Below, piece by piece: positions 1 through 64,000 of a stretch of DNA of 64,000 nucleotides. The notes beneath the pieces were generated by a model, which had not been told where the DNA came from, did not search any database, and worked only from the letters and a program-made list of their open reading frames with translations. How positions within the stretch are numbered: the first letter of the stretch is position 1; every line of letters starts with the position of its first letter. The position numbers and the translations under genes are program-made. The stretch comes from Actinomycetes bacterium (lineage in GTDB: Bacteria; Actinomycetota; Thermoleophilia; RBG-16-64-13), in contig JAGXFW010000023.1 of the NCBI GenBank assembly GCA_024637035.1, forward strand, positions 217,139 through 281,138, written 5' to 3'.

Positions 1-68
1 TGCGCTGTGATGGCGTCGAAGACACTGGGCGCTCTGTCGCTGTCGAACTGAAGCAAGACCTTCCTCAT
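1..68 (-). CDS. 5' end (22 codons) of a methylene-tetrahydromethanopterin dehydrogenase-like gene (MtdA/MtdB family); continues beyond window start
   Basis: Reverse complement of 1..68 reads MRKVLLQFDSDRAPSVFDAITA, closely matching the recalled N-terminus of MtdB (M-KLL-QFD-D--PSVFD). AAGGAGGTG Shine-Dalgarno 8 nt upstream of the ATG at 66-68. Confidence 0.45.
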   Translation of the reverse strand, partial: MRKVLLQFDSDRAPSVFDAITA

Positions 69-191
69 CGCATGCCACCTCCTTGGGCTCCTCGAGCCCT
101 CTCGATCCGGCGATCGACACCACGGCTTCGTAAGTAGCCGCCTGTATACTCCCTTCCCAACCGTAATCAGCGGCCGGGGAGGGGACCGAGC

Positions 192-812
192 ATGCACCGA
201 CTGCGAGCACTCGCGATGCAGCAGGGGTGGATCTACGAGACCATCGTTTCGACGTATTGTGGTGGAGAGCCCCACGCCGCCCCGATCGGAGTCCGCGCGG
301 AAGGCCTCGACACGCTGCGCATGGAGATCTTCGATTCCTCCCAGACTCTCACGGGGATACTCGACACGGGACTGTTCACGGTCGGCTTCCCCTCCGATGT
401 CACCATGTTCCACGCGGCCCTGTTCACCCCGGGACTCCTCGTCTTCGAGGAAGCGCGAAGCGTCTCGGCGCCCGTCGTTGTCGGCTGCGTTGCCACCGTG
501 GAACTCGCCCTTCGCGAGGCGATCCCGGCACCTCCCCGCGTCAGAATATCCGGGGAGGTCGTGCGTGCCGAAGTCCAGGTGGAGTCGCCTGCGAACCTCA
601 GGTTGTTCAATCGGGCTGAGGGCTTGCTGGTGGAAAGCCTCATCCTGGCCACTCGCCTGCAATACCTAGACGAAGAAACGGTTCGAAGATCGCTCGAAGA
701 GAACCGCCGCGTGATCCGCAAGGTCGCCCCAGGGTCGATCTGGGAGACGAAGATGGCTGACCTCATGGGCCACATCGGCGGCGCGGTCATCGCTCCTCCG
801 CCTCAACCTTGA
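192..812 (+). CDS. DUF447-family protein (H4MPT-cluster 'orf19'-type, FMN-binding split-barrel-like)
   Basis: 206-aa ORF; sequence pattern recalled from DUF447 proteins found in methanopterin biosynthesis neighbourhoods; context next to RFAP synthase. Confidence 0.5.
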   Translation: MHRLRALAMQQGWIYETIVSTYCGGEPHAAPIGVRAEGLDTLRMEIFDSSQTLTGILDTGLFTVGFPSDVTMFHAALFTPGLLVFEEARSVSAPVVVGCVATVELALREAIPAPPRVRISGEVVRAEVQVESPANLRLFNRAEGLLVESLILATRLQYLDEETVRRSLEENRRVIRKVAPGSIWETKMADLMGHIGGAVIAPPPQP

Positions 813-1782
813 TCTGCGCCCCCCGGTTCCGCCCTGCGGCCACGAAGACGACCCCTCCTCCGGAACTCCTCGCCACGAACTCGCGTACCTCCTCCTCCAC
901 ACGCTTCGAGCGTTCCGCGTCGACAAGCCCATAAACGGCCGGTCCCCACGAACTCTGCCCCGCTCCGAAAGCCCCGGCGCGCAGCATCACGTCGATGGCC
1001 CCGGCCGCGTCTCCGTCGCCGTAGATCCCACCCTGCACGCTCTCGAAGTAGAGCCCCGTCTTGCGGTCGATGGCCGTGAGGGCGCAGCCGAACTCGGCGA
1101 TGTCTTCCTCCACCAAGGCCGGCATGAGCTTGAGTTGGGTGAGCCTGCATATCTCTTCCGAGGCCCGGACAGGTGGTGAGAGCGCCCCGAAAGCCCTCTC
1201 TTCCCTCGAGCCGTTGAGGCCCAGACTCGAGCCTGGGATCGCCACGACGAAACGCCAGGCGGAGGGGAAGTCCCGCCGGAAGACCACGGTCGGCATCGCG
1301 CAGTCGTCCTCTCGATCCTTCTTGCGGCCAGCATCGATTATGAACCCACCGGTCTGGAAGGCTGCTACTCCGATCCCCGACCGTCTGCCCCTACCCACGG
1401 CGCGCGCCACCTCATCAGCGTCCAGGTGCAGGCCGAGCACCTTCGCTAGTCCTGTCCCCAACGCCAGCCCGAGTTGCGTCCCCGAGCCGAGCCCAACGTG
1501 CTCCGAGATCCTTTCGCGGACCTCGACAGAGACCCGAGGCTCTACGGAGAAGCGGTGGCAGAAACGACGCACGATACCCTCGATCTCACCGCGCTCGTCT
1601 CCTACAACCTGCAGGGAGTCATGCGTCTGGAGCACGAGCGAAGTGCAGGGCGCATCCAGCGCGACCCCTATGCTTCCATAGCAGCGCCCGACGTCTTCAC
1701 TCAGGTTCGTGAAGCCGACGTGCAACCTGCAGCCGGTCGCCACGGAGACCTTCACGGCTGCTCTGGGGGTCGTCGTGAGCAT
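787..1782 (-). CDS. mptG: beta-ribofuranosylaminobenzene 5'-phosphate (RFAP) synthase, GHMP-kinase fold (methanopterin biosynthesis)
   Basis: ORF 787..2178 trimmed to the ATG at 1780-1782 (MLTTTPRAAVKVSVATGCRLHVGF... typical RFAP-synthase N-terminus; ~332 aa). GHMP-like GLGSGTQLGLALG motif. The upstream 130 codons are an antisense extension over the flavoprotein gene. Confidence 0.7.
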   Translation of the reverse strand: MLTTTPRAAVKVSVATGCRLHVGFTNLSEDVGRCYGSIGVALDAPCTSLVLQTHDSLQVVGDERGEIEGIVRRFCHRFSVEPRVSVEVRERISEHVGLGSGTQLGLALGTGLAKVLGLHLDADEVARAVGRGRRSGIGVAAFQTGGFIIDAGRKKDREDDCAMPTVVFRRDFPSAWRFVVAIPGSSLGLNGSREERAFGALSPPVRASEEICRLTQLKLMPALVEEDIAEFGCALTAIDRKTGLYFESVQGGIYGDGDAAGAIDVMLRAGAFGAGQSSWGPAVYGLVDAERSKRVEEEVREFVARSSGGGVVFVAAGRNRGAQIKVEAEER

Positions 1783-2318
1783 CGCGCCAGCGCCCCTTCT
1801 ATCTCGTCTGGACCTGAGAGAACGATCACACCATCCATCGCAGCGAGCTTCGCGCAGTTCTCGATATCCACAGGCCGAATCGCCAACTCGAGCTTCTCCC
1901 CGCCGGGCAGGGTGGTGACCGTGGTCCCCGGGTGCTGATCGACAGGCAACAGGAAGACGGGCACATCCGTCTTGTTCGTTTGTGCCACCGAGTTCGTGAT
2001 GATGGTGTCGGCCACGCCATGCGCGATCTTCGCCGCCGAGTTCGCCGTCAGCGGGGCCACCAGAAGACAATCGAAACGGCCGGTCTGGAGCCTGCCTACT
2101 ATGAACGGCGTGTTGGCATCCTCTTCGATCAGCACGTCCTTGGCCATCGCCTCCAACTGCTCCCAGAGCTTGTACCAACGCACCACCTTGACCGCCGCCT
2201 GGGACAGCACCGCGGTGACCTGGACATCGCCTTTCTCCAGTACGGCCGACAAGGCGGCGAAAGTCTCCGGCATCAGGTCACCGGAACCTGTGATCCCCCA
2301 CACCAGTTTTAGAGTCAT
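1752..2318 (-). CDS. AfpA/DmrB-type flavoprotein (probable dihydromethanopterin reductase)
   Basis: 188 aa, PF02441-like N-terminus LKLVWGITGSGDLMPETF (W-ITG-G-L, archaeal AfpA/bacterial DmrB pattern rather than UbiX GxSGASG). Immediately upstream of and overlapping mptG. Confidence 0.5.
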   Translation of the reverse strand: MTLKLVWGITGSGDLMPETFAALSAVLEKGDVQVTAVLSQAAVKVVRWYKLWEQLEAMAKDVLIEEDANTPFIVGRLQTGRFDCLLVAPLTANSAAKIAHGVADTIITNSVAQTNKTDVPVFLLPVDQHPGTTVTTLPGGEKLELAIRPVDIENCAKLAAMDGVIVLSGPDEIEGALARCSRRPPEQP

Positions 2319-2323
2319 ACGGC

Positions 2324-2974
2324 CTACCTCCCTACAGGACGGTCACCCACGACAAGGCGCGTCACTTCGATCAGGCGGTCGACCGACCGGCGCACCGAAG
2401 CCATACCCTCTTCGTCGGCCTCCGCGCCCTCCGCTCCCAAGTCTCTCGACCACACGGCGCCACCGAGGTTCGCTCCGAACGACCCGCCGCCCACGGGGAT
2501 CATCTCGCTGATCACATAGAAGTCCATCATGGAGTGCAGCGTCGGTTCCTGACCGCCCGTTCGGTCTCCACCCACCGCGATGCCCATGCCGACTTTGTTC
2601 CTGAACACCTTCGGATCCTGCGCCACCAGTGCCCGACAGCGATCGAGAACCGCCTTGAGCTGCCCGCTGATCTGCCCCTGATAACAGGGGCTCCCGAGGA
2701 TCCAGGCATCGGCTCGTTGCATCAGTGGATAGAGATCGGCCATATCGTCCTTGTGGACACACCCTTGTCGTTTCCTAACGCAATAGTCGCAGTGGATGCA
2801 GAACTCGATGGTCTTCTTGCGAACGCTGTAGTAGTCCACCTCTACTCCGTGCTGCTCGTGCGCGTATCTCAGCGCCGCGTTGACGGCGTGGTGTGTCGAC
2901 TGCCTGCGCGGACTCCCCGAGATGCCCAGAAGCCGTATACCCGTTCCGCTCGTGGGGCTCACCATGTCACGCAT
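2324..2974 (-). CDS. iron-sulfur flavoprotein / NADPH-dependent FMN reductase family protein
   Basis: Start chosen at MRDMVSP (AGGTGG upstream). LLGISGSPRRQS flavodoxin-like NADPH-FMN reductase N-terminus plus compact Cys cluster CIHCDYC...C (Isf-type). Confidence 0.6.
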   Translation of the reverse strand: MRDMVSPTSGTGIRLLGISGSPRRQSTHHAVNAALRYAHEQHGVEVDYYSVRKKTIEFCIHCDYCVRKRQGCVHKDDMADLYPLMQRADAWILGSPCYQGQISGQLKAVLDRCRALVAQDPKVFRNKVGMGIAVGGDRTGGQEPTLHSMMDFYVISEMIPVGGGSFGANLGGAVWSRDLGAEGAEADEEGMASVRRSVDRLIEVTRLVVGDRPVGR

Positions 2975-3044
2975 GCCACCTCTCGCTTGCGCCGGCCGGC
3001 TTGGCCGGCCGGCGCATGAGGTACCGGTCCAGAGTCGCCGAGTA

Positions 3045-3767
3045 CTATGACTCGTCTCCTCCGCTCTTGAGGCCGGCAACGTAGTCGTACACGAAGGCCG
3101 CCAACAGACCTCCTACGATCGGTCCGATGATGTAGATGGGGAACTTCTCCCAGCCACTCGTCGTGCCCCAGAACGTCTCGGTGAGCAGCGGACCGAAGGT
3201 ACGCGCGGGGTTCATCGAAGCACCGGCGATCGGGCCGGTCACGATGATGTCCGCAGTCACGACCAGTCCGATGGCCAGCCCTGCGAACCCGGCGGAGGCC
3301 CTCTTGTCGACCGCCGCTCCCCAGATCACCAGAACGAGGAAGAAGGTCGTCACGGCCTCTATCAGGATAGCCTGCCAGTAGTTGACGCCGTCACCGGGCA
3401 TCGTGTGACCAAGTCCGGCGTCAACGGCGCGCGTGCCGACTATCGCAACGATCACCAGCGAAGCCGCGACCGCACCGATCAGCTGAGCGACGATGTACGC
3501 CATGAGGTCCTTGGACGGAAAGCGGCCGGTGGCCCACAACGCGATGCTCACGGCTGGGTTGATGTGAGTTCCCGAGATATGCCCGAAAGCGTAGATCATT
3601 ATCATGACGGCGAAGCCGAATGAAAGGCCGATCAACAGCAGGCCCGCGGATTCGACGCCGCCGAAGAACACAACCGAAGTCACTACGGAACCCGTGCCCA
3701 AGAATACGAGCACGAAGGTACCGATCAGCTCCGCGATGGCGCGCTTCATCAGTGTTGGCTGCGGCAC
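3045..3767 (-). CDS. MIP-family channel (aquaporin/aquaglyceroporin)
   Basis: Two NPA boxes (HINPAVS and NPARTFGP), six hydrophobic helices, 240 aa. Confidence 0.85.
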   Translation of the reverse strand: MPQPTLMKRAIAELIGTFVLVFLGTGSVVTSVVFFGGVESAGLLLIGLSFGFAVMIMIYAFGHISGTHINPAVSIALWATGRFPSKDLMAYIVAQLIGAVAASLVIVAIVGTRAVDAGLGHTMPGDGVNYWQAILIEAVTTFFLVLVIWGAAVDKRASAGFAGLAIGLVVTADIIVTGPIAGASMNPARTFGPLLTETFWGTTSGWEKFPIYIIGPIVGGLLAAFVYDYVAGLKSGGDES

Positions 3768-3886
3768 AGTGTCACCTCCAGGGTTCTAGTCAGTGGCAGT
3801 GGGCGAGTGGAGAACGGGACGGCATCGCCCCGATCTCCACTCGTGTTCACCCGAACCTTAGGTCAGTCTAGGTAGACTTCCCCGGC

Positions 3887-5416
3887 TCAGACGGCGAGGT
3901 GCCACTGGCAGTACCCTTTGGCGCCTGTACCCAGGCCGGTCGCCATCGGGACGTTCCGCTTGATCAGCGAGCATGTGGCGCAATCCTTGCAGCCACGAAC
4001 CGGTGCTCCCGGAGTACCCGGATCGGCAGCCACGATGTTGGTCATCAGCGTGGCTGTGGTGCATTCGGGCGTCAGGAAGCACGGGAAGTCGGACAACGTC
4101 ATCAGGGCCGCGAAGCGCTGCGTGATGGCGCAGGCCGGATACGTGTAGCGCTGCGGGTTGCTGATGACCTCGTTGTTGTCGACGGTGCTGAGGTCGACCT
4201 CCACGCCCTTGATCTTGCCGCCGGAGCCTAGCGGGGTGATATCGAGGATGCTCTCGCCGCGCTTGAGGATATCCATGAAGTCGACGTTGTGTAGCTCGTC
4301 GGCCTCGCCCCGGTCGGGATGCATGGCGCAGTAGTTGTGGAACCGCTTGTTCAGCAGATCGATCACCATGGGCACGGTGAAGCTATCTTTCCACAGGATA
4401 TAGGCAGATGCGCAGGCCGTCGACCCCGTGGCCACCGAAAGAACGTCATACACGCTCTTGAACGCATCCTGCTTGAGAGCACGGTTCAAGGTGTTCTCCA
4501 ACACACCCGTCACCGACTCGTAGATGGCGAAAACCATATCGTCGGCGAACATATTGTACGCGGACTGAGCGATGTGGTGGGCGACGTCCCCCACGCAGTA
4601 CGCCGGCACGGCGGTGATGTTGGCCGGGTGCACGCCCGCCTTCATGGCAGCGACGATAGTCGGCCGCATCCTGTCTTTGTACTGCGCCATGTACTTACGG
4701 GTGTCGAACGACGTGTGCGGTCCGTGCCCACCCAGGTTGTGGGTGTCCATCAACTGAGCCTGGGCAGCGGAGGGTTCGCGGTAGATGAACTGCAGCATGT
4801 CGATCTCGGCCTGCTCGGCCTCGGCCAGCGTCTTGCCGGACTCGATGGCACCGCGGAGGGCACCTGCAAGGCCGTAGGACGTGTTCATGCCCCACGACTT
4901 ACACGCCAGAATCGTCTTCTTGTGGTCTGCCGGGATGTCCAAGCCGATGAGGATCTGGTTGACCAGGTTCGGCACAGAGCCTACGGACATGGCGAAGTCC
5001 ACCACGCAGGTCGGGCCGTACATGCCCCCGTAGCGTCGCACCGCTTCCCGCCCAACCAAAGCCTTGTTGGCTCCGATGGCGTCGATGAACTTCCACATCG
5101 AATCCTTGAAGGCCGAATCTTCCTCGTACAGAATCTCGAGGATGGGCGGAGTCTGGTAGTGCTCCACGAAGGGATCATCTTCGGGACGCACCGTCTCGCA
5201 CAGGCTCGTCATGATGTCGAAGTGGGCATTCACCGAGTCAACGTGGAGGGCGATGACCTCCTTGGACTGCCCCTCGGCCGCCGTCATCTTGTTCACGGCG
5301 TCCACGTAGGGCTTGGCGTCCGTAACCTTGAACGTCCCACCCCTGTTGGCCTTGTTCACACCGAACACGGCCTTCGTAGCTCCGACTGCTTCGGTGATCA
5401 TCTTCTCGTACAGCGA
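3887..5416 (-). CDS. conserved hypothetical protein, 509 aa, Cys-motif C-terminus (function unknown)
   Basis: Long ORF 3887..5620 trimmed to MSLYEKMITEAV at 5416, which has a GGGAGG Shine-Dalgarno 5 nt upstream. C-terminal motif GCKDCATCS...CQWH. No family confidently recognised. Confidence 0.5.
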   Translation of the reverse strand, partial: SLYEKMITEAVGATKAVFGVNKANRGGTFKVTDAKPYVDAVNKMTAAEGQSKEVIALHVDSVNAHFDIMTSLCETVRPEDDPFVEHYQTPPILEILYEEDSAFKDSMWKFIDAIGANKALVGREAVRRYGGMYGPTCVVDFAMSVGSVPNLVNQILIGLDIPADHKKTILACKSWGMNTSYGLAGALRGAIESGKTLAEAEQAEIDMLQFIYREPSAAQAQLMDTHNLGGHGPHTSFDTRKYMAQYKDRMRPTIVAAMKAGVHPANITAVPAYCVGDVAHHIAQSAYNMFADDMVFAIYESVTGVLENTLNRALKQDAFKSVYDVLSVATGSTACASAYILWKDSFTVPMVIDLLNKRFHNYCAMHPDRGEADELHNVDFMDILKRGESILDITPLGSGGKIKGVEVDLSTVDNNEVISNPQRYTYPACAITQRFAALMTLSDFPCFLTPECTTATLMTNIVAADPGTPGAPVRGCKDCATCSLIKRNVPMATGLGTGAKGYCQWHLAV

Positions 5417-5590
5417 CATTGTTCCCTCCCAGTCCTGTTCGACCCACATCTGTCTCTGGGAGAAGCGCGACGGCAGATCCATCTGCTCCCTCTCCCCCTC
5501 GAGTGGCCGGGTCGTGCTCTCGGATCCCCGCGCCCGTTCCCCGGGTTCAGGGATGAGAACGAAAAAACCGACCCACAAAGAGTCTCCTCT

Positions 5591-5656
5591 TGGCAGCTCG
5601 GCCGTGTTCAAGCGGAACACCTACAGCCTGGCAGTCCCTTCCGCAGGGTAGCCTGT
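5591..5656 (-). promoter_or_regulatory. copy A of a conserved ~68-nt element, ~175 nt upstream of the 509-aa gene
   Basis: Shares tggcagctcggc ... gcggaa ... tcccttccgcagggtagcc with copy B at 6223..6290 (~80% identity; perfectly conserved 19-mer and 12-mer). Confidence 0.45.
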
Positions 5657-5820
5657 ACTTATCCTACGATGCCACTCGTCTAGCGAAACTCTTTGAAACC
5701 GTTCGAGACTCAACAACAGTCTCTCTCGCACACCAACTCAGTCACATCTCTCGGCCGACACCACCTCCTCGGCCGCTCGGCCGCTAGCGCTTCCGCTAGC
5801 CGCATCGAGCCTTCGCAAGC

Positions 5821-6024
5821 CTACGTCAGCACCTCGGCGCATTCAGCGCACAGGATCCTCGGAAGCTTCTTCTTGGCCTTCGTGCTGGGGAATGGATAGC
5901 CGCCTTCCCACAACTCGACGTCTTCCCTGATCGCATGGTCCTTACAGAGACCCATCCCACAGACGATACAAACGCCTACGGCTACCGTCTCCACGCCCGA
6001 CTGAGCGCACACGTAACACTGCAT
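5821..6024 (-). CDS. DUF2180-like small zinc-ribbon protein (4 CxxC pairs)
   Basis: 67 aa, MQCYVCAQ...CIVCGMGLC...CAECA; GGGAGGAAGGAGG Shine-Dalgarno upstream. Confidence 0.55.
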   Translation of the reverse strand: MQCYVCAQSGVETVAVGVCIVCGMGLCKDHAIREDVELWEGGYPFPSTKAKKKLPRILCAECAEVLT

Positions 6025-6200
6025 ACCTACCTCCTTCCTCCCTGCGTTCGAAGTGCATTACACACGATTCCTACACCGCCGCTACTCCGGCTGCGCCTCC
6101 TGACGCGGGCATCAGGCACTCTTCAGGCGGCAGGCACGGTCGCGATCTCCTCACCTCCTCCCTTCTTCACTTCGCCACGGTTTGAACCCGGGAAAGCAAA

Positions 6201-6236
6201 CAGCCGAGCTGCCAGAAATACCTGGCAGCTCGGCTG
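6201..6236 (-). other. perfect 15-bp stem hairpin (CAGCCGAGCTGCCAG-AAATAC-CTGGCAGCTCGGCTG) overlapping the 5' part of repeat copy B
   Basis: Exact inverted repeat read directly from the sequence. Its right arm is the conserved 12-mer of the repeated element. Confidence 0.5.
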
Positions 6237-6290
6237 TGCGTTGGCGGAAAAACCAAACAGCCTTGCCGTCCCTTCCGCAGGGTAGCCCGT
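6223..6290 (-). promoter_or_regulatory. copy B of the conserved ~68-nt element, ~195 nt upstream of the DUF2180 gene
   Basis: See copy A. Same orientation and nearly the same spacing to the downstream start codon. Confidence 0.45.
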
Positions 6291-6365
6291 GACGGTCGTT
6301 CGCCAACCATATGCGAAGGGTGGCGCGGTTGTCAAGCGGTCGGGAGAGCCCGACTCCGCACCTCC

Positions 6366-6692
6366 CTACAGGATCACGCCCTCGTGCGACAGCCGCGTTC
6401 GCGTGCTCTCACGAAGGGAGGCTTCGGATATCACCTCCACCTTTCGCCCCAGCAACGCCTCGAGCTCAAGCACCAGCGCGATGTGATCCTGGGCCGTCGC
6501 CACCGGCAAGAACCAGACGACCAAGTCAACGTCGCTGTCCGGACCGGCTTCGCCTCGCGCGACGGAACCGATCAGCCGTACGTTCGCTGCGTGATGGTCG
6601 GCAGCGATCCGCACGATATCCGCCCGCCTTCCAAGGACCTCTTCGGTGATACCCACGTGCCCGGCGCTGCCCTTAGCCCACGGCTTCCTCAA
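6366..6692 (-). CDS. nucleotidyltransferase-domain protein (MNT/antitoxin-like), no HEPN partner adjacent
   Basis: IGSVARGEAGPDSDVDLVVWF = GS-x9-DxD minimal nucleotidyltransferase motif. Start uncertain (TTG at 6692 or GTG at 6657). Confidence 0.55.
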   Translation of the reverse strand: MRKPWAKGSAGHVGITEEVLGRRADIVRIAADHHAANVRLIGSVARGEAGPDSDVDLVVWFLPVATAQDHIALVLELEALLGRKVEVISEASLRESTRTRLSHEGVIL

Positions 6693-7785
6693 CGGTCGAG
6701 CAGGCCATGTCGAAGGCCTCGGCCACGCCCTTATAGGTGAGCTTCCCGCCCCATGTGTTCACCCCCAGCGCGAGTCCGGGGTCGCTGAGGACTGCGGCCT
6801 CCACGCCTTGTTCGGCAAGACGAAGGATGTACGGCAGCGTAACGCTGGTGAGCGCCGCGGTGGACGTCTGCGGCACGGCGCCCGGCATGTTGGCCACGCA
6901 GTAGTGCAGGATGCCTTCCTCGTAGTACGTGGGGTTCTCGTGCGTGGTCGGCCTCGTGGTCTCGACGCAGCCGCCCTGGTCGACGGACACATCGACGATC
7001 ACCGCGCGTGGGCGCATGTCGGACAGCATGTCGCGGGTGATGAGGTGCGGCGCGCGGGCTCCGTGAAGGAGTACGGCGCCGATAACGAGGTCCGACTGTG
7101 GCAGGTAGTGCTCGAGGTTGCCTCGGTCGGAGTAGACGGCGTTGCAGTTCGCGGGGAGGACGTCATCGAGATAGGCGAGACGGGCGGGCGACAGTTCGAG
7201 CAGGGTGACACGCGCTCCCATGCCAGCGGCAACCTTCGCCGCGTTGAGGCCGACGATGCCGCCTCCAAGGATGAGCACGTCGACGGGAGCGACCCCAGGG
7301 ACGCCGCTGATGAGGCGACCCAAGCCCCCGTTCGGGTAGAGCAAGGAGGAGGCCCCCACCAGGGGAGCCATGCGCCCGGCCACCTCGCTCATCGGGGTGA
7401 GGAGCGGGAGCGCTCCACCCACTTCCACGGTCTCGTAGGCGATGCCGATGACCCCGCTCTCGACCATGGCTTCTGTGAGCGCGCAGTCGGCGGCCAGGTG
7501 CAGGTACGTGAAGAGCACTTTGCCCGGCTGCAGGTGCCGATACTCCATCGGAAGGGGCTCCTTGACCTTCACCACCATGTCGGCGCGGTTCCAGACCTCG
7601 ACCGCCGTAGCGCACACCTCGGCGCCCCGAGCGACGTAGGCTTCGTCGGCGAACCCGCTGCCGACGCCGGCGCCGGCCTCCACGAGCACCTGATGCCCGT
7701 GCTGTTCCAGCGTCCACACACCCGAGGGGGTCATTCCCACCCGGTACTCGTTGTTCTTGATCTCCTTCACCACACCGATGAGCAT
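6673..7785 (-). CDS. ald: alanine dehydrogenase
   Basis: 370 aa, MLIGVVKEIKNNEYRVGMTPSGV... textbook Ald N-terminus, Rossmann GGGIVGLNAAKVAAGMGA. Confidence 0.85.
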   Translation of the reverse strand: MLIGVVKEIKNNEYRVGMTPSGVWTLEQHGHQVLVEAGAGVGSGFADEAYVARGAEVCATAVEVWNRADMVVKVKEPLPMEYRHLQPGKVLFTYLHLAADCALTEAMVESGVIGIAYETVEVGGALPLLTPMSEVAGRMAPLVGASSLLYPNGGLGRLISGVPGVAPVDVLILGGGIVGLNAAKVAAGMGARVTLLELSPARLAYLDDVLPANCNAVYSDRGNLEHYLPQSDLVIGAVLLHGARAPHLITRDMLSDMRPRAVIVDVSVDQGGCVETTRPTTHENPTYYEEGILHYCVANMPGAVPQTSTAALTSVTLPYILRLAEQGVEAAVLSDPGLALGVNTWGGKLTYKGVAEAFDMACSTVEEAVG

Positions 7786-7840
7786 CGCCGGCCTCCAGCC
7801 TACCTAGTCGCCTCGCCCACAACCTACACCCCGAACACCC

Positions 7841-8617
7841 CTAGCCCGATTTCTCGACCGGGACCCAACCCACCGCGGCGCCCGGTCCTCGCCGCCGCCG
7901 GAAATGAGCACGGTAATGGTACCTGTCGGACCGGAAGAACACATACTCCAGATTCACGGGGCGACCACCCTTCGAGAACGCCGTGAGTGTCATCTTGAGC
8001 AGTGGCGCCAGCGGGTCGATGCCCAGGAGTCGAGCCGTCTCGTCGTCGGCCGCCACGGCCTGGAACACTTCCGTCGCCGAGGTGACCTCCACCCCCGCCT
8101 TGGTCTCGAGGAGACGCATGAGGGGCTCACGCTCCAGGTCGCCGAGGCGCAGCTTCCCCCCCACATCCGCGGGCACGTAGCTCTCCACGACGGCGAACGG
8201 CTCACCCTCCACCGAACGGAGGCGCTTCGCGAACACCACACGCTCGCCGGTGGATATGCCGAGCGAAGCGGTCACCTCCGCCGGCGCCGGGGAAAGGCCG
8301 AACTCCAGCACGCGCACCTCCACGCGCAGACCTTGCCTGATCAGATCCTCGAGATAGCCGGAATGCGAGGACGACGACTCCGCTTCGACGTCGAGAGACA
8401 CGTACGTGCCTTTGCCTCGCACCCGGAAGATCAGACCGTCGTCTTCCAGGATACCGAGCGCCTGCCGCACCACCACCCGGCTGACGCCGAACCGCTCCAT
8501 GAGAGCGGCTTCGGTGGGAAGCCGCTCCCCAGGCGCGGCCTCGCCCGAGACGATCGACTCCCGCAGCGCCCGCATGACCCGATAGTAGAGCGGCACTCCG
8601 CCGCCGCGACCACCCAC
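7841..8617 (-). CDS. GntR-family transcriptional regulator, HutC/UTRA subfamily
   Basis: N-terminal wHTH LPTEAALMERFGVSRVVVRQALGILEDDGLI, C-terminal UTRA-like domain. Confidence 0.75.
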   Translation of the reverse strand: MGGRGGGVPLYYRVMRALRESIVSGEAAPGERLPTEAALMERFGVSRVVVRQALGILEDDGLIFRVRGKGTYVSLDVEAESSSSHSGYLEDLIRQGLRVEVRVLEFGLSPAPAEVTASLGISTGERVVFAKRLRSVEGEPFAVVESYVPADVGGKLRLGDLEREPLMRLLETKAGVEVTSATEVFQAVAADDETARLLGIDPLAPLLKMTLTAFSKGGRPVNLEYVFFRSDRYHYRAHFRRRRGPGAAVGWVPVEKSG

Positions 8618-8696
8618 TACCTCACCCCCCTCAAGTTCGCGGCCCGCGTCGTCCCCGCCCCATTCAAGTCCGCGCCCGTTCTCACCCTCGCCCCGT

Positions 8697-9644
8697 TCAC
8701 GTTCTCGCCCCCCTGACGAATGGGCGTCCGAGGGCTCCGGGGAGCGCCTTTCCGCGCCCGAACAGGAACAGGGCCACCAGCACCGCGACGAACGGCAGGG
8801 CGTTCAACAGATCGATGGGCACCGACACGCCCACCAGCTGCAACGCCGTCGCCAGCGAGAGCGCGATGCCGAACCCCAGCGCCAGGATCACGACCCAGAG
8901 AGGGCGGCCGCGGGAGAGCATCGCGATGACGATCGCGATGAACCCCGTTCCATTGGTCATGAAGGGCACGAACACACCCGCTGCCACGATCGAGAGAAAG
9001 CCCCCGCCCAAGCCCGCGCACGTGCCCGCCACGAGCACCCCGAACACACGCGTCGCGACGACGCTGACGCCGGCCGCATCCAGCGCCTCCGGCTCCTCAC
9101 CCGCGGCCTTGAGTTCGAGTCCCAGCGACGTGGCCCGAAGGAGCCACCCGACGGCCGCCGCGAGGGCGATGGCCAGGTAGACGACGAGCGGCTGCGAGAA
9201 CAGCGCGGCACCGATAACCGGCACCTTCGCGATCAGGGGGATCTCAAGACCAGGCACCGCGTCCAGCCGGGGGTACGACGCCCCGTATTCCGCCCGATGG
9301 AGCACGCTCGTGGCACCCTGTGCCAGGACCAGCAGGGCGATGCCCACCACCACTTGATCGAGGTTCAAGCCGACGCACAACAGTGCCATGACCGCGCCGA
9401 AGGCGAGTCCCGCCGCCGCTGCGGCCGCGAATCCCGCCCAGGGCGAGCCCCAATGGAGGGTCGCGGCGAAGCCGGTGAAGGCTCCCGTCAGCATCATCCC
9501 CTCCAGACCGATGTTGAGTACGCCCGCGCGCTCCGAGACCATCTCCCCCAGAGCGGCCAGCAGCAGCGGGATCCCCGCGATGACGGCGCCCGCCACGAGG
9601 GCCGTGAGCACCGGGACACTGAGAGACGCGCCGCCCCCGTTCAC
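8697..9644 (-). CDS. ABC transporter permease (BMP/nucleoside-type uptake system)
   Basis: ~9 hydrophobic segments; 4-nt overlap chain with the neighbouring permease, ATPase and SBP genes. Confidence 0.7.
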   Translation of the reverse strand: MNGGGASLSVPVLTALVAGAVIAGIPLLLAALGEMVSERAGVLNIGLEGMMLTGAFTGFAATLHWGSPWAGFAAAAAAGLAFGAVMALLCVGLNLDQVVVGIALLVLAQGATSVLHRAEYGASYPRLDAVPGLEIPLIAKVPVIGAALFSQPLVVYLAIALAAAVGWLLRATSLGLELKAAGEEPEALDAAGVSVVATRVFGVLVAGTCAGLGGGFLSIVAAGVFVPFMTNGTGFIAIVIAMLSRGRPLWVVILALGFGIALSLATALQLVGVSVPIDLLNALPFVAVLVALFLFGRGKALPGALGRPFVRGART

Positions 9645-10708
9645 GAACGGACTCCCCCACGGAACGAGACGCCGGCGATCGTGAGCGTCACCAGCACCAC
9701 GCCCACCAGCATGAGGACCACGTCATCGGGTAGCCCCGCCCGTCGAGCCGCGTAGTGCCCGCCCATGGAGAGCACGGCGTAGAACGCCACCAGGGGTACG
9801 AGCGCGGCGACCCGCAGGCGTGAGAGGAACACCAGCGCGAACAGCGGCAGGCCGAAGGCCGGGTTCCAGTCGGCCCGCACGTAACCCCACACCCCGAGCA
9901 CCTCGACGCCGGCCCCCAGGCCGATGAGCGCTCCGCTCAGCATGAAGGCGGCCACGACCAATCGCCCCGTGGCCAGCCCGGCGTGCGCGGCGGCCCGAGG
10001 GCTCTCTCCAAGCACGCGCAACCGCAGGCCGAAGGAGGTCTCACGCAACACCACACCCACGAGCGCCGCGCACAGGACCGCGAGCACGAAGCCCGCGTGC
10101 ACGCGTGAACCGAACAACCGGGGCAGCATCCAGTCGAGGCCCACCACGTCGGTCTGCGGCACGAGCGTCTTCGCGCTTCTGAATGGTCCCTTTACCAGGA
10201 GGTTGGCGAAGTTGATACCGACGAAGGCCATCATGAGCGAGGTGACCACTTCGTTCAGCGCGTAGCGCGCCTTCAGCAACGCGGGCACCAGAGCCCAGAC
10301 AGCACCGGCGGCCGCTGCGAGCACCAGCAGAACCACCAGGTAGAGTGCCCTCGGCATGGTCCCAGCCAGCGACGGGGCGACGCCGGCGACCAGGGCGGCG
10401 GCCACCAGGAACTGCCCGTCTCCACCGATGTTCCACAGGCCGGCGCGGAAGGCCACCACCAGGCCGGAGGCGATGAGCAGGAGCGGCGCCATGCGCACCA
10501 CGACGTCCTGCAACCCGCTCCACGTGAAGAGCCCGCGGTCGAACACCTGGACGTAGAAAGCCAACGGATCGGCCCCAAGGACGAGTAGGAGCAGGCCCCC
10601 GACGCCGAGCGCCAGCGCGACCCCCGCGACCGCCCGCGCGACCCCTCGGCGCGCGCCATCCACCGCCGGAGGCTGGACGGCCGCCTTAGTGGCCGTCGCG
10701 GCGCTCAC
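9641..10708 (-). CDS. ABC transporter permease
   Basis: Polytopic membrane protein, operon position between the ATPase and the second permease. Confidence 0.7.
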   Translation of the reverse strand: MSAATATKAAVQPPAVDGARRGVARAVAGVALALGVGGLLLLVLGADPLAFYVQVFDRGLFTWSGLQDVVVRMAPLLLIASGLVVAFRAGLWNIGGDGQFLVAAALVAGVAPSLAGTMPRALYLVVLLVLAAAAGAVWALVPALLKARYALNEVVTSLMMAFVGINFANLLVKGPFRSAKTLVPQTDVVGLDWMLPRLFGSRVHAGFVLAVLCAALVGVVLRETSFGLRLRVLGESPRAAAHAGLATGRLVVAAFMLSGALIGLGAGVEVLGVWGYVRADWNPAFGLPLFALVFLSRLRVAALVPLVAFYAVLSMGGHYAARRAGLPDDVVLMLVGVVLVTLTIAGVSFRGGVRS

Positions 10709-12453
10709 GCCGCGCCTACCATCATGCTGGAGACCGCTTCCCGCGCCCCGTCCCCGCCACTCACCTCACCGGCCACCGTGCCTCCCACTAGCACCAGCAC
10801 GCGGCTTCCCAATTCGATCACCTCATCGAGGTCGGTGGAGATGACCACCGCGGCAACCCCGTCACGCGCCGCCATGCGCGCGATGAGCCCCCTGACGAAG
10901 AGCGCGGTCTGATGATCGAGGCCTGCCGTCGGGTTCTCGAAGACCATCACCCGAGGGGAGCCGAGGAGCTCTCGAGCCAGAAGGAGCTTCTGGATGGTGC
11001 CGCCGGAGAGCGTCCCGGCCGCCACCCACGGGGAAGGGAGGCTCACGTCGAACGCACCCAGCGCCCCCGCGCACGTCCGTTCGATCTCACGGCGCCGTAC
11101 GAAGCCGTTGCGCCAGTCAGGCGGGCTGCCGATGCGCTTGAGGAGCAGGTTGTAGGCGACGCCCAGGGTCGCGACTATCCCTTCGCCGAGCCTGTCGCCG
11201 GACAGATGACTCACCCCGGAGACCTGACGAGCGGACACACCCTCACTCACCACGGAACGTCCAGCCACACGGACATCGCCCCGTGAGGGGCGGATCTGCC
11301 CTCCGATCACTCCAGCCAACTCGCGTTGACCCGCCCCTTCGACTCCGGCGACCCCGAGGATCTCACCGGACTTCACGAGAAACGACACCCCGTGCAGCCC
11401 CGTCTCGCCCACACCGGACGCAACCCAGACATCGCGCAGTTCGAGCGCCGCGATCGGCGCGCCGCGCGCCGGCTCGTCGGCGGACCCGCCGGGATCGGCC
11501 TGCCCACTCTGATCGGCGGACCCGCTCGGTTCAGCCTGCCCGCCCGAATCGGTCGCGGCATCGGGGAGTGACGTCACGGGGCGCGGTTCGCCGAACATGG
11601 CGCGCAGCAGGCGGGCGCGAGCAGCTTCCCGGGCGTCGCTCGACGCGCGGCCCAGATCATCAGCCTCGACGGTCGCCACCAACCGACCACGTCTCATCAC
11701 CGAAACGCGATCGGCCCAGTCGAGCGCCTCTTCCAGACGATGCGTAACGAAGAGAACCGCGCGCCCCTCATCGCACAACGATCGCAGCACACGACCGAGT
11801 TCCTCGGCCTCCGACGGAGCGAGCGACGAGGTGGGCTCGTCGAGGAGCACGATGCGGCTGTCCCACCAGAGGGCGCGAGCGATCTCCACCTGCTGCCGCC
11901 GTGCTATCGAGAGACTCTCGACCCGGGCGCCCGGGTCGAGCTCGACACCGAGTCTGGCGGCGGCGGCCCGCAGGGCCGCCGCCGCCCTCCGACGCTCCGA
12001 CCTCACCCCGCGCCGCTGCCCGAGCATCATGTTCTCCACGACCGTGAGACTGCGCACGAGAGCCGGGTGCTGGCGCACAGTGGCCACTCCAAGATCTCGC
12101 GCCCGACGCGGCGACAGGATCGCTACGTCGCGGCCATCCACCATTACGCGACCGGCGTCCGGGCGGTAGATCCCAGCCGCGATGTTCAGCAACGAGGTCT
12201 TCCCCGCGCCGTTCTCGCCCAGAAGGCAGTGGATCTCGCCGTAGCGAAGCCCAAGCGAGACATCGTCAACGGCCGCCACCCCGGGGAATACCTTGCCGAC
12301 TCGGCAGAACTCGAGGGCGGCCGAAGGGTCGCCAGTCTGAGCGCCGGCCTGGGCGCCGCCCGGGTAGCCCGCCGCGGCGCCTGCCCGGGCGCCTGCCGTG
12401 CCGGAGCCTCGGGAGAGCAGGGGATCACGCGTGGTCGCCACGGCCCCCGTCAA
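10705..12453 (-). CDS. ABC transporter ATP-binding protein, duplicated ATPase domains
   Basis: Walker A GENGAGKTSLL and a second ABC domain. A degenerate SGSADQSGQADPGG repeat lies in the interdomain linker. Confidence 0.8.
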   Translation of the reverse strand: MTGAVATTRDPLLSRGSGTAGARAGAAAGYPGGAQAGAQTGDPSAALEFCRVGKVFPGVAAVDDVSLGLRYGEIHCLLGENGAGKTSLLNIAAGIYRPDAGRVMVDGRDVAILSPRRARDLGVATVRQHPALVRSLTVVENMMLGQRRGVRSERRRAAAALRAAAARLGVELDPGARVESLSIARRQQVEIARALWWDSRIVLLDEPTSSLAPSEAEELGRVLRSLCDEGRAVLFVTHRLEEALDWADRVSVMRRGRLVATVEADDLGRASSDAREAARARLLRAMFGEPRPVTSLPDAATDSGGQAEPSGSADQSGQADPGGSADEPARGAPIAALELRDVWVASGVGETGLHGVSFLVKSGEILGVAGVEGAGQRELAGVIGGQIRPSRGDVRVAGRSVVSEGVSARQVSGVSHLSGDRLGEGIVATLGVAYNLLLKRIGSPPDWRNGFVRRREIERTCAGALGAFDVSLPSPWVAAGTLSGGTIQKLLLARELLGSPRVMVFENPTAGLDHQTALFVRGLIARMAARDGVAAVVISTDLDEVIELGSRVLVLVGGTVAGEVSGGDGAREAVSSMMVGAA

Positions 12454-13550
12454 CCTCCGATCAGGGCTTCCACTTCGGTCTTGCTCTCAGTCACCGGCAC
12501 CTCGACCGTGCCGTCGATGATGTCGGCCTTCACGTCTTCGATCTCCTTCCAGAGGTCTTCCGGCACGTGGGGCGTCTGAAGGAGTTTGAGCCCATCGCCC
12601 GCCAGGTCGAGGTAGTACACCTGGGTGCCGAAGGTGCCCTCTTCCAAGGCTTTGGCCGCACGCTCGAACAAAGGTTGATAGTCCCACCACACCGAGGTGA
12701 GATAGACACCTTTCTTATCGAGCGACGTCTTGTCGCCGATCACGTCGATGAACCAGAGCTTGTCGGCACCGGCCGGGGGCGTCGCGGTCTCGACCGCCTG
12801 GATCATGCCGAAGCTCGACCCATCGCCCATGCCGAAGACGATGTCTGCGCCGGCAGCGATCACGCCTTCGGTCACCCGCTTGCCACCCGCGGCATCGGCG
12901 TATCCGGCTTGGCCGACTTGGGCCAGAAGCAGCTTGGTCGCAGGCTCTGCCGCCCGAGCGCCCGCCACGAACCCGCCGGCCATCTTGACCCAGTTCTCGT
13001 CGTCAGCCGACATCACGATGCCCAGAGTGCCGGTCTTGGTCATGCGGGCCGCCAGGAAACCGGCGAGGTAGGCACCCTCTTGGGCCCGCGTCTCCAGGTC
13101 CTGGCTCAGCCCCGGCGCCAACCCCTCTTCGAAAGCCCCGATCACGATCACGGGCACGTCGAGCTCACCCGCGGTCTGCCGGGCCACCACGTTGTAGCCG
13201 CTGGCCCAGGCGATCAGCAGGTCGGACCCATCGTCGGCCAACTGCCTCAGCACCGGGCCTGGGTCGTCATAGCCTGCGCCGTCGGCCACCTCGATCTCTA
13301 CGCCGAGGGAATCGGCGAGTCTGCGCGCCGCGTCAGCCCCTTCCTGGTTCCACCCGAAATCATTCGCCTCCTCGGGAGCCACGATGCCGATCCTGCTTAT
13401 GCTCCGCCCGGCAACACTGCTCGTCGTGGTGTCGGGGAGGGAGTCGCCCCCACATCCCGACGCTCCCGCCAACGCCAACGCCAAGGCCAGCAGCGCGACC
13501 GCGGCCGCCAGCGGAGCAACCGCCATCCCTCTCGCACGCACTCGCACCAT
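12450..13550 (-). CDS. BMP-family (PnrA/Med-like) ABC substrate-binding lipoprotein
   Basis: Signal peptide plus lipobox ALALAGASGCGGDS. The ORF's N-terminal extension to 13859 was rejected; a start near 13550/13565 with a GGGAGAGA Shine-Dalgarno fits the end of the upstream gene at 13559. Confidence 0.7.
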   Translation of the reverse strand: MVRVRARGMAVAPLAAAVALLALALALAGASGCGGDSLPDTTTSSVAGRSISRIGIVAPEEANDFGWNQEGADAARRLADSLGVEIEVADGAGYDDPGPVLRQLADDGSDLLIAWASGYNVVARQTAGELDVPVIVIGAFEEGLAPGLSQDLETRAQEGAYLAGFLAARMTKTGTLGIVMSADDENWVKMAGGFVAGARAAEPATKLLLAQVGQAGYADAAGGKRVTEGVIAAGADIVFGMGDGSSFGMIQAVETATPPAGADKLWFIDVIGDKTSLDKKGVYLTSVWWDYQPLFERAAKALEEGTFGTQVYYLDLAGDGLKLLQTPHVPEDLWKEIEDVKADIIDGTVEVPVTESKTEVEALIGG

Positions 13551-13558
13551 TCTCTCCC

Positions 13559-14725
13559 TCACCATCCCATCGCCTCCAGCGCCGACGCCACGCCGCTTCC
13601 CGGCGCGACGTTCCATCCCATCGTCCTCAGACTGTGTTCCATGGCCGCCAGCGCGGCCAACGCGTAGGTGGGGCTGCAGCAGACGCCCATATGCCCGATC
13701 CGCACGAGTCGTCCGTCCAGCACCGAACCCGTGATGCTCCCCGATATGAGCACTCCGAAGCGCTCGACCATCCTCCGGCGCAGCTCCACGTCGTCGATGC
13801 CGTCTGGCACCCTTACGGCGGTGGTGACCTCGCACGCGCATGCGTCGCTCTCGGGCCACAGCTCGAGGCCCATGCCACGGACGCCCGCGCGGGTCATCCC
13901 GGCCACCTCCGCGTAGCGCCGATACCTTTCGTCAAGCCCGACCTCCAGATACTCAGCCACCGCGGCGTGAAGAGCGGTCATCTCGGTCACCGCCGGCGTG
14001 TAGGGCCACGCACCCTTCTCCAGCCACTTCTCCTTCCAATCGAGCACGCTGAAGTAGGAGTGACGATTGGGCGAATCGACGCCCAGGAAGTGTTGCCACG
14101 CGTCGGCCGACACCGACATGGCACTCAACCCCGGGGGCGCGCCAAGCACCTTCTGCGAACCCGCCACCAGGATGTCTATGCCCCACTCATCGGTGCGGAT
14201 ATCCCGACTTCCTACCGACGACGCGGCATCCACGAACACGAGGCACTCATGCGCCTTGGCAACCCGGGCGAGCGCCTCGAGGTCGCAGACCGTGCCGCTC
14301 GGTGTCTCGCAGTGCACGATCCACACGATCTTGGCCTCGGGATGGGCGGAGAGAGCCTCCTCCAGCTGCTCGGGCTGCACTACTGAGTCCCACGGGGCCG
14401 TCACAGGCACGGCAGTGCCGCCATACTTCTCGATGAAATAGCGGTTGCCCTCGCCGTAGTGGCCGTTCTCGCAGTTGACCACCACGTCGCCCTGGTCGAG
14501 TCCGCACACCGAGACGGCTTCAAGGGCCAGCAAAGCCTCGCCCTGCATGATGACGATGTCGCCGGCTGTCTTGAAGACCTGCTTGAGCATCTCTTCCGTG
14601 CCATGGAAAAGGTCTCGGAACGAATCCCCAAGAAACGGGACGATCTGGGCGCCGAGCGCGGCACGCACCCTGTCGGAAAGCTGCACGGGCCCCGCCGTCA
14701 TGATGAACTCCGGCCCCCGCGTCAT
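13559..14725 (-). CDS. class-V PLP aminotransferase (serine--glyoxylate / alanine--glyoxylate aminotransferase type)
   Basis: SGSQKVLGAPPGLS (SQK-x-L PLP-lysine region of AGXT family); start at MTRGPEF with GAGGAGGA Shine-Dalgarno. Confidence 0.75.
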   Translation of the reverse strand: MTRGPEFIMTAGPVQLSDRVRAALGAQIVPFLGDSFRDLFHGTEEMLKQVFKTAGDIVIMQGEALLALEAVSVCGLDQGDVVVNCENGHYGEGNRYFIEKYGGTAVPVTAPWDSVVQPEQLEEALSAHPEAKIVWIVHCETPSGTVCDLEALARVAKAHECLVFVDAASSVGSRDIRTDEWGIDILVAGSQKVLGAPPGLSAMSVSADAWQHFLGVDSPNRHSYFSVLDWKEKWLEKGAWPYTPAVTEMTALHAAVAEYLEVGLDERYRRYAEVAGMTRAGVRGMGLELWPESDACACEVTTAVRVPDGIDDVELRRRMVERFGVLISGSITGSVLDGRLVRIGHMGVCCSPTYALAALAAMEHSLRTMGWNVAPGSGVASALEAMGW

Positions 14726-14987
14726 GGATCCTCCTCGCCGCGCGCCCCTGCACGCCGGCATCGAGCCTCCTCGTCGCTTGCTCACTCCAAACGATACTTG
14801 TACTGAACTTGATATAACTACATCATACGATGGGTCGTGTCAACCAAGGCATGGGCGCCGCGCGGGTCGGTAACGTTCACGGAGGGCGGGCGGAGAGCAC
14901 GGCTGGAACACGCCCGCTCCGGGTACAGGCGACTATGCTGAGGCGGCAGCGATCCGCGGCCGCCGTCTGACTGCCAGGAGGGCAGCC

Positions 14988-15422
14988 ATGCGTCTTGACG
15001 AACTGCTGGAGTCTCAACCACTGGCAGTGCTGGCGACGGAGTCCGGCGGCCACCCCTACACGAACCTGATCGCGTTCGCCGCCGATGGACCCTCGCGTGT
15101 CTACTTCGCCACCACCCGAGCAACGCGCAAGTGGAGTCACCTGAACGCCAACCCCCAAGTTTCGCTGCTCGTGGACGATCGCACCAACCGCGAGATCGAC
15201 TTCCACGAAGCAGCGGCGGCGACCGGCCTGGGAAGGGCCGAGGTGTGCTCGGGCGATCACCGGGTCTTCGGCCTGGAGTTGCTGCGAGCCCGCCACCCCC
15301 ACTTGGTCGACTTCTTGTCCTCGCCGTCCACCGACATCCTGCTCGTTCGCATGACGGAGTGGTACGTCGTCGAGCGCTTCCAGTCGGTCAGCCGCGTGAA
15401 CGTCGCCGAGGAGAGTCCGTGA
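14988..15422 (+). CDS. pyridoxamine 5'-phosphate oxidase-like FMN-binding split-barrel protein
   Basis: 144 aa, LAVLATESGGHPYTNLIAFA pattern of PNPOx-like/F420-type small proteins. Confidence 0.6.
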   Translation: MRLDELLESQPLAVLATESGGHPYTNLIAFAADGPSRVYFATTRATRKWSHLNANPQVSLLVDDRTNREIDFHEAAAATGLGRAEVCSGDHRVFGLELLRARHPHLVDFLSSPSTDILLVRMTEWYVVERFQSVSRVNVAEESP

Positions 15423-17464
15423 GCCCGGCCCGCTCGCCCGTGACGATGCCTCTGACCCACGCAGCGACCGCCCCGATCGCCTTGGTCGGCGGCAAGGCCG
15501 CTTCGCTTGGGAGGCTGCTCGCGCACGGACTGCCGGCGCCGGACGGCCTGGTCCTCACCACCGTCGCCTACCACAGGTTCGTCGAGACCCAAGGTCTCGC
15601 GGAGCGCATCGCCGTGGAGCTGGCTCGGAAACGCGACGACGACTATCGCTGGGAGGAGTTGTGGGATGCGGCGCTCCGCATCCGTTCCTGGTTCCTCGGG
15701 AACCCGTGGCCCGAGGAGTTGCGCCTGGCCATCGAACGGTCCTTGTCCGAGCTACCCCCGGGGGCCCCCGTGGTGGTGCGCTCGTCTTCGCCTCATGAGG
15801 ATTCGAAGGAACGCTCGTTCGCGGGCATGCACGAGTCCGTGGTGGGCGTGGTGGGCACGGCTCGCATCTTGGACGCGGTGAGAGCGGTCTGGGCGTCTCT
15901 GTTCTCCGACCGATCGCTGCTCTACCGTCGCGAGTTGGGACTCGACCCGGTTCGGAGCTCGATGGCCGTGATCGTGCAACCTCTGGCCGAGAGCGACCGG
16001 AGCGGCGTCGCGTTCACCCAAGATCCCCTCGAATGGGGTCGCGGCACGGTGGAGGCCGTCTGGGGGCTCGGGGAGGGTCTCGTCAGCGGGCAGGTCGCAC
16101 CCGACCGCTGGTCGATCGATCGAGGGAGCGGCCGCGTCCTCTCTCACGAACCCCCCGAAGAAAGAGCCGAACGCCTCGCGCTCGCGCCGGTCGGTACGGC
16201 GCTCGTGCCCCTCGACCATACCGGATCGGACCACCCGCCCCTGAAGCCCAGCGAGGTCGCCGACGTATGGTCGCTGGCCACGCGGGCCGAGGAGGTCTTC
16301 GGGTCGCCCCAAGACTGTGAGTGGACCTACGACCTCGGTTCGCCGCTGCTGACCCAATCTCGCCCGATAACCACACTGCCGGACGACGCCCGTCGCGCCC
16401 ACCTCGATCTGCGGCCTTCCTTCGACCTCCTTGCGAGACTCGGCGAGCGGATCGAACGAGAGTCCTTGCCGGCCATGAGCCGCGAGGCCGATGAGTGGGG
16501 AGACGTCGATCTTTCGCGCATGCTTCCCTCGACGCTCGCGGACGAGGCTCGGCTGCGTGCGGAAGCCGTCACCCAGTGGCGGCGAGTCTATCGGGAGGAG
16601 TTCATCCCCTTCGCCCACGGAGCCCGCCTCTTCGGGCGCTTCTACAACGACGCCGTGCGACCCGAAGACCCGTTCGAATTCGTGGCCGTGCTCGTGCGCG
16701 ACGCGGCGGAACTCGAGACTCATCGCGTGCTGCTGGCAGAGTTACATATCGAGGCTGTCAACACTGCGACGACGGCAGCCCGCCGGCACGAACTCGAAAC
16801 CCACTACATCGACACCTTCGGCACAGAAGAAGACCGCAGCCAAGCCCGGAGGATCCTCGACCTCGGCCGAGCTTCGTGGCGCCTGCGCGACGACGACAAC
16901 CTCTACCTGCGGCGTCTGGAGAATGAGGCGCAGCGCGCCCTCCGCGAGATCGAACGCCGCTTGGGCGACACCGCGAACGTCGCCACGGGCGACACTGCGT
17001 CGGGGCCGGCGTCCGGAGTCTCCGCCACCGAGGAACACCTGCTCCAAAGAGCAGCGACCATCCTCCGCGCTCTCGAAGAGGACACCATCGATTCGAAACG
17101 CCCCACCGCGGCCGCGGAACTCCCGCCGGGGGTCCGCCCCCGTCAGCTACTGGGCCAACCCGCCGGGCCAGGGGTAGCCACCGGCCCGGCCCGCGTCATC
17201 GCTACGCGGGAAGACCTGCTCGCACTCCGACCCGGCGACATCGTCGTCGCGGACGCCCTCGAACCGGACACGGCCGCGTTCGCAGCGCGGGCCGCCGGCA
17301 TCGTCGAGCGCCGCGGAGGGATGCTGGTCCACGGCGCCATCGTGGCCCGCGAGCACGGCCTCCCCTGCGTGACCGGGGTGACCGGAGCGACCACGGTGAT
17401 CCGCTCGGGGGAACTGCTGACCGTCGACGGCTACCTGGGCATCGTGGTGCTCGACGACGTCTAG
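15419..17464 (+). CDS. PEP-utilizing enzyme (PEP synthase/PPDK N-terminal ATP-grasp + C-terminal phosphohistidine swivel domain; no TIM-barrel domain)
   Basis: GGKAASLGRL ATP-grasp region and C-terminal GGMLVHGAIVAREHGLPCVTGV mobile His domain. GTG at 15419 overlaps the upstream stop (GTGA) with a GAGGAG Shine-Dalgarno; alternative ATG at 15446. Confidence 0.7.
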   Translation: MSPARSPVTMPLTHAATAPIALVGGKAASLGRLLAHGLPAPDGLVLTTVAYHRFVETQGLAERIAVELARKRDDDYRWEELWDAALRIRSWFLGNPWPEELRLAIERSLSELPPGAPVVVRSSSPHEDSKERSFAGMHESVVGVVGTARILDAVRAVWASLFSDRSLLYRRELGLDPVRSSMAVIVQPLAESDRSGVAFTQDPLEWGRGTVEAVWGLGEGLVSGQVAPDRWSIDRGSGRVLSHEPPEERAERLALAPVGTALVPLDHTGSDHPPLKPSEVADVWSLATRAEEVFGSPQDCEWTYDLGSPLLTQSRPITTLPDDARRAHLDLRPSFDLLARLGERIERESLPAMSREADEWGDVDLSRMLPSTLADEARLRAEAVTQWRRVYREEFIPFAHGARLFGRFYNDAVRPEDPFEFVAVLVRDAAELETHRVLLAELHIEAVNTATTAARRHELETHYIDTFGTEEDRSQARRILDLGRASWRLRDDDNLYLRRLENEAQRALREIERRLGDTANVATGDTASGPASGVSATEEHLLQRAATILRALEEDTIDSKRPTAAAELPPGVRPRQLLGQPAGPGVATGPARVIATREDLLALRPGDIVVADALEPDTAAFAARAAGIVERRGGMLVHGAIVAREHGLPCVTGVTGATTVIRSGELLTVDGYLGIVVLDDV

Positions 17465-17489
17465 AGCCTCAGGCCCGACCCGGGACCAG

Positions 17490-17876
17490 CTAGACCCGGC
17501 TTCGTCCCTCGATTTCGGCGACCTTCCGTTCGAGGTGCCTTCCGGCGGCGACCGCCCCGAACAGCAGCACGTGTTTCACCCCGAGAAGGGTCACCTGTCC
17601 GCGACCCGCGGCGTCCGACCATTCGTACCGGCGGAACGTAAGGGCACGAACCACCCCACCGCCTACGATCCACCACAGCGAGACCCGGCTCGCGACTCGT
17701 GCGGCCTCGAGGCCGGCCCTGGTCGCCTCGTCGACCGGCGCACCGTCCGCGCGGCTCCGGCGCAACACGCCCCACTGGAACGCGTTGGCCGCGACCCAGG
17801 TGCCGGAGGCGAGATCGTGCAGGAAGTTATTGAAGACGACCAAGATGCCGCGCTTCGTCGTCGGCGTTCGCGCCAT
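17490..17876 (-). CDS. hypothetical small membrane protein at 3' end of cytochrome cluster 1
   Basis: 128-aa ORF with 2-3 hydrophobic segments; no family recognised. Confidence 0.3.
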   Translation of the reverse strand: MARTPTTKRGILVVFNNFLHDLASGTWVAANAFQWGVLRRSRADGAPVDEATRAGLEAARVASRVSLWWIVGGGVVRALTFRRYEWSDAAGRGQVTLLGVKHVLLFGAVAAGRHLERKVAEIEGRSRV

Positions 17877-17888
17877 GGTCCGTTCCTC

Positions 17889-18710
17889 CTAGAACTGGTT
17901 GAAGTCGTGCACGGTCGGCACCAACCACTGTACCCCCCAGAACGAGAGGAACACGAACACAAGGCCGAGAACGGCCACCGCCGCCGACCGCCGCCCACGC
18001 CAGCCCGCGAACGTGCGCAGGTGCAGGTAGAGGGCGTACACGAGGAATGAGATCAACGACCACACCTCGACGGGGTCCCAGCTCCAGTAGCTGCCCCAGA
18101 GATCGTTGGCCCAGATGGCACCCGAGGCGATCATGACCGCCTCGAAGATGAACCCGGCCACCACCATGCGATACGAGAGGTCCTCGAGTGCGTCGCCTTC
18201 CGGCAGGCCGGCGCGCACCCGCACGGTCGCCCCCCAGCTCTCGCTCAGATAGATGGCACCGGCGCTGAAGGCCAGAACGAAGCACCCGAACGACAGGAAG
18301 GCGAACACCACGTGCACGGCGAGCCAGCCGCTGTCGTATGCGGCGGAAAGCGGCCCGATGGCTGTGGGCGACGTGATCCCGATGCCGAGCGCGAGGATCA
18401 CCGGCGGCATGGCTCCCACCATGAGCGGCCGCAGCCGCGGCGCAAGCAGCACCACACCCACCACCACGACCATAGCGACCCACGAGCCGCTCAGATTGAG
18501 TTCGTACCCATCCCCCACCGGCAGGTGCCCGGACAGGACCCACCGAGCTGCCACCGCCCCCGTGTTCGCGGCAAGACCCGCGGTCACCGCGGCAAGGCCC
18601 ACGCTCCGCCATACCGGTCGCTGGAACACCATGCCCAACAACGTGGCCGCGAAGGCGACCACGTACAGCCCCGTCGTGATCCAGAAGAGCCAGGCTTCGA
18701 TGGGTCTCAC
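17889..18710 (-). CDS. ccsA: System II cytochrome c biogenesis protein CcsA/ResC (heme-handling WWD protein), copy 1
   Basis: Trp-rich WWD motif WGSYWSWDPVEVWS, polytopic, 4-nt overlap with resB. Confidence 0.8.
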   Translation of the reverse strand: MRPIEAWLFWITTGLYVVAFAATLLGMVFQRPVWRSVGLAAVTAGLAANTGAVAARWVLSGHLPVGDGYELNLSGSWVAMVVVVGVVLLAPRLRPLMVGAMPPVILALGIGITSPTAIGPLSAAYDSGWLAVHVVFAFLSFGCFVLAFSAGAIYLSESWGATVRVRAGLPEGDALEDLSYRMVVAGFIFEAVMIASGAIWANDLWGSYWSWDPVEVWSLISFLVYALYLHLRTFAGWRGRRSAAVAVLGLVFVFLSFWGVQWLVPTVHDFNQF

Positions 18711-19879
18711 GCGTTCTCCTCATCACTTGGGGAGCGCCGCCCGCGCACCGCTGTCCAGCTCGCCGGGGCGTACCGTATCAGTAGGCCCAGCAGTCCGATG
18801 ACGAACCCAGCGTACACGACGAACCGACCCGAATCAGCCCTCACGCGTACGGCAGTCCAGCGCCGCAGGTCGCCGAAAGCGAAGTTGTAGCCTCCCACGG
18901 CGACCTCCGACCCGAGGACGGCTGTCCCCGATTCCACCACAGAGCCGTCTTCCCCGAGGAACTCCACCACTATGGCCGGATTCCGCGCCTCAGGCGACAC
19001 CGACACGGCAGCACCGTCGTGGAGCCGGAAGTCGGGCAGCAGTCGCAGCCGTACCGTACCGGGCAACCCCGGAGCCTCCACCACGTCCTCGTACGCACCT
19101 GCGTCCCCTCCGTGCACGGACATGAGCGCCACGTACGCGTCAACCAACACCTCGCCTGCAGGAGAGACCACTGTCAACAGCGGCGAGAAGCCCCAGTCGG
19201 CGTGCGTCAGCACCACGCCCTCGAGTCGCACGGGGCGATTGACTCCGAGAGACCGGGAGACGGTCTCTGCGCCAGGTTCCGCCACGGCCAGCACGCTCTC
19301 TACGGCGGTGGAGACGCCGCCGTCGCTCACCGGACGCGATGATTCGACACCCAACGCATATCCCGGGAGTGCGCCGTCCGCCCACACGCCGCGCCTCAGG
19401 TCCAGGTACTGTTCTTCCCGGGAGAGATCGATCACCTGGCCCTCGGTCGCCACGATCCGCCCATCGATGCTCGACCCCGCCGTCACGACCCCACCCGCCA
19501 GCAGCGCCAGCAGCCCAACGTGGAGCACGAGCGAGCCGCCCAATGCCGCCGCCGCACCACCCCGCGCCTTGCGCGCCAGGATCGTCCGCCGGGTAGTGCA
19601 CGCCACCATGTTCACCGCCAGAGCAGCCAGCAGCACCATGAACGGGATGGACGAGAACGCCTCGAACAGGCCGAGAGGCTCGGCCACGGCCGTCACAATG
19701 GGGTGATCGCTCCTCCACAGGTCGAGAGCGGAATCGCCGACGGTTCCCGCCTGCGGGAGCATGGAGCCCGCGACGCACAGCAAGGTGAAGGCCGCGACGA
19801 CCGCGACGGTGGTCCGCGTGGAATAGAGAGCCCGCACTAGCGGGGCGAACAGGCGCATGATTTCAGGCGACGACTCCAT
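18707..19879 (-). CDS. resB: System II cytochrome c biogenesis protein ResB/CcsB, copy 1
   Basis: Start at MESSPEIMRLF (GGTGGA Shine-Dalgarno). ResB topology: N-terminal TM pair, large periplasmic domain, C-terminal TM. Confidence 0.7.
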   Translation of the reverse strand: MESSPEIMRLFAPLVRALYSTRTTVAVVAAFTLLCVAGSMLPQAGTVGDSALDLWRSDHPIVTAVAEPLGLFEAFSSIPFMVLLAALAVNMVACTTRRTILARKARGGAAAALGGSLVLHVGLLALLAGGVVTAGSSIDGRIVATEGQVIDLSREEQYLDLRRGVWADGALPGYALGVESSRPVSDGGVSTAVESVLAVAEPGAETVSRSLGVNRPVRLEGVVLTHADWGFSPLLTVVSPAGEVLVDAYVALMSVHGGDAGAYEDVVEAPGLPGTVRLRLLPDFRLHDGAAVSVSPEARNPAIVVEFLGEDGSVVESGTAVLGSEVAVGGYNFAFGDLRRWTAVRVRADSGRFVVYAGFVIGLLGLLIRYAPASWTAVRGRRSPSDEENA

Positions 19880-19920
19880 CGGTCCACCGGCGGTCGCGGA
19901 CCGCTCGATCTTCCGGTAGC

Positions 19921-22900
19921 TTATGGGTACGTCCTGGGGCTGGCCAAATGGGCGCAGTCGCCCCCGTAGCAGTTCCCGGCCGTGGGATTGAGCCCGCCGA
20001 GCCACCCACCGTAGAGGAAGGCTTTCGTCGTGATACCAGGGGTCTGGGCACCCGTGCCCGCCGGCCATGTCCAGCTGCCGCCGTGGATGTTGCCCGGACT
20101 GCCGTTCGCCACCGTGGCGCCGTCGGATTCCACCAAGCCGGCGTGGCAGCCCCGACAGGCCATGGTATTGCCGCCGGAAAACACGTGCTGTCCGCGGCTG
20201 TGGTCAACAAAGCGAGAGCCGGTACCGTTCGTTTCGTATACGCTCAGCTTGTGGCAGCGAAGACATAGATCGCGCTGCCCGCCGTAGTTCGGAGATGCGA
20301 TCGTGCCCACATTGGTACGAAGCATGTATCGGTTCGTGTTGCCGTGCCCGGACCAAGCCTCGTGGCAGTCGAAGCAGGAGATCACGTTGTGTGTGTTCGC
20401 CGCCTGATTCCACGGGACCACCATGGTGATGACGTTGCCGTTCGTGGCCGTGGCCGTGGTGTACGGGTTCGTCCCCACACCGCGGACGGCATGGTGGAAG
20501 TTGTTCGTGGTGGCGAAGGCGCTGAAGATGTTGGGCACATCCCGCGTGTTGCTGCTGAACGGCCGCGCTGCCGTGCCGCCGGGTGAGACGCGGGCGCCCG
20601 CGCTGCTGGCGCCATCCGAATCGTGACACTTGAAGCACAGGTTGTTCTGCACGTTGGTGACCCAGGCTTCCAGAGTGTTCGAGGCGGTGTTGCGGGTGAA
20701 GGAAGTGACGGCGGTCGCGATGGCGGCGCCGGTGTCGGGATCGCGGAAGTTGATGGCGTTGTTCTTATGGTTCGCCGAGATGATGTTGCCCGTGGCCGGG
20801 TCGCCCTCCATGTGGCACACGCCGCAGTCCTTGTCGGTGACCGCACCGCCCATGACGTGGCGACCGGTCAGCGAGAACTCGCCCGTCATCGCGCGCCGGG
20901 TGGGCGCCCCGTCGGCGTTGTCCTGCGCGACCGCGTGACAGCCCACGCAGCTGCCGCCTCGGTTCGGGCGGTGCACGTTGTACCCGGTGGCGGCGGTCGG
21001 TGCCGCGTAGCTGTTGCCGTGACAGTCGTAGCAGCTCACCGTGGGCGTGACCCGGTTGGTCTCGCCGTGAGCGGTGATCCCGGTGATGAGCGAGAGCTTA
21101 TTGGCGGCCGTACGCCGATCGAGGCCCTCAATCGAGGTGAGTTCGCCCGCGGGGATGGTATTCGCAAGAGCGTCCCCGCTACCCGTCACTCGCTGCCAGG
21201 GCAGGTGGCACTTGAAGCAGAAGTTCACGACCCCAGCCGTGGTCGTGGTGTCGATGTTCGACCACTGCTCGTCGGAGATGAGCTTGGTGTTGGCCTGCGT
21301 GCCGTTGTTGCCCTTCGACCCGTGGGGATTGTGGCAGTCGTAGCAGGGGAGCGGCGCGCCCACGGGCAGGTTGCCGCCGGCAGTGAAGATGCGGTGGCCG
21401 CCGGTGTAGTCGGCGCCGGTAAGGCTGTAGTCGTACGAGACGTACTGGAGGATGTTCTTCGTCGACGGGCTGCCGTCATGACAGGTGATGCACAGCAGGG
21501 CGTACGTGCCGTTCTGGCGGTCGGACTGGGCGGTTGCTACGTCTGGGGTCGGCCGGTACGTAGCCACGAGCGCGTCGTAGGTGGCCGTGTTGCGGTGAGG
21601 GGCGTGGCAGTTGCGACAGTCACCAGAGGCGCGGCCCGAGGCCGGCCAGATGACGTTCACCGAAGTGGTCGGGTTGTGCGGGTTGAACGTGGTGTTGTTG
21701 TACGCGGTACTGCCGGGGTAGGTGCCCAGGGTGGGGTAGCCGTTGGCTGCCCGCGTGGGCCGCGCCGCGTTGATGCCGCCCGATGGATACGGGTAGGTCG
21801 GCACGGCCCAGCTGAACGCGTCGTTGTGACACGCCTGACACCACGTGTAGTTGTTGCCGGTCACGGCCGTGGCATTGATGGTGGGCTTGTAGAGTTTCGG
21901 CTTGCCCCCCGCGCCTGAGGCCGGGTAGTGGGCGCCGTGGCACGAGGAGCACCTGCTGGTCAGACCCGGCCCTGGGATCACAACTGAATCGTTCACCTGG
22001 TGGCCGCTCCCGGCGAGCAGGAAGACAGCCTTCATGTTGGTGGCCGCGCCGGTGCCGTCGTGGCACATGTAGCAGACGTCCGCTTCCTGCGACTGCGGGA
22101 AGATCTTGCCCCCGTACGTGGCGGCCGCGGCCGCTCCATGTGGTGAATGGCAGTTCCGGCAGAGGTTGGTCGCGTTCGAATAACCGCCGTGCGGCGTGAT
22201 GCCCGTGAGGGCGGTGGTGAAGCTGCGTGAGAAGGGCGCCCCGAGCGGGTTGCCCGCGAGATCGGCCGCCACGCCCGAGGTCCAGATGGTGTAGACGGTG
22301 TTCACGTCCATCATCTGATCGGGGTAGATGTATACCGTGGTGCGGTCGGCGGCCAGCACAACGCTCCGGATCGGCACCAGCGACGCACCGATGCGCAGCT
22401 GCACATAGTCATCGTCCGTCAGAGTGTTCGGGTCCATCGGTTCGCTGAAGACGACAGTGGCAAAGCTGTTCACCGGCACGCCGGTAGCTCCGCTGGCCGG
22501 TGTGGCGCCGGTGACCATGGGCGGCGTGACATCGGCCGCGGCTGTGGTCTGGAAATTGGCCACGCTTGTCGCCGCCAACGCGAGCCCCGCCGCGTTCTGC
22601 GCACCGGTGGTGACCCGGGTGAAGTAGCGGCGTCCGGTCAGGAGGGCGGCGGTCGGCAAGAAGGCGACGGTGCGCGTTGGGTCGTCGTAGAGGAGAGTGC
22701 CGGCGATCTGCGTGTCGACGGCTAGGTCGAATACCCCGTTGTTGTTGGTATCGAGCCAGAGCTGCACGTTGGCGCCGATGATGGTGGCCGGGTTCATGTT
22801 GTCCGAGAAGATGATATTGGGTGCCACGTTCGTCGGAATGCCCGTGGCCCCGTCGACCGGATTCCGCCCGGTGATGGTGGGTGGCGTGGTGTCGAGGGTG

Positions 22901-25011
22901 ATAGCGTCGGTGACCGAGCCGGTGGTGTTGCCGTGAGAATCACGGTATTGGGCGTAGACGGTCTTGGCGCCGTCGCCCGCGGTCAACGTCCAGGCTGCGC
23001 TCGCGCTATAGGCCTGCCAGCCGGCCCAAACGGCGCCATCGTTGCTGAAGCGCATCTCCATCGGGAGCGACCCATCGGTGACCGTGCTGGTGAGGGTGAC
23101 GCTGGTCGTCGTCGTGTACGCCGCGTTTGCGTTGACGACGAAGCCGGTCACGGTCGGTGGCCGGGTGTCCACGGTGATGGTGGGGTTACCCAGGGACAGC
23201 CCGGTGTTGGCGGCGCCGTCGGTGGCCCGCGCCACGATGGTGCGGGGCGGAGCGTTGTCTTCGCTGGGTAGCGTCCAGGTGTAGCTCCAGGTGACGGTGC
23301 CCGTGCCGGCGCCGGAGGTGCTCGTCGCAAGCGCCCAGGAGGTCCCGCCGTTCACCGACACCTCGACTTGGCTCACCACGACGTTGTCGGTGGCGCCCCC
23401 GGTGATGTTGTAGGTGACACCAGTCAGCACCGCGCCGTTCGCGGGCGCGGCCACCGTGGCGGCGGGCGGAACCGCGTCGGGGCCGGAAGACGTCGTGAAG
23501 CGCCACGTGTAGGCCGCGGCCAGAGGCAGCCCGGCGGCGTTCTGCACCGAGGTGGTCAGTCGGGCGATGTAGGGCGTGCTGGCGAGCAGGTCGATCGTGG
23601 GATCGAGCGTCGCCGTCTTGCTGCCCGCGTTGTAGGTGACCGTGCCGGCCACCTGTACGTCACCGGCGTCGATGACGCTGTTGCCGTTCACGTCGCGCCA
23701 GAGCTGGTAGTTCGTGGTGTTGATCGTGGCGACGTTCATGTCGTCGCTGAAGGTGGCCGTGATGTTCGCCGCCGGATCGACGCCTGTGGCGCCGTTCACC
23801 GGGATCGTAGCGGTGACGGTGGGCGGAGTCGCGTCGAGGATGATGGTGTCGTTCGTGGCGCTGACGTTCAGAGCTACGTCGCGGAACTCGGCGTACACGG
23901 TCTTCACGCCGTCGCCGGCGGTGAGTGTCCAGGCCTTGGTGGCCGCGTAGTTCTCCCACGCTGACCACACCGTGCCGTCGTTGCTGAAGCGCATCTGGAT
24001 GACCTGCCCCTGGGCGGTGCTGCCATCTGTGACGCTGTTGTTCAGGGTGACGGCGGTGGCGGTCGTGTACGCGGCGCCGCCCGCCACCGCGAAACTCGCC
24101 ACGTTGGGGGCCACCCTGTCCACCCACACCTGCCGACTGGCGGTAGGCACTTCGGTGTTGGGCACCGCGTCGCGGGCCCGCGACCAGATGGTGCGCGATA
24201 CGTAGTCGAGTACCGGAACGCTCCACGTCTGGCTCCAGGTGACCGTGGGCGTGCCGGAGCCGGAGGTGACGGTCGCGGCACTCCAGCTGGCTTGGTTGTC
24301 GGTGGAGACGTCCACTTGGCTGATGTTGCTGCCACCCGTGCTCACATCGGTGGCGCCACCGGTGATGTTGTAGGTGGCCGAGGAGATCACGAGGCCGTTG
24401 GCGGCGGGAGTCGAGATGGAAGAAGTGGGCGGCGTGACATCGGACGAGCCGGTGACGGTCACGACGAACGAGCCGCCGTTGCGCGCGCTCCAGTCGCCGT
24501 TCTTGCCCGACTTGCCATTGCCGGCTACTGCGGCGATCCACAGCCGATAGGTACCCGGCGTGGCCGGCGCCGTCCACGTGAAGTTGACGATGGCGCTGGC
24601 CAACAAGGCTGATTGCCGCAATTCGTTCGTGGTCAGTATCGTGATGTTCGGAGTGACGGAAGTAAGGGTTCCGACGCGGGTGCCGCCCGTCGAGGCGGAA
24701 TTGGTGAAGGCGAGATCGATGCCCCAATCGGCCAGGTCCGCGGGCCCCCCGGTGATAGTCACCTGGTAGGCGCCGAGTTGGTTCGTGTTGAGCGCGGTCG
24801 GCCCGGTGATGGAGAGCCCGGCCGTGCCGGATTCGTGGCAACCGCCGGCCCCGCACCCGAGGGCCGTGTCGTAGGCCGTGTAGCCCGTGGAGGATGCCCT
24901 GGCCGGCGCGTCGCCAAGGACCACGATCCATGCGGCCGCCGCGATCACCAGTAGCACGACCGCACCGGCGAGCGCCCAGCCGCCGCGACACGGGAATAAT
25001 CGCACCATCAC
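19921..25011 (-). CDS. giant multiheme c-type cytochrome (1696 aa) with N-terminal S-layer-type Ig-like repeats; 15 CxxCH + 1 CX4CH
   Basis: Signal/anchor MMVRLF...AVVLLVIAAAAWIVV. Repeated ~90-aa modules with TPPTVTATIPVNGATGV...FSDDM (SbsA/Big_5-type signature). C-terminal third carries CRNCH, CYMCH, CSSCH, CQACH, CRNCH, CITCH, CYDCH, CFKCH, CYDCH, CVGCH, CGVCH, CFKCH, CFDCH, CLRCH, CRGCH; N-terminal CGAGGCH. Confidence 0.85.
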   Translation of the reverse strand: MMVRLFPCRGGWALAGAVVLLVIAAAAWIVVLGDAPARASSTGYTAYDTALGCGAGGCHESGTAGLSITGPTALNTNQLGAYQVTITGGPADLADWGIDLAFTNSASTGGTRVGTLTSVTPNITILTTNELRQSALLASAIVNFTWTAPATPGTYRLWIAAVAGNGKSGKNGDWSARNGGSFVVTVTGSSDVTPPTSSISTPAANGLVISSATYNITGGATDVSTGGSNISQVDVSTDNQASWSAATVTSGSGTPTVTWSQTWSVPVLDYVSRTIWSRARDAVPNTEVPTASRQVWVDRVAPNVASFAVAGGAAYTTATAVTLNNSVTDGSTAQGQVIQMRFSNDGTVWSAWENYAATKAWTLTAGDGVKTVYAEFRDVALNVSATNDTIILDATPPTVTATIPVNGATGVDPAANITATFSDDMNVATINTTNYQLWRDVNGNSVIDAGDVQVAGTVTYNAGSKTATLDPTIDLLASTPYIARLTTSVQNAAGLPLAAAYTWRFTTSSGPDAVPPAATVAAPANGAVLTGVTYNITGGATDNVVVSQVEVSVNGGTSWALATSTSGAGTGTVTWSYTWTLPSEDNAPPRTIVARATDGAANTGLSLGNPTITVDTRPPTVTGFVVNANAAYTTTTSVTLTSTVTDGSLPMEMRFSNDGAVWAGWQAYSASAAWTLTAGDGAKTVYAQYRDSHGNTTGSVTDAITLDTTPPTITGRNPVDGATGIPTNVAPNIIFSDNMNPATIIGANVQLWLDTNNNGVFDLAVDTQIAGTLLYDDPTRTVAFLPTAALLTGRRYFTRVTTGAQNAAGLALAATSVANFQTTAAADVTPPMVTGATPASGATGVPVNSFATVVFSEPMDPNTLTDDDYVQLRIGASLVPIRSVVLAADRTTVYIYPDQMMDVNTVYTIWTSGVAADLAGNPLGAPFSRSFTTALTGITPHGGYSNATNLCRNCHSPHGAAAAATYGGKIFPQSQEADVCYMCHDGTGAATNMKAVFLLAGSGHQVNDSVVIPGPGLTSRCSSCHGAHYPASGAGGKPKLYKPTINATAVTGNNYTWCQACHNDAFSWAVPTYPYPSGGINAARPTRAANGYPTLGTYPGSTAYNNTTFNPHNPTTSVNVIWPASGRASGDCRNCHAPHRNTATYDALVATYRPTPDVATAQSDRQNGTYALLCITCHDGSPSTKNILQYVSYDYSLTGADYTGGHRIFTAGGNLPVGAPLPCYDCHNPHGSKGNNGTQANTKLISDEQWSNIDTTTTAGVVNFCFKCHLPWQRVTGSGDALANTIPAGELTSIEGLDRRTAANKLSLITGITAHGETNRVTPTVSCYDCHGNSYAAPTAATGYNVHRPNRGGSCVGCHAVAQDNADGAPTRRAMTGEFSLTGRHVMGGAVTDKDCGVCHMEGDPATGNIISANHKNNAINFRDPDTGAAIATAVTSFTRNTASNTLEAWVTNVQNNLCFKCHDSDGASSAGARVSPGGTAARPFSSNTRDVPNIFSAFATTNNFHHAVRGVGTNPYTTATATNGNVITMVVPWNQAANTHNVISCFDCHEAWSGHGNTNRYMLRTNVGTIASPNYGGQRDLCLRCHKLSVYETNGTGSRFVDHSRGQHVFSGGNTMACRGCHAGLVESDGATVANGSPGNIHGGSWTWPAGTGAQTPGITTKAFLYGGWLGGLNPTAGNCYGGDCAHLASPRTYP

Positions 25012-25913
25012 GACCCCGCCCCCGCGGCGCCGATCGCCTCGAGCTGTGCGGCAAACGCCGGGTCGTCGGGGCGAAGATCAGCGCCGCGCTCGAACGCCAC
25101 TCGCGCTGCCTGCACGTCGCCAGCCTGGAGCCGAGTGAGTCCAAGTTCGAAGAGGATGCCCGGTAGCGCCGCGTCGTCGGGCGGAAGGGCCGCGATCAAG
25201 GACTCCCACTCGACACCCGCGCGCTCGTACTCCCCGACCATGCGCAGAGTGCGCGCCAGTTCCAAGCGGATGGGGACGGAATCAACGTCGAGGGCCGCGG
25301 CAGCCTCGAGGCGCTCCGCCGCCGCCTCAAGGTCGCCCGCGCCCCGAAGAACCAGAGCCAACTGATACAGCGTCTCCGGGTCGGAGCCGTGCTCGGCGAG
25401 CAGGGTCTCGTATCGAGCGGCGGACGAATCGTAGTCTCCGCGCAGCCAACTCACTTGAGCGGCGGCCGCGGCGGCCTCGCGGTCGTCGGGGCGCGCCGTC
25501 AAATACTCTCCCAGCAGGCGCTCGGCCTCATCCAGGCGGCCCACCTCGTACGCCGCGAAGGCGTCGGCCCTGAGACCACCGGCAGTGGCGGGATCGGCCC
25601 CCGTCTCGGTGGCTGTGGAGGCGAGCCCGGGAGCGACAGCCTCCGTGCCCGCGGTGTCCGATTCACTCGCGCCAGAAGGCAGCAACCCAGCCGCCCACAG
25701 CGCGACAAGCCCCGCGACCACGACGGTCACGAGGCCCAGGTAGAGGAGGCCCCTCGGAAGCTTTGCGCTGTCAATCACAAGCTCTTCGAATCGTCTCCGT
25801 TGTCGGCCGGTGGGGGCTACCCCACCCGCACCACCGTGCTTCGCGCGATTGCGGCGCATTCCGCGGCCAGTATACCCAGACCCCGAGTAGGTCGCCACGG
25901 AGAATATCGGCAT
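25008..25913 (-). CDS. membrane-anchored TPR-repeat protein (cluster 1)
   Basis: One TM helix then TPR-like helical repeats; 4-nt overlap with the cytochrome gene. Confidence 0.55.
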   Translation of the reverse strand: MPIFSVATYSGSGYTGRGMRRNRAKHGGAGGVAPTGRQRRRFEELVIDSAKLPRGLLYLGLVTVVVAGLVALWAAGLLPSGASESDTAGTEAVAPGLASTATETGADPATAGGLRADAFAAYEVGRLDEAERLLGEYLTARPDDREAAAAAAQVSWLRGDYDSSAARYETLLAEHGSDPETLYQLALVLRGAGDLEAAAERLEAAAALDVDSVPIRLELARTLRMVGEYERAGVEWESLIAALPPDDAALPGILFELGLTRLQAGDVQAARVAFERGADLRPDDPAFAAQLEAIGAAGAGS

Positions 25914-25936
25914 CGATCGACTACTCGATTAGTCTC

Positions 25937-27025
25937 TCAGTCGAAAGCGCGCACCAATGAGTAGTCCGTACGCCGTTGCGCCGGCACGAAGCCGGCGGCG
26001 CGGATCGCCCGCACGAGATCGTCCGCGCCCACGCTGAACGAAACTCCCGCAGCCGCCACCACGTTCTCTTCGATCATCGTGCTGCCCAGGTCGTTCGCGC
26101 CGAACAGTAGGGCTGTCTGTCCCACCTTGATCCCTTGGGTGACCCACGACGCCTGGATGTTGGCGACGTTGTCCAGATAGAGGCGAGAGACCGCCAGGGT
26201 CGTGAGGTAGTCGACCGCGGTGGCGGGCTCGACGGTACCTTCCAGGGCCGTGTTCCCCTCCTGGAACGTCCAGGGGATGAATGCACGGAAGCCGCCCGTC
26301 TCGTCCTGAAGGTCGCGGATGCGACGCAGGTGCTCCACCCGCTCCTCGAGCGTCTCCACATTGCCGAACATCATGGTGGCAGTGGTGCTCATGCCGAGCA
26401 GGTGGGCCTCCCGCATGACGTCGAGCCACGGTTCGGTGCGGGCCTTCTTGGGCGCCAGCTGAAGGCGCACCCTATCGACGAGGATCTCGGCCCCGCCGCC
26501 CGGCAGCGAGTCAAGGCCTGCGGCCCGAAGTCGCTGCAGGGTGTGCCGCACGGTCAACCCGCTCAAGGAGGCGATGTGGAGCACCTCCGGCGGCGACAGC
26601 GAGTGGATCGTGATGTCGAAGCGCCCCTTGATCGACGTGAAGAGGTCTTCGTAGTAGGTGATGTCGAGCTCCGGGTGGTGACCACCCTGCATGAGGACGG
26701 CAGTGCCGCCCAAGTCGAGGGTCTCCTGTATCTTGGCGAAGATCTCGTCCTTGCTCAGAACGTAGGCACCCTCGGTGTCGGGTGAGCGGTAGAAGGCGCA
26801 GAAGTCGCAGCCCGTGACGCACACGTTGCTGTAGTTGATGTTCCGGTCGATGATGAAGGTGGCACGATCGCCGGGCACCTGGGTCCGCCGGCGCCCGTCG
26901 GCGAGCCGTCCCAGCGTCAACAAGTCGCGGGAGCGCAGGAGCGCGGCCGCGTCAGCGTCGCCCAGACGCTCACCCGCCTCGATCCCGCGCACCAGCGCCG
27001 CATCGATCGCCCCACTGTAGCTCAC
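25937..27025 (-). CDS. radical SAM enzyme of the MqnC/MqnE family (futalosine menaquinone pathway)
   Basis: CVTGCDFCAF CxxxCxxC, MqnC/MqnE-like length and motifs; GTG start at 27025 overlapping the mqnA stop (GTGA). Confidence 0.7.
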   Translation of the reverse strand: MSYSGAIDAALVRGIEAGERLGDADAAALLRSRDLLTLGRLADGRRRTQVPGDRATFIIDRNINYSNVCVTGCDFCAFYRSPDTEGAYVLSKDEIFAKIQETLDLGGTAVLMQGGHHPELDITYYEDLFTSIKGRFDITIHSLSPPEVLHIASLSGLTVRHTLQRLRAAGLDSLPGGGAEILVDRVRLQLAPKKARTEPWLDVMREAHLLGMSTTATMMFGNVETLEERVEHLRRIRDLQDETGGFRAFIPWTFQEGNTALEGTVEPATAVDYLTTLAVSRLYLDNVANIQASWVTQGIKVGQTALLFGANDLGSTMIEENVVAAAGVSFSVGADDLVRAIRAAGFVPAQRRTDYSLVRAFD

Positions 27026-27870
27026 GAAGCGTCCTCCACGCCGAAGAACGCGAGTTCCGGTGCCTCCACCAGCTCTCCGGCTTCGAGGGCCAACTCGTAG
27101 AAGCGCTCGAGCCCACGGCGGTACTCCGTGTCGAACCCATACTTCAGCACCTCGAAGTACCGGTCGAGGCAGGGCTTGTCGAACCTCCACAGGCCTAGGG
27201 CCGAATCGACCACCTCGCCCTTCGCCCCACGGCTTGCTTCGATGGATGCCACCAACTCCCCCTCGACGGCGATCAACTCCGCCTCATGCTTGGCAAAGTA
27301 CTCCCTCCGTGTCGCCCAGACGGCGAACACCATGGGAAGACCGGTCCACTCACGCCACAGGCGACCGAGATCGTGGCACGTCGTACCCCCGGTGGGGAAG
27401 TACATGGCTTGGAGGCCGTCGTCGCCGATGAGAAGCACCGCGTCACTATCGACCAGCGCCTCCTCGGGAGTCGTCGTCAATTCCTCGTAGAGCGGTTCCA
27501 GGCCGTACTTCAGCTTCAGCATGGTCTTCAGGAGGGCTACCGAGGTCGCGCTCTTGGGCGTCAGCGCCACCCTGGTCAACTCCTCGAGCGGCGTGCGGGC
27601 GACCAGCTGGATGCTGTCCACCGCGCCCCGCGAAGAGATGGAGAGCCGGCGGCTGAGCAGGAGCTGGCCGTGGTTGCGCGCGTAGGCGATGGAGCTGATG
27701 GGCCCGAAGTCGATGGTGCCCGAAACCAGCATGCGGTTGAGGTCGGTGGGTACCCCACGCACCAACTCGAACTCGGTAGGGCTCGACACGCCCGCGGCGG
27801 CGCGGCGCTCCAACCCGTGGTAGAGCGGGAAACAGTTCAGAAACTCGATATGACCAACTCGGACGGTCAC
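27022..27870 (-). CDS. mqnA: chorismate dehydratase MqnA (futalosine pathway)
   Basis: ~283 aa after trimming the ORF to the GTG at 27870 (VTVRVGHIEFLNCFPLYHGL, MqnA-like start). GTGA overlap with the upstream radical SAM gene. Confidence 0.65.
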   Translation of the reverse strand: MTVRVGHIEFLNCFPLYHGLERRAAAGVSSPTEFELVRGVPTDLNRMLVSGTIDFGPISSIAYARNHGQLLLSRRLSISSRGAVDSIQLVARTPLEELTRVALTPKSATSVALLKTMLKLKYGLEPLYEELTTTPEEALVDSDAVLLIGDDGLQAMYFPTGGTTCHDLGRLWREWTGLPMVFAVWATRREYFAKHEAELIAVEGELVASIEASRGAKGEVVDSALGLWRFDKPCLDRYFEVLKYGFDTEYRRGLERFYELALEAGELVEAPELAFFGVEDAS

Positions 27871-28988
27871 GAGTCGTACCGTCTCACGACCTGATACAGC
27901 GTGTCGCGCTCTACGGCCGCGCGCCCCGTGTCCTGGATGATGCGCACCAACTCGTTCCGCGAGACCGCCTGCCCCGCTTCCGAGCCCGCCGCCTTGGTGA
28001 TCGTCTCCTCCACGATGGTGCCGTCGACATCGTCCACGCCGAAGAAGAGGCTGATCTGGGCAAGCTTGAGCCCGATCATCACCCAGTACGCCTTGATGTG
28101 GTCGAAATTGTCCAGCATGAGGCGGGCCACCGCCAGCATGCGCAGGTCGTCTACCCCGGTGGTGGGAGCCAGGTCGGAGAGCTTGGTGTTGCGCGGGTGG
28201 AAGGCCAGGGGGATGAACGCCTGGAACCCACCGGTCTCGTCCTGGGCGTCGCGAAGGCGCAGTAGGTGGTCGATGCGTTCCTCGAGCGTCTCGACGTGGC
28301 CGTAGAGCATGGTGGCGTTGGTGCGAAGGCCGCATCGGTGGGCGAGCTTGTGCACGTCGAGCCACTTCTCGCCCGAGATCTTCTTCGCGCACACCTGATC
28401 ACGCACGCGGCGCGCGAACACTTCGGCGCCGCCACCGGGGAGGCTGCCCAGGCCAGCGGCTTTGAGGTCCAGAAGCACCTCTTCCTCGGTCATGCCGCTC
28501 TGTCCGGCGAAGTGCACGATCTCGGAGGCCGTGAACGCGGTGAGGTGCACCTCGGGAGCCAAGGCGTGGAGTTCGGCGATCATCTCGCGGATCGAGGAGT
28601 ACGGCAGATCGGGGTGCTCGCCTCCCACGATGTGCAGCTCGGTGATGCTCTCGACAAGCGAGCTGCGGGCCCGGTCGAGCACCTCCTCGAGACTCATCGT
28701 GTAGGCACCCTCTTCGCCGTCGTCGCGAGAGAAGGCGCAGAAGTCGCACCGGTTCTTGCACACGTTGGTGTGATTGATGTGCCGGTTGTTGATGAAGAAC
28801 ACGTCGTCGCCCACCTTGCGCCGACGGGCCTCGTCAGCCAGCCGACCGACCCGGAGCAGATCGGGGGTGGTGAGGAGGGTGAGGCCGTCGGCGGCGGAGA
28901 GGCGCTCTCCGGCCCCGATCTTGGCCTCGATGGTGGCCATGGAGTCGAGTGATGAGGGTGGTGTCATGGCAGGGGCAGAGTCTACCAC
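27867..28988 (-). CDS. radical SAM enzyme of the MqnE/MqnC family (aminofutalosine synthase / cyclic dehydroxyfutalosine synthase)
   Basis: CKNRCDFCAF CxxxCxxC. Paralog of 25937..27025 (FINNRHINHTNVC vs FIIDRNINYSNVC). Confidence 0.7.
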   Translation of the reverse strand: MVDSAPAMTPPSSLDSMATIEAKIGAGERLSAADGLTLLTTPDLLRVGRLADEARRRKVGDDVFFINNRHINHTNVCKNRCDFCAFSRDDGEEGAYTMSLEEVLDRARSSLVESITELHIVGGEHPDLPYSSIREMIAELHALAPEVHLTAFTASEIVHFAGQSGMTEEEVLLDLKAAGLGSLPGGGAEVFARRVRDQVCAKKISGEKWLDVHKLAHRCGLRTNATMLYGHVETLEERIDHLLRLRDAQDETGGFQAFIPLAFHPRNTKLSDLAPTTGVDDLRMLAVARLMLDNFDHIKAYWVMIGLKLAQISLFFGVDDVDGTIVEETITKAAGSEAGQAVSRNELVRIIQDTGRAAVERDTLYQVVRRYDS

Positions 28989-29166
28989 CCGAGGCGGCGT
29001 ACCCGCGGGCGCGCCCTACTTCGCGCGGTACTACGATGCCCTATCAGCCCCTGTTTGCCGGCGAATAGGCGATGGGAACAACGCGTTCCGTCATTGCGTC
29101 CAAGCCTTCATCCGGCGGGGCGATCGCCTCGTCCGAAGGCATTCCGGAGGAGAGGGGAGGGGCACC

Positions 29167-29895
29167 ATGTCACGTCGTATCACCCTACTAGTGGCTGCAC
29201 TGCTTGCGCTCGCGCTGATGGCGCCGGCGGTCGCCCAGGCAGCCGACACCACGACGTACTCGTTCTCGGGGAAGAACGCCGATGCCGGCACCTGGGTCGA
29301 GTTCCGCAACGGTGGCTACGAGGGCCTCTGGATCTGGGGCGGGACGCTCACCAGCAAGATGATCGGCGCCACAGCGAAGCCGGAGAGGATCAAGGGCACG
29401 TTCGGCTTCTTCCAGAAGGAGAAGTACCTCCCGGAAACCGCTACTCGCCGCGAGACCTACCGGCTGATGACGGTGCAGGAGGCACCCGCCACCTTCACCA
29501 CCGACAACAAGCTCACATCCGCGACCCTTTCCTTCCAGGCGCCGGCTCAGGTAGCCGTCTGGTACGACGAGATGCCGTGGGAGTGCGAGCCTGTGCCCGG
29601 CTCCCCCGATGAGTATGTCTGTCCCGAGCCGGACAGGGTGATCGACACGGTGGTCATAGTGAATGTCGACTGGACCGGATTCGGATCGCTGTCCCGCAGT
29701 TCGTTCATGTCCAAGAGCCGTACGGACGGCTTCTTCTACATCGACCGCTCCAACTACCAGACCCGGCAGGCCACCGCAGTCGGCTCGATCGTCGGCGCCG
29801 ACGGCACCGTCTACTTCGATGGGGCGCTCGACTACGGGAGCATCTATAACAGCAAGAGCTCGGGTCACATGAAAGGCATGTGGCCGGAAGGCTAG
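29167..29895 (+). CDS. secreted hypothetical protein (signal peptide)
   Basis: MSRRITLLVAALLALALMAPAVAQA signal; GGAGGAGAGGGGAGG Shine-Dalgarno. Long upstream ORF extension rejected. Confidence 0.5.
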   Translation: MSRRITLLVAALLALALMAPAVAQAADTTTYSFSGKNADAGTWVEFRNGGYEGLWIWGGTLTSKMIGATAKPERIKGTFGFFQKEKYLPETATRRETYRLMTVQEAPATFTTDNKLTSATLSFQAPAQVAVWYDEMPWECEPVPGSPDEYVCPEPDRVIDTVVIVNVDWTGFGSLSRSSFMSKSRTDGFFYIDRSNYQTRQATAVGSIVGADGTVYFDGALDYGSIYNSKSSGHMKGMWPEG

Positions 29896-29992
29896 CCCGC
29901 GGCTACATGAAGTCGTGCCCACACGGGGCTCCGCGAGGAGCCCCGTCGTCAGGTGGCGCGCCTGGGGAGCAGGGCACCCTCCTCCACGCGGA

Positions 29993-30030
29993 GCTATAAT
30001 CTGTATAATCAGACGGTCGCAGATTTTTCG
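29993..30030 (+). promoter_or_regulatory. AT-rich promoter/operator region for vapBC (two TATAAT hexamers, ATCTG...CAGAT inverted half-sites)
   Basis: gagcTATAATctgTATAATcagacggtcgcagatttttcg is strikingly AT-rich for this genome and lies 20 nt upstream of the AGAGGAGG Shine-Dalgarno of the antitoxin gene. Confidence 0.4.
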
Positions 30031-30047
30031 CAAAGAGGAGGCCGACC

Positions 30048-30320
30048 ATGCGAACCATCACCGCTACGGAGCTGGCTCGGAACCTCCGTGAGGTCCTTGA
30101 TCGGCTCGCAATCGAGGGCCAAGAGATCATCGTGGAGCGCAACAACTGCCAGGTCGCCCGTATCCTTCCGGGTCCGGGGCATCAGACCGCCCTCGAAGCG
30201 ATGGGCGACCTTTACCGCACGCTGCCCGCGGGGGCGGGAGCCGGCTGGCTCGCCGATAGTCGGGACCTCCCTGGAGCCGGAGCTCTCGACGACGAGGTGC
30301 GTGACCCGTGGGCTTCCTGA
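30048..30320 (+). CDS. type II antitoxin (Phd/YefM- or VapB-like)
   Basis: 90 aa, MRTITATELARNLREVLDRLAIEGQEIIVERNN typical antitoxin N-terminus; overlaps the PIN gene. Confidence 0.6.
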   Translation: MRTITATELARNLREVLDRLAIEGQEIIVERNNCQVARILPGPGHQTALEAMGDLYRTLPAGAGAGWLADSRDLPGAGALDDEVRDPWAS

Positions 30321-30715
30321 TCGATACGTGCGTGTGGATCGACGTCGAGAGGGGAGTCCTCGCCCCTGGCGACGTCGCCGCGTTCACCGGTGACCGGCCG
30401 GTATTCCTCTCGCCGGTTACCATCGCGGAACTCAGGTTCGGAGCGGAGACGGCGGCCGACCCCGGCGAACGACAGCAAAGACTGGCTGGCCTACGCCGAC
30501 TCCAGAACCGGCCCCTTGTCCAGATCGATGGCGTCACGGGGGAGGTGTTCGGGGCGCTGGCCGCTGAGATCCGCCGGGCCGGACGACAGCACCGGTATCG
30601 CGTACAGGACATCTGGCTGGCGAGCCAGGCGATCCAACACGGCTACGGCCTGCTCACCCGGAATCGCAGGGACTTCGAGGACATTCCCGGACTCGACCTC
30701 GTGGTGATCGGCTGA
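30308..30715 (+). CDS. vapC: PIN-domain toxin VapC
   Basis: FLIDTCVWIDVERG...LTRNRRDFEDIPGL; conserved acidic residues of the PIN fold. Confidence 0.75.
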   Translation: MGFLIDTCVWIDVERGVLAPGDVAAFTGDRPVFLSPVTIAELRFGAETAADPGERQQRLAGLRRLQNRPLVQIDGVTGEVFGALAAEIRRAGRQHRYRVQDIWLASQAIQHGYGLLTRNRRDFEDIPGLDLVVIG

Positions 30716-30782
30716 GCGTCCACGACCGCGGAAGTCGCTTCCGACGGTTGTCGAATGCGTCCAACCCCGGGGGTCCGACGCC

Positions 30783-31991
30783 CTACGACACGGCCCACCA
30801 CGGGCGCACCCGGTGACCACCACGGTCATACGAGTCATCCCCTCCGTAGGCCAAGACCCCACCCCCATCCCCCGACAAGCCCGTGTAGTAGTCGAGCCCG
30901 CGGAACGCGTCGCTCGCGATGGTCTCCCCCGCTTTGACTTCCACGGCAACGCGGTTCAGCCCGAGATCCACCACGAAGTCGACTTCGCGGCCGTGGCTGT
31001 CCCTCCAGAAGTAGAGGGGCGCTCGCTCGCCATGATGAAGGAAGACCTTTCGCAGTTCGCTGTACACCAACGTCTCGACGATCGCCCCACGCAGTGGGTG
31101 GCGGTGTATCTCGTCAGGTCCACGCACTCCGAGGAGGTGGCACAGCAACCCTGGATCGAGGAAGAACATCTTCGGAGTCTTCACGAGCCGCTTCGAGAAG
31201 TTAGCGTGGTGCGGCTGTACGAGATCGAGCACGTAGCCCGCGCGCAATACCGACAGCCACCGCTTGGCCGTGGTGTGCGTGACGCCGGCCTCAGAGCCCA
31301 ACGATGAGAGATTCACCAACTGCCCGGAGCGGGCCGCGCAGAGCCCGAGGAAACGAGTGAACGAATCGAGGTCACCCACTCCGCTCAGGCTTCGCACGTC
31401 GCGCTCCACGTACGTACGCACGTATCCGTCGAGCCACGCGGCCGGATCGAGGCCTTGATCGTGGATGCGCGGAAAGAGACCGGAGAACAGGACCTCGTCG
31501 AGACTGAACGGCGGTCCGGGCGAAACCGGCGGGCGGTCGTCCCCTCTTGGTCCAAACAGCTGAACGGGAGACAGTGCCGGTCGACGCGCGAGTTCGGCGA
31601 TCGAAAAGGGCATAAGTTCGAGGATCGCCACTCGCCCAGCAAGTGTCTGTCCCACGTGCTGGGACAGCAGAAGCTGTTCGGATCCGGTGAGGATCACCGG
31701 CCCCGATCTCTTGTCATCGAGGAAGCCCTGGAGGTACGAGAGAAGGTCCGGGGTACGTTGCACCTCGTCGAGCACTACGCCCGGTGCCCCTTCGAGGCGG
31801 CGCAAGAACCCGCGCGGGTCTTCCCGGGCTTCTTCTCGGTTCTGCAGGTCCTCGAGGGATCGGTAGTGGAAGCCGGGGAACGTGGCGCGAGCGAGCGTCG
31901 TCTTGCCCGACTGGCGGGGGCCGGTGAGAAGCACGGCCGGGAAGCCAGACGCCAACTCCTCGAGCCGCGGTGTCAGGGTGCGCGGGATCAT
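30783..31991 (-). CDS. AAA-family ATPase with DUF4143-type C-terminal domain
   Basis: Walker A GPRQSGKTT; start at MIPRTL (ATG 31989-31991), whereas the ORF track starts at an upstream TTG. Confidence 0.65.
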   Translation of the reverse strand: MIPRTLTPRLEELASGFPAVLLTGPRQSGKTTLARATFPGFHYRSLEDLQNREEAREDPRGFLRRLEGAPGVVLDEVQRTPDLLSYLQGFLDDKRSGPVILTGSEQLLLSQHVGQTLAGRVAILELMPFSIAELARRPALSPVQLFGPRGDDRPPVSPGPPFSLDEVLFSGLFPRIHDQGLDPAAWLDGYVRTYVERDVRSLSGVGDLDSFTRFLGLCAARSGQLVNLSSLGSEAGVTHTTAKRWLSVLRAGYVLDLVQPHHANFSKRLVKTPKMFFLDPGLLCHLLGVRGPDEIHRHPLRGAIVETLVYSELRKVFLHHGERAPLYFWRDSHGREVDFVVDLGLNRVAVEVKAGETIASDAFRGLDYYTGLSGDGGGVLAYGGDDSYDRGGHRVRPWWAVS

Positions 31992-32069
31992 GGGTCCATC
32001 GTACTCGTGCGTTCGAACTGTGTCAATTGAACATGAGAAGTTCAATCATCACACATCGACCTCGTGGCG

Positions 32070-32780
32070 CTACACCGAAGCGTGGTGCAGGGCGATGATG
32101 CTCCCGGCCAGGATCTCGTATCTCGGGTTCACCAACCCGGCCGTGCGCATGACCTCGCGCAGCGCGTCCGGGTCGGGAAAGCGGCGCACGGACGCGGGCA
32201 GGTAGCTGTACGCGAAGTCGTCGCCGGCAGTGACGCGCCCCAGCAGCGGGACGACACCATCGAACCAGAGGCCGAAGAACTCTCGGAACCCGATGATCTG
32301 CGGCCGGGTGATCTCGAGGCACACCACACGGCCACCCGGACGGCACACGCGCCCCATCTCCGAGAAGGCCCGTTCGATGTCGGGCACGTTCCGTATGCCG
32401 AATCCCACGGTGCAGGCGTCGAACTCGCCGTCGGCGTAAGGGAGGTCGAGAAGGTCGCCGCGCACGAAGTCCACCCAGAGTTGGTTGCGTCCGCTCTTCT
32501 CGCGGGCAACGGCCAGCATCTCGTCGGAGAAGTCGAGACCCACCACACGCCCGCGCGGCCCCACCGCGCGGCGCAGCGCGAACGAGAAGTCACCGGTGCC
32601 GCATGCCACGTCGAGAGCGGAGTCACCGGGTCCCACCCCCGCCAGCAGTACCCCGAGTTCGCGCCACCTGTGATGCAGGCCCGCCGTCATCAAGGAGTTC
32701 AGCAGATCGTAGCGACCGGCGATCGAGTCGAACATCGCCTCGATACGACGTGGCTCCGGGGTGGCGTCGACCGGCGTCAT
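32070..32780 (-). CDS. menG: demethylmenaquinone methyltransferase (UbiE/MenG family)
   Basis: FDSIAGRYDLLNSLMTAGLHHRWRE and DVACGTGD SAM motif; start trimmed to MTPVDATPEPRRIEAMF. Confidence 0.75.
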   Translation of the reverse strand: MTPVDATPEPRRIEAMFDSIAGRYDLLNSLMTAGLHHRWRELGVLLAGVGPGDSALDVACGTGDFSFALRRAVGPRGRVVGLDFSDEMLAVAREKSGRNQLWVDFVRGDLLDLPYADGEFDACTVGFGIRNVPDIERAFSEMGRVCRPGGRVVCLEITRPQIIGFREFFGLWFDGVVPLLGRVTAGDDFAYSYLPASVRRFPDPDALREVMRTAGLVNPRYEILAGSIIALHHASV

Positions 32781-32886
32781 CGAGCGGCCCCGCCGCCGAC
32801 CCAGCGCCACGGGCCGTCCGGGCCCCCGAGAAGACGCGTCCGGCAGCGGCTGTCCCATCGCCCTGGTCCCACAGCGTCACGGCGGA

Positions 32887-33795
32887 TCACGCCAGCACCA
32901 CCGCCGCCGTCGCGAAGACGAAGAACGCCACAGACAAGGTGCTGTTCACTCCCATGAAAGCCAGCCCCACCTTGGCGAGATCGGCGTTTCGCATGACCCA
33001 GTTCTCGTAGAGCAGAAGAGCCCCGCAGAAAGCGACGCCCAAGTAGTACACCAGCCCGACACCCGAGAGCGATCCCGCGAGGGACAAGAGGGCAACCGCC
33101 GCAACATGCAGAGCCCGGGTCGACCACAACCCCGCCTGCTGGCCCAGGTCGGCGGGGATCGAGTGCAGCCCCTGCTCCCGATCGAACTGCACGTCCATGA
33201 AGGCGTAGATGACGTCGAACCCGGCGATCCACGTCGCCACCGCGGCCCCGAGGACGAATGGCTCCCAGGTCACCTCACCGGTCACGGCCACCCAGGCCCC
33301 CACCGGCCCGATTCCGATCGTCGCCCCGAGGAACAGATGGCTGAGCCACGACCACCGCTTCACCAACGGATACACCACGAACATGGCCACGGGGATCGGC
33401 CACAGGTAGCGGGTGACCACCGGCAGATTGAAGGTCGCGATCACCAGCACAGCCAGCGAGACCACGCTGAAGACCCAGGCCTCGCTGTTCGAGATACGGC
33501 CCGCGGGCAATTCCCGGATCGCGGTGCGTGGGTTCAACGCGTCGATGCGCGCGTCCAGGAGCCGGTTCAGAGCCATAGCCAGACTCCGCGCCGAGACCAT
33601 GGCCACGGTGATCCAGAACATGGTCCAGAAGCCGGGGATCCGGACTTCAGCCAAGAAGGCCGCCGAGTATGCGAAAGGGAGGGCGAAGATGGTGTGCTCG
33701 AACTTCACCAACCGCCCGAAGACGAGCACGTACTCGAGCGCGGAGCCGAGGCGGCTCTCGCCGCGCGGCTCCGGCGGCGCCGCTGTGTCGGTCAC
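32887..33795 (-). CDS. UbiA-family prenyltransferase (MqnP-like, menaquinone side-chain attachment)
   Basis: ~9 TM helices, Asp-rich UbiA motifs (NRLLDARIDALNPRT; FDVIYAFMDVQFD). Confidence 0.7.
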   Translation of the reverse strand: MTDTAAPPEPRGESRLGSALEYVLVFGRLVKFEHTIFALPFAYSAAFLAEVRIPGFWTMFWITVAMVSARSLAMALNRLLDARIDALNPRTAIRELPAGRISNSEAWVFSVVSLAVLVIATFNLPVVTRYLWPIPVAMFVVYPLVKRWSWLSHLFLGATIGIGPVGAWVAVTGEVTWEPFVLGAAVATWIAGFDVIYAFMDVQFDREQGLHSIPADLGQQAGLWSTRALHVAAVALLSLAGSLSGVGLVYYLGVAFCGALLLYENWVMRNADLAKVGLAFMGVNSTLSVAFFVFATAAVVLA

Positions 33796-33796
33796 G

Positions 33797-35269
33797 CTAG
33801 CGACCCGTCCGGCCCGACGGGTCGCCGAGTCTGAGGTCGCCGAGCCCGAGGTCGGCCCACATGGCGTCCACCTTGGCGACCACGTCGGCGCTCATGGCGA
33901 TGTCGGGCGGCCACTCACGCGTGTGGCCCTCGGCCGCCGTCTTGCGGGTGGCGTCGATGCCCACCTTGCCGCCCCAGAAAGCGGTGGGCGAGCTGTGATC
34001 GAGAGCATCCAGCGGACCCTCGGCGATCACCATGTCGCGCTTCGGGTCCACGTTGTTGAACACGCGCCACGCCACCTGCCCATAGTCGTGCACGTCGACG
34101 TCGGCGTCCACCACGATGACGAACTTTGTGAACTGCAGTTGCCCGGTGCCCCACACAGCGTGCATGATCTTGCGCGCATGCATGGGGTACGACTTGCGCA
34201 GCGAGAGGATCGCGCAGTTGTGGAACACGCCCTCCATCGGCAGGTCCATATCGACCACCTCGGGCAGGGTGAGCCGCAGGAGTGGCAGGAAGAGCTGCTC
34301 GGTCGCCTTGGCGATGAAGCAGTCTTCCATGGGCGGCGCGCCCACGATGGTCGTGGAATAGATGGGGTCGGTGCGGTGGGTGAGCGCGGTCACGTGGAAC
34401 ACGGGGTACTCGTCGGCCAACGAGTAGTAGCCGGTGTGGTCGCCGAACGGGCCCTCGACACGCCGCTCGTCGGGGTCGACGTAGCCTTCGAGCACGATCT
34501 CGGAATGGGCCGGCACCTCTAGGTCGACGCTCACGCACTTCACCATCTCCACCGGCTCGCCCCGAAGGAAGCCAGCGAACATCATCTCGTCGATCATGCC
34601 CGGCAGTGGAGCGGTGGCCGCATACGTGACCGCGGGATCGGTGCCGATGGCCACCGCCACCTCCATGCGGCCCCCGGCCTCACGGTAGTGCTCGGCCGCG
34701 TCCTTGTGCAGATGCCAGTGCATGCCGGTGGTGTTCCGGTCGTACACCTGCAGGCGATACATGCCGGTGTTGCGCACACCCCTGCGGGGGTCGCGCGTGT
34801 ACACAAGCGGGAGGGTGATGAAGCGCCCTCCGTCGAGCGGCCAGCACTTCAGAACCGGCAGGATGCCGAGGTCCACGTCGTCGCCGCGCATGACCACGTC
34901 CTGGCAGACGCCCTTCTTCACCAGCTTCGGAGCAAAGTTCGCCAAGTCCTTCAGGCGACCGAGCGCCTTCACCTTCTCGAGCATACCGCCTGGCATCTCG
35001 AGATCGAAGAGATCGAGCACCCGCTGCCCCAGTGCCTCATACGACGGGGTGCGGAGAGCGAGTTGGGTGCGTTCGTGGCTGGCGAACTGGTTGATGAGCA
35101 CGGGCATGGTGGAACCCGTGACGTTCCGGAAGAGCAGGGCCGGGCCGCCGGCCTTCACCACGCGGTCGGCGATCTCCGCAATCTCGAGCACGGGATCTAC
35201 CGGATGGTCGACAACGGCGAGGTCGCCGCGCTCGCGCAGCGACCTGATGAAGTCACGGAGGTCTTTCAT
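33797..35269 (-). CDS. UbiD-family decarboxylase (MqnL-like)
   Basis: 490 aa, UbiD-family pattern throughout, e.g. VNQFASHERTQLAL and GPFGDHTGYYS. Confidence 0.8.
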   Translation of the reverse strand: MKDLRDFIRSLRERGDLAVVDHPVDPVLEIAEIADRVVKAGGPALLFRNVTGSTMPVLINQFASHERTQLALRTPSYEALGQRVLDLFDLEMPGGMLEKVKALGRLKDLANFAPKLVKKGVCQDVVMRGDDVDLGILPVLKCWPLDGGRFITLPLVYTRDPRRGVRNTGMYRLQVYDRNTTGMHWHLHKDAAEHYREAGGRMEVAVAIGTDPAVTYAATAPLPGMIDEMMFAGFLRGEPVEMVKCVSVDLEVPAHSEIVLEGYVDPDERRVEGPFGDHTGYYSLADEYPVFHVTALTHRTDPIYSTTIVGAPPMEDCFIAKATEQLFLPLLRLTLPEVVDMDLPMEGVFHNCAILSLRKSYPMHARKIMHAVWGTGQLQFTKFVIVVDADVDVHDYGQVAWRVFNNVDPKRDMVIAEGPLDALDHSSPTAFWGGKVGIDATRKTAAEGHTREWPPDIAMSADVVAKVDAMWADLGLGDLRLGDPSGRTGR

Positions 35270-35288
35270 CGGGAGGGGGTCCGCCCTT

Positions 35289-35933
35289 CTAGTCGCGTTC
35301 CTGCGCTAGGTAGAACGATACCACCATCAGTTCGGTGGACAGGTCCACCTGCCGCACGAACACCCCGTCCACGGGCGGCAACTTGACCGGCGCGAAGTTC
35401 AGAATGCCACGCACACCGGCCTCGATGACCTTCTCGGCGACACCCTGTGCCGCTTCCGCGGGAACGGTGATCACGGCGATATGCACGTCGTTCTCGCGTA
35501 TGAAATCGGCTAGTTCTTTCTCCGGCAGCACGCTGAGCTCATCGATGCGGGTGCCCACCACGTGACTCGAGCTGTCGAAGACGCCCACCAACTTGTAGCC
35601 TTCCTCACGGAACCCCCGGTAGCGGGCGAGAGCCTGCCCGAGTTTGCCGGCGCCACATATGACGACGTTCCACTGGTGATCGAGCCCCAAGCACTTGGAC
35701 AGCTCGGCGATGAGGAAGCTGACCTCGTAGCCCACCCCCCGTACGCCGAACTCGCCGAAGTAGCTGAAATCCTTGCGGATCTGTGCGGCGTTCGCGTCCA
35801 GCTTCTCGGCCAGCTCCTGTGAGGACACCTTGGCGACACCGTCCCGCTCCAACCGATGAAGCACACGCAGATAGCGGGCCAACCGGGGCACGGTAGCCTG
35901 CGGGACCCTCGCCTTGTCCAATGGATCGCCCAT
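35289..35933 (-). CDS. rex: redox-sensing transcriptional repressor Rex
   Basis: 214 aa, N-terminal wHTH (ATVPRLARYLRVL) and Rossmann NAD(H) domain VVICGAGKLGQALA. Confidence 0.8.
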   Translation of the reverse strand: MGDPLDKARVPQATVPRLARYLRVLHRLERDGVAKVSSQELAEKLDANAAQIRKDFSYFGEFGVRGVGYEVSFLIAELSKCLGLDHQWNVVICGAGKLGQALARYRGFREEGYKLVGVFDSSSHVVGTRIDELSVLPEKELADFIRENDVHIAVITVPAEAAQGVAEKVIEAGVRGILNFAPVKLPPVDGVFVRQVDLSTELMVVSFYLAQERD

Positions 35934-35943
35934 CCCTTCTCCT

Positions 35944-37230
35944 CTACTCGAGTCCGCTCATGACTTCCGCCGCCGCCTCGACCGTGTGGTCGATGTCGCC
36001 CTCGGTGAAAGCCGTGGAAAGGAAGGCAACTTCGAACTGACTGGGCGCAAGGTAGATGCCACGCTCCAGCATGCCGCGGAAGAAGCGGCCATAGCGGTCG
36101 GTGTCGCTGGTCTTCGCAGACGGGAAGTCGACCACCGGTTCCGCCGTGAAGAAGGTGGTGAGCATCGCGCCCACCCTCTGCACCCGCGCGGAGATGGCCG
36201 CCTTCGCCGCGGCCGCGATGAGCCCTACTTCGAGCCGGGCACCCAAGGACTCCAGGGTCTCGTACGCACCGCCTGCCGCCAACACATCGAGCGTAGCGAC
36301 ACCGGCGGCCATGGCGAGCGGGTTGCCTGAGAGCGTGCCCGCCTGATAGATCGAGCCTGCCGGAGCCACCCTCTCCATGATGTCGGCTCGGCCGCCGAAC
36401 GCCCCCACCGGGAGGCCACCGCCGATCACTTTGCCGAGGGTAGACATGTCGGGAGTGACGCCGTAGAGTTCCTGGGCGCCTCCATAGGCCACCCGGAAGC
36501 CGCTCATCACCTCGTCGAAGATCAGGATAGCCCCGTAGCGCGCGGTCACCGCACGCAGACCCTCGAGGAACCCCGCGGCGGGTGGCACGCACCCCATGTT
36601 GCCCGCCACCGGCTCCACGATCACCGCGGCGATCTGCTCCCCCACCCGCGAGAAGACTTCCTCTACCGCAGCTAGGTCGTTGAATTCGACCGTGAGCGTG
36701 TCGCGCGCAGTGCCCTCGGTCACGCCGGGGCTGTCGGGCAGACCGAACGTAGCCACCCCGGACCCCGCCGCCACTAGTAGCGAATCGCCGTGCCCGTGGT
36801 AGCAGCCGACGAACTTCAGGATGAGGTCGCGCCCCGTGAACCCGCGGGCCACCCGCAGAGCACTCATGGTGGCCTCGGTGCCGGAATTGGTCATGCGCAC
36901 CATCTCGACCGAAGGCACCGCCTCGACCAACCGGCGCGCCATCTCGACTTCCGAGGCCGAAGGAGTGCCGAAACTCGTGCCTTTCGAGAACGCCGCCTCC
37001 AGTGCCGCCACGACAGCCGGATGACGATGCCCCAGGATCATCGGACCCCAGGAGCCCACGTAGTCGAGGAACTCGTTGCCGTCGACGTCCCACATGCGCG
37101 CGCCCTGCCCGCGATCCATGAAGAGCGGCCGGCGACCCACAGCGCGCATCGCGCGCACGGGGCTGTTCACGCCCCCGGGCAGATACCTGCGGGCTTCTTC
37201 GAACAGTCTGTTGCTTGTGGTGTCGATCAC
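35944..37230 (-). CDS. hemL: glutamate-1-semialdehyde 2,1-aminomutase
   Basis: [15 protein letters not shown]..., class-III aminotransferase motifs; GTG start at 37230 ([14 protein letters not shown]). The ORF's 100-codon upstream extension was rejected. Confidence 0.85.
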
Positions 37231-37322
37231 GTGTGTCGCTCCGTAGGTCCGAGAGTCCCGAGGGCGGCAGAGGCGATCCGCGGATGCCCCCCAGCGCCGC
37301 CCCACGCAATCTACCACAGGGC

Positions 37323-37340
37323 TTGTGAAAACGTAAGCAA
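37323..37340. promoter_or_regulatory. candidate Rex operator half-match (TTGTGAA-AACG-TAAGCAA) upstream of hemL-rex
   Basis: Left half identical to the Rex box TTGTGAA; right half matches 4 of 7 of TTCACAA. Located ~95 nt upstream of the hemL start. Confidence 0.25.
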
Positions 37341-37617
37341 AGTAACGCGGCAGTGGAGCACTGCATCCCGCCCTTGCCGGTCGGGGCGGGTTATCGCGTT
37401 CCGCCCACCACTGCGCCAGACCACGCGGCGCGGCCCCCTCCCGACTCCCGGTGGGCACCCTGCATGCGCAGGGGGGGCAGACCTGCTCTCCGTGGGGTGC
37501 GCGATGTGACGGGAGTAGCGAGTCACGCCGCTTCATCATCCTCGGTCACCGCACAGCCCGAAACACATGATTGCGACCATCAGCGCTGGAGGGCGCTCCG
37601 AGATCCAGGGGGACGTC

Positions 37618-39960
37618 ATGGAAGACACACCACATAGCAGAGCACGGAACGAAAGCACAACGGAAGACGAAGAGCCTGGGTCGTCAACACGACGCCCGGT
37701 GCCGTCCTCATACGCCGGCCGCCCACGCTGCACCCGCCGCCTCACACTGCTCGCCCTGACCACACTGCTCGCCCTCACGGTGGCCGTCCCGGCTACAGCC
37801 GCCGCTCCGTCCGCACAGAGCACCTCGGCGCAACCGCCGACGCACGCGCAGTCGCAGGCGCAGATGGTCGAACCATCCGGACACACGAAGCGCGCGTTCC
37901 CTCACGAGATCATGAAGGCCGGGAACAAGCGCCTGGAACTGGCGAAGGTCCTGCTCGATACAGCCAAGTCCCAAGCGGCCAAGGACAAGACGAGCGGCGC
38001 GGACACGGCGGCGCTCGACCTCGTCGTCGACCTCCAGGAAGCGCCCGCCGACCTCGAGGCCGCCCTCCTCCTCGAAGCTCAAGCTCAGGGCGCCGCTGCC
38101 GACATCACGTCCGGCACGACCGTCTCCACGATCACCCCGCTCAGCGGTGCCGCCACCTTCCCGGTCACGGTGGACGGGGTGCTCGCCACCGCCGGCGACC
38201 TCACTCTCGACCTCGGGCTGCTCACTGCCGACGACCGCGCGTGGTTCATCGACATCCTCGGCCGGGCGTATCCGGTCATGGTCGACGTCTACGGCCCCCC
38301 GGCGGCACCGTTGACCGTCCGAGTATGGAAGAACGTCTATCTGCCATATCAGGGGCTCTATGCGCCCGAGGGCAACCTCCTCCTCGTGCGCAGCCTGGCA
38401 GCCGACGTGGCCATCCACGAACTCCTACACGCCTTCCGCGACGACGTGATGTCAGCCATCCCGGCCTACGAGGAAGGGATCGTGCGGGCCGCCGAGGTGA
38501 CGATCCTCGATCGCCTGGGCATCGCGAGTTGGGATTCAGGCTTCTCCTATGTGTACGATCGGGCGTACGACGCACACAACGTGGACAGTCTCCTCGGCTC
38601 CACCGGCACCTTCCTGGCGGGCTACGGCCCCATGTACCTTCTGCGCTACCAGACGGCGGGCATGGCCTGGGCTCAGGCCGAGATCGCCCGGCCGGGTCTT
38701 CTACGAGACTTCAATGCGGCCTATGTGGCGGCCGCGCTCGCCGACCCCGCGTGTCGCAGTGATGCCACCCGCCAAGCCTCCCTGCTCGCCGCGCTGTCCG
38801 GTCGAGTGGAAGGACGCAGCCTCGCGGAATGGGCGCCGCTCCAGCGACCGTTCGCGCCGACCGGCGGCGTCGGGGTCCAACTTCACGCCGACGTCACCGC
38901 CGACGCCCTCACGATCAGGCTGTACACCCGTGATGAGTACGGGCTGGAAACGGCGGCACCAGGCACCGTCGCCGTCGAGGTGCGCGACTCCTCGGCCGAC
39001 TTGAACGTACGCAGACTCTCGCTCAACACCAGTGCCCTCGGCATGGCGGCCGCAGAACTCGGCACGCCGACCCCTCGGCGTCTCGACGTGCTGCTCACGG
39101 CCGACACCTCAGGCGGCACCGCAGAGCGCGAACTCCAAGTGTACGGAGGCGTCGGACAAGGTCTCTTCGGCATCGTGCCCGGTTCCGCGCATCCGGCGAC
39201 GGGCATGGTCAGCGCGACCGTCACGACGGCCGACGGCCGCGAGTCCCTCTTCACCGCGCCCATCGGCGATCACGCCTTCCAGATCTCCGACCTGAGCGAC
39301 TTCCTCGGCGTGGTGTCGCTCACCGCCACGTTCGAGAGCGACACCACGACATGGGAGCAGGTCGTGGTCAAGGGTCGGGGAGACACCTACGTGGCGCTCG
39401 GTGACCTTCACCCGGCAGTCGCCGCGGCGCCGACGCAGCCGGTCGTCCCCGAGGCCCCTGTTGTCCCCGAGGCCCCTGTTGTCCCCGAGGCCCCTGTTGT
39501 CCCCGAGGCCCCTGTTGTGCCCGAGGCCCCTGTTGTGGAAGTCGCCGCAATAACCGAGGTCGCCCCTCCGGCGGACTCCACGGCGGCGACACTCACGCTC
39601 GGATTCGTCGCCGAACGCATCTCCATTCGGCACGGGTCGGCGACAGTGGTGAGCTACACGGCGAACGAACCGGTCACAGTCACAGCGATACTCAGGCACT
39701 CGGGATTCCCCTCGACTCCTACTAGAACTCAGGGAAACGCTGCAAACGTCGAGTCTCTTGCGCACCACGCGGCCCAGACTCCCATAGCTCTGACCGGCAT
39801 CGCCGGCAGGATCACGTGGGAAGGGCGCACCTCGACGGGAGAGACCGCCCTACCCGGCCTGTACACGGTGGAGATCCTCGCCGAAGACGCAGCCGGCAAT
39901 CGTTCTCCAGCCGTGATGGTGACAGTGATCCTCACGGCGTCCACCGATCGCCGGCGCTGA
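37618..39960 (+). CDS. secreted putative zinc metallopeptidase (HExxH) with PVVPEA tandem repeats
   Basis: Signal [30 protein letters not shown] motif, (PVVPEA)x5 linker; GGGGGA Shine-Dalgarno before the ATG at 37618. Confidence 0.5.
39445..39534 (+). repeat. 18-bp tandem repeat (gtccccgaggcccctgtt) x5, coding (PVVPEA)n
   Basis: Four exact copies and one 1-mismatch copy, read directly from the sequence. Confidence 0.9.
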
Positions 39961-39996
39961 CCGGGCCGGCCGAGGAGCACTCCTCTTTGAGTCTCA

Positions 39997-40035
39997 GCTG
40001 CGCCTCCTCCCGAGCCACTCGGGGGGAGGCGCAGC
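39997..40035 (+). terminator. strong GC hairpin downstream of the metallopeptidase gene (probable U-tract-less terminator), preceded by a small GAGGA-GCAC-TCCTC-TTT hairpin at 39972..39988
   Basis: GCTGCGCCTCCTCCCGAG-CCAC-TCGGGGGGAGGCGCAGC, ~17 bp stem. Confidence 0.4.
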
Positions 40036-40126
40036 GTCGAGGCCTGAGCGAGCCCAGGTGGGCCGCACCAAGGCCAAGGTGCTAAAGTTCAACCCCGGAA
40101 CCCCCAGTGCCGACAGTAGGGATGGC

Positions 40127-41590
40127 ATGAAGAAGATCCTCCTCATCACCCCGGCCTACCACAGCGGCGTGCTCGAGAGCGCGGGCCGCTGGCCCAACCT
40201 CGGCTTCGTCTACATCGCCGGACACCTGCGCGACGCCGGCTTCGAGCCCGTGATCTACGACGCGATGTCGGCGAACCACGACCTCGCGCAGATCTCAGAA
40301 CGCATCCGCACGGAAGCGCCGGACGCCGTGCTCACCACCGCCTTCACCGCCAGCGTGCCCGCCGCCGTCGATCTGCTCCGCGCCGCCAAGAAGGTGGCAG
40401 CCGAGCAGAGCCGCGAGATCGTCACCGGGTTGGGGGGCGTGCACGCCACCTTCATGTACGCCGAGCTGCTTGAAACGGACCCCGACGCGGTCGACTACTG
40501 CTTCCGCGGCGAGGGTGAGTTGACCACGCCCGAGTTGTTCGCCGCACTTCGCGACGGCGACGACCCCGCTACCGTGCCGGGCGTGGCCTTCCTGCGCGAC
40601 GGCGAAATGGTGGTCTCGCCTGTCCGCCCGTTCATCCCCGACCTCGACGACCTCATCCCCGCCTGGGACCTGGTCGAGTGGGATCTCTACACCTTCTACG
40701 TGCTCCCCGGCAGCCGCATGGCCACCATCAACACGTCGCGCGGCTGCGGCCAAGCCTGCTCCTTCTGCAGCCAGCAGAAGTTCTGGCAGCGCACGTGGCG
40801 CGGGCGCTCACCCGAGGCCATCGCGAACGAGATCTTCCACCTGGAACGCGAGTACGGCATCGACGTGTTCCTCATCTCCGACGAACTCCCCACCTACGAG
40901 CGCGAGCGGTGGGAACGGCTCCTCGACCTGCTGATCGAGGCCGGCTCCACCTCGTACCTGCTCATGGAGACCCGCGTTGACGACATCGTGCGCGACGAGG
41001 ACATCCTGGCCAAGTACCGCAAGGCCGGCATCATCCACATCTACGTGGGTGTGGAAGCCACCAGTCAAGAGACCCTCGACCGCTTCCAGAAGAACGCCGA
41101 CGTGCAGACCGGCAAACGGGCCATCGAACTCCTGGCCCAGCACAACATCCTCACCGAGACCTCGTTCGTACTCGGCGTACCCGAGGAGACCCCGGAGACC
41201 GTCGCCCGCACGCTGGAGATGGCCAAGTTCTACGACCCCGACATGGCCCACTTCCTGCTGCTCGCCCCCTGGCCCTACGCCGACATGTACCCCGAACTCG
41301 AGCCCTACGTGGAGACGCGCGACTACGCGCTCTACAACCTGGTGGAACCGGTGATGCGCACCGAGGCCATGACCCGGGACGAGCTGATGGCGGCCGTCAT
41401 CAAATGCTACATGGACTTCTACATGAGCCGCCTCCCGCTCTGGGCGGCCGAGAGGGACAAGTTCAAGCGCGCCTACATGCTGCGCTCGGCCAAGCTCATC
41501 ATGCAGAACTCGTTCATCACCAAGCACATTCCGGGCGGCTTGAAGATGCCGGCGGCAGTGCGCAAGGCGATCGAGCGGCTGGCGGGATAG
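40127..41590 (+). CDS. B12-binding-domain radical SAM protein (class B)
   Basis: N-terminal B12-binding Rossmann (KKILLITPAY...), radical SAM RGCGQACSFCS; start at MKKILL with AGGGA Shine-Dalgarno. Confidence 0.75.
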   Translation: MKKILLITPAYHSGVLESAGRWPNLGFVYIAGHLRDAGFEPVIYDAMSANHDLAQISERIRTEAPDAVLTTAFTASVPAAVDLLRAAKKVAAEQSREIVTGLGGVHATFMYAELLETDPDAVDYCFRGEGELTTPELFAALRDGDDPATVPGVAFLRDGEMVVSPVRPFIPDLDDLIPAWDLVEWDLYTFYVLPGSRMATINTSRGCGQACSFCSQQKFWQRTWRGRSPEAIANEIFHLEREYGIDVFLISDELPTYERERWERLLDLLIEAGSTSYLLMETRVDDIVRDEDILAKYRKAGIIHIYVGVEATSQETLDRFQKNADVQTGKRAIELLAQHNILTETSFVLGVPEETPETVARTLEMAKFYDPDMAHFLLLAPWPYADMYPELEPYVETRDYALYNLVEPVMRTEAMTRDELMAAVIKCYMDFYMSRLPLWAAERDKFKRAYMLRSAKLIMQNSFITKHIPGGLKMPAAVRKAIERLAG

Positions 41591-41686
41591 GGACCGCCCG
41601 GCCGCGGGCGCGCCACGGGCCCAGCGTCGGAAGGCAGCTTCAGACCTGAGGGTCCTACCCGGGCACCGAAGACGGAGCCATCGAGA

Positions 41687-42772
41687 TCACGAAGCCTCCG
41701 CGCGCTCCAGCTGACGAGCGTCAACGAACCACGAGACCGCCCAGCCGACCGCCCCTGCGACCACCACCCCGAGGGCGCCGAGTACCCAGGAGAGGTACGA
41801 GCCCTTCCACATGACGACCTCCACCACCGGGGCGAATCCCTCTAGCAGCACGGGGAACTCGCCCATCACTACGCTGTCTCCCGGCGCCAGGGCCATGGAG
41901 CCCACAACGCTGTTCTCTTGCGCAAGCGTGACGATTGCGGCTGGCGCGGCGGCGGGCCCACCGAGCGCCTGCGCGATGATGGACACATCCCGACGGAAGT
42001 CAGGGATGACCCGCTCCATAGCGACTGTGAGCACCGAGTCCGTGAAGAGCTGCGCGGCGATCCACCCTTGCCCGCTCTGTAGGAACGGACTCGTCTGGGT
42101 GCGGCCCTGCCAGGAGACCTTCACGCGAGCCGCCCAGGCGGGGGGTGGCTCACGCAGGCGCAATCGCACCCCGCCCGTTTCGACCGTCTCACCCTTCTCC
42201 AAGGACACGTCCACCGAATCCGCCGCCAACCTGGCGTCAGCCGGCCGATCCTGATCGCCGAAGGGGCCGACGAGTTCCCCGCCCGCGAGCCGGGGCACGA
42301 ACTCGAGAGTCGCCAGCGAACCGTCCTCCGGTGTCCACCCCGTCACCGACGCCCGGAACGTCACGTCCAACCCCGGCACCTGCACCGTCTCCCCTGGCGC
42401 GACGGTTACGGTCACCTCGCGGAAGAGGAACAGGTGGAGCAGGGCGAAGACGAGGATTCCGAGCACACCGAGCCAGACGACAGCCTCGAAGAACCAACCT
42501 ACTCCCACGGTGTTGTCGGCGAGGAGTCGATCGGTCGCAATGAGGGTGATGCTCACCCCAAGACCAAGCGTCGCCGCGAGGAAGACGGCCGAGTGCAGCA
42601 TGTCCGAGGGTCCGAACACCCCCGGAAGCAGCGAGCGGAGCTCCGCGGTCGAAGCAGTAGAGCCCAATCCGACTTGAGGCACGAGCACGGCCACGACCGC
42701 CGAGCCCACCATGACCACGGCGAGGGCCAGAGGGATCGGCCACCAGGTGAGAAGACGCCAGATCCGATCCAC
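41687..42772 (-). CDS. ResB/CcsB-like cytochrome c biogenesis protein (short paralog, ~361 aa)
   Basis: ResB-like topology (2-3 N-terminal TM helices, periplasmic domain, C-terminal TM); GTG start at 42772 after trimming the 90-nt overlap with ccsA. Confidence 0.5.
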   Translation of the reverse strand: MDRIWRLLTWWPIPLALAVVMVGSAVVAVLVPQVGLGSTASTAELRSLLPGVFGPSDMLHSAVFLAATLGLGVSITLIATDRLLADNTVGVGWFFEAVVWLGVLGILVFALLHLFLFREVTVTVAPGETVQVPGLDVTFRASVTGWTPEDGSLATLEFVPRLAGGELVGPFGDQDRPADARLAADSVDVSLEKGETVETGGVRLRLREPPPAWAARVKVSWQGRTQTSPFLQSGQGWIAAQLFTDSVLTVAMERVIPDFRRDVSIIAQALGGPAAAPAAIVTLAQENSVVGSMALAPGDSVVMGEFPVLLEGFAPVVEVVMWKGSYLSWVLGALGVVVAGAVGWAVSWFVDARQLERAEAS

Positions 42773-42780
42773 GCCGCGCC

Positions 42781-43596
42781 TCAGAACCGGTAGTGGGTGA
42801 AGAAGAGATAGGTGCCGATGACGCAGGCGAAGCCGATCACCGAGAGCCACGCGGCCCGCACGCTCTCCCACCCCCGGGTGTACTGGGCGTGCAGGTACGC
42901 GCTATAGATGAGCCACGTCACGAGCGCCCAGGTCTCGATGGGATCCCAGGCCCAGTACACGCCACCGATGTACTTGGCCCACAGGGCGCCGGTGAAGAGC
43001 ACCATGGTCATGAATGGGAAGCCGAACACGGCGGCCCTGTATCCGACCCGGTTCACGGCTTCAGGGTCGTATCGTCCGCCCCAGCCGAAGTAGTGGCGAG
43101 CCAGGATCACAGCGCCCGCTCCGAAGGTGACGGTGAACGCGGCGTAGGCGACGATGGAAGTGAGGATATGGAGAAGCAGCCATCCGCTCCGCATGGAGAC
43201 GAGGCTGACCTCTCCGCTGTTCTCTGGGATCAACAGCAAATAGCCAAGCATCAGGAAGCTCACGGGCAGGGCAAGGATGGCGATCCACCATGGGCCGCGA
43301 CGCACGAGGAAATAGGCGACCACCAGGCAGATCGCCCAGGAGAACGCCAGCATGAATTCGAGTTGGTTGTAGACGGCGATCGTGCCCCGTGCCAGGCTGA
43401 GACCAAGGATAAGAGCTGCCTGACCGCCTACTGAGAGTGCCAGGAGACCCCAGAACACAGTGCGCACTCGTCCACGGCGCGCGCCGCCAGGTGCCGGCGT
43501 CTCGAACACCTCGCCCGCTATCGCCGCTATCCACGCCAGCACCGTGCCCGCCAAACCCACGGCGAATGCTGCCAGTTCCCACGGCCTGTCTATCAT
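42781..43596 (-). CDS. ccsA: System II cytochrome c biogenesis protein CcsA/ResC, copy 2
   Basis: WWD motif WAKYIGGVYWAWDPIETWAL; paralog of 17889..18710. Confidence 0.8.
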   Translation of the reverse strand: MIDRPWELAAFAVGLAGTVLAWIAAIAGEVFETPAPGGARRGRVRTVFWGLLALSVGGQAALILGLSLARGTIAVYNQLEFMLAFSWAICLVVAYFLVRRGPWWIAILALPVSFLMLGYLLLIPENSGEVSLVSMRSGWLLLHILTSIVAYAAFTVTFGAGAVILARHYFGWGGRYDPEAVNRVGYRAAVFGFPFMTMVLFTGALWAKYIGGVYWAWDPIETWALVTWLIYSAYLHAQYTRGWESVRAAWLSVIGFACVIGTYLFFTHYRF

Positions 43597-45035
43597 GCTC
43601 CGCCTCTCCCCACGTCGCCCGTCGCCACTTCCGGGTCTTCGGTCGCACCGACCTCGCCACCCAAGAGGGCCAGTTCCTGGGCGAGAGGCTGGTTGCGGCG
43701 CCGAGCGAACCCGATCACCTCGACCCCTCCTTCGACGGGAATGATGCGCAGCTGTCGGAACGAGAACCCCAGAGAAAGCAGCACCCCAATGAGGTTGGCC
43801 ACGAAGCCGCCCACCACCAGCATCCCCCCATCCCGAGAGGAGACAACGGCAACGGGCATGTAGGCCGCCTCGAGGAAGTCGATCGTGTAGCCCTCGGCAG
43901 TGAGTGAGTCTCCAAGCCGCATGTCCGCGGTGGCCACTTGCGCGTCGTCTCCATCGGCGGACTGGCGCACAACGGCGACAGCCGCGAGAGGATCCCGGTT
44001 CTCGGGAGTACGTCTCACCCAGCCCCCGGCGGCCGGCTCCGCATCGCGTGCGAAATCGAGCACGCGCAGCTGCAGGCCGTCGCTGCCCGGGAAGGCGACG
44101 CTCGGAGCATCGAACGACAGTCGTTCGACCGCGGAGGCGCCCTGGGGGGTGGCTATCCGGAACACGAGCTGAGCGCCCGGAGCTGAGGGCTGCAACACCA
44201 CGTCACCGCGGTCGAAGCGCAGACTGGTTCCCAATTCCACCGCGCCTTCCTGCAATCGCTTCCCACCCTCGTACACCGCGATCGTGGCGCGTATGCCGGC
44301 CAACTCGTAGTCGGTCTCATCACCCTCATCCCGCACCTTGCGATAGTCGGGCTCCAACTCGATCAGCTCGAACAGACGGTTCGAGTTTTGTTCGAGCACC
44401 CGCTCGCCTTGAGGAAGGTAGAGGGCTTGACTGAAACCCAGAGAGAGGTTGAGCGTCATGCCGGCGAGCACTATCAGCAGGCTGACGTGCAGCAAGATGA
44501 ACCCAAGAGGCTGCAGACGCCCCCGCGCCAAGGTGATAGCCGGACCGACCGGATCCGAATCGGCACCCGGCGTGCCCTCACCCTCGTCCGGCGCATACAC
44601 CCGGCCAGACCCCACGTGACGGTAGCCTTGAGCCTGCGCCCGACGCGCGACATCCTCCAGCCGGCCGGGTACGAAGATCCGCTCCCTTCCACCTTCCGGC
44701 TCGAACGCTTCCGGGTGGACGCACTGCACCCAAGCAGTACGGAACCGGCCGATAGTGCACAGCAGGATCTGCGCGGCGAAGACCACAAGGAGCGCACGGA
44801 ACCACCAAGAATGGAAAGCATCGTCGATACCAAGCCCGCGGATCAGGGCCGCGCCTACCCGGCCGTACTCCTGATCGTAGAAAGCCGGGTCACGGCCCTG
44901 GTCGACAAAGGCCCCCACGAACGTCGAAGCGAATCCGAGGAGGAGCACTACGGTCGTGACCCGCAGGCTGATGAAAAGCGACATCAGGCGGGCGCCCCAG
45001 CGGCGGGCGCTCCTGCCTTCGGGAGGCGCGCTCAC
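43593..45035 (-). CDS. resB: System II cytochrome c biogenesis protein ResB/CcsB, copy 2
   Basis: MSLFISLRVTTVVLLLGFASTFVGAFV classic ResB N-terminus, 480 aa. Confidence 0.75.
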   Translation of the reverse strand: MSAPPEGRSARRWGARLMSLFISLRVTTVVLLLGFASTFVGAFVDQGRDPAFYDQEYGRVGAALIRGLGIDDAFHSWWFRALLVVFAAQILLCTIGRFRTAWVQCVHPEAFEPEGGRERIFVPGRLEDVARRAQAQGYRHVGSGRVYAPDEGEGTPGADSDPVGPAITLARGRLQPLGFILLHVSLLIVLAGMTLNLSLGFSQALYLPQGERVLEQNSNRLFELIELEPDYRKVRDEGDETDYELAGIRATIAVYEGGKRLQEGAVELGTSLRFDRGDVVLQPSAPGAQLVFRIATPQGASAVERLSFDAPSVAFPGSDGLQLRVLDFARDAEPAAGGWVRRTPENRDPLAAVAVVRQSADGDDAQVATADMRLGDSLTAEGYTIDFLEAAYMPVAVVSSRDGGMLVVGGFVANLIGVLLSLGFSFRQLRIIPVEGGVEVIGFARRRNQPLAQELALLGGEVGATEDPEVATGDVGRGGA

Positions 45036-45583
45036 TCGGAGCCTCCGTTGTTGGTGTCGCCCGGAGAGCCGTCGACGTCGCCCCCGTGGAACGGGCCGGG
45101 GCCCTGGGTATCGGGTTGCGGACCTTCGCCCGACAAGGCCGCCCGAACCTGCTTGACCATGCCTTCATACTGAAGGTTCCCCGGATCCGCGCGGGCGGCG
45201 GCCTCGAAATACGGAAGGGCCGTCTCGACGGACCCCAACCGAAATTGGACCACGCCCATCGTGTAGTTCGCCAGCGGCGACTGGGGGTTACCCCGCACTG
45301 CATCGTCGAGTAATCGTTCGGCTTCGGGCAACTCGCCGGCGAACAGACGCTCCTGTGCCAGATCCAGACTGGCCAGCCAGTTCCCGGGGTCGATAGTCAA
45401 CGCCTCCGAGAGGAGGTCTTCCCTCTGAGATTCGGGAAGGGAGCGCGCTTCCCGAGCCAGGTCGTAGGCCACCGTACGGCGAACGTCCGACCAGTAGCTC
45501 CGGAACAGCCCGGTACCCAGCAGCACCGCCCCCACAAGGGCGACGACGAGGATACTCAGACGAAGAAGGGAGAGGGAGCGCAT
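45032..45583 (-). CDS. membrane-anchored TPR-repeat protein (cluster 2)
   Basis: N-terminal TM (LSILVVALVGAVLLGTGLF) plus TPR-like repeats. Confidence 0.55.
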   Translation of the reverse strand: MRSLSLLRLSILVVALVGAVLLGTGLFRSYWSDVRRTVAYDLAREARSLPESQREDLLSEALTIDPGNWLASLDLAQERLFAGELPEAERLLDDAVRGNPQSPLANYTMGVVQFRLGSVETALPYFEAAARADPGNLQYEGMVKQVRAALSGEGPQPDTQGPGPFHGGDVDGSPGDTNNGGSE

Positions 45584-45628
45584 GGCGCCGCGATTCTACC
45601 AGAGCGCCACAGTCGGCACGCCGGCAGC

Positions 45629-48600
45629 CTACCAGGTCCGCCGTTGGCCGCCGCCGGTGACGTTGTTATCGTGCATCCCATCGTTGCCGCCGCTCGCTCG
45701 AGACCATCCATGCTCGCTATCGCAGTTCGTGCTGGTCGACGGGTTGCTGATGTTGTTCGCGGCACCGATACTGGCGTTGTGGCTTGTCCACTTGCCATTC
45801 GCTGAGTGGCACGAGCCGCAGAACTGGCCGAAGAAGTCCGCCGTGAGCGCGCCCGCGGCGTTGACCTCCCAAGAGGTCAGGTGGATAGCGGCTCCGGACC
45901 CGGCGGCTCCGGTGCCGAGCAGATACGCGTTCGAGTCGTTCATCACGACGCCATCGACCACGATGTACTCACGCAGGAAGTACACGTTCTGCGATCCGTG
46001 CGGGTCGTGACAGGCGGTGCACTGCATGGCGGCGTAGGCGTAGGCGGGGTTGGAGTCAGAGTACGTAGTGCTCTGGAAGGGGTAGCGTGGACGCCAGTCG
46101 CGGTCGGAGCTGATGCTGCTGCCGTCGCCACTCCCGTGACGCACCGGGGTGGCGGTGCCATCGCCCAACCACTTGGCTGCAATATCCATCGGGACGGCAC
46201 TGCCCATGTTGACCGTCGGAGAAGTGCCGGCGGGCACGGTGTTGTCATGGCAGGCCAGGCAGAATTTGATGGAGTCCGCCGTAGCTTCCGCCGCGCCGCT
46301 GGCCGGGTTGTACGGTGCGGCCGTCCCATGGATGCCGGCAGGGTGATCCGGGTTCAGGTCGGCGTTCGCCCCGGACGGGACGTTCGCGTAGTTGCGAGCC
46401 GCGCCACCCACCACGAGCGTGTTCAGCGTGGAGTAGGCCCTCAGCGCCGTCGGGTACCCCGCCGTCCCTGGCTGCACGTCGGCGTCGAGAACCTTCCAGT
46501 AGTTGCTGGATGGGGTGGCTCCGGCGTTCAGGTGCGGGTTGTGGCAGTTCAAACACTCGATGGCGCCGGTTGTCGTGTTGGCAGTCGCGCCTCCGGTCCC
46601 GCGCTTGGTGACCGAGTACGTCACCCCCTGCTCGCTGTCGAGCACAGGGTGGTGACTCAACGGGACCGCCGCGCCAGCGGAAGCCTTGTTGTAGGCGAGC
46701 GTGCCTGCCGGAGTGGCTGTCGCCGTGAACTTCCGCTGAATGCTGTAGCTCGTCGTGCCCGGCCCGACGAGCCTCCCCGGGCCCGCTGCGGCATGACACT
46801 GGTAGCAGAGGTCCTCCTCGAAGGCCAACGTGTAGTTGGCGTACTGCGTGCCGTGCGGGTTGTGGCACTGCTTGCAGACGCCCACGTAGATGTTCTGAGC
46901 GACGGCAGGCACCGGGGGCGAGTAGGTCAGGCTGCGCGTCTTCGTGCTGGCCCCGTGGCCGGAACTCGTGTACGACGCACCGGGCAGGTTCGGAGCGATG
47001 GGCCCGCCGATGGGTAGGCCGTGGCAGCTATTGCACACTGCGTTGTACTGGGTGTTGTAGTTAGCGGCCGAGGTGCCGTTGAAGGTGCGCACGAATCCCT
47101 TGATGTTCTCCGAGATCAGCTTGTCGTTGGTTGTGCCGTGCTCCGAGTGGCAGCCCTTGCAGGCGATGCTCTCCACCGAGGGCACCCGCAGGTCGTTCAT
47201 CAGGATGCCGGCGCCGCTCAGCTTGTTGTGGCCGCTGCCGGACGCCGGGTAGTTCGTCTTGTGGTCGGTGCCCGTCGAGGCGTTCCACGATGCGCTGCTG
47301 ATGTAGCCGGCCGACGTGGCCGCGGTGGTGTTGTGGCAGGTCCAGCAGAAGTCGTTGCCGGTGACGTTGACGTAGGCTCCCGAGTACGACGGGTCGAGCT
47401 TCTTCACCGCCAGGAAGCGCTGCCCGGTGCCGGTCCGCGCGTGCGCGTTGTGGCAGTTGGAGCACCGCATGACGGCGCCCGTGTTCGTTGTCGCGCCGCT
47501 CACCCACGTGTGGGTGAGAGAGGCCGGCACCGGATGGTACGACCCGGACGAACCCACGATCTTCGTGGACGTGCCGATGACGGCCTCACCGAAGTCCCAG
47601 GAGAAGGGCGAGACGTTGTCGGTGGTCTTCACGTTGTACGACGACCCCGTGCCGTCGTGGCAGGCGTAGCACACCTGCTTCTCGGTAGCCGCGGGGAAGA
47701 GCTTGCCGCCGAGGTTAGAGGCTTGGACGGCGGCACCGTGCACCGAGTGGCAGTTGCGGCACAGGTTCTTGGCGGTCGTGTAGCCCCCGTGCGCCGTGAT
47801 GCCGGTGGCGGCCGTGGTGAAGGTCGTGGTGGACGCCGAGCCGAGCGGATTGCCGGCCAAGTCGGTCACGGCCCCCGAGATCCACACGGTGTACACGGTG
47901 CTGATGTCCATCATGGCGTCGGGATAGACATAGACCCGGGTGCGATCCGAACTCAGCACCACGGTCTCCGCCGAGATGGGCGTCGCCCCGATGCGTATCT
48001 GCACCTTGTCGTTCGTGAGCGTGCTCGGATCCATCTCCTCGCCGAAGACGATCGTGACGAACCCGTTGACAGGGACGCCGGTGGCGAGGTTCGCGGGCGT
48101 GACCGTCGAGACCGTGGGCGCTGTGGCGTCCAGGGAGGCGGCGGCGAACTCGGTGAAGTGACTCACCGTTCCGGTGACCGTGTCGGCCGCCTGGTTCACG
48201 GTCGAGCCGCCCTCCACCTGCACCCACGCCGTTCCGTTGAAGTAGAGGAGCTTGATGGTCGATTCGTCCACAGCCCCGGGCACGTACTTCAGGGTGATCT
48301 GCACCGGGCTTGTGAACAGCTGAGCGGCCGGAGTGGAATTGTAACTCGGGGTCACGAAGACCTTCGGCGGCGAACTCGGGGTGGTGGTGAGTTCGGTGAT
48401 GCCGATGGCCGTGGCCCCGGGGAGCGCACCGGCCGGAACGACGAGGCGCGCTTTGCCGTTGGTGGCGAGGAGCGTTCCGCCGCCCGCGCCCACACTCCCG
48501 TTCACGAGCACCATCGAAGTGTTCGCAACCGCGGACTTCACCGACTCGTTGCTGCTGGCGTCGACCGCCGTCACCTTGTAGTAGTAGACGACTCCCTCGG

Positions 48601-50692
48601 CTCCGTACGTGGTGTCGTCGTAGGTAGTGGTGGCGATCAGAGGGCCGTTCACCTTCGTCGCGAAGGCCCCGCCGGCCGAGGTGTCGCGGTACACGTTGTA
48701 GCCCGCCAAATCGGGAGCGATCGAGGCATCCCAGGAGAGCCGGTTGAGACCGTGTCCCGAGAAGGCCGTGAGACCGGTCAGTTGAACGGGAGGCGTCACG
48801 TCGAGCGCCGGGTTGTAGCCAAGGAAGCCAGATGCTCCCGGAGCTTGGGGCAGGTTCCCGGCCGCGTCGGTCACCGAAGGCGTTGTGAGCTTCACGCTCA
48901 CCGTGTAAGAAGAGCTCACGGTCTGTGCCGAAGTGGTGAGCCGCACCGTCCGGTTGTCGCCGAGCAGCGTAGCCGCCGAGACGGTGAGGCCGGAGATGGT
49001 GAAGTAGGCCGGCAACACGGAGCCCGAGGCCAGGTCCTCACCGAAGAGCACGTCGACGTTGGTCGCGGCAATAGCCACAGCCGCGACGACAGCCGGACCC
49101 GTGTTGTCGATGGTCACCGGTGTGATCGTTGTCGTGGAGGAGTTGGTGAGCACGTCGGTAGCGACCAGGCGGAACTGATACTGCCCATCGGTGCGCGTCG
49201 TGGTGTCGAAGGTGTTGAGGACGGCGTCGGTCACGTTGGCCGATCCGGTGGCCAGCGTGGACCACGACACCGGAGAGACGGCGGAGATGGAGAGGGTCCA
49301 GTTGGAGATCACGGCATCGCTGGCGGTTCCGCGGATCTGATAGGCCGTGCCCCTGATGGTCGAGGGGGCCGTCGGAGCCGTGATGGCCACCGTCGGGCCG
49401 GTGTTGTCCACCCGCACGTACTGAGCGGGCGAGAAGGCGGTGTTGCCGGCCACGTCGCGAAGCTGCGCCTGCAGCTTGTACCTGCCGTCGGCCACGAGGG
49501 CCGTATTCCAGGACACTCGGTATGTGGAGCCTGCCACAGGCGTCGTCTGGTTCACGTCCACCTGGGTGCCCACCGCGTCGTACGCTGCGCCATTCCACGC
49601 ATAGTAATAAAAGGCCACGAAGTTCACGCCCGAGCCGCCGGCGTCGGCAGCCGTGGCGTCGTAGTTCACTGTGCCCCGGATGCCGGTGGGTGGCGGCGCG
49701 CCGTCCACCCCGATGGGTGCGGTGATCGCGGGCGCCGCGATGGTGGCGTCCACCTTGAACAGTTGGCTCTTGTGCGGCGTCTCCTCGTTCGGGATGGCGT
49801 CCCGCGAGTAGTACCAGAGGGTGTTCGTGCCGGTCAGAGCGGAGAACGACGCGCCGTAGAGAGTGCCGGCTCCGGAGGCAGGGTCGCTGTTCCAGTTGTA
49901 GCGAATGATGGTGGGCGAGCCCTCGGGGTCGGTGGCGCTCAGCGTGATGCTGGGCACGGTCTTGAACCAGCCTGAGTCCCCGTCGAGTGCCGCGGGACTC
50001 GTGGAGAGTGACGTGGTGGGGGCGGTGCTGTCGGAGGGCGTCTCGTTCACGCGTAGGTACGACGCCTGGTTGGATCCGGTGGTGCCGTTGAAGAGCAAGT
50101 TGGTGTCATTCGAGTTGTCCCTGTCCACCTCCACGAGAACGCGCAAGCGCCTACCCGCTGGGATAGTGGTGGCGATGTTCGTGAAGTTGACCGTGAGGGT
50201 CTGCGCGCCACTGCCGGTACCGAGAGTCTGCTGATTCAATTGGACGCTGGCGCCGGTCGTCGAGTTGTACTCGTAGAGCGTGACCCTCCAACCGTCCCAT
50301 GTTCCGCTCACCCCCATGAAGAACTGGGCGTTGGCGGCGATCTGCGTGTCTTGGGCGTAGTCGGCCGCGGTGTACACGTCTACCATCCGATACCACGCAC
50401 CGTCCCCCCAGCTGCTCGTACGCACCATGGTGATCGCACTACTCCCGTTGGTGGTGGAGAAGAGGGTCACCCGGTTGGTCGAATTACTGTAGGGGGAACC
50501 AGCAGTCGTCACGTTCGTGGATAGACCGCCGCCCGGGATGGCGACGCCGCTGCTCGCGGTCACATAGTAGTCGACGACCGCGCCCGAGGCCGGCGACGCC
50601 GCCGAGACGACAAAGAAGAGCGCGAGCAGCACGAAGCCCACGAGGACGCGAGCATCCAGCCCCGCGACCCGCAAGCTTGTGGCCATCTTCAC
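45629..50692 (-). CDS. giant multiheme c-type cytochrome (1687 aa), paralog of 19921..25011; 12 CxxCH
   Basis: Signal peptide. Ig-like repeat modules and a conserved block (MDPSTLTNDKVQIRIGA...GITAHGGYTTAKNLCRNCHSVHGAA...CYACHDGTG) nearly identical in arrangement to cytochrome 1. CRNCH, CYACH, CSNCH, CWTCH, CKGCH, CNSCH, CKQCH, CYQCH, CLNCH, CLACH, CTACH, CGSCH. Confidence 0.85.
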   Translation of the reverse strand: MKMATSLRVAGLDARVLVGFVLLALFFVVSAASPASGAVVDYYVTASSGVAIPGGGLSTNVTTAGSPYSNSTNRVTLFSTTNGSSAITMVRTSSWGDGAWYRMVDVYTAADYAQDTQIAANAQFFMGVSGTWDGWRVTLYEYNSTTGASVQLNQQTLGTGSGAQTLTVNFTNIATTIPAGRRLRVLVEVDRDNSNDTNLLFNGTTGSNQASYLRVNETPSDSTAPTTSLSTSPAALDGDSGWFKTVPSITLSATDPEGSPTIIRYNWNSDPASGAGTLYGASFSALTGTNTLWYYSRDAIPNEETPHKSQLFKVDATIAAPAITAPIGVDGAPPPTGIRGTVNYDATAADAGGSGVNFVAFYYYAWNGAAYDAVGTQVDVNQTTPVAGSTYRVSWNTALVADGRYKLQAQLRDVAGNTAFSPAQYVRVDNTGPTVAITAPTAPSTIRGTAYQIRGTASDAVISNWTLSISAVSPVSWSTLATGSANVTDAVLNTFDTTTRTDGQYQFRLVATDVLTNSSTTTITPVTIDNTGPAVVAAVAIAATNVDVLFGEDLASGSVLPAYFTISGLTVSAATLLGDNRTVRLTTSAQTVSSSYTVSVKLTTPSVTDAAGNLPQAPGASGFLGYNPALDVTPPVQLTGLTAFSGHGLNRLSWDASIAPDLAGYNVYRDTSAGGAFATKVNGPLIATTTYDDTTYGAEGVVYYYKVTAVDASSNESVKSAVANTSMVLVNGSVGAGGGTLLATNGKARLVVPAGALPGATAIGITELTTTPSSPPKVFVTPSYNSTPAAQLFTSPVQITLKYVPGAVDESTIKLLYFNGTAWVQVEGGSTVNQAADTVTGTVSHFTEFAAASLDATAPTVSTVTPANLATGVPVNGFVTIVFGEEMDPSTLTNDKVQIRIGATPISAETVVLSSDRTRVYVYPDAMMDISTVYTVWISGAVTDLAGNPLGSASTTTFTTAATGITAHGGYTTAKNLCRNCHSVHGAAVQASNLGGKLFPAATEKQVCYACHDGTGSSYNVKTTDNVSPFSWDFGEAVIGTSTKIVGSSGSYHPVPASLTHTWVSGATTNTGAVMRCSNCHNAHARTGTGQRFLAVKKLDPSYSGAYVNVTGNDFCWTCHNTTAATSAGYISSASWNASTGTDHKTNYPASGSGHNKLSGAGILMNDLRVPSVESIACKGCHSEHGTTNDKLISENIKGFVRTFNGTSAANYNTQYNAVCNSCHGLPIGGPIAPNLPGASYTSSGHGASTKTRSLTYSPPVPAVAQNIYVGVCKQCHNPHGTQYANYTLAFEEDLCYQCHAAAGPGRLVGPGTTSYSIQRKFTATATPAGTLAYNKASAGAAVPLSHHPVLDSEQGVTYSVTKRGTGGATANTTTGAIECLNCHNPHLNAGATPSSNYWKVLDADVQPGTAGYPTALRAYSTLNTLVVGGAARNYANVPSGANADLNPDHPAGIHGTAAPYNPASGAAEATADSIKFCLACHDNTVPAGTSPTVNMGSAVPMDIAAKWLGDGTATPVRHGSGDGSSISSDRDWRPRYPFQSTTYSDSNPAYAYAAMQCTACHDPHGSQNVYFLREYIVVDGVVMNDSNAYLLGTGAAGSGAAIHLTSWEVNAAGALTADFFGQFCGSCHSANGKWTSHNASIGAANNISNPSTSTNCDSEHGWSRASGGNDGMHDNNVTGGGQRRTW

Positions 50693-50868
50693 GTTCTCAC
50701 GTGGACTACTGATCGATGCCTCCCTTGACCAACCTCGACCTATCTTCTATCGGCACGTAGGGTGTTTCGCTAGAGTGCACATCACCCTCCAAGCCGCCAC
50801 ACGTTTCTCAAGTTCGCATGCTATCAAAGCACGGTGTCGACGGGCATAGCGAAAATACCGTCCCGTGT

Positions 50869-51756
50869 TCAGTCAGCCACCGTGGTTGATGTGGTCCCGT
50901 CGACCCCCGACAGCGTCGTGGTCGTGGATGCTCCCCGCAATCGGTCGAGCAAAGCCCGCGCTTCCGCGTTGTCGGGGTTCTCCGCCAGAGCCTTCTCGAG
51001 TTGCAGGGCGGCGTTGTCCGCTTGATCGACCGCCACCAACTGCTCGGCGAGCGCCACACGGATCTGGTCGAACTGTACCCCCATAGGGCGCATCTCGATC
51101 ACCTCGAAGTAGAGCCTGATGGCCCGGTCGGCGTCGCCGAGTCCGGCGACCGTCTCGGCGAGGGCCACGCGCGCCGCGGTGAAGTCGCTGTTGAGGCGCA
51201 AAGACTCCTCGTAGCTCGCGGCTGCCTCTTCGGGCTGCTCCAGGCGCCTCTGGATGTTCCCGATGCGGAAGTGGGCTTCGAAATCACGGGCGTCGAGTTC
51301 GAGGATGTCCCGGTACACCTGCATAGCGCCGTCCCAATCGAGTCCGCGCTCATACACGAGAGCCAACAAGTAGCGGGCTTGCTTATCCTGCGGATTGACC
51401 TCGAGATGGGCTTCCAGCTTCGACTGAGCGGCCGCCAGGTCACCCGATTGGATGTCCGAGGTGCCGGGGATCGCTTCGCCCAATGTGGTACTGGTGGTCT
51501 CTACGGCCGAAGTGGAAGTAGTCGTCGCGGACTCTCCGCGGAGCGAAGCCGCGATCGCGACCGCGCCGCCGCCGAGAAGTAGGACTACCCCGAGTGCCAG
51601 AAGAAGCCGCCGTACCGCCAAGGAGTCGCCTCCCCATTCGTCCTGGACCGATGCCGCCACGGGGCGATGGCCGCTGGAAAACGCAGCAGAGCGCGACCCG
51701 TACCCGTGGTTCCGAGCCGGAATAGTATGACACATGACTCCGCCTGCGCGCGTCAT
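50869..51756 (-). CDS. membrane-anchored TPR-repeat protein upstream of cytochrome 2
   Basis: TM helix LLLALGVVLLLGGGAVAIA then TPR-like repeats; start uncertain. Confidence 0.5.
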   Translation of the reverse strand: MTRAGGVMCHTIPARNHGYGSRSAAFSSGHRPVAASVQDEWGGDSLAVRRLLLALGVVLLLGGGAVAIAASLRGESATTTSTSAVETTSTTLGEAIPGTSDIQSGDLAAAQSKLEAHLEVNPQDKQARYLLALVYERGLDWDGAMQVYRDILELDARDFEAHFRIGNIQRRLEQPEEAAASYEESLRLNSDFTAARVALAETVAGLGDADRAIRLYFEVIEMRPMGVQFDQIRVALAEQLVAVDQADNAALQLEKALAENPDNAEARALLDRLRGASTTTTLSGVDGTTSTTVAD

Positions 51757-51873
51757 GCGCTCGGGTAGAGTTTCACAAATCGCACCCCTCGTCTGCTATG
51801 ATGCGGGCGATGCCGACGTGCGACGCAAACGGCGTCACGATACGTCCGACGGGACAAGGAGGAGTGGGACTAC

Positions 51874-52389
51874 ATGGCTCGCAGCGATAAGGATTTCTTG
51901 GGTCTGGAGGTAGTCAGCCTCGAAGACGCGTCGGTCGTGGGTGAGGTGGACGCGCTCATCGTGGACGACACGAAGAACGCCGTCGTCGGTCTGGTGATCG
52001 ACTTGGGCGTATACGAAGCGAAGGCGCTCGCCTTCAGCGACATCTTGAGCATCGGGGAAGACGCCGTCATGATCGGTGCTTCCTCAGCCGTCAGGCCCAT
52101 CTCCCAGCACAGCGCGCTGGAAGCACTCGCCGAGCGCGACGTGCAGGTGGCCGACACACTCGTCATGACGGACCATGGCGATCTCGTGGGCGTAGTCGGA
52201 GACTATTATCTGGACTCCGCCACCGGTGTTATCAAAGGCATCGAAGTCTTGCCGGAAGACATGGGTGACGACGATGTCGCCGCCACCTACCTCGTACCTG
52301 CGTCTGACCTCATCAAGATGAGCGCTGAGCTCGTCATGATCAAGGCCGGGTTCGAAGAACGTGCGGTAGACTCCGAGGAATCTCTCTAG
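51874..52389 (+). CDS. PRC-barrel domain protein (two PRC barrels)
   Basis: LEVVSLEDASVVGEVDALIVDD... and a second copy; paralogous to the N-terminal half of 53150..54337. Confidence 0.6.
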   Translation: MARSDKDFLGLEVVSLEDASVVGEVDALIVDDTKNAVVGLVIDLGVYEAKALAFSDILSIGEDAVMIGASSAVRPISQHSALEALAERDVQVADTLVMTDHGDLVGVVGDYYLDSATGVIKGIEVLPEDMGDDDVAATYLVPASDLIKMSAELVMIKAGFEERAVDSEESL

Positions 52390-52443
52390 TTCGACCAAAC
52401 GGAGGGACTCGACGGGCACCATGACCTCTGAAAGGCACACTAT

Positions 52444-53145
52444 ATGAACATGCTGGTGCTCGCAGTGGCCGGTGTGTTCGTGCTTGCGGGCCTGGTTCTC
52501 ATCGTCCTCTCGTTCCTGGTGGGGCGCGCAAAGCCTGCGTCTGAGTCCGCGCTGGCCGGAGCCTCCGCCGCCGCCCCTACGGAACTCACCGCCGCCTTCA
52601 TCGACCAGCCCCTCGCCAAGGACATGGCGGACGACCTCAGGGATCGCAAGAAGGCCGTGCCGGATGCCGCTGCCGCCGTGACGGCGATCGCGCCAGAAGT
52701 CGCGAGCAAAGTGGCTGCCGATGCTGGTGCAGCCGCTGCCGGTCTCGCGGAAGAGGCCGAGGAGAAGGCCGAGGAGAAGGAAGCCGTCGCGGTCTCGTCC
52801 GCTCCCCCGCCCCCGACGCCCGCCGCGAACCTGGTGGGATTCAACTTCAGGGTGCAACTCGGCTTCAAGTTCCTGCAGAACGGTCTCTACGAAGACGGCG
52901 TGGCCGAGTTCCAGAAGGCGCTCGCCCTCACCGATGACCGCGACGCCAAGCTCAAGCTCTATGTAGAGATCGGCAACGCCTTCCGCACCCAACGCATGAG
53001 CGGACCGGCAGCCGCCTCTTACATGCAGGCTACTTCGTACACGGAGAACCCGATGCTATTGGAGCATCTGGAGAGGACAATCTCGGAGATGATGGAATCG
53101 GACACGTCTACCCAGGGCACGTCCGGATCAACAAAGGAGGAATAA
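52444..53145 (+). CDS. hypothetical membrane-anchored protein with helical-repeat (TPR-like) C-terminus
   Basis: N-terminal TM, Ala/Glu-rich linker, C-terminal helical repeat; no family recognised. Confidence 0.4.
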   Translation: MNMLVLAVAGVFVLAGLVLIVLSFLVGRAKPASESALAGASAAAPTELTAAFIDQPLAKDMADDLRDRKKAVPDAAAAVTAIAPEVASKVAADAGAAAAGLAEEAEEKAEEKEAVAVSSAPPPPTPAANLVGFNFRVQLGFKFLQNGLYEDGVAEFQKALALTDDRDAKLKLYVEIGNAFRTQRMSGPAAASYMQATSYTENPMLLEHLERTISEMMESDTSTQGTSGSTKEE

Positions 53146-53149
53146 AGTT

Positions 53150-54337
53150 ATGGCGAGGATTGATACGGATCTCCTGGGCCTTCAGATCGTCGCGCTCGAC
53201 ACCGCCACTGTGGTGGGCGAAGTGGACGGCCTTCTGATCGATGACGCGACGGTCAAGGTGGCCGGCTTTCTGGTGGATCTGGGCCTCTATGAGGCGTCGG
53301 TCCTGCCGTACTCTTCGGCCCACGCCGTTGGACTCGACGCGGTCGTGGTAGAGAGCGGCTCCAAGATCGCGGCCATCTCGGCCGACCCCGCGCTCGCGGC
53401 CCTCGCGGAGAAGGACATCACCATCACCGACGCCAAGGCGATCACGCGTGAGGGTCGTACGGTCGGTACCATCGGAGACTATTTCATCGACACCGAGACC
53501 GGCGACGTGGTGGGCATGGAGTTCATCGCCGCTGACCAGACGGTGTACCCCCGCGAGACCGCGGTGATCCCCGCGTCGAGCGTCTACCGTCTGGGGCGTG
53601 ACATCATCGTGCTCGAGGCCGACTACGCCCAGCACCTGCAGAAGGACGAGGGTTCGCTGGAGCGGGTAGCCAAGCCGGTCGAGCCGATCAAGGCAGAAGC
53701 CCCCGCAGCTGCCCCGGTCGTCGTCGCTGCGCCCGTACAGCCGGTCGCTGTCGTCGAGCCGGAGCCGGAGCCGCCGGTCGTGTCCGAACCCGCTCCCGTC
53801 GAAGAGCCCCCCGCGCCCGAGCCGGCTCAGGAGTTGGAGGAGGCCTTCGAGGCCATCACCACCCCCGAAGAGGCACCGGCCGTCGAAGCGGCGCAAGAAG
53901 CCGAAGAGGTCGTTGAGGCTATCGAAGAACCGCCCGTCGAATTGGTGGCAGAGCTCAAGGAGATCGAGCCCGAAGTCGAGGTGGCCGAGGAGATCACCCC
54001 GCTTGCAGCGGTGACCCCCGCCTACGCCGACGACACTCTGACCTCGGAGCCCGCCCCCGACCTGTCAGAGCCCCAGACCGCGGTCGAAGAAGCTGTCGTC
54101 GAAGAAGCACCCGTGGCGGAGGCCCCGGTCGAAGAGGCCCCAGCCACGGAAGCTCCCGCCGAAGATGCGTTCACGTCACAGCAGAAGCACTTCCTCATCG
54201 GCAAGCGCGTGCTTCGTCGCATCGAGACTCCCTCCGGCGAACTGATCGCCGACATGGGTGAACTGGTCACGTTCGAGATCATCCAGAAGGCGAAGGGTTC
54301 CGACCAACTTCTCATTCTTTCCCTGAACGTCGAATAG
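53150..54337 (+). CDS. PRC-barrel domain protein with long acidic Pro/Glu-rich linker and conserved C-terminal domain
   Basis: MARIDTDLLGLQIVALDTATVVGEVDGLLIDD (PRC barrel x2), then a PE-rich low-complexity region. Confidence 0.6.
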   Translation: MARIDTDLLGLQIVALDTATVVGEVDGLLIDDATVKVAGFLVDLGLYEASVLPYSSAHAVGLDAVVVESGSKIAAISADPALAALAEKDITITDAKAITREGRTVGTIGDYFIDTETGDVVGMEFIAADQTVYPRETAVIPASSVYRLGRDIIVLEADYAQHLQKDEGSLERVAKPVEPIKAEAPAAAPVVVAAPVQPVAVVEPEPEPPVVSEPAPVEEPPAPEPAQELEEAFEAITTPEEAPAVEAAQEAEEVVEAIEEPPVELVAELKEIEPEVEVAEEITPLAAVTPAYADDTLTSEPAPDLSEPQTAVEEAVVEEAPVAEAPVEEAPATEAPAEDAFTSQQKHFLIGKRVLRRIETPSGELIADMGELVTFEIIQKAKGSDQLLILSLNVE

Positions 54338-54375
54338 CTCTCGCGGGGCCTTTTGCCCCGGTGAGTGGAACACCC

Positions 54376-54405
54376 GAAGAGCCCGGCCTTCCCGCCGGGC
54401 TCTTC
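54376..54405 (+). terminator. hairpin terminator after the PRC-barrel gene
   Basis: GAAGAGCCCGGC-CTTCCC-GCCGGGCTCTTC followed by TATTGT. Confidence 0.4.
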
Positions 54406-54889
54406 TATTGTCGACCCCGTGTCACGCCGGCGGTGGACCACGGTTCGGAATCGGTAGAGCCGGAATCGGTCCGTTTTTGTCAGAGTAGAATTGCGTGGTT
54501 GCAGACGAATAATCCGCCGGCTTTCCAAACTAGCTGCAAATGGCGCATTCCTAGACTCAATGCGGTTGATTCGCCGCCTGAAGAAGTCCTTGACAGACCC
54601 CTTGGATGCCTATAGGCTATCGCCTGAGAGTATAAGGAGTTGGAGGCGTAGATCCCCGTTTCCGTACCTGGGCACTTGGGGCGGGGGGAGCCAGTAGTGC
54701 AACCGGCCATGGGGATGGCCGGTTTCTTTCGTTTTTCCGGTTCATCTCAAGAACATGAGACAGTCACTTCAGACCGGGGCCTCGGCCCCGGTCGACTCGT
54801 CTCTAGAGCACTACTACCTGCCGTAGTAGTGCCGATGTTCACGAACTCCTTTCCTCCAGAGACTAATGTGGAAAGGAGGTGAATCGCAA

Positions 54890-57800
54890 ATGAAAATGAA
54901 GAAACTCGTAATCTGTATCACTCTGGTCGCGGCAGTCTTGTTGCTCGCGGCCGCTGCACCCGCGCTGGCTCTGACCAGCACGGACTGCAAGAACTGCCAC
55001 TTGGCACCGCTCGGTGAGGCCACGGGTGCACTGGTGAACTTCGGCGTGAACCCGGTGACGGTACCCGATAAGTGCGTCGTCTGTCACGACGGTGTGAGTA
55101 TGCCGGGGCACAACTTCGCACCCAGCACTCTCACCGACGTGGACAAGATCCACCGTTCGCACACCGGCACACTAAGCTTCGGCCTGGACATGACGGTGCC
55201 GCCGTTCACTACGTGCGGCAACAACGGTTCCGGAGGCTGTCACTCCGGGGTCGTCGACTGCGAATGGTGCCACGGCACCGACATCACCCATCAACTAGCG
55301 GCCCACGGCAACAGCACGCCGGGGACGGTCGTTGCAGGTGTTCCGACGCGCGTGGTCAGCAACATGAACACCGCACCGGTGACCAAGTCGCTCACGTGTC
55401 TTGCGGCGCAATGTCACGCATTGCAGGCGCCGGCGGCAGGACTCTCCCAACAGAGCGTTCTGTTCGCGCCGTCGTGCATCCAATCCGGTTGCCACGGTGA
55501 TGAGTCGCACACCGTCGTCCACGAGCCCGACGCGGCTCTGACGGCGACGTATGCCACCTGCGGAGCCGCCGGTTGTCACGACCTCAACCTGGTCACGGAA
55601 CACGTGACCAATCAGGCGCTCGCTTGCGGCACGTGTCACGACTCGACCGAATCGGCTGTTGTCGGGGCTATCGCCGCCGGCTCAGCTCCTGGTGGAGCCA
55701 AGCAAGGCTGTTACGTCTGTCACGGCGCGGGTGCGGGCAACCATACGCCGCAGCACGCCTTGACGAACCCGGTGCAGCCACCGACGGATTGCCAGTCGGC
55801 CTCGTGCCATGTGGACAACTTGGTCACGGAGCACATCGATCGTCGCGCACTCACATGCGATACCTGCCACGCCGGCTCTACCGCCGTGCAGGGTGTGATC
55901 ACGACGTTCAAGGCCATCGCGCAGAACCCGACGTGTGAGGACTGTCACGGCACGATCACCGGACATGCTGTGCAGCATGACCTGACGAACCCTGTGGCTC
56001 CTCCGGCCGAGTGCCAGTACTGTCACCCCACCAACCTGTTGTCCGTGCACATCAACCCGGTCTTCCCGACCGACGTGAACGGCAGCACCTGGGGGGCGTA
56101 CAACTGCAACACATGTCACTCGCCGAGCAGCAGAGCATATACGTTCGTGACGGCCTTCTCTGCCAGCGCGGCCAACCCCAACTGCGCGACGTGTCACGCG
56201 GTCGCGAGCGTCCACGTCGATCGTCACCTGACGACCTCGACGGCATGCTTCGACAGCGGGTGTCACGTGAGCACCAACCTGGCCACGCTCCACGCGGGGT
56301 ACGGCCGGGGCTGTAACACCTGTCATACGGCTTCTCCGCGCGCCGGAGTCCGCGAGGCCATCCTCGCGAACAACACCTCGTGCGAGGCCTGCCACATGTC
56401 AGGGCACTTCGATCAGCACGCGTTGCCCGCCGACAAGACCATCGGCTCCGGGTACTACAAGTACTCGAACCAATCGTCCGGCACCACCGACTGCGCCATC
56501 TGTCACACGAACAACGTGATCTTGGAGCACACCGGTGACGCCACGACGGGTCGCCCGGCCTGGCTCGCGGCGAACGGCTCACCGCTCAACTGCGACACGT
56601 GCCACAAGAGCACGCGCGCGGCAGTGGTGGCCGCTATCGCGGCAGCCGCAACCGGCCAGCTGACGAACTGCGACCAATGTCACACGGTCCACGGCACGCC
56701 AACGTTGGAGCACCAGTCGCCGACCTCGGCGCCTGACCAGAGCTGCGGCCAGAGTGGGTGCCACAACGCGAACCTGCTGGTGGAGCACGAGATCCGTTGG
56801 GCAGTGGAACCATCGGACACGCAGAACAACACTCTCATGATTGGGGGTGTCTGCAACCGGTGCCACCTCGGCAACACGGGCGCCCTGTCGAAGACCTTGG
56901 TGTTGACGGCCATCGACAACGGCGACCGAACGTGCCAGGCGTGCCACGGCGCGAACGCGGGCGCGGGTCACACCGCGACTCACGATCCCGACGCGGCGCT
57001 CTCGGCTACGTACGCCTCATGTGCCGATCCCGGTTGTCACGTTCTGAACATCGCCACGCAGCACGTCGGCGATACGTTCAAGAGCGGTGTCGTCGGTTCG
57101 TGCAACACGTGTCACAGCAGCACGGCCCCCGCGTACGCCACGGCCGCCATCGCGGCGTGGAAGACCACGGGAGCCAAGCAGGGCTGCTTCGTGTGTCACG
57201 GCGGCAACGCCGGAGCACACCTGACGCAGCACGCGCTCACCAACCCGGTGCAGCCGCCTGTCGCGTGCCAGGGTTCCACGTGTCACGTGGACAACTTGGT
57301 GACGGAGCACGTCGATCGTCGTGCGCTCAACTGCGCCACGTGCCACAGCGGCTCTGCCGCAGTGCAGCAGGTCATCGCGACTTACCGCACGGGTGGCTCG
57401 AAGGCCACCATGAACCCGATGTGCACCGAGTGCCACGGGCCGACGGCCGGTCAGCACGTGCAACAGCACGAGCTCGCCGCGTCCGACTGCTCTCTGTGCC
57501 ACTCGAACAACCTGGTGACCGAGCACATCGTCAACAACCCATTGGGTTGTGACACGTGCCACGGCGCTGGTGCGTCGGCCACGGTGAAGTCGGTGATCGC
57601 CACGTACGGCGGCGCGAATCCGGCACTGCCGCTGTGCACGAGCTGTCACGCCGCGAACACGTATCACGCGGGCGCGACCGCCAAACACACGGCCAACGAA
57701 GAAACCGACTGCCAGAGCTGCCACCTGATGATGCTCCCGACGGAACACGCTCGGAGCACCAGCATCAGCAACTCGCGCAGCTGCGGTGCGTGTCACCCGC

Positions 57801-58375
57801 TGCCATCGTCGTTCGTCTGGACGTACAAGTGTGCGGACTGCCATAAGACCGGCGGTCTGGCTCCGGTGCGCCATCTGGCTGAGACCACGAAGCACGTGTC
57901 CTCTCAGACCTATTGCGCGAAGTCCGGATGCCACGCCAACACGCTGAAGACGGTCCACTCGGTCGTCGGATGCAGTGCGTGCCACAGCACCACCAAGGTA
58001 CCGACCTCGTCGAATTGCCTCACCGCTGGATGCCACGCCACGGGCCTAGCCCATCATGACGTCGCTCCGACGTTCAAGTTCGGCACGACGTCATCGGCCA
58101 ACATCCAACGGGCATGCACGACGGCCTGTCACGAGCACGACAACACGCATCAAAACGGCAACGACTGCTGGGGCAGGTGTCACGGCCCGGGCCTGAGGGA
58201 GGACTTCCACACAGCGGAGTCCGACCATCAAGCGAGCAGCGCGTGCGCCAAGTGCCACAACACGAGCTCGGCTCAGGCAAGCCAGTGCAGGACGTGCCAT
58301 AGCTTCGGCTCGAACTGGTGGGTGCCGTACGACATCCCCACCCCGACGACGACGTCCACCTCGTCCCAGCGATGA
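54890..58375 (+). CDS. giant multiheme c-type cytochrome (~1161 aa) with ~43 heme-binding motifs incl. 10 CX4CH, 2 CX3CH, 1 CX7CH
   Basis: Signal MKMKKLVICITLVAAVLLLAAAAPALA (AGGAGGTG Shine-Dalgarno). 30 CxxCH; plus CLAAQCH, CIQSGCH, CGAAGCH, CQSASCH, CFDSGCH, CGQSGCH, CADPGCH, CQGSTCH, CAKSGCH, CLTAGCH (CX4CH); CTTACH, CWGRCH (CX3CH); CGNNGSGGCH. Repeated diheme modules of the form C-x4-CH-V-x-N-L-V-T-E-H...C-x-T-CH. Confidence 0.85.
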   Translation: MKMKKLVICITLVAAVLLLAAAAPALALTSTDCKNCHLAPLGEATGALVNFGVNPVTVPDKCVVCHDGVSMPGHNFAPSTLTDVDKIHRSHTGTLSFGLDMTVPPFTTCGNNGSGGCHSGVVDCEWCHGTDITHQLAAHGNSTPGTVVAGVPTRVVSNMNTAPVTKSLTCLAAQCHALQAPAAGLSQQSVLFAPSCIQSGCHGDESHTVVHEPDAALTATYATCGAAGCHDLNLVTEHVTNQALACGTCHDSTESAVVGAIAAGSAPGGAKQGCYVCHGAGAGNHTPQHALTNPVQPPTDCQSASCHVDNLVTEHIDRRALTCDTCHAGSTAVQGVITTFKAIAQNPTCEDCHGTITGHAVQHDLTNPVAPPAECQYCHPTNLLSVHINPVFPTDVNGSTWGAYNCNTCHSPSSRAYTFVTAFSASAANPNCATCHAVASVHVDRHLTTSTACFDSGCHVSTNLATLHAGYGRGCNTCHTASPRAGVREAILANNTSCEACHMSGHFDQHALPADKTIGSGYYKYSNQSSGTTDCAICHTNNVILEHTGDATTGRPAWLAANGSPLNCDTCHKSTRAAVVAAIAAAATGQLTNCDQCHTVHGTPTLEHQSPTSAPDQSCGQSGCHNANLLVEHEIRWAVEPSDTQNNTLMIGGVCNRCHLGNTGALSKTLVLTAIDNGDRTCQACHGANAGAGHTATHDPDAALSATYASCADPGCHVLNIATQHVGDTFKSGVVGSCNTCHSSTAPAYATAAIAAWKTTGAKQGCFVCHGGNAGAHLTQHALTNPVQPPVACQGSTCHVDNLVTEHVDRRALNCATCHSGSAAVQQVIATYRTGGSKATMNPMCTECHGPTAGQHVQQHELAASDCSLCHSNNLVTEHIVNNPLGCDTCHGAGASATVKSVIATYGGANPALPLCTSCHAANTYHAGATAKHTANEETDCQSCHLMMLPTEHARSTSISNSRSCGACHPLPSSFVWTYKCADCHKTGGLAPVRHLAETTKHVSSQTYCAKSGCHANTLKTVHSVVGCSACHSTTKVPTSSNCLTAGCHATGLAHHDVAPTFKFGTTSSANIQRACTTACHEHDNTHQNGNDCWGRCHGPGLREDFHTAESDHQASSACAKCHNTSSAQASQCRTCHSFGSNWWVPYDIPTPTTTSTSSQR

Positions 58376-58461
58376 CTACGATATCTCCGAAGCACGCTAC
58401 GTGTTGACGAGGTAGGTCCGATCACGATCGGCTTGTCCGATCTGAGGCCGGGCGGTAGTCC

Positions 58462-58500
58462 GAGAGAAGCGGGTCCCTTCGGGGGCCCGCTTCTCTTTGC
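58462..58500 (+). terminator. rho-independent-type terminator hairpin after cytochrome 3
   Basis: GAGAGAAGCGGGTCCC-TTC-GGGGGCCCGCTTCTCT followed by TTGC; UUCG-like loop. Confidence 0.5.
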
Positions 58501-58624
58501 GTCCACACGCCCGCCGGAATACCTGTCCGCCCGCGCGGTGCGTTGAATGGAGCGCAGCGATCGAGTGGGACGGGCGAGGGAGCCGGCGTGAATGGAGCAG
58601 GTGGGCGCGGCGCTCGGAAGATGC

Positions 58625-59641
58625 CTAGTAGGTGTAGACCACCAGCCGGCGCGCGCCGCCGTCGGACACGACGATGCGGTCGTTCGTGATGACGATGCCC
58701 TCAGGAAGGGTCAGCCGCCTGGTGTCGCCGGGGCCACGCCCGTACGTGTAGAGGAGGGCTCCGTCCGAGCCGTACACGTGCACGGCCTGGCCGAACGTGT
58801 CCACCACGTGAAGGCGGCCGAACCTGTCGAAGGCCAGGGCTCGTGGCAGCACCAGCCCTTCCTCGGTATCCGCTTGGTCGATCACCGTGACCACGCCGCT
58901 CTCCGCGCCGATCACCTGCACCCGCTCGTTGTTACTGTCGGCGACGTACACCAGACCGTCGCGATCCACCGCCAGCGCGTTCGGGAAAGAGAACTCACCA
59001 GGATGGAACCCATCGCCCCCGAAGTACCGAAGAAACGAACCGGATGTGGAGAACACCTTCACACGCTGGTCGCCGACATCGGTGAGTAGCACCTCGGTCG
59101 CTGTGACCGCTAGACCCACCGGGGAGAGGAGTTCGGAGCGGGTGCGCTCCTCCTCCGAGATGAAGTCTCCCAGGAACGAACCGTCTGGAGTGAGTCGCCA
59201 CACGCGTCCGTTGGCGGCATCCGCGACCAGGAGCGTGCCGTCGGCCAGCACGCCCACGGCCGTAGGTTGGGGATCGCGGGGCAGTTCCTGCTCGAGGTCG
59301 TCGGGCGTGATAGGGATGAAGCCGATCTGGGCTTCCTGGCCGCCGGTGAGATCGAGCACCGCGACGCGCTGACCCTCGCTATCGGCGACGTACACGCGGC
59401 TCCCCGACACCGCGGAGTTGCGCGGGCGGAACGGCCGGTCGGCCGGTGCCTCCACCGCGTAGAGGAACGAAGGCTCTCCGGCGTTCTGGCCTGGCCCGAG
59501 TGTTGTGGTGGTAGACACGACCTCCGGCGGCGCGCTGTCGACCCGCAGATAGATCGCTACCAGGGCCACGAGCGCCACCGAGAGGACCACGATCAGAGCT
59601 ATGTACAGGCGCCGAGGAGCCGCCATCACCGATGAGCTCAT
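58625..59641 (-). CDS. membrane-anchored NHL-repeat beta-propeller protein
   Basis: N-terminal TM; six NHL-like repeats (e.g. RVYVADSEGQRVAVLD, GTLLVADAANGRVWRLT, LVYVADSNNERVQVI, RLHVVDTFGQAVHVY). Confidence 0.6.
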   Translation of the reverse strand: MSSSVMAAPRRLYIALIVVLSVALVALVAIYLRVDSAPPEVVSTTTTLGPGQNAGEPSFLYAVEAPADRPFRPRNSAVSGSRVYVADSEGQRVAVLDLTGGQEAQIGFIPITPDDLEQELPRDPQPTAVGVLADGTLLVADAANGRVWRLTPDGSFLGDFISEEERTRSELLSPVGLAVTATEVLLTDVGDQRVKVFSTSGSFLRYFGGDGFHPGEFSFPNALAVDRDGLVYVADSNNERVQVIGAESGVVTVIDQADTEEGLVLPRALAFDRFGRLHVVDTFGQAVHVYGSDGALLYTYGRGPGDTRRLTLPEGIVITNDRIVVSDGGARRLVVYTY

Positions 59642-59837
59642 CCGCCCCCGCTACACGAACCGCGCACGATGAAGCGAGGCGCGACGGGCCTCTCGGCCTG
59701 TGACACCACTTGGCGGTTGAAGCACTCCTCACGCACGATATACTGTTCCTTCGACCGAGCCGACACGGCTTTTTGCAGCCACACGACGCCTTCGGCAGGC
59801 CGAAGACGCCTTCGGCAGGCTACCACCAAGGGAGCAG

Positions 59838-60842
59838 GTGTTCAAACCCGCAGAAACCGCGCAACGGGCCGTGGCGCTGCTCGGCCGCCTTCCGCTCAAG
59901 GCTCTCCTCATCGTGGTGGTCTTTCTGTTCGCCGTCGCGGAGGTTGGCTTCGTGGTCCAGGCCACCACCCAGCGCGGGTGCTCGTGGTGCCACGTGCCGG
60001 AGCGCGTCCTTGCCGAGAATTCCGCAGGCAGCCATGCCTCCGTGCGCTGCCTCGATTGCCATAGGACCCAGGGCTCGCTGAACCTGCTGGAACTGAACGT
60101 GCGTGCCGTCCGCAACCTCATCGTGCACGTGAGCCCGTTCTCAGACCCCGACGCCTCCCGGGCATTCGTCCCCTCCTCCACCTGCTTGGCATGCCACGAA
60201 GGCGAGATCGTCGACCGCCTGGCGGTGGCCAACGACATCCGCATGAGGCATTCCGACGTGCTGGACGCGCGCATCCCGTGCGCCTCATGTCACGTTCGAG
60301 CACTCCACATCGCGAGTACCGTCACAACGGGGCTCACTCACGCCAGCTGCTCCTTCTGCCACGACGGCACGACGGCCGGCACAGCGTGCAGTGTCTGTCA
60401 CATGAAAGAGCCCACTGGTGGAGCCGCCCAGCTTCCGGGCATCGAGGCGATAGTCCACGGGCCGGACGTGCGCACCATCCACGGCATGGGCGACCTCAGC
60501 ACCTGCACCACCTGCCACGCCCGCACGTTCTGCAAGAGCTGCCACGGCGTCGAGCTCCCGCACGACCCGAACGCATTCCCGCACCTCCACGGCGCCCAGG
60601 CCATAGAAGCACGCGGAGCCTGCACAGACTGCCACAAGCAGACCTTCTGCGACGCGTGTCACCAGATCGAGATGCCGCATCCCGAGGGCTTCCTACCCGA
60701 ACACGAGGTTCGGCTGCAAGAACTGGACCGAGCAACGTGCGACCGGTGCCACGTGCCTGAAGACTGTCAGTACTGCCACACCGCCCACATCCATCCGGGG
60801 CTTCCTCCTGAAGCGCTCGAGCAGCTGCGCGGCGGCGGATGA
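59838..60842 (+). CDS. membrane-anchored multiheme c-type cytochrome, 12 CxxCH, NapC/NrfH-like N-terminus (candidate quinol dehydrogenase)
   Basis: One TM helix immediately followed by the first CxxCH (VVQATTQRGCSWCH), as in NapC/NirT/NrfH. 12 CxxCH total. Confidence 0.75.
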   Translation: MFKPAETAQRAVALLGRLPLKALLIVVVFLFAVAEVGFVVQATTQRGCSWCHVPERVLAENSAGSHASVRCLDCHRTQGSLNLLELNVRAVRNLIVHVSPFSDPDASRAFVPSSTCLACHEGEIVDRLAVANDIRMRHSDVLDARIPCASCHVRALHIASTVTTGLTHASCSFCHDGTTAGTACSVCHMKEPTGGAAQLPGIEAIVHGPDVRTIHGMGDLSTCTTCHARTFCKSCHGVELPHDPNAFPHLHGAQAIEARGACTDCHKQTFCDACHQIEMPHPEGFLPEHEVRLQELDRATCDRCHVPEDCQYCHTAHIHPGLPPEALEQLRGGG

Positions 60843-60855
60843 GCGAGATGACGGC

Positions 60856-61926
60856 ATGATGTCGTTCCTCCGGACCCTGCTTACCGACATGCGCCAAGTG
60901 TGGGCAGACCCTCAAGCCGACCCGCAGAGGACCGTGGTGTTCATCGCCGCGGGCGCGATCGCGCTGCTTCTTGTGTTCGTGGTGCTCCTCATGATCCTCT
61001 CCTGGGGTCCACGCATCGAGCGAGAGAAGAAACGTCGATGGAGGGAGCGCTTCGTCACGCCTCTCCTGGTGCCCGGGGTCCTGCTCGTGTTCCTGGGCCT
61101 CTTCGTGGCCGGCGACGAGTTCGCCACCGCCCCCACCACCTGCGGCCGCTGTCACGAGATCGCGCCGAGCGTGGCGTCCTGGAACAGTTCGGATCACGCG
61201 GGGAACGACTGCCTGCGCTGCCACGGCGACCGCGGAGTCATGGGGTTCGTCGCCACCCGCGTGCGCGGACTCAGCAACCTGACGACGCACTACCTGGGCG
61301 GCGCACCCCGGCTCGACGCGGGAGTGAGCGACTCGCGCTGCCTTCGGTGCCACGGTGACATCACAACGGGAACCGCCCAGTTCGGCTCACTTCGGGTTCG
61401 CCATGAGGATTTCCTGGGCGTCGGGATCAGCTGCCTCGGATGCCACGGGCAGCCCGGTCACCTGGTCACAGAAGGGTTCGTCGAACGGCCGAGCATGGAC
61501 AAATGCTTGACCTGCCACAACAACCAGGATGCCAGTGCCGCCTGCGCGACCTGCCACCTCACCGACGTGGCCGAGATCCGCGATATCCCCGACTCCTACC
61601 CTAAGGCCCACCTGGCCGAGAAAGGCACCTGCGAAGGCTGTCATAGCCTGGAACCGTGCAAGGAGTGTCACGGCCTCGACATGCCTCATCCGCCTTCGTT
61701 CTCTACATACGAGCATGCCCCTCTGGCCGCATTCGGCGGCAAGGAGGAGCTCTGCTACCGGTGCCACGAACCCGAGGAATGCCGCGAGTGTCACCTGGCC
61801 TTCGATGCGCACGGCCCTGATTGGCAGACACGCCACGGCCTCCAACCGCCGGCGACGTCCAACTGCTCCAGCTGCCACGACGACATCCCCACCACCCCGA
61901 TCTGCGAGTTCTGCCACCAGCCATGA
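60856..61926 (+). CDS. membrane-anchored multiheme c-type cytochrome, 12 CxxCH (paralogous partner of 59838..60842)
   Basis: Two hydrophobic segments then CGRCH... 12 CxxCH; shared C-x-x-CHG-x-x-MPHP patterns with the neighbouring cytochrome. Confidence 0.75.
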   Translation: MMSFLRTLLTDMRQVWADPQADPQRTVVFIAAGAIALLLVFVVLLMILSWGPRIEREKKRRWRERFVTPLLVPGVLLVFLGLFVAGDEFATAPTTCGRCHEIAPSVASWNSSDHAGNDCLRCHGDRGVMGFVATRVRGLSNLTTHYLGGAPRLDAGVSDSRCLRCHGDITTGTAQFGSLRVRHEDFLGVGISCLGCHGQPGHLVTEGFVERPSMDKCLTCHNNQDASAACATCHLTDVAEIRDIPDSYPKAHLAEKGTCEGCHSLEPCKECHGLDMPHPPSFSTYEHAPLAAFGGKEELCYRCHEPEECRECHLAFDAHGPDWQTRHGLQPPATSNCSSCHDDIPTTPICEFCHQP

Positions 61927-63941
61927 GCAGTCCGGCGAAGGCGGCGCCTCCCCTCGCGGTGTGGGCGGCGGCTGCCGCCCTCTTCGCTCTGCCGCTGATC
62001 TACCTGCCCGACTCGCATCACGTGTACGCCCTTCCCAAGGCGACGGTGTTCCGAGCCGCCGTGATTCTCATGCTCCTTGCGGGCTTCATGCGATTGCTGG
62101 GGAAGGACGCCGGAAGACCCGTCTTCCGCGCGCCCGAGCTACTCCTCCTGGGGTTCCTCGCGTGGGTCGCGATGGCGGCGTTCACATCGGGTTGGCCCTT
62201 CGTGGCGTTGTTCGGCACCTCTCCGCGATACGAGGGTGCGCTCGGGTTCTTCGGATATGCGGCCTTCTTCTGGACGGCCTCCCGGGCTACGCTCGCGCAG
62301 ATCAAGCTCTTGCTGCGAGCGATCGCGCTCAGCGGCGCGATCCTTGGCCTCGCCGCGCTCCTCGAGATGCTCGGACCCTTCCGCCCCCCCGGGTTCGGGG
62401 CCTTCGGTCTCCGAGCCACGTCATTGATGGGCAACCCCGTGTTCCTCGGAGCGTGGATGGTCATGGCGATCCCCGCCACGCTCGCCGGGATGTGCCTCAC
62501 CCGCCGCCGCGCGGAGCTGACGTTTGCCCTGGTCGCACTCGGCCTGCAGGCGGCCGGCCTGTATCTCAGCGCCGGCCGGGGAGCCTGGCTCGGCGCGGTG
62601 GCGGGCCTGGTGGTCGCGGGTGCGCTTCTGCTCCTCGTGAGACTGCGCTCGGGAAGACTCAAGGGCCACGGGGAAGCGCGCCGCCGCGGATCCGCCCTGC
62701 CCCACCGGCCGCTCCTCGTGGGCGCGGCGGCCGCAGGCCTCATGGTGGTGGCGGTGGGGCTCACCATCGTCTTCACGCCTGGTGTGGCCGCCAGCGGCAC
62801 CCGCCTGACCGAGGCCTTCGACGCGGTCGCGCAGGGTCAAGGCGGCGGCTCGGCCGAGACCCGACTCGTCATGTGGCGCGCGACACTCGATCTGGTTGCG
62901 GAGCACCCACTGCGGGGCGCTGGCCCGGAGACCTTCCTTGGGGAGTTCCCCCGGGTGCGCCCCTTACGACTCGTGCAGTTGGAGGACGCCGCGGCCTACC
63001 CCGATCGTCCCCACAACAGCTGGCTCTATCTGGCCTACGCGACGGGACTGCCGGGGTTGGCGCTGTACGTGGGGTTCTTGCTTGCCACGGCCTTCCTGGT
63101 AGTCCGGTCCCTCCTTCGGAACCCACACCCGTCCTGGCAGCGCACGATCGTGACCTGCGCCCTGCTCGGAGGTGCGACCGCCTACGAGGTACAGGCGCTG
63201 TTCAGCTTCAGCCTCCTCTGGACGACCCCCGCCGCGATGACCTTGTTGGGCATCACGCTCGCCCTGACCACGCGCGGGGAAGTCGCGGGGGCACTCCGCG
63301 CGCCCGCCTGGGCCGCGCGGGTGGGTGGTGTCGCCCTGTTTGCCGTCGCGCTCGCCCTGCTCGCGCCCGCGGTGCGCGACCCCTGGGCCGACCGGCAGTT
63401 CAGACGCGCCGTGCACGAACCCTGGGTGGCAGTGGAGGCGACCTCCCGGGCCGTGAGTCTCTCCCCCCGCGACGCCGAGTACGTGATCGGGTACGGGCGC
63501 GCTTTGGAGGAGGCGGCCCGCGACCGAGGCGATCCTTCCCTCCTCTCCCGAGCCACCCTCGCCTACGAAGACGCCGAGCGGCGCATCCCCCACCACCCCG
63601 ATATGCTCTTCTCCATCGCCCGAGTGCAGGCCATGCGCGCTGAGCTTCAGACGGCGATCCGCACCTACGAACAGGTGCTCTCTCGCGACCGCTACCACAC
63701 GGGGGCCCTCTTCAACCTGGCGGCCATCCGCCTCGAACTCGGCGACGCTGCCGGTGCGGAGCCCCTAGCCGCGCGCATCTTGTCATACGACGAGTCAGAC
63801 GCGGGTGCCTGGTACCTGCTGGGTCGCGCCCACCAGGCGCAGGGGAGGCCCTCAGAGGCGCGGGAAGCATACGAGCGGGCCCTAACCCTCGACCCCGGTC
63901 TCGACGACGCACAGGCCGCCCTGCAGAGCCTGGGGGGCTGA
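61923..63941 (+). CDS. O-antigen ligase-like (Wzy_C) polytopic membrane protein fused to C-terminal TPR repeats
   Basis: ~11 TM helices with a large loop typical of Wzy_C/O-antigen ligase, C-terminal ~250 aa TPR. ATG at 61923 overlaps the stop of the upstream cytochrome gene (ATGA). Confidence 0.55.
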   Translation: MSSPAKAAPPLAVWAAAAALFALPLIYLPDSHHVYALPKATVFRAAVILMLLAGFMRLLGKDAGRPVFRAPELLLLGFLAWVAMAAFTSGWPFVALFGTSPRYEGALGFFGYAAFFWTASRATLAQIKLLLRAIALSGAILGLAALLEMLGPFRPPGFGAFGLRATSLMGNPVFLGAWMVMAIPATLAGMCLTRRRAELTFALVALGLQAAGLYLSAGRGAWLGAVAGLVVAGALLLLVRLRSGRLKGHGEARRRGSALPHRPLLVGAAAAGLMVVAVGLTIVFTPGVAASGTRLTEAFDAVAQGQGGGSAETRLVMWRATLDLVAEHPLRGAGPETFLGEFPRVRPLRLVQLEDAAAYPDRPHNSWLYLAYATGLPGLALYVGFLLATAFLVVRSLLRNPHPSWQRTIVTCALLGGATAYEVQALFSFSLLWTTPAAMTLLGITLALTTRGEVAGALRAPAWAARVGGVALFAVALALLAPAVRDPWADRQFRRAVHEPWVAVEATSRAVSLSPRDAEYVIGYGRALEEAARDRGDPSLLSRATLAYEDAERRIPHHPDMLFSIARVQAMRAELQTAIRTYEQVLSRDRYHTGALFNLAAIRLELGDAAGAEPLAARILSYDESDAGAWYLLGRAHQAQGRPSEAREAYERALTLDPGLDDAQAALQSLGG

Positions 63942-64000
63942 TCAGAGCAGCCGGTCGAGCTCCTGCTTTGCCGGCATGAACCCGGGGTCGACCACGAGGG

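Follow-up and report, generated by a model that had tools for sequence, protein, structure and literature searches.

An actinobacterial operon encoding a giant multiheme cytochrome together with ResB and CcsA heme-attachment proteins

Why should a giant multiheme c-type cytochrome (MHC) share a gene cluster with heme-attachment genes, and is that cluster, as a sequence-only reading had proposed, a self-contained S-layer-type module with a heme lyase dedicated to it? The question is raised by positions 17490 to 25913 of a 64-kb stretch of DNA, which we refer to as the window. Five ORFs fill exactly this interval, all in the same direction on the minus strand, and they confirm the order that had been proposed, namely, a TPR protein, the 1,696-aa cytochrome, ResB, CcsA, and a small gene of 128 aa. 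The accompanying claim of 4-nt overlaps holds at two of the four junctions, TPR/MHC (25008-25011) and ResB/CcsA (18707-18710), while the other two are gaps, of 41 nt from the MHC stop to the ResB start (ATG at 19879) and of 12 nt from CcsA to the 128-aa gene; all intergenic gaps are thus 41 nt or less. Terminator-like matches in the operon were no more frequent than expected from shuffling. The genes are real and intact, and their arrangement suggests that they are co-transcribed.

The MHC gene (19921-25011, minus strand) has a GTG start and encodes 1,696 aa (1,695 aa in the database gene call); an identical protein (P0001) was found in NCBI, JGI, and Logan. The signal peptide that had been proposed is borne out by hydropathy, with an N-terminal hydrophobic signal sequence at aa 5 to 39 ending ARA/SS. 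Pairwise comparison of pieces of the protein gave the architecture signal peptide, choice-of-anchor V domain, two A-B-C units, a further C, and heme domain. The choice-of-anchor V domain (aa 33-186; 24454-24915, minus strand) scored 61.6 bits with NCBIfam NF041895 (cutoff, 42), and it is here, at aa 53 to 59 (nt 24835-24855), and not in the C-terminal 700 aa as had been stated, that the CGAGGCH (Cx4CH) motif lies. It is followed by a stalk of seven Ig-like beta-sandwich domains (aa 187-930; 22222-24453, minus strand), in the order A1 (Big_7/Mo-co-dimer-like), B1, C1 (Big_5), A2, B2, C2 (Big_5), and C3 (Big_5). Pairwise identities of 48% (A1/A2), 59% (B1/B2), 49% (C1/C2), and 47% (C2/C3) mark A-B-C as a segmental duplication. 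The presence of Ig-like domains was confirmed by the domain profile search (Pfam Big_5 three times, Big_7, and Mo-co_dimer), but about ten repeats with the P-V-x-G-A-T-G-V...F-S-(D/E)-x-M signature had been counted, and that signature is confined to the three C-type domains. The remainder of the protein (aa 931-1696; 19924-22221, minus strand) is a heme domain with 35 histidines, a conserved C-terminal CYGGDCAH, and CxxCH sites numbering exactly 15, as had been claimed, at aa 951 to 1623.

The label "S-layer-type" is not supported by this domain content, since Big_5, an Ig-like domain of general occurrence in bacteria, is present in hundreds of unrelated surface proteins, and Pfam searches found no SLH, DUF1608, or other S-layer-specific or cell-wall-binding domain. 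A true S-layer cytochrome, whose Ig-like region would self-assemble into or insert in a paracrystalline S-layer and so place the heme domain in the outermost lattice, would follow the proposal made for the ANME MHC-A/B fusions. It would fit with the original definition of Big_5 in the S-layer protein SbsA, with the very large, Thr/Ala/Gly-rich, and acidic nature of the MHC, and with the result that a search for other anchors (LPXTG, SLH, lipobox, or C-terminal TM helix) found none in the MHC. However, stalk length is highly variable among relatives, which range from 762 to 1,715 aa and include nearly Ig-free proteins while their heme domains are 50 to 88% identical, and this is unexpected for a lattice-forming unit; a PDB sequence search also returned no match to an S-layer protein. 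We therefore regard an S-layer cytochrome as improbable. The ANME proteins (Chadwick et al. 2022, PMC9012536) do resemble the present one in being giant MHCs fused to non-heme surface domains, but they are archaeal, they have a C-terminal TM anchor and, in DUF1608, a true S-layer domain, and no sequence relationship to the MHC was detected.

The family of the heme domain is uncharacterized and large, with more than 200 sequence clusters. The domain matched the Pfam models MtrC/MtrF and paired-CXXCH and resembles wires of the MtrA/MtrC/DmsE type; its 35 histidines are enough for bis-His ligation of 15 hemes, and its structural model is of low confidence (pLDDT 62). As the stalk is without hemes, a conduit from membrane to surface through the MHC alone is not obvious. 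The protein could serve no extracellular electron transfer (EET) at all; in the wall zone it might store electrons or conduct them for a soluble substrate, or act as a redox enzyme, with Ig domains for adhesion only. Such a role would agree with the uncharacterized status of the family, with the lack of any evident porin or anchor logic, and with Anaerosoma tenue, which does not reduce Fe(III) despite its homologous cluster (PMC9686372). Against it stand the likeness to electron-conducting wires, the lack of a catalytic-type motif (no CXXCK) and of a partner enzyme in the operon, and the presence of relatives in Actinobacteria that reduce Fe(III) or are associated with electrodes, so that we consider it rather unlikely, if slightly less so than an S-layer lattice. 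Monoderms with secreted or wall-associated MHCs are known in Thermincola potens and Carboxydothermus ferrireducens (OcwA, SmhA-C, and OmhA), where membrane-bound cytochromes relay the electrons of the menaquinone pool to them. Those MHCs differ in being smaller, with 6 to 11 hemes, and in belonging to other families; the PDB sequence search with the MHC gave no match to OcwA, and PMC7829351 makes no mention of ResB/CcsA linkage for Gram-positive EET cytochromes.

Both heme-attachment genes are intact ORFs rather than pseudogenes. ResB (18707-19879, minus strand; PF05140, E value of 3.4e-24) is a ResB/CcsB-like System II subunit of 390 aa, whose true start at ATG 19879 gives the length also called in locus L001, and hydropathy places TM helices at its N terminus and C terminus. 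CcsA (17889-18710, minus strand; PF01578, E value of 8e-34) is a CcsA/ResC-type heme-handling subunit of 273 aa that retains the WWD motif, reading WGSYWSWD, and three conserved histidines, H133, H229, and H268, aligning with H761, H858, and H897 of Helicobacter hepaticus CcsBA (7S9Y).

We then considered whether ResB and CcsA, with the three-helix protein encoded by the 128-aa gene and the TPR protein, could be specialized for this one MHC, through its N-terminal Cx4CH motif or its extreme size. Models for such a private lyase are Wolinella NrfI (CXXCK) and CcsA1 (CX15CH), and CcmF2 beside ANME MHC-B. It would be in line with conservation of the C(x4-5)CH motif of the N-terminal domain in all four full-length orthologs, with a CcsA score below the NCBIfam equivalog cutoff (TIGR03144, 170 versus 187.6 bits), with the presence in the window of two CcsA paralogs that have diverged to 32% identity, each adjoining a giant MHC, and with the behavior of the resB-ccsA pair as an exchangeable unit. 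There is also the ANME precedent, in which the giant MHC adjoins a paralogous heme-lyase gene, CcmF2, presumed to mature it, although that lyase is of System I (CcmF) and the present one of System II (PMC9012536). However, ccs neighbors do not track noncanonical motifs. The cassette-linked MHCs of loci L004, L014, L016, L020, L024, L030, L038, L039, and L040 have solely canonical CxxCH sites, while the Cx4CH-rich homologs of L005 and L008 lack ccs neighbors. The same holds within the window, where MHC2 has 12 canonical sites, no odd motif, and still its own ResB/CcsA, whereas MHC3 has 12 Cx3-4CH motifs and no adjoining ccs genes; moreover, two CcsA copies are common to the five MHCs of the window. 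A lyase specialized for an unusual heme motif is thus not supported, the comparative sequence data disfavoring it, and a private lyase in general appears unlikely, though less so than the two alternatives above.

In Wolinella succinogenes, NrfI, CcsA1, and CcsA2 are dedicated System II lyases (reviewed in PMC12285233). The likeness lies in several CcsA-type paralogs per genome, some encoded beside their cytochrome substrate; the differences are that specificity in Wolinella is tied to noncanonical motifs, which adjacency here does not track, and that its lyases are CcsB-CcsA fusions, while the subunits are separate here. We read the adjacent ResB/CcsA pair as one System II paralog among several, which shares its locus, and probably its expression, with a substrate that needs a great deal of heme.

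The remaining genes of the operon encode candidate accessory factors. The TPR protein (25008-25913, minus strand; 301 aa; Pfam TPR_19/TPR_14/TPR_16) has a basic N terminus, one TM helix (aa ~52-83), a Ser/Thr/Ala-rich linker, and TPR repeats (aa ~115-295) predicted by hydropathy to lie outside the membrane; the PDB sequence search gave generic TPR matches only. A homologous gene lies immediately upstream of the MHC in L002, L007, L009, L012, L013, and L042. The three-helix protein (17490-17876, minus strand; 128 aa) had no match in Pfam or NCBIfam and represents an unnamed conserved family with the motifs NNxxHD, WIxxGGxxR, YEW, and KH, comprising 257 clusters among the 1.84 billion representative proteins searched; its AF2 model (pLDDT 82) consists of three long helices. 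Of the 12 genome loci carrying it, 11 have the gene downstream of CcsA, the exception being L031, where it comes after the MHC and no CcsA was detected; in L047 it directly follows CcsA. Both proteins may act on the apoprotein, by handling or tethering it, or help the synthase.

Directly upstream and in the same orientation, as had been claimed, and 23 nt from the TPR gene, lies a block of futalosine-pathway menaquinone genes (25937-28988), composed of mqnE (27867-28988, minus strand; TIGR03700, 497 bits, above cutoff), mqnA (~27022-27900, minus strand; PF02621), and mqnC (25937-27190, minus strand; TIGR03699, 482 bits, above cutoff). The remaining menaquinone genes and an NHL protein are also encoded in the window. 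The operon is nevertheless not self-contained, because the NapC/NirT-type 12-heme cytochromes, likely quinol dehydrogenases, are encoded at 59838-61926, about 35 kb away, and three other MHCs of the window lack ccs genes of their own.

The order mqnE-A-C/(TPR)/MHC/ResB/CcsA/small protein is kept in L002, L004, and L009, and the cassette from MHC to small protein recurs in Thermoleophilia and Coriobacteriia. Homologous heme domains (32 to 35% identity) occur in the Anaerosomatales isolates Anaerosoma tenue and Parvivirga hydrogeniphila, the latter an obligate Fe(III) reducer, both with MHC clusters that include cytochrome c biogenesis genes (PMC9686372), and in the biocathode strain Coriobacteriaceae sp. 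EMTCatB1, which expresses its MHC genes at high levels on working cathodes (PMC7943316). In these clusters, too, the MHC gene is followed immediately by ResB and CcsA. The three-helix protein comes next in EMTCatB1, where the cassette has 4-nt overlaps, and in many Coriobacteriia MAGs, as it does here. The A. tenue cluster lacks it but otherwise parallels the window in its genes, which are, besides two additional MHCs, those for Wzy_C-TPR, TPR, NHL, ResB, CcsA, B12 radical SAM, and UbiE. The MHCs of these organisms differ in having 19 hemes in about 1,050 to 1,170 aa with nearly no N-terminal extension, no choice-of-anchor V domain, and no adjoining TPR gene or directly upstream mqn genes. A Solirubrobacterales MAG from Trout Bog, of an order of Thermoleophilia, the class of the window's closest named relatives, has several MHCs in one cluster, which are predicted to be located in the cell wall and involved in EET and of which the largest has 15 heme-binding sites (He et al. 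2019, PMC6344600); this comparison is one of published gene IDs and heme counts only, and that paper makes no mention of Ig domains, TPR, or ccs genes. The claim that such a system had not been described in high-GC bacteria is thus not supported, given the Anaerosomatales and Solirubrobacterales clusters, but the combination of Ig stalk, TPR protein, and three-helix protein is described in neither PMC9686372 nor PMC6344600.

Taken together, these data moderately favor the view that the operon is genuine, belongs to an uncultured, high-GC, Thermoleophilia-like actinobacterium, and makes and matures a secreted cell-envelope MHC for extracytoplasmic electron transfer. The apoprotein would be exported by Sec, and the co-encoded System II synthase (ResB and CcsA) would export heme and attach it at all 15 CxxCH sites, with the N-terminal Cx4CH as a possible further site. 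The mature protein would be a 15-heme bis-His wire fused to about eight beta-sandwich domains (one choice-of-anchor V and seven Ig-like), a chain that would fix its position or anchor it within the cell wall or on the surface. From there, we infer, it would pass electrons to insoluble or extracellular partners, or accept them from these, as part of extracytoplasmic electron transfer; the membrane-anchored NapC/NirT-type 12-heme cytochromes of the same island would link it to the menaquinone pool as the electron source. This is not a new kind of system, its undescribed parts being the conserved three-helix protein and the association of the TPR protein with the Ig stalk; the operon is a lineage-specific elaboration of a cassette known from other iron-reducing or electrode-associated Actinobacteria.

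The operon under study (17490-25913) is encoded entirely on the minus strand. It opens with a gene for a 301-aa TPR protein (25008-25913), whose basic N terminus is followed by a single hydrophobic helix (aa ~52-83), a linker of low complexity and the TPR repeats, and it continues with the 1696-aa multiheme cytochrome MHC1 (19921-25011), ResB (390 aa, 18707-19879), CcsA (273 aa, 17889-18710) and a small protein of 128 aa (17490-17876). The 4-nt overlaps that the sequence-only reading had seen throughout the operon hold for TPR/MHC1 and for ResB/CcsA, but the ResB start, an ATG at 19879, lies 41 nt past the MHC1 stop codon, and the small-protein ORF begins 12 nt downstream of CcsA. A longer, 453-aa mechanical ORF for ResB was discarded as too long, the ATG at 19879 agreeing with independent gene calls. 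A further 25 nt past the small-protein ORF comes the end of a convergently oriented PEP/pyruvate-dikinase-like gene. In the sequence of the operon region, no sigma-70-like promoter was seen and terminator-like sites did not exceed chance expectation, which makes a single transcript, from mqnE or the TPR gene through to the small-protein gene, plausible.

As proposed earlier, mqnE, mqnA and mqnC lie directly upstream in the same orientation, 23 nt separating them from the TPR start. MqnE (TIGR03700, 496.5 bits; cutoff, 434.6) and MqnC (TIGR03699, 481.7 bits; cutoff, 428.1) scored above the cutoffs of their NCBIfam equivalog models, and MqnA matched PF02621 with 215 bits. The remaining menaquinone pathway in the window (32070-35269) consists of MenG/UbiE, an MqnP-like prenyltransferase and an SCO4490-type decarboxylase, about 3 kb from mqnE, and the interval (28989 on) includes an AAA_14/DUF4143 ATPase gene (30783-32045). 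At the homologous locus L002, both menaquinone gene sets are contiguous.

MHC1 displays the hallmarks of a multiheme c-type cytochrome, namely, a hydrophobic N-terminal secretion signal (aa 5-39, ending ARA|SS), exactly 15 CxxCH motifs in its C-terminal region (aa 951-1623), the number counted earlier, and 35 His residues in the heme domain, enough to supply the distal ligands. Pfam matches to Paired_CXXCH_1 and Cytochrome_C7 were above cutoff. The single CGAGGCH (Cx4CH) motif had been assigned to the C-terminal part of the protein but is located at aa 53-59, within the choice-of-anchor V domain at the N terminus (NF041895, aa 33-174, 61.6 bits; cutoff, 42), and its C(x4-5)CH form is kept in all four full-length orthologs. 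Seven Ig-like modules, in the order A-B-C-A'-B'-C'-C'', separate this domain from the heme domain. Pairwise comparison of the domain pieces shows that the A-B-C triplet arose by an old segmental duplication, its copies being 48 to 59% identical; no off-diagonal matches appeared when the N-terminal region was compared with itself by BLAST. In the PDB, neither the heme-domain profile nor the Ig region retrieved a usable sequence match.

The description of MHC1 as an S-layer-type protein with about ten Big_5 repeats was overstated, since only three of the seven modules, the C modules, match Big_5 and carry the signature on which that description relied, and no S-layer domain or anchor is present. 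Apart from the Big_5 modules, the generic Ig-like domains recognized comprised Big_7. An SLH (PF00395) or other S-layer domain, an LPXTG motif, a lipobox and a C-terminal transmembrane (TM) segment were sought in MHC1 and none was present, nor did the PDB sequence search match it to any S-layer protein. MHC1 also does not have the make-up of the MtrC/OmcA outer-surface decaheme family, whose members are lipoproteins of four domains, two of them pentaheme. At its very C terminus, MHC1 carries CYGGDCAH (aa 1681-1688, window 19921-19980), an instance of a conserved CYGGxC(x)H motif, both of whose Cys positions are nearly invariant among 53 homologs; the ortholog at locus L011 has CYGGQCH here, which is of the heme type (Cx4CH).

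The ccs genes, that is, the System II heme-attachment genes encoding ResB and CcsA, are both intact. CcsA matched PF01578 (Cytochrom_C_asm) with an E value of 7.8e-34 and retains the WWD motif (WGSYWSWDPVE, aa 205-215). In a phmmer alignment, its H133, H229 and H268 stand opposite H761, H858 and H897 of Helicobacter hepaticus CcsBA (7S9Y); these equivalents of P-His1, TM-His2 and P-His2 are kept in 21/21 locus homologs. The score against the equivalog model TIGR03144 was 170.3 bits, below the cutoff of 187.6. CcsA thus reads as a divergent, apparently functional System II member and not as a canonical equivalog. ResB matched PF05140 (85.9 bits; cutoff, 24.6), and gave no match in NCBIfam and PDB sequence searches. 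Its TM helices span aa ~23-139 and 351-374, matching the topology expected of ResB, in which an extensive loop outside the membrane separates the N-terminal TMs from the one at the C terminus. A motif scan of the window for a ResA candidate, which is weak evidence, found no thioredoxin-like WCxxC. The ancestry of the operon appeared mosaic: the mqn genes and those for TPR, MHC and the small protein have their nearest counterparts at locus L009 (75 to 90% amino acid identity), whereas the nearest to ResB and CcsA are at L002 (62.5 and 83.9%), identity with the L009 pair being just 45.5 and 65.9%. This distribution, considered together with a tree, suggests that the resB-ccsA pair was exchanged as a unit between lineages.

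The presence of these genes beside the cytochrome had been taken to indicate a substrate-dedicated heme lyase. In dedicated lyases of the NrfI/CcsA1 type, an adjacent non-canonical motif requires the paralog; no such association was found here, despite the Cx4CH of MHC1. Across homologs, ccs adjacency does not track Cx4CH, which argues against specialization for the odd motif: ccs neighbors occur beside MHCs that carry nothing but canonical CxxCH, and there are none at Cx4CH-rich homologs. A lyase specific to Cx4CH was therefore rejected as the main explanation, and dedication for other reasons, e.g., substrate size or co-translational coupling, is possible. Five MHCs are encoded in the window, together with two copies of CcsA and a single gene for the small protein. 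Given these counts, at least some of the cytochromes must rely for maturation on a synthase that is not their neighbor, unless further copies lie outside the window.

The second CcsA gene belongs to a deeply divergent second copy of the module at 41687-51756, also on the minus strand, which comprises a TPR protein (50869-51756), the 1687-aa MHC2 (45629-50692), which has Ig-like domains and 12 CxxCH, ResB (43593-45035), CcsA2 (42781-43596) and a 394-aa ORF of ResB-like topology (41687-42871), and in which no homolog of the small protein was found. A recent duplication of the two modules was rejected, because MHC1 and MHC2 are only ~22 to 24% identical and the two CcsA proteins 32%. CcsA2 lacks the otherwise invariant His of the "GH.P..YE" loop (GTIAVYNQLE) and keeps the other three histidines; its WWD motif is IGGVYWAWD versus the usual WGxYWxWD. 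Both giant MHC genes (window 20000-24000 and 46000-50000) show GC and AT skews inverted relative to their neighbors; a Thr/Ala/Gly/Asn-rich composition (T, 13.6%; A, 13.0%; G, 10.3%) fits this inversion, and foreign origin need not follow. Adjoining the second module is a BchE-like B12-binding radical SAM gene (40058-41590, plus strand; TIGR02026, 422 bits, below cutoff). Its close homolog at locus L047 (1364-2812; E value, 2e-178) directly follows the CcsA and small-protein genes and overlaps them, and in Anaerosoma tenue a B12 radical SAM gene is likewise downstream of ResB-CcsA. Elsewhere in the window, a 577-aa DUF2193 protein (3887-5620, minus strand) scored 746 bits against a model described as an "uncharacterized protein conserved in archaea," here in an actinobacterial context.

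A further cytochrome cluster (54866-63941) is on the plus strand except for the gene of an NHL-repeat protein (58625-59641, minus strand). It encodes a 1169-aa MHC with 30 CxxCH and 12 Cx3-4CH motifs (54866-58375), a tandem pair of NapC/NirT-like membrane cytochromes with 12 hemes each (59838-60842 and 60856-61926) and a membrane protein that combines Wzy_C (O-antigen-ligase-like) with TPR (61821-63941). The 12-heme proteins are likely quinol dehydrogenases, and they lie ~35 kb from the operon. The operon is thus part of a larger menaquinone-plus-cytochrome island rather than the self-contained extracellular electron transfer (EET) module that had been envisaged.

An identical MHC1 protein exists in public data, and relatives 71% identical over the full length come from metagenome-assembled genomes (MAGs), one shorter close relative being labelled Thermoleophilia. 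The order mqnE-mqnA-mqnC, TPR, MHC, ResB, CcsA, small protein is kept in the genomes of close relatives; one of these genomes has no TPR gene, and its MHC is missing the N-terminal half. When a profile of the heme domain was run against 185,579 species genomes, it returned 38 loci, all in MAGs or draft genomes, most of them labelled Actinomycetota (Thermoleophilia, Coriobacteriia and Anaerosomatales, with HGW-Actinobacteria-1 and the biocathode organism EMTCatB1 among them) and four "Eubacteriales." A same-strand CcsA gene was present within 10 kb at 16 of the 38, a small-protein homolog at 12 and a TPR gene at ~9, counts that include many loci cut by contig ends. Among 5.8 billion proteins, a profile search retrieved >200 clusters of the heme domain, ~380 to >1700 aa in length, some from Zixibacteria and Planctomycetes; homologs bearing Ig-like domains were mostly from Thermoleophilia and varied widely in stalk length. 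The largest relatives are ORFs of up to 4118 aa, with 75 CxxCH at locus L044 and 74 at L018. Coriobacteriia have a compact version, a 19-heme MHC of ~1060 aa followed by ResB, CcsA and the small protein, and the EMTCatB1 cassette (L038) shows 4-nt overlaps and is located between relA and hisS/aspS. In the cultured A. tenue, the homolog is clustered with Wzy_C-TPR, TPR and NHL genes, two other MHCs, ResB, CcsA, B12 radical SAM and UbiE; nearly all of this set is present in the window but spread over 64 kb.

The tight linkage of the small protein to CcsA, the two genes even overlapping at L047, is the most original observation of this analysis. The small protein matched no Pfam or NCBIfam family, and its resemblance to CopD was sub-threshold. 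An exhaustive HMM search collected 257 clusters of homologs, nearly all of them stand-alone proteins of 113 to 140 aa; the rare fusions have extracytoplasmic partners (PKD/NHL, a SurA-like PPIase and PsbP-like). Its AF2 model (pLDDT, 82) consists of three long helices, and a fold search with this model recovered generic helical bundles only. Invariant positions are the N, H and D of the first helix, a G..R following the second, a YEW loop and the K-H of the third. The TPR protein matched Pfam TPR_CcmH_CycH below cutoff and, in the PDB sequence search, only generic or designed TPRs. Among loci L002-L046, a TPR gene is directly upstream at 5 of 10 where the MHC has an N-terminal non-heme extension of at least 300 aa, compared with 2 of ~30 where this extension is short. 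In System I, CcmI and NrfG serve as apocytochrome chaperones. It is conceivable, although we consider it unlikely, that ResB, CcsA and the three-helix His/Lys protein, joined by the membrane-tethered TPR protein where there is an Ig stalk, would constitute a hitherto unrecognized four-component System II synthase variant, specialized for very large multiheme substrates in Actinomycetota. In it, the TPR protein would be a CcmI/NrfG-like apocytochrome chaperone, and the three-helix protein would act as a novel subunit for heme handling or tethering.

Novelty in high-GC bacteria, claimed for the system as a whole, could be retained only in part. We know of no earlier description of the Thermoleophilia MHC architecture or of the ResB-CcsA-three-helix cassette, both apparently undescribed, but the general idea is already known, because MHC clusters and a precedent in ANME archaea have been published. 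Anaerosomatales isolates encode 17 to 18 MHCs, and Parvivirga is an obligate Fe(III) reducer (Khomyakova et al. 2022, PMC9686372). MHC genes of EMTCatB1 are highly expressed on working cathodes (Kobayashi et al. 2021, PMC7943316); its cathode-induced genes include 1d0898 and 1c0642, for which the supplement gives neither coordinates nor lengths (PMC7943316). A Coriobacteriales genome on an anode had 37 MHCs (Arbour et al. 2020). In a Solirubrobacterales MAG, cell-wall MHCs form a single cluster, the largest with 15 heme sites (He et al. 2019, PMC6344600), and these plausibly belong to the same family as MHC1. In concept, the nearest parallel to a giant surface MHC that has a lyase paralog of its own comes from ANME archaea, where a CcmF2 paralog occurs only beside giant S-layer MHC fusions (Chadwick et al. 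2022, PMC9012536).

Most likely, MHC1 serves electron transfer in the cell envelope and owes its maturation to the System II paralog encoded beside it; the earlier observation was real yet imprecise, and its interpretation is partly supported. To our knowledge, electron transfer across the thick wall of monoderm high-GC bacteria is poorly understood, biochemistry being available for a few Firmicutes systems only. The operon does not overturn current models. The conserved actinobacterial cassette of MHC, ResB, CcsA and three-helix protein ties uncultured Thermoleophilia to cultured Anaerosomatales that reduce Fe(III) and to a Coriobacteriaceae strain that dominates a biocathode, and it supplies concrete markers for the prediction of EET in Actinomycetota. 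The three-helix and TPR proteins are two uncharacterized candidate maturation factors, testable in heterologous System II expression, and the series of stalks, in which one heme wire carries anything from ~0 to 8 Ig-like domains, offers a natural test of how the thickness of the wall is spanned.

Follow-up and report, generated by a model that had tools for sequence, protein, structure and literature searches.

A giant multihaem cytochrome operon of an uncultured actinobacterium encodes a probable substrate-coupled System II synthase

We analysed a gene cluster (operon 2, or module 2) within a 64,000-nucleotide stretch of actinobacterial DNA, hereafter the window. Judging from its sequence, the cluster would be co-transcribed, and its synthase, of System II, is probably coupled to one substrate, a giant cytochrome of the cell envelope that belongs to an island for extracellular electron transfer. 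We assign this reading a probability of about 0.6. A second cluster in the same window (module 1) pairs another giant cytochrome with its own synthase genes, and by protein comparison the two modules are ancient, diverged paralogues.

Gene content of the two modules

Module 2 occupies positions 41687..51756 of the window on the minus strand and comprises six genes. The gene set described in the earlier note, namely a membrane TPR protein, a cytochrome, another TPR protein, ResB, CcsA and a 361-aa gene, was recovered in full, each gene on the minus strand where that note had placed it:

50869..51756, minus strand: upstream TPR protein, 295 aa, one N-terminal TM helix
45629..50692, minus strand: cyt2, 1687 aa, exactly 12 CxxCH motifs, all within residues 978-1629
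47603..48145, minus strand: conserved block of cyt2, residues 850-1030, last Big_5 Ig domain and first paired CxxCH unit
45032..45583, minus strand: downstream TPR protein, 183 aa, Pfam TPR_16 1.6e-10
43593..45035, minus strand: ResB2 (CcsB), 480 aa, PF05140 1.2e-24
42781..43596, minus strand: CcsA2 (ResC), 271 aa, PF01578 2.3e-27
41687..42772, minus strand: X, 361 aa, remote ResB-like protein

The start of X was taken as 42772, as in the database protein and its orthologues; the open frame itself extends to 42871. Operon genes overlap by 4 nt or are spaced by 8-45 nt. The last four are joined by 4-nt overlaps or 8-nt gaps, with the downstream TPR gene and the start of ResB2 sharing 4 nt.

Module 1 (17490..25913 of the window) contains the following genes, among which the downstream TPR gene of module 2 has no counterpart:

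25008..25913, minus strand: upstream TPR protein, 301 aa, overlapping the cyt1 start by 4 nt
19921..25011, minus strand: cyt1, 1696 aa, 15 CxxCH motifs and one CX4CH
18707..19879, minus strand: ResB1, 390 aa from the ATG at 19879, PF05140 3.4e-24
17889..18710, minus strand: CcsA1, 273 aa, PF01578 7.8e-34
17490..17876, minus strand: small membrane protein, 128 aa, about three hydrophobic segments

CcsA1 and CcsA2 are 32% identical, ResB1 and ResB2 25% identical, and the two upstream TPR proteins are paralogues as well (27% over 150 aa, E 1e-5). The proposed duplication of the whole module (TPR protein, giant cytochrome, ResB and CcsA) is therefore borne out, as a paralogy at 25-32% protein identity. 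The possibility raised with that proposal, of recent identical duplicates or an assembly artefact, fell away. The sole DNA similarity between the modules, in the conserved cytochrome block, spans just 467 bp at 70% identity, and since both modules are found, in synteny, in two other actinobacterial MAGs, G04_MAG_00059 (loci L006 and L010) and OS_PC_MetaG.mb.176 (L005 and L008), the duplication is not an artefact of assembly.

The giant cytochromes

By its CxxCH motifs, export segment and multihaem domain matches, cyt2 is a multihaem c-type cytochrome. Its N-terminal hydrophobic segment (residues 16-34) is a signal peptide or anchor and is followed by about 850 aa of Ig-like domains (Big_3_3, Big_13, Big_5) and then by the haem motifs, whose number agrees exactly with the 12 counted before; Pfam matches include Paired_CXXCH_1 (5.5e-30) and Cytochrome_C7 (2.6e-10). 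Cyt1 starts with a "choice-of-anchor V" domain carrying a conserved CX4CH motif (CGAGGCH, residues 53-59) and continues with Ig-like domains and the 15 CxxCH motifs. The long collinear blocks reported for the two proteins were confirmed by alignment, with 26.7% identity over 1577 aligned columns (E 2e-92) and 11 of the 12 haem motifs of cyt2 pairing collinearly with motifs of cyt1. Identity rises to 62% in the conserved block (residues 820-995 of cyt1; signature GITAHGGY..NLCRNCH..VCYACHDGTG) and is 24-34% elsewhere. Among all cyt2 orthologues the block is 51-94% identical; about 12 of these are full-length, with 12-13 CxxCH motifs, and all come from Thermoleophilia or other actinobacterial MAGs. 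Furthermore, Desulfosporosinus Big_5 multihaem cytochromes are about 30% identical to the cyt2 block over its whole length. Because the block is 62% identical between the modules and the synthases only 25-32%, it more likely contacts a shared partner than a module-specific synthase, which counts against a tight coupling of each synthase to its own cytochrome.

The ResB and CcsA pairs

Both ResB/CcsA pairs look catalytically intact by System II signatures. The two ResB proteins score 87.4 and 85.9 bits against PF05140 (gathering cut-off 24.6), and each combines four TM helices and an outer domain, large, extracytoplasmic and beta-rich in ResB2, with the membrane histidine typical of ResB/CcsB proteins. 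This haem-channel residue (H183 in LLHVSLL of ResB2, the His of LVLHVGLL in ResB1) is invariant in 10/10 aligned ResB sequences and aligns with the His in LLLHASF of the solved CcsBA structure 7S9Y. CcsA2 and CcsA1 score 96.5 and 117.6 bits against PF01578 (cut-off 29.9). CcsA2 has a WWD domain (YWAWDPIETWAL) and three conserved histidines (LLLHIL, YLHAQ, FFTHY), and CcsA1 likewise keeps its WWD motif (LWGSYWSWDPVE) and the three histidines. The full WGxxWxWD is present in CcsA1, and in the CcsA2 clade Gly replaces its first Trp. In nine CcsA sequences the YW(S/A)WDP(V/I)E stretch and the histidines of WL..H, of YLH and of the C-terminal part are invariant, and CcsA2 aligns with residues 695-892 of Helicobacter hepaticus CcsBA (E 4.8e-7). 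Neither protein reaches the cut-off of the NCBIfam equivalog TIGR03144 (187.6 bits; CcsA1 170.3, CcsA2 133.7), as expected of specialised paralogues.

In the mechanism that we propose, the host, an uncultured Gram-positive actinobacterium and probably one of the Thermoleophilia, would carry both modules inside an extracellular electron-transfer island, and each module would be co-transcribed with a complete System II synthase. The substrate of each, about 1,700 aa long, would be exported by the Sec pathway; its N-terminal half would form an Ig-like stalk, and its C-terminal half would line up 12 to 16 c-type haems, which presumably make a wire across the envelope. ResB would provide the membrane histidine of the haem channel and CcsA the haem-presenting WWD site with its flanking histidines. 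Together they would export haem b, and the thioether bonds would be made outside the membrane while the giant apoprotein is being exported. Both the TPR proteins and X would most likely be accessory, holding, positioning or anchoring the very long apoprotein or its product, and are unlikely to transport haem. We infer that each synthase prefers the adjacent cytochrome and that the products serve electron transfer.

Genomic context and relatives

In addition to the two modules, the island in the window encodes NapC/NirT-like and NrfH-like membrane cytochromes, a 1169-aa multihaem cytochrome, an NHL propeller protein, menaquinone biosynthesis genes, HemL and Rex. Besides the two giant proteins, the window encodes three multihaem cytochromes that lack a dedicated synthase, and because of them the suggestion that each conduit needs its own machinery holds for the two giant Ig-haem proteins and not beyond. 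Within the 64 kb we saw no System II genes other than the two pairs and no gene for CcdA/ResA-type thiol reduction.

Four relatives share the gene order of module 2, in which X follows the synthase; in one of them the synthase is a CcsBA fusion. Among more distant relatives, locus L011 encodes a cyt2-like protein with no adjoining synthase, and locus L007 encodes a more canonical ResB/CcsA pair, with neither X nor the second TPR protein; its CcsA is 40% identical to CcsA1 and 26% to CcsA2.

These observations bear on an explanation by capacity and co-regulation only, in which both pairs would be ordinary, non-specific synthases, retained next to genes with a heavy demand for haem, that raise haem export and ligation when the giant and other island cytochromes are induced, with no recognition of substrates. 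We regard this as possible, if on balance improbable. The haem motifs of cyt2 are all canonical CxxCH, with no non-canonical motif found in it (cyt1 does have its conserved CX4CH), so that no sequence feature of cyt2 demands a special synthase. The three neighbouring multihaem cytochromes must use one of these pairs or another system, and the cyt2-like gene of L011, with no synthase beside it, fits this explanation, as does a related Desulfosporosinus cytochrome cluster that adjoins a housekeeping-type ResB/CcsA/hemA operon. The nearby HemL gene also fits a general rise in capacity. Dosage alone, however, hardly explains pairs only 25-32% identical that are kept side by side in three genomes; moreover, the module-specific X and second TPR protein co-vary with the ResB2/CcsA2 type, and both CcsA proteins fall below the equivalog cut-off. 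Substrate coupling remains our preferred reading.

Protein X, the TPR proteins and the small membrane protein

The description of X as ResB-like stood as regards fold, topology and profile-profile comparison; to direct sequence searches the likeness is invisible, and no family match was obtained in Pfam, NCBIfam, blastp or PDB sequence search. Across the three N-terminal TM helices, hhalign aligned X with ResB at 88% probability (E 3e-6). The X profile matched one true ResB (E 4e-4) among 1.84 billion proteins; a ResB HMM placed only two of seven X-family members above all shuffled decoys. X has four TM helices, at positions matching those of ResB1, and an extracytoplasmic beta-rich domain of about 210 aa, and thus the fold and topology of ResB. 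In Foldseek CcsBA was the best match (E 0.018, not significant). The AlphaFold2 models of X are of moderate quality (mean pLDDT 63-65). By profile-profile comparison, fold search and topology, X appears to be a remote, degenerate ResB paralogue. Homologues were found in database searches with X among actinobacterial relatives and nowhere else.

The earlier note had held that absence of the conserved ResB histidines from X would speak against its assignment, and this applies in part: at the site aligned to H183 of ResB2, all members of the X family have Trp or Phe. Without the haem-channel His, X cannot replace ResB in haem transport and would be only an accessory subunit; a role in specificity, as suggested for it earlier, is a conjecture. 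Residues that never vary in the X family include E96, many of those in the outer domain and a different histidine, H60, situated where TM2 ends on the outside.

The upstream TPR protein of module 2 spans the membrane with one helix (residues 51-69), contains linkers rich in Ser and Thr and exposes a TPR domain on the outside (Pfam TPR_19/16/11, 1e-11 to 1e-14); orthologues precede cyt2 in five related loci, L011 among them. The downstream TPR protein, which joins a TPR domain to a TM helix or signal anchor at its N-terminus, is conserved in the four relatives that keep the order of module 2. CcmI/CycH and NrfG are the TPR apocytochrome chaperones of System I, and to our knowledge System II has no established chaperone of this kind. 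The proteins found here resemble them in the membrane anchor, the outward-facing TPR domain and the linkage to haem-attachment genes; their matches to PF23914 (TPR_CcmH_CycH) are weak, at 27.0 bits for the upstream protein of module 2 and 32.6 bits for the TPR protein of module 1, both under the cut-off of 42, and may reflect generic TPR similarity.

The small membrane protein of module 1 carries histidines within its hydrophobic segments (NNFLHDLASGTW and VKH) and has no match in Pfam or NCBIfam. It is homologous to a membrane protein of 127-131 aa encoded after X, as a seventh module 2 gene, in the same four relatives. This seventh gene is absent after X here: tblastn of the window returned the module 1 copy only, and an independent Logan contig has the identical junction between X and a radical-SAM gene, with a 97-nt spacer.

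A tentative extension of the preferred reading is that the modules represent an expanded, so far undescribed System II of five or six components, with TPR chaperones, X and the small His-bearing membrane protein, for the giant envelope-spanning cytochromes of monoderms. ResB and CcsA would carry out haem export and ligation, the extracytoplasmic TPR proteins would be apocytochrome chaperones functionally analogous to CcmI/NrfG, and the His-less X and the small His-bearing membrane protein would complete the complex. System II is generally seen as consisting of two proteins. Should each synthase set be adapted to its giant cytochrome, the TPR chaperones, the pseudo-ResB and the small His-bearing protein would be the first candidate System II accessory factors.

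X, and perhaps the TPR proteins, could instead be structural partners, not maturation factors, that anchor the finished cytochrome to the membrane or dock it to its electron donors, the ResB-like scaffold having been re-used; we consider this unlikely. The missing haem-channel His and the invariant residues that X has of its own would suit such a role. In cyt2 no C-terminal TM helix is predicted and no sortase motif was seen by eye, and some partner is therefore needed to keep it at the membrane. Furthermore, the cyt1 orthologue in L008 is without the N-terminal Ig half, and the upstream TPR gene is missing there too, a hint that this TPR protein acts on the completed stalk. Against this, X always stands directly after CcsA2 or the fused CcsBA, tightly spaced or overlapping. 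Quite unlikely is a division in which one pair, most probably ResB1/CcsA1, is the general System II and only ResB2, CcsA2 and X are specialised: CcsA1 is the more canonical protein (170 vs 134 bits on TIGR03144, full WGxxWxWD), the canonical-like CcsA of L007 is closer to it, and the window shows no other System II genes, but in three genomes ResB1/CcsA1 stays in close linkage with cyt1 and the gene for the small membrane protein, CcsA1 is also under the equivalog cut-off, and CcdA and ResA, the customary partners in actinobacteria, are not encoded next to the pair.

Comparison with known systems

A cytochrome encoded with its own synthase is a layout already known from Geobacter and Wolinella, and the word "unusual" used earlier for the duplicated module overstated the case. 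In Geobacter sulfurreducens and in G. metallireducens, four ResB/ResC-like pairs apiece are transcribed together with genes for multihaem cytochromes (GSU0613-0614, GSU0704-0705, GSU2881.1-2880 and GSU2891-2890), and it was already proposed that each pair may serve the cytochromes encoded nearby (PMC2700814). The likeness lies in several diverged System II pairs per genome, each in a multihaem cytochrome operon of an extracellular electron-transfer organism, and in the proposal that each pair may be dedicated to its neighbours. Geobacter is Gram-negative, whereas the present host is a monoderm actinobacterium in which every pair is accompanied by a single giant Ig-plus-haem protein, by membrane TPR proteins and by a small membrane protein with His residues; module 2 adds the ResB paralogue that is without the channel His.

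According to PMC12285233, Wolinella succinogenes has three substrate-specific System II synthases, NrfI, CcsA1 and CcsA2, whose specificity was proven experimentally (Kern et al. 2010; Hartshorne et al. 2007, cited therein). There, too, System II paralogues are encoded beside particular multihaem substrates, for which they are needed. The Wolinella enzymes are CcsBA fusions with specificity tied to the unusual motifs CX2CK and CX15CH, whereas cyt2 has CxxCH only and cyt1 a single CX4CH. Compared with canonical System II (ResB/ResC of Bacillus subtilis; CcsBA of H. hepaticus, PDB 7S9Y and 7S9Z), both CcsA proteins are short (271-273 aa) and below the equivalog cut-off, CcsA2 has lost the initial Trp of its WWD signature, genes for CcdA or ResA do not adjoin, and X is without the ResB membrane His. 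What appears new is the actinobacterial setting, together with the His-less ResB paralogue, the extracytoplasmic TPR proteins and the small His-bearing membrane protein. Provided that every synthase set matches its own giant cytochrome in this way, the operons would be compact, portable kits for making very large multihaem "wire" proteins, whose expression in foreign hosts is difficult.

Gram-positive electron-transfer clusters with multihaem cytochromes, NHL and TPR proteins are known from Dethiobacter alkaliphilus, Thermincola and Carboxydothermus (PMC10376724), and Thermoleophilia-type actinobacteria would join the few Gram-positive lineages with a recognisable cytochrome-based route of extracellular electron transfer. 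Like the island described here, those clusters and five Desulfosporosinus loci encode NapC/CymA-like quinol dehydrogenases, NHL propellers, TPR proteins and secreted multihaem cytochromes. Cytochromes of the Firmicutes are far smaller (598 aa in one Desulfosporosinus locus), and the ResB/CcsA genes neighbouring them in Desulfosporosinus belong to the housekeeping-type operon with hemA.

Organization and duplication of the module

Codon-position G+C revealed one clear coding frame through 41687..51756, with all genes on the minus strand, in a window of ~66% G+C. From its sequence, this region (module 2) probably represents a co-transcribed, substrate-coupled System II (ResB/CcsA) synthase for a giant envelope cytochrome, in which the TPR proteins and the product termed X would serve as accessory factors for handling or anchoring.

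Genes of module 2 in order of transcription.
50869..51756 (-): upstream TPR protein, 295 aa; TPR repeats (Pfam, 1e-11 to 1e-14) behind a single N-terminal TM helix
45629..50692 (-): cytochrome cyt2, 1687 aa; Ig-like domains and CxxCH motifs
45032..45583 (-): downstream TPR protein, 183 aa; TM helix and TPR
43593..45035 (-): ResB2, 480 aa; PF05140, 1.2e-24
42781..43596 (-): CcsA2, 271 aa; PF01578, 2.3e-27
41687..42772 (-): X, 361 aa; no Pfam match

The open frame of X reaches 42871, while the database protein and its orthologues start at GTG 42772. Since the last four genes (downstream TPR, ResB2, CcsA2 and X) are joined by 4-nt overlaps or spaced by 8 nt, they constitute one translationally coupled unit. 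Scanning for promoters and terminators yielded sites not more numerous than in shuffled sequence.

Behind a hydrophobic signal segment, cyt2 carries ~850 residues of Ig-like domains (Big_3_3, Big_13, Big_5) and has exactly 12 CxxCH motifs, at residues 978 to 1629. In module 1 (17490..25913, minus strand), the TPR gene overlaps by 4 nt the gene for cyt1 (19921..25011, minus strand), a protein of 1696 aa with 15 CxxCH motifs and an N-terminal CGAGGCH; ResB1, CcsA1 and a 128-aa membrane protein complete this module. Aligned over their full length, the two cytochromes share 26.7% identity in 1577 columns (E 2e-92, with composition correction off), and 11 of the 12 cyt2 haem motifs are collinear with motifs of cyt1. 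The long collinear blocks described in the earlier note were thus confirmed: the block it quoted, comprising the last Big_5 domain and the first paired-CxxCH unit (cyt2 47603..48145, cyt1 22030..22488, both minus strand), is 62% identical, and the remainder 24-34%. Among orthologues this block retains 51-94% identity, and Desulfosporosinus cytochromes still show it at ~30%. A shared partner probably docks at this block, whose 62% identity, against 25-32% for the synthases, suggests contact with a shared rather than a module-specific partner. Gene conversion as the origin of the block was rejected, as the cyt1 block is 61% identical to that of cyt2 in the same genome, no closer than distant cyt2 orthologues are (51-70%).

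The remaining components are likewise distant paralogues, with identities of 32% for CcsA1 and CcsA2 (E 1e-28), 25% for ResB1 and ResB2 (E 1e-5) and 27% for the upstream TPR genes of the two modules (E 1e-5), so that the proposed duplication of the whole module (TPR gene, cytochrome, ResB, CcsA) held. Neither recent duplication nor faulty assembly can account for the two modules, since they match at the DNA level in a single 467-bp stretch of 70% identity and both occur in other metagenome-assembled genomes (MAGs). Two MAGs hold both modules in the same gene order, G04_MAG_00059 (GCA_947085635; module 2 at locus L006, module 1 at L010) and OS_PC_MetaG.mb.176 (L005 and L008, respectively), and the duplication is therefore older than these lineages, with both copies maintained.

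Conservation in relatives

About a dozen full-length cyt2 orthologues with 12-13 CxxCH motifs were found, all from MAGs labelled Thermoleophilia, Gaiellales or Actinomycetota. Four further assemblies (L001, L004, L085, L086) keep the order of module 2 with X 3' of the synthase, the full order being TPR, cytochrome, TPR, ResB, CcsA, X, a small protein of 127-131 aa and a convergent B12 radical-SAM gene; L085 encodes the two synthase subunits as a single fused CcsBA of 765 aa. In L007 a cyt2-like gene is followed by more canonical ResB and CcsA, without the second TPR gene and without X, and in L011 a cyt2-like gene has no adjacent synthase. Desulfosporosinus encodes a 598-aa Big_5 and haem cytochrome clustered with NapC-like cytochromes and NHL proteins, and this cluster continues with a TetR gene, ResB, CcsA and haem-biosynthesis genes.

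Several features of the cytochromes outside the main haem domain were also observed. Residues 33-174 of cyt1 form a "choice-of-anchor V" domain (NF041895, 61.6 bits) containing the CX4CH motif CGAGGCH, which is kept as CGAAGCH in the L010 orthologue and is a possible sixteenth, non-canonical haem site ~900 residues ahead of the main haem domain. In OS_PC_MetaG.mb.176 the cyt1 orthologue (L008, 9824..12568) is reduced to ~915 residues that comprise a signal peptide and the conserved Big_5 block together with 15 haems, and the upstream TPR gene is missing as well; this joint loss of Ig stalk and TPR gene hints at a functional link between them. Residues 732-808 of cyt2 weakly match the ZU5 domain (E 0.006), a match precomputed for several orthologues too. 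ZU5-like domains can undergo autoproteolysis, and given this weak match the Ig stalk of cyt2 might be processed.

Catalytic signatures of the synthases

Judged by their aligned motifs, both synthase pairs are intact in catalytic signatures. The sole invariant histidine in a ten-sequence ResB alignment is H183 of ResB2 (LLHVSLL; LVLHVGLL in ResB1), at a position that corresponds to LLLHASF in the solved structure of H. hepaticus CcsBA, where the aligned residue is the membrane histidine given by ResB/CcsB to the haem channel (PMC12285233). The histidine of "FHSWWF" in ResB2 is not family-conserved; ResB1 and other members have Arg or Ser there. CcsA2 aligns with CcsBA residues 695-892 (E 4.8e-7), and nine CcsA sequences share as invariant the WL..H histidine, YWxWDPxExWxL, the YLH histidine and a C-terminal histidine. 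Both CcsA1 and CcsA2 are short and score under the NCBIfam equivalog cut-off of 187.6 bits (170 and 134 bits). Throughout the CcsA2 clade the first Trp of WGxxWxWD is replaced by Gly (IGGVYWAWDP); CcsA1 and the L007 CcsA retain it, and this canonical-looking L007 protein is 40% identical to CcsA1 and 26% to CcsA2. By these sequence measures CcsA1 and CcsA2 are divergent family members, CcsA2 the more derived. No CcdA or ResA gene was found within the 64-kb window.

Relationship of X to ResB

X belongs to a very narrow family with six relatives among 5.8 billion proteins. Pfam and NCBIfam scans gave no match even at E 10, blastp against ResB1 and ResB2 nothing significant, and its profile only chance matches to nuclear receptors among PDB sequences. 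Against 1.84 billion representatives, the X profile returned two X-family clusters, a repeat protein (P0128; E 8e-5, confined to profile positions 279-301) and a weak match (P0129; E 4.4e-4) that is itself a genuine short ResB (PF05140, 5e-32), and nothing else. When the profile of the X family was compared with that of a ResB alignment, the match had 88% probability (E 3e-6) and spanned the first three TM helices as well as the beginning of the outer domain. Runs of hhalign with the low-diversity ResB2 orthologues alone, or with C-terminal halves, were not significant (E 0.04-0.13), and still aligned the expected C-terminal strand and TM region of X and ResB. X and ResB1 alike have four TM helices and a beta-rich outer domain of ~210 aa, and the top Foldseek match of X was CcsBA, at a non-significant E of 0.018. 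With a home-made ResB HMM, two of the seven X-family members outscored 1,407 shuffled or reversed decoys, a marginal result, with an alignment collinear over the whole length. Every X has Trp or Phe at the site aligned with the ResB channel histidine, and X-specific invariant residues include H60 (outer end of TM2) and E96 (TM3). Thus the description of X as "ResB-like" stands as a remote likeness in profile and topology, but the conserved histidine of ResB is absent. Based on these alignments and structural comparisons, X would be a degenerate ResB paralogue unable to supply the haem-channel ligand, to which we assign a probability of roughly 75 to 80%.

TPR proteins and the small membrane protein

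Each of the three TPR proteins carries one TM helix, at its N-terminus, and in the upstream proteins a basic cytoplasmic tail comes ahead of it; the TPR domains would thus face outward, in the working compartment of System II. Their matches to the CcmH/CycH TPR model fell under the cut-off. The 128-aa membrane protein encoded 3' of CcsA1 (17490..17876, minus strand), with ~3 hydrophobic segments, is homologous to the 127-131 aa proteins 3' of X in relatives (L001 11083..11466; L004 9314..9697; L085 13407..13802; L086 5350..5733). These small proteins have no Pfam or NCBIfam match, even at E 10, and share the motifs NNxLHDLAxGxW and VKH, with conserved histidines in hydrophobic segments; they could bind haem. 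In relatives the small protein closes both modules, and its module 2 copy is missing (deleted) in this genome, where X and the convergent radical-SAM gene lie just 97 nt apart, the same junction being present in an independent 3.3-kb Logan contig.

Comparison with known systems

Geobacter genomes contain four ResB/ResC-like pairs each, all co-transcribed with multihaem cytochrome genes, and the authors suggested that each pair serves its neighbouring cytochromes (PMC2700814). Furthermore, the System II synthases NrfI and CcsA1 of Wolinella are described as substrate-specific by experiment (PMC12285233). With the principle already known from these systems, the earlier note overstated the duplication of the module as unusual. 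Geobacter and Wolinella provide the precedent for a synthase beside a multihaem cytochrome, whereas here the host is actinobacterial and the partners are 1,700-aa Ig-haem proteins; this setting is new, as are the duplication of an entire module with its TPR gene, a ResB paralogue without the histidine and the small His-bearing membrane protein. Multihaem cytochromes have been reported as rare in neutrophilic Actinobacteria (PMC7399161), and our literature search on multihaem cytochromes of Thermoleophilia and on "ResB-like" paralogues turned up nothing specific. Caution on substrate specificity is warranted, because the cyt2 motifs are all canonical, three other cytochromes of the surrounding island (the 1169-aa, NapC/NirT-like and NrfH-like proteins, within 54866..61926) come without their own synthase, in some relatives no synthase is adjacent, and the cytochrome block (62%) is conserved far above the synthases (25-32%).

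Genomic surroundings

Both modules lie within what looks like an extracellular electron-transfer island; TPR and NHL proteins recur in electron-transfer clusters of Gram-positive bacteria (PMC10376724).

Genes around the two modules.
25937..35933: between the modules, futalosine-pathway/menaquinone genes (two MqnC/MqnE-type radical-SAM, UbiE, UbiA, UbiD), Rex, a PIN-domain gene and an AAA+DUF4143 gene
35944..37539: HemL
37567..39960 (+): 797-aa protein, no Pfam/NCBIfam match; adjoins the radical-SAM gene in L001 and L006 too
40058..41590 (+): B12-binding radical-SAM protein, closest to BchE (TIGR02026, 422 bits, under the 481 cut-off)
51874..54337 (+): PRC-barrel proteins of 171 and 395 aa; 233-aa protein with no family assignment
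54866..58375: 1169-aa multihaem cytochrome
58625..59641 (-): NHL-repeat propeller protein
59838..61926: NapC/NirT-like (334 aa) and NrfH-like (356 aa) membrane cytochromes
61821..63941 (+): 706-aa protein, O-antigen-ligase-like Wzy_C domain and C-terminal TPR repeats

The genes of the PRC-barrel pair and the 233-aa protein adjoin module 2 in divergent orientation, an arrangement conserved in L005, L006, L009, L011 and L085. The BchE-like gene, near HemL, adjoins module 2 in convergent orientation in all relatives (L001, L004, L007, L085, L086). BchE is the anaerobic Mg-protoporphyrin cyclase, and next to a cytochrome c synthase in a non-phototroph such an enzyme might modify haem or another tetrapyrrole. 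The 706-aa protein, directly 3' of the NapC/NrfH-like cytochromes, matches PF23914 with 48.4 bits, over the cut-off, and may act in glycosylation or surface-cytochrome assembly.

What the first reader, a model, noticed from the sequence alone, without database searches (positions are those of the whole stretch)
54890..58375. A ~43-heme cytochrome built from repeated diheme modules with non-canonical CX4CH, CX3CH and CX7CH heme-binding sites
Direct motif counting gives 30 CxxCH, 10 CX4CH (CLAAQCH, CIQSGCH, CGAAGCH, CQSASCH, CFDSGCH, CGQSGCH, CADPGCH, CQGSTCH, CAKSGCH, CLTAGCH), 2 CX3CH and 1 CX7CH in about 1160 aa. The CX4CH sites recur in a repeated about 45-aa module: C-x4-CH-V-D-N-L-V-T-E-H-(I/V)-D-R-R-A-L-x-C-x-T-CH. 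The module suggests tandem-duplicated diheme units whose TEH/TQH histidines may be the distal ligands. Extended heme-binding motifs normally need specialised lyases (for example the CX15CH-specific CcsA of Wolinella). The two extra CcsBA sets in this window are obvious candidates for that role. One heme per about 27 residues would make this a potential nanowire-like conductor.
Basis: seen in the sequence. Interest (0 to 1): 0.85.

Follow-up and report, generated by a model that had tools for sequence, protein, structure and literature searches.

The report
Riboswitch-controlled 43-heme actinobacterial cytochrome wire

Summary
Observation confirmed exactly. The gene (54890..58375, 1161 aa) has 43 C-Xn-CH sites: 30 X2, 10 X4, 2 X3, 1 X7. 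Every mature-protein Cys lies in a motif, and shuffles give 2.0±1.4 sites.

The interpretation needs correcting. The repeat is a c7-type triheme unit (H-x3-H, C-x2/4-CH-xxNLxTEH, CxTCH, CxxCH), present 11 times between a 6-heme N-terminal and a 4-heme C-terminal module. Three spare His per unit imply bis-His hemes.

CX4CH is position-specific, mostly at the unit's first heme, and swaps with CX2CH at homologous sites in orthologues. It is also common: 115 of the 161 family proteins examined have it. Their median heme count is 43 and the maximum is 125.

Both ResB/CcsA pairs sit in operons with other, canonical-motif cytochromes, so the specialised-lyase idea is unsupported.

Context is a conserved extracellular-electron-transfer cluster of uncultured Actinomycetota. 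It holds two NapC/NirT-like 12-heme membrane proteins, an NHL propeller and giant Ig-domain cytochromes, with menaquinone genes elsewhere in the window.

New points:
- A c-di-GMP-II riboswitch with an overlapping terminator precedes the gene, here and in 8 of 13 other relatives' loci.
- This copy has lost the family's C-terminal domain through a 455-bp deletion.

Verdict: real, a new member of a known kind, of moderate interest.

The parts
54590..54618 (+). Promoter-like element: -35 TTGACA (54590-54595), 17-nt spacer, -10 TAGGCT (54613-54618)
   Evidence: Read from the sequence. The TTGACA hexamer is invariant and the -10 hexamer varies at 1-2 positions across the four orthologous loci. The strict sigma-70 scan covered this stretch and reported no promoter. 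Function is inferred.
54633..54717 (+). c-di-GMP-II riboswitch aptamer (Rfam RF01786)
   Evidence: 61.3 bits against a gathering score of 53.5, E 3e-13, full model 1-84. It is also above gathering at the same position in L002, L005, L006, L012 and L013, and upstream of the distant relatives in L011, L017 and L018.
54701..54734 (+). Intrinsic-terminator-like hairpin (AACCGGCCAT GGGG ATGGCCGGTT, 54701-54724) plus T-rich tail; its 5' arm overlaps the aptamer 3' end by 17 nt, forming the expression platform
   Evidence: An automated scan returned the same architecture, with different loop sequences, in 8 of 10 riboswitch instances.
54772..54832 (+). Two further conserved leader hairpins (54772-54793 and 54808-54832)
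   Evidence: One search shows a G-C to A-T compensatory change in the first hairpin and wobble-compatible changes in the second. Their role is unknown.
54874..54879 (+). Shine-Dalgarno AGGAGG, 10 nt before the ATG
   Evidence: invariant in orthologues.
54890..58375 (+). Coding sequence of the 43-heme c-type cytochrome (1161 aa; mature apo form 117 kDa, about 144 kDa with 43 hemes)
54890..54970 (+). Sec signal peptide MKMKKLVICITLVAAVLLLAAAAPALA|LTS (27 aa); no other hydrophobic segment and no LPXTG
   Evidence: Read from the sequence plus a hydropathy scan. The cleavage site is inferred.
54986..55495 (+). N-terminal 6-heme module (hemes 1-6; contains the CX7CH site and two CX4CH sites); matches the MtrC/MtrF domain II/IV profile
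   Evidence: (PF22113, 32.6 bits against a 30-bit cut-off, residues 37-221).
55496..58036 (+). Eleven tandem c7-type triheme units (hemes 7-39); 7 of 11 first hemes are CX4CH and one third heme is CX4CH
   Evidence: A two-unit fragment model has pLDDT 82.
58115..58300 (+). C-terminal 4-heme module (hemes 40-43; two CX3CH sites), four hemes in about 62 residues with four spare His
58366..58412 (+). Deletion junction (58365/58366) and out-of-frame vestige of the ancestral 3' end (DDYDISEARYVLTR*, 58368-58412)
   Evidence: tblastn gives 100% identity to the P0002 C-terminus in another frame. The DNA alignment shows 456 bp of L002 replaced by 1 nt. All four orthologues keep the domain.
58625..59641 (-). 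Membrane-anchored NHL-repeat beta-propeller protein; a conserved partner
   Evidence: Pfam NHL E 2e-23; syntenic in all orthologous loci.
59838..61926 (+). Two NapC/NirT-like 12-heme proteins with N-terminal membrane helices (59838-60842 and 60856-61926); candidate menaquinol dehydrogenases feeding the wire
   Evidence: PF03264; synteny.
61923..63941 (+). Wzy_C (O-antigen-ligase-like) plus TPR membrane protein, overlapping the stop of the preceding gene
   Evidence: The start comes from the gene call in L001. Synteny.
51874..54337 (+). Three upstream genes: a PRC-barrel protein, a 233-aa membrane protein, and a PRC-barrel protein with an acidic A/E/P/V-rich region
   Evidence: syntenic in all orthologous loci.
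42781..51756 (-). Divergent operon: TPR protein, 1687-aa Ig-domain 12-heme cytochrome (all CX2CH), TPR protein, ResB, CcsA
   Evidence: Genes overlap at their start and stop codons. The operon is conserved in L005 and L006 and partly seen in L002.
17889..25913 (-). Second operon of the same design: TPR protein, 1696-aa Ig-domain 16-heme cytochrome (15 CX2CH + 1 CX4CH), ResB, CcsA
   Evidence: CcsA is 32% and ResB 25% identical to the other pair.

Best explanation
The gene encodes a Sec-exported, soluble multiheme c-type cytochrome of an uncultured Actinomycetota bacterium.

Architecture. It is a concatenation of eleven c7-type triheme domains, flanked by a six-heme MtrC-like N-terminal module and a four-heme C-terminal module. 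That gives 43 covalently bound hemes, all probably bis-His ligated. Each domain reads H-x3-H ... C-x2/4-CH-xxNLxTEH ... C-x-T-CH ... helix ... C-xx-CH. This is the ligand and motif order of cytochrome c7 (hemes I, III, IV).

Non-canonical sites. The four-residue spacer is a tolerated, position-specific variant of the heme I site and sometimes of heme IV. It is most likely matured by the ordinary System II (ResB/CcsA) machinery.

Proposed function (inferred). The protein forms an extended chain of closely packed hemes. By analogy with the 12-heme, 12-nm GSU1996, this would be of the order of 40 nm long. It carries electrons between two membrane-anchored NapC/NirT-like 12-heme menaquinol dehydrogenases encoded next to it and the cell surface or beyond, through a monoderm cell wall. 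The giant Ig-domain cytochromes encoded nearby are candidate terminal reductases.

Regulation. Transcription is gated by a c-di-GMP-II riboswitch whose 3' tail is also the 5' arm of an intrinsic terminator. Ligand binding should prevent termination and switch the gene on when c-di-GMP is high, as in a surface-attached lifestyle.

Shown versus inferred. Shown: the motifs, repeat anatomy, conservation, synteny, riboswitch match and terminator overlap. Inferred: heme occupancy, axial ligation, wire geometry, cellular location, electron-flow direction and the sign of the switch.
For: - Motif counts and Cys/His bookkeeping; far above chance.
- Pfam Cytochrome_C7, 92.9 bits against a 24.8-bit cut-off, 11 stretches.
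- A strict 1,0,2 free-His periodicity over hemes 7-39, with almost no Met.
- Unit alignments with invariant C, H and TEH-His.
- Orthologues keep 43-47 sites with interchangeable spacings at homologous positions.
- Family-wide positional bias of CX4CH: 26% at heme I, under 1% at heme III, 8% at heme IV.
- The unit profile finds 2347 cluster representatives. The 161 family proteins examined have a median of 43 hemes.
- Signal peptide present; no other membrane segment or sortase motif.
- The cluster is conserved in five other loci: L002, L005, L006, L012, L013. It contains NapC/NirT-like 12-heme proteins, an NHL propeller and Ig-domain cytochromes. Futalosine-pathway menaquinone genes lie in the window.
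- Organism: MAG titles read 'Actinomycetota bacterium' and 'uncultured actinobacterium'.
- Large cytochromes in subsurface Actinobacteria have been linked to iron reduction (PMC5520028; PMC7399161).
- GSU1996 precedent for c7-domain heme wires (PMC10138318).
- Riboswitch above the Rfam gathering score in 9 of 14 loci, with an overlapping terminator.
- Geobacter precedent for cyclic-dinucleotide riboswitches turning on extracellular cytochromes by anti-termination (PMC6456294).
Against: - No experimental data exist for any member of this family.
- The full-length AlphaFold2 model is unusable (pLDDT 41).
- Profile hits to solved cytochromes are generic: MtrA, MtrF, OcwA and GSU1996 at 1e-8 to 1e-11, and c7 itself only 0.04.
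- The NCBIfam nanowire_3heme model is below its cut-off (26.4 against 40).
- This copy lacks the C-terminal domain that all four orthologues keep. It might therefore be impaired in anchoring or targeting, or the assembly may be wrong at that point.
- The monoderm envelope is assumed from the phylum.
- The direction of electron flow (reduction or uptake) is unknown.
- The sigma-70 consensus scan did not call the promoter.
Confidence: 0.72

Rival explanations
1. One reading: the CX4CH, CX3CH and CX7CH sites cannot be handled by the housekeeping lyase. The two ResB/CcsA pairs in the window would be dedicated lyases for them, as CcsA1 is for CX15CH in Wolinella.
For: - Two divergent ResB/CcsA pairs (CcsA 32%, ResB 25% identical) lie within 40 kb of the gene.
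- Dedicated System II lyases exist for CXXCK and CX15CH (PMC3601427).
- One CX4CH-containing relative (P0018) has ResB/CcsA directly upstream.
- The CX7CH spacing is rare: 4 of 7359 motifs in the family sample.
Against: - Both pairs are in the same operons as other cytochromes with canonical motifs (12/12 and 15/16 CX2CH), not with the 43-heme gene.
- Relatives with 19, 9, 8 and 8 CX4CH sites have no Ccs gene within the flanks examined.
- CX4CH is present in 115 of the 161 family proteins examined. It interconverts freely with CX2CH at the same site between close orthologues, which would be hard to evolve if a separate enzyme were needed.
- From my own knowledge, not tested here: Desulfovibrio cytochrome c3, which has CX4CH sites, is matured by general machinery, including E. 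coli Ccm.
- Whether these pairs are 'extra' is unknown. No third set lies in the window and the rest of the genome was not seen.
Confidence: 0.1
2. The protein is mainly an electron store (a capacitor) in the wall zone rather than a through-conduit. It would buffer respiration when external acceptors are scarce, as proposed for GSU1996.
For: - 43 probable low-potential bis-His hemes in one soluble polypeptide.
- The literature assigns a capacitor role to c7-domain polymers (PMC10138318; PMC11492766).
- This copy has lost its C-terminal domain, which might be an anchoring or targeting domain.
Against: The gene is embedded between membrane quinol-dehydrogenase-like cytochromes and surface-type Ig-domain cytochromes in a conserved cluster, which fits a relay. 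The two roles are not exclusive, and nothing here separates them.
Confidence: 0.15
3. Some non-canonical sites, above all CX7CH (CGNNGSGGCH), are not heme sites. The true heme count would then be lower, about 42 or fewer.
For: - CX7CH is not among the motifs listed as known in PMC11492766.
- The spacer is a lineage-specific Gly/Asn-rich insertion absent from all orthologues.
Against: - The site aligns with CX2CH or CX3CH motifs in all four orthologues.
- Leaving it empty would leave two free Cys in an otherwise Cys-free exported protein.
- There are 44 spare His for 43 hemes.
Confidence: 0.12
4. The truncated gene is a decaying or misassembled copy and is not functional in this organism.
For: A 455-bp net deletion with a frameshift removes the Thr-rich linker and the roughly 150-aa C-terminal domain that all orthologues keep. 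The old stop region survives out of frame.
Against: - All 43 heme sites, the signal peptide, the Shine-Dalgarno, the promoter-like element and the riboswitch are intact.
- The new stop comes 3 codons after the junction, so the product is a clean truncation.
- An identical 1161-aa protein was assembled independently from run SRR13628066, although possibly from the same data.
Confidence: 0.15

Closest known systems
GSU1996-type 'nanowire' cytochromes of Geobacter sulfurreducens (polymers of c7-type triheme domains; PDB 3OV0)
   Same: Both are tandem c7-type triheme domains in a single polypeptide. GSU1996 has a linear heme chain with 3-5 Angstrom edge-to-edge distances (PMC10138318). The profile hit to 3OV0 has E 1.3e-8, and Pfam Cytochrome_C7 gives 11 stretches.
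   Different: - 11 domains plus two extra modules (43 hemes), against 4 domains (12 hemes).
- No His-Met heme: three spare His per unit and almost no Met, whereas GSU1996 has one His-Met heme per domain.
- CX4CH at heme I in 7 of 11 units.
- Below the TIGR04257 cut-off.
- The host is an Actinomycetota, presumed monoderm, not a diderm with a periplasm.
Cytochrome c7 / PpcA and tetraheme cytochrome c3 (class III cytochromes)
   Same: The order of ligands and motifs within a unit (two His, heme I motif, His, heme III motif, heme IV motif) and bis-His ligation are shared. c3 is the classical carrier of CX4CH sites (PMC11492766 lists CX4CH as a known motif). The c7 ligand order and the c3 site positions come from my own knowledge.
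   Different: - c7 itself scores only E 0.04 against the two-unit profile.
- The CX4CH here is at the heme I position, whereas in c3 it is at hemes II and IV (own knowledge).
- The units here are longer, with a conserved NLxTEH element and an A-rich helix.
Gram-positive extracellular electron transfer cytochromes of Thermincola and Carboxydothermus (for example OcwA, PDB 6I5B)
   Same: Both are multiheme cytochromes proposed to carry electrons across a thick cell wall of a monoderm (PMC6703420, PMC7911101 and PMC7829351, titles and abstracts). The profile hit to OcwA has E 7e-9.
   Different: Those systems use several smaller cytochromes (6-10 hemes) in relay. Here a single polypeptide of 43 hemes could in principle span the distance. 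There is no close sequence relationship.
Giant multiheme cytochromes catalogued in metagenomes (Ca. Methanoperedens with 50 or more hemes; Desulfuromonadia up to 87; Rifle aquifer genomes up to 53)
   Same: Same order of size and heme density. They have been counted with CX2-4CH motifs in earlier surveys (PMC5520028; PMC11492766; PMC7399161).
   Different: Those surveys did not dissect this repeat, its positional CX4CH bias or its riboswitch. The family retrieved here reaches 125 hemes.
Geobacter GEMM-Ib (cGAMP) riboswitch regulon of extracellular cytochromes (pgcA, omcAHG, omcST)
   Same: A cyclic-dinucleotide riboswitch in the leader of an extracellular multiheme cytochrome gene, acting through a terminator/anti-terminator platform as an ON switch (PMC6456294).
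   Different: Different riboswitch class (c-di-GMP-II, RF01786, not GEMM-I), a different presumed ligand (c-di-GMP) and a different phylum. In the searchable library I found no paper linking class II riboswitches to cytochromes.
Wolinella succinogenes dedicated heme lyases (NrfI for CXXCK, CcsA1 for CX15CH of MccA)
   Same: System II lyase paralogues encoded near multiheme cytochrome genes (PMC3601427).
   Different: In Wolinella the lyase serves a motif with a changed ligand or a 15-residue spacer. Here the paralogues are operon partners of canonical-motif cytochromes, and no link to CX4CH was found.

Membership tests
c7-type / class III multiheme cytochrome (Pfam PF14522 Cytochrome_C7) | Profile score above the curated cut-off | tested here: met
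   92.9 bits against 24.8, E 1.1e-26, 11 matched stretches.
c7-type / class III multiheme cytochrome (Pfam PF14522 Cytochrome_C7) | Three heme motifs per domain with three additional His in the order H..H, motif, H, motif, motif (bis-His for all three) | tested here: met
   Free-His pattern 1,0,2 repeated 11 times. Invariant His columns in the unit alignments. Actual ligation cannot be tested with these tools.
c7-type / class III multiheme cytochrome (Pfam PF14522 Cytochrome_C7) | Three-dimensional similarity to solved c7/c3 folds | tested here: inconclusive
GSU1996-type nanowire cytochromes (NCBIfam TIGR04257 nanowire_3heme) | Domain model score above cut-off | tested here: not met
   26.4 bits against a 40-bit cut-off, one stretch.
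GSU1996-type nanowire cytochromes (NCBIfam TIGR04257 nanowire_3heme) | Tandem triheme c7-type domains in one chain | tested here: met
   Eleven units.
GSU1996-type nanowire cytochromes (NCBIfam TIGR04257 nanowire_3heme) | One His-Met coordinated heme per domain | tested here: not met
   No conserved Met in the units, and most inter-motif segments have no Met at all. There are three spare His per unit. The defining feature is taken from PMC10138318.
MtrC/OmcA/MtrF-type surface decaheme cytochromes | MtrC/MtrF domain II/IV profile (PF22113) above cut-off | tested here: met
   32.6 bits against 30, for the N-terminal module only (residues 37-221). This is marginal. The whole-protein decaheme models are far below their cut-offs.
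Filament-forming cytochromes (OmcS, OmcE, OmcZ) | Sequence relationship to a filament subunit; 4-8 hemes per subunit polymerising head to tail | tested here: not met
   No PDB chain matched by phmmer. No chain labelled OmcS, OmcE or OmcZ appears among the 60 best of 99 profile hits listed. The protein is a single 43-heme chain. Polymerisation itself cannot be tested here.
Substrate of a dedicated System II heme lyase (Wolinella MccA/CcsA1 or NrfA/NrfI type) | Lyase paralogue genetically linked to the variant-motif cytochrome | tested here: not met
   Both ResB/CcsA pairs are operon partners of other cytochromes with canonical motifs. The 43-heme gene is a separate, riboswitch-led unit.
Substrate of a dedicated System II heme lyase (Wolinella MccA/CcsA1 or NrfA/NrfI type) | Variant motif cannot be matured by the general lyase | not testable with these tools
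   This needs expression and maturation assays. Indirect evidence against it: X4 and X2 interchange freely between orthologues.
c-di-GMP-II riboswitch (Rfam RF01786) | Covariance-model score at or above the gathering score | tested here: met
   61.3 bits against 53.5. Ten instances in nine related loci score 54.9-74.0 bits.
c-di-GMP-II riboswitch (Rfam RF01786) | Placement in a 5' leader with an expression platform | tested here: met
   The aptamer lies 172 nt upstream of the ATG, after a promoter-like element. Its 3' tail forms the 5' arm of a terminator-like hairpin, an arrangement returned by an automated scan in 8 of 10 instances.
c-di-GMP-II riboswitch (Rfam RF01786) | Binds c-di-GMP and changes gene expression | not testable with these tools
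   Needs in-line probing or ITC, plus transcription termination assays.

The most novel reading that the evidence does not exclude
In uncultured Actinomycetota and several other lineages, a class II c-di-GMP riboswitch regulon switches on giant single-polypeptide heme wires of 26-58 hemes. These wires would bridge the whole cell wall of a monoderm, roughly 40 nm here. This would be a second, independent invention of cyclic-dinucleotide riboswitch control of extracellular electron transfer, alongside the Geobacter cGAMP/GEMM-Ib system. Within these wires, the CX4CH spacer at the first heme of the c7-type unit would be a selected structural device, for example one that sets heme orientation or potential at domain junctions, and not just drift.
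Probability: 0.35. Interest if true: 0.65.

Novelty: new member of a known kind. Interest (0 to 1): 0.45.

Why it matters
The finding as submitted is real but not exceptional. A 43-heme count and CX4CH sites are the norm in a family with thousands of database representatives, and no special lyase needs to be invoked.

Four results are useful beyond that.
1. The analysis defines the correct repeat: a c7-type triheme unit with the signature C-x2/4-CH-xxNLxTEH ... CxTCH ... CxxCH. A profile built from it retrieves the family.
2. CX4CH has a strong positional bias within the unit. This gives a concrete handle for structure and redox-potential studies.
3. The gene sits in a conserved actinobacterial electron-transfer cluster, with quinol-dehydrogenase-like cytochromes, an NHL propeller and Ig-domain cytochromes that have their own Ccs genes. 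That cluster is a testable blueprint for how monoderm Actinomycetota could respire minerals.
4. A c-di-GMP-II riboswitch with a conserved terminator platform precedes such giant cytochrome genes in 9 of 14 loci. This ties second-messenger signalling directly to expression of the wire and can be tested in vitro with a roughly 110-nt RNA.

Tried and rejected
- **Full-length AlphaFold2 model.** Run with a 16-sequence alignment, it gave mean pLDDT 41 and pTM 0.25. It is unusable and was not fold-searched.
- **phmmer of the protein against PDB sequences.** No hit. The profile search gave only generic multiheme hits.
- **The listing of cluster members.** No names or accessions were returned.
- **Literature on System II specificity for CX3CH/CX4CH.** Nothing in the searchable library. 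The statement that general machinery matures CX4CH rests on my own knowledge of cytochrome c3.
- **Diheme unit.** Considered and rejected. The free-His periodicity and Pfam both give a period of three hemes.
- **Lipoprotein.** Rejected. The only non-motif Cys lies at the start of the signal-peptide hydrophobic core without a lipobox.
- **Sortase anchoring.** Rejected; there is no LPXTG or LAXTG.
- **Catalytic enzyme with an open heme site.** Unlikely; there are 44 spare His for 43 hemes.
- **A third Ccs set in the window.** Rejected. The 61.9-63.9 kb gene is a Wzy_C/TPR protein, and no other ResB or CcsA was found.
- **The terminator-like hairpin at 54701 as merely the terminator of the upstream gene.** Less likely. 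It overlaps the riboswitch and lies downstream of a conserved promoter-like element.

Full report
**1. The observation**

The ORF list shows a 1169-codon frame at 54866..58375. The real start is the ATG at 54890. An AGGAGG Shine-Dalgarno lies 10 nt upstream, the leader up to that ATG is conserved in orthologues, and database protein P0001 (1161 aa, 100% identical) begins there.

Of 87 Cys, 86 are in these motifs and one is in the signal peptide. Of 87 His, 43 are proximal and 44 are spare. Two thousand residue shuffles give 2.0 +/- 1.4 motifs, with a maximum of 9.

**2. Anatomy**

Pfam assigns Cytochrome_C7 (PF14522; 92.9 bits against a 24.8-bit cut-off; 11 stretches). The MtrC/MtrF domain II/IV profile matches the N-terminal residues 37-221 marginally. 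NCBIfam's nanowire_3heme model is below its cut-off (26.4 against 40).

Writing the protein out motif by motif shows that, from heme 7 to heme 39, the number of free His after each motif cycles 1, 0, 2 exactly eleven times, with almost no Met. The repeat is therefore a triheme unit of 62-92 residues:
- H-x3-H
- C-x2/4-CH-xx-N-L-x-T-E-H (first heme)
- C-x-T-CH (second heme), followed by an Ala-rich helix
- C-xx-CH (third heme)

This order of ligands and motifs is that of cytochrome c7 hemes I, III and IV (my own knowledge of PpcA). The three spare His per three hemes imply bis-His ligation throughout.

Its literal consensus comes from two units (hemes 10-11 and 28-29) that belong to a two-unit segmental duplication. 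The two-unit segments 211-363 and 695-860 (1169-codon numbering) are 59% identical.

Flanking the eleven units are a six-heme N-terminal module and a very dense four-heme C-terminal module. The mature protein has a 27-residue Sec signal, no other hydrophobic segment and no sortase motif. It would weigh about 144 kDa with 43 hemes.

**3. Are the non-canonical sites real heme sites?**

Four orthologues were compared: P0002, P0003 and the genes in L005 and L006, at 50-77% identity. They carry 43, 43, 47 and 44 motifs, collinear with the query. Thirty of the 43 sites have the same spacing in all five proteins.

Every non-canonical site of the query aligns with a heme motif in the others, often with a different spacing:
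- CGAAGCH against CVACH
- CQGSTCH against CRWCH
- CSLCH against CVTLSCH
- CLTAGCH against CRTCH and CKVCH
- CWGRCH against CMKCH
- CGNNGSGGCH against CTEACH, CSGSCH and CEGCH

Together with the absence of any spare Cys, this makes heme attachment at all 43 sites the most economical reading. CX7CH is the least certain. It is a lineage-specific Gly/Asn-rich insertion, and that spacing is rare in the family (4 of 7359 motifs).

**4. How unusual is it?**

A profile of the eleven units was searched against 1.84 billion cluster representatives. It finds 2347 proteins at E <= 1e-3 and 109 at E <= 1e-30.

I examined 161 family proteins: the best hits of that search plus the earlier homologues. Among them:
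- the median heme count is 43, 86 have 43 or more, and the maximum is 125
- 115 contain CX4CH and 17 have ten or more such sites
- 33 of the 147 with at least 20 hemes are as densely packed or denser

CX4CH is strongly position-specific. It makes up 26% of first-heme sites, under 1% of second-heme sites and 8% of third-heme sites. In the query, 7 of the 10 CX4CH sites are at the first heme of a unit.

The literature already lists CX3CH and CX4CH as known motifs and reports cytochromes with up to 87 motifs (PMC11492766). Earlier metagenome surveys counted CX2-4CH motifs and found proteins with 40-53 hemes, and noted large cytochromes in subsurface Actinobacteria (PMC7399161; PMC5520028). The protein is thus a typical member of a large, experimentally uncharacterised family.

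**5. Structure**

The full-length AlphaFold2 model failed (pLDDT 41). I assembled a 39-sequence alignment of in-phase two-unit segments from the query and its homologues. This gave a confident model of residues 695-860 (pLDDT 82.4, pTM 0.66).

A sequence profile of the same alignment hits solved multiheme cytochromes only generically: 6R2Q chain A, MtrF, UndA, OcwA and GSU1996 at 1e-8 to 1e-11, and c7 at 0.04. The closest described architecture is GSU1996, which has four c7-type triheme domains forming a heme wire with one His-Met heme per domain (PMC10138318). The present protein lacks the His-Met feature.

**6. Genomic context and likely function**

The window holds five multiheme cytochrome genes. 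Immediately downstream of the 43-heme gene lie:
- a membrane-anchored NHL propeller, encoded convergently
- two NapC/NirT-like 12-heme proteins with N-terminal membrane helices
- a Wzy_C/TPR membrane protein

Upstream are two PRC-barrel proteins and a small membrane protein. Divergent from them is an operon encoding a TPR protein, a 1687-aa Ig-domain 12-heme cytochrome, a second TPR protein, ResB and CcsA. A second operon of the same design, with a 16-heme Ig-domain cytochrome, lies at 17.9-25.9 kb. Futalosine-pathway menaquinone genes and a Rex regulator are also present.

The cluster is syntenic in five other loci (L002, L005, L006, L012, L013). L005 and L006 come from MAGs titled 'Actinomycetota bacterium' and 'uncultured actinobacterium'.

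In L005 and L006 most neighbouring genes are 85-95% identical to those in the window, whereas the 43-heme protein is only 70-77% identical. The same slot holds 26 to 47 hemes in different genomes. The wire therefore evolves fast by gain and loss of units.

The best-supported model, which is an inference, is a relay: menaquinol, then the NapC/NirT-like 12-heme proteins, then the 43-heme soluble wire through the wall, then surface Ig-domain cytochromes or minerals. Scaling from 12 hemes per 12 nm in GSU1996 gives roughly 40 nm. A capacitor role is not excluded.

**7. The lyase hypothesis**

The two ResB/CcsA pairs are old paralogues (CcsA 32% and ResB 25% identical). Each overlaps its neighbours in an operon with an Ig-domain cytochrome whose motifs are canonical (12/12 and 15/16 CX2CH). 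The 43-heme gene is a separate transcription unit.

Relatives with 19, 9, 8 and 8 CX4CH sites have no Ccs gene in the flanks examined, while one with 5 CX4CH sites does. Dedicated lyases are documented for CXXCK and CX15CH (PMC3601427).

Nothing here links the Ccs paralogues to CX4CH. They look like maturation capacity dedicated to, or co-regulated with, the Ig-domain cytochromes. The idea is not excluded, especially for CX7CH, but it is unsupported.

**8.

The 550-nt region upstream of the gene is more conserved (87% nucleotide identity near the gene) than the coding sequence. It contains, in order:
- a promoter-like TTGACA, a 17-nt spacer, then TAGGCT at 54590-54618
- a full-length c-di-GMP-II riboswitch at 54633-54717 (RF01786; 61.3 bits against a 53.5-bit gathering score; E 3e-13)
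- a 10-bp GC-rich hairpin with a T-rich tail at 54701-54734, whose 5' arm is the conserved 3' tail of the aptamer
- two further conserved hairpins

This is the only Rfam hit at gathering level in the whole window.

The riboswitch is above the gathering score in front of the orthologous gene in L002, L005, L006, L012 and L013. It is also in front of distant relatives in unrelated contexts: L011 (58 hemes, 74 bits), L017 (37 hemes) and L018 (50 hemes). That makes 9 of 14 distinct loci.

An automated scan returned the overlapping terminator in 8 of 10 riboswitch instances, with conserved arms and divergent loops. In L013 the same arms are visible by eye, and L012 is unresolved.

The ligand-bound aptamer uses the terminator's 5' arm, so c-di-GMP should favour read-through. 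That would make this an ON switch, which is an inference. The analogy is the cGAMP-sensing GEMM-Ib regulon of Geobacter, which turns on pgcA, omcAHG and omcST by anti-termination (PMC6456294). I found no paper in the searchable library that connects class II c-di-GMP riboswitches with cytochromes.

**9. A defect in this copy**

All four orthologues continue after a Thr/Ser-rich linker into a roughly 150-aa C-terminal domain ending in ISEARYVLTR. That domain has only a sub-threshold CBM96-like hit.

In the window the gene stops inside the linker. The last 15 codons of the ancestral gene survive out of frame at 58368-58412, 100% identical to P0002. DNA alignment shows 456 bp of L002 replaced by a single nucleotide at 58366, a net loss of 455 bp that shifts the frame.

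This is either a recent deletion or an assembly collapse in the low-complexity linker. The 43 heme sites are unaffected.

**10. Verdict**

It is wrong on the unit (triheme, not diheme), on exceptionality, and probably on the need for special lyases.

Novelty is that of a new member of a known kind. The conserved riboswitch control and the defined triheme signature with positional CX4CH bias are the parts most worth following up.

Noticed in passing
window 54633-54734 (+); also L002 9761-9826, L005 9744-9828, L006 9744-9828, L012 5757-5825, L013 5750-5833, L011 9814-9898, L017 2814-2898, L018 2798-2882: A c-di-GMP-II riboswitch (RF01786, above the gathering score) with an overlapping terminator hairpin sits directly upstream of the giant cytochrome gene in 9 of 14 loci examined. 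Three of these are distant relatives in unrelated genomic contexts.
   Followed up: yes
window 58366-58412: The gene has lost its Thr-rich linker and the roughly 150-aa C-terminal domain kept by all four orthologues, through a net 455-bp frameshifting deletion. The old last 15 codons (DDYDISEARYVLTR*) survive out of frame. This is either a real deletion or an assembly collapse.
   Followed up: yes
window 54772-54793 and 54808-54832: Two more perfectly paired hairpins lie in the leader between the riboswitch terminator and the Shine-Dalgarno. They are conserved in four genomes, with one compensatory G-C to A-T change and wobble-compatible changes. Their role is unknown (RNA stability, a second regulatory step, or a protein operator).
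   Followed up: partly
window 17889-25913 (-) and 42781-51756 (-): Two operons of the same design: a TPR protein, a roughly 1690-aa cytochrome with bacterial Ig-like (Big_5) domains and 16 or 12 hemes, then ResB and CcsA. The two cytochromes are barely similar to each other, and the Ccs pairs are only 25-32% identical. Each giant surface-type cytochrome seems to bring its own maturation genes.
   Followed up: partly
window 54890-58375 compared with L002, L005, L006, L012, L013: In L005 and L006 the wire cytochrome diverges much faster (70-77% identity) than most of its syntenic neighbours (85-95%). The same genomic slot holds 26, 43, 43, 43, 44 or 47 hemes in different genomes, which indicates gain and loss of repeat units.
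   Followed up: partly
window 61923-63941 (+): A Wzy_C (O-antigen-ligase-like) membrane protein with C-terminal TPR repeats overlaps the stop of the second NapC-like cytochrome gene and is syntenic everywhere. L002 has two such genes. Given the Thr/Ser-rich linkers in the cytochromes, it could be a protein O-glycosylation enzyme.
   Followed up: no
window 51874-54337 (+): Two PRC-barrel domain proteins, the second with a long acidic Ala/Glu/Pro/Val-rich region, and a 233-aa membrane protein always precede the wire gene in the syntenic clusters. Their role is unknown.
   Followed up: no
window 25937-28988 and 32070-35269 (-): Menaquinone biosynthesis genes of the futalosine type (two MqnC/MqnE-like radical SAM proteins, UbiA, UbiD and UbiE homologues) and a Rex-type redox regulator (35289-35933) lie between the two cytochrome regions. 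This is consistent with a quinol-fed electron export system.
   Followed up: no
window 3887-5620 (-): A 577-aa protein matches DUF2193 ('uncharacterized protein conserved in archaea') at E 2e-224. It lies next to an aquaporin-type channel and flavoprotein genes, which is an odd family to find in an actinobacterial contig.
   Followed up: no
L018 1474-1557: A second c-di-GMP-II riboswitch on the same contig precedes an unannotated 291-aa gene just upstream of the riboswitch-led 50-heme cytochrome. This hints at a small riboswitch regulon.
   Followed up: no
L009 1-8594: The CX4CH-free 54-heme relative P0009 is encoded right after a complete type II secretion gene set (T2SSE, T2SSF, pseudopilins, secretin). 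This suggests secretion across an outer membrane in a diderm host.
   Followed up: no
window 30048-30715 (+): A Phd/YefM antitoxin plus PIN-domain toxin pair (type II toxin-antitoxin) lies between the menaquinone genes.
   Followed up: no
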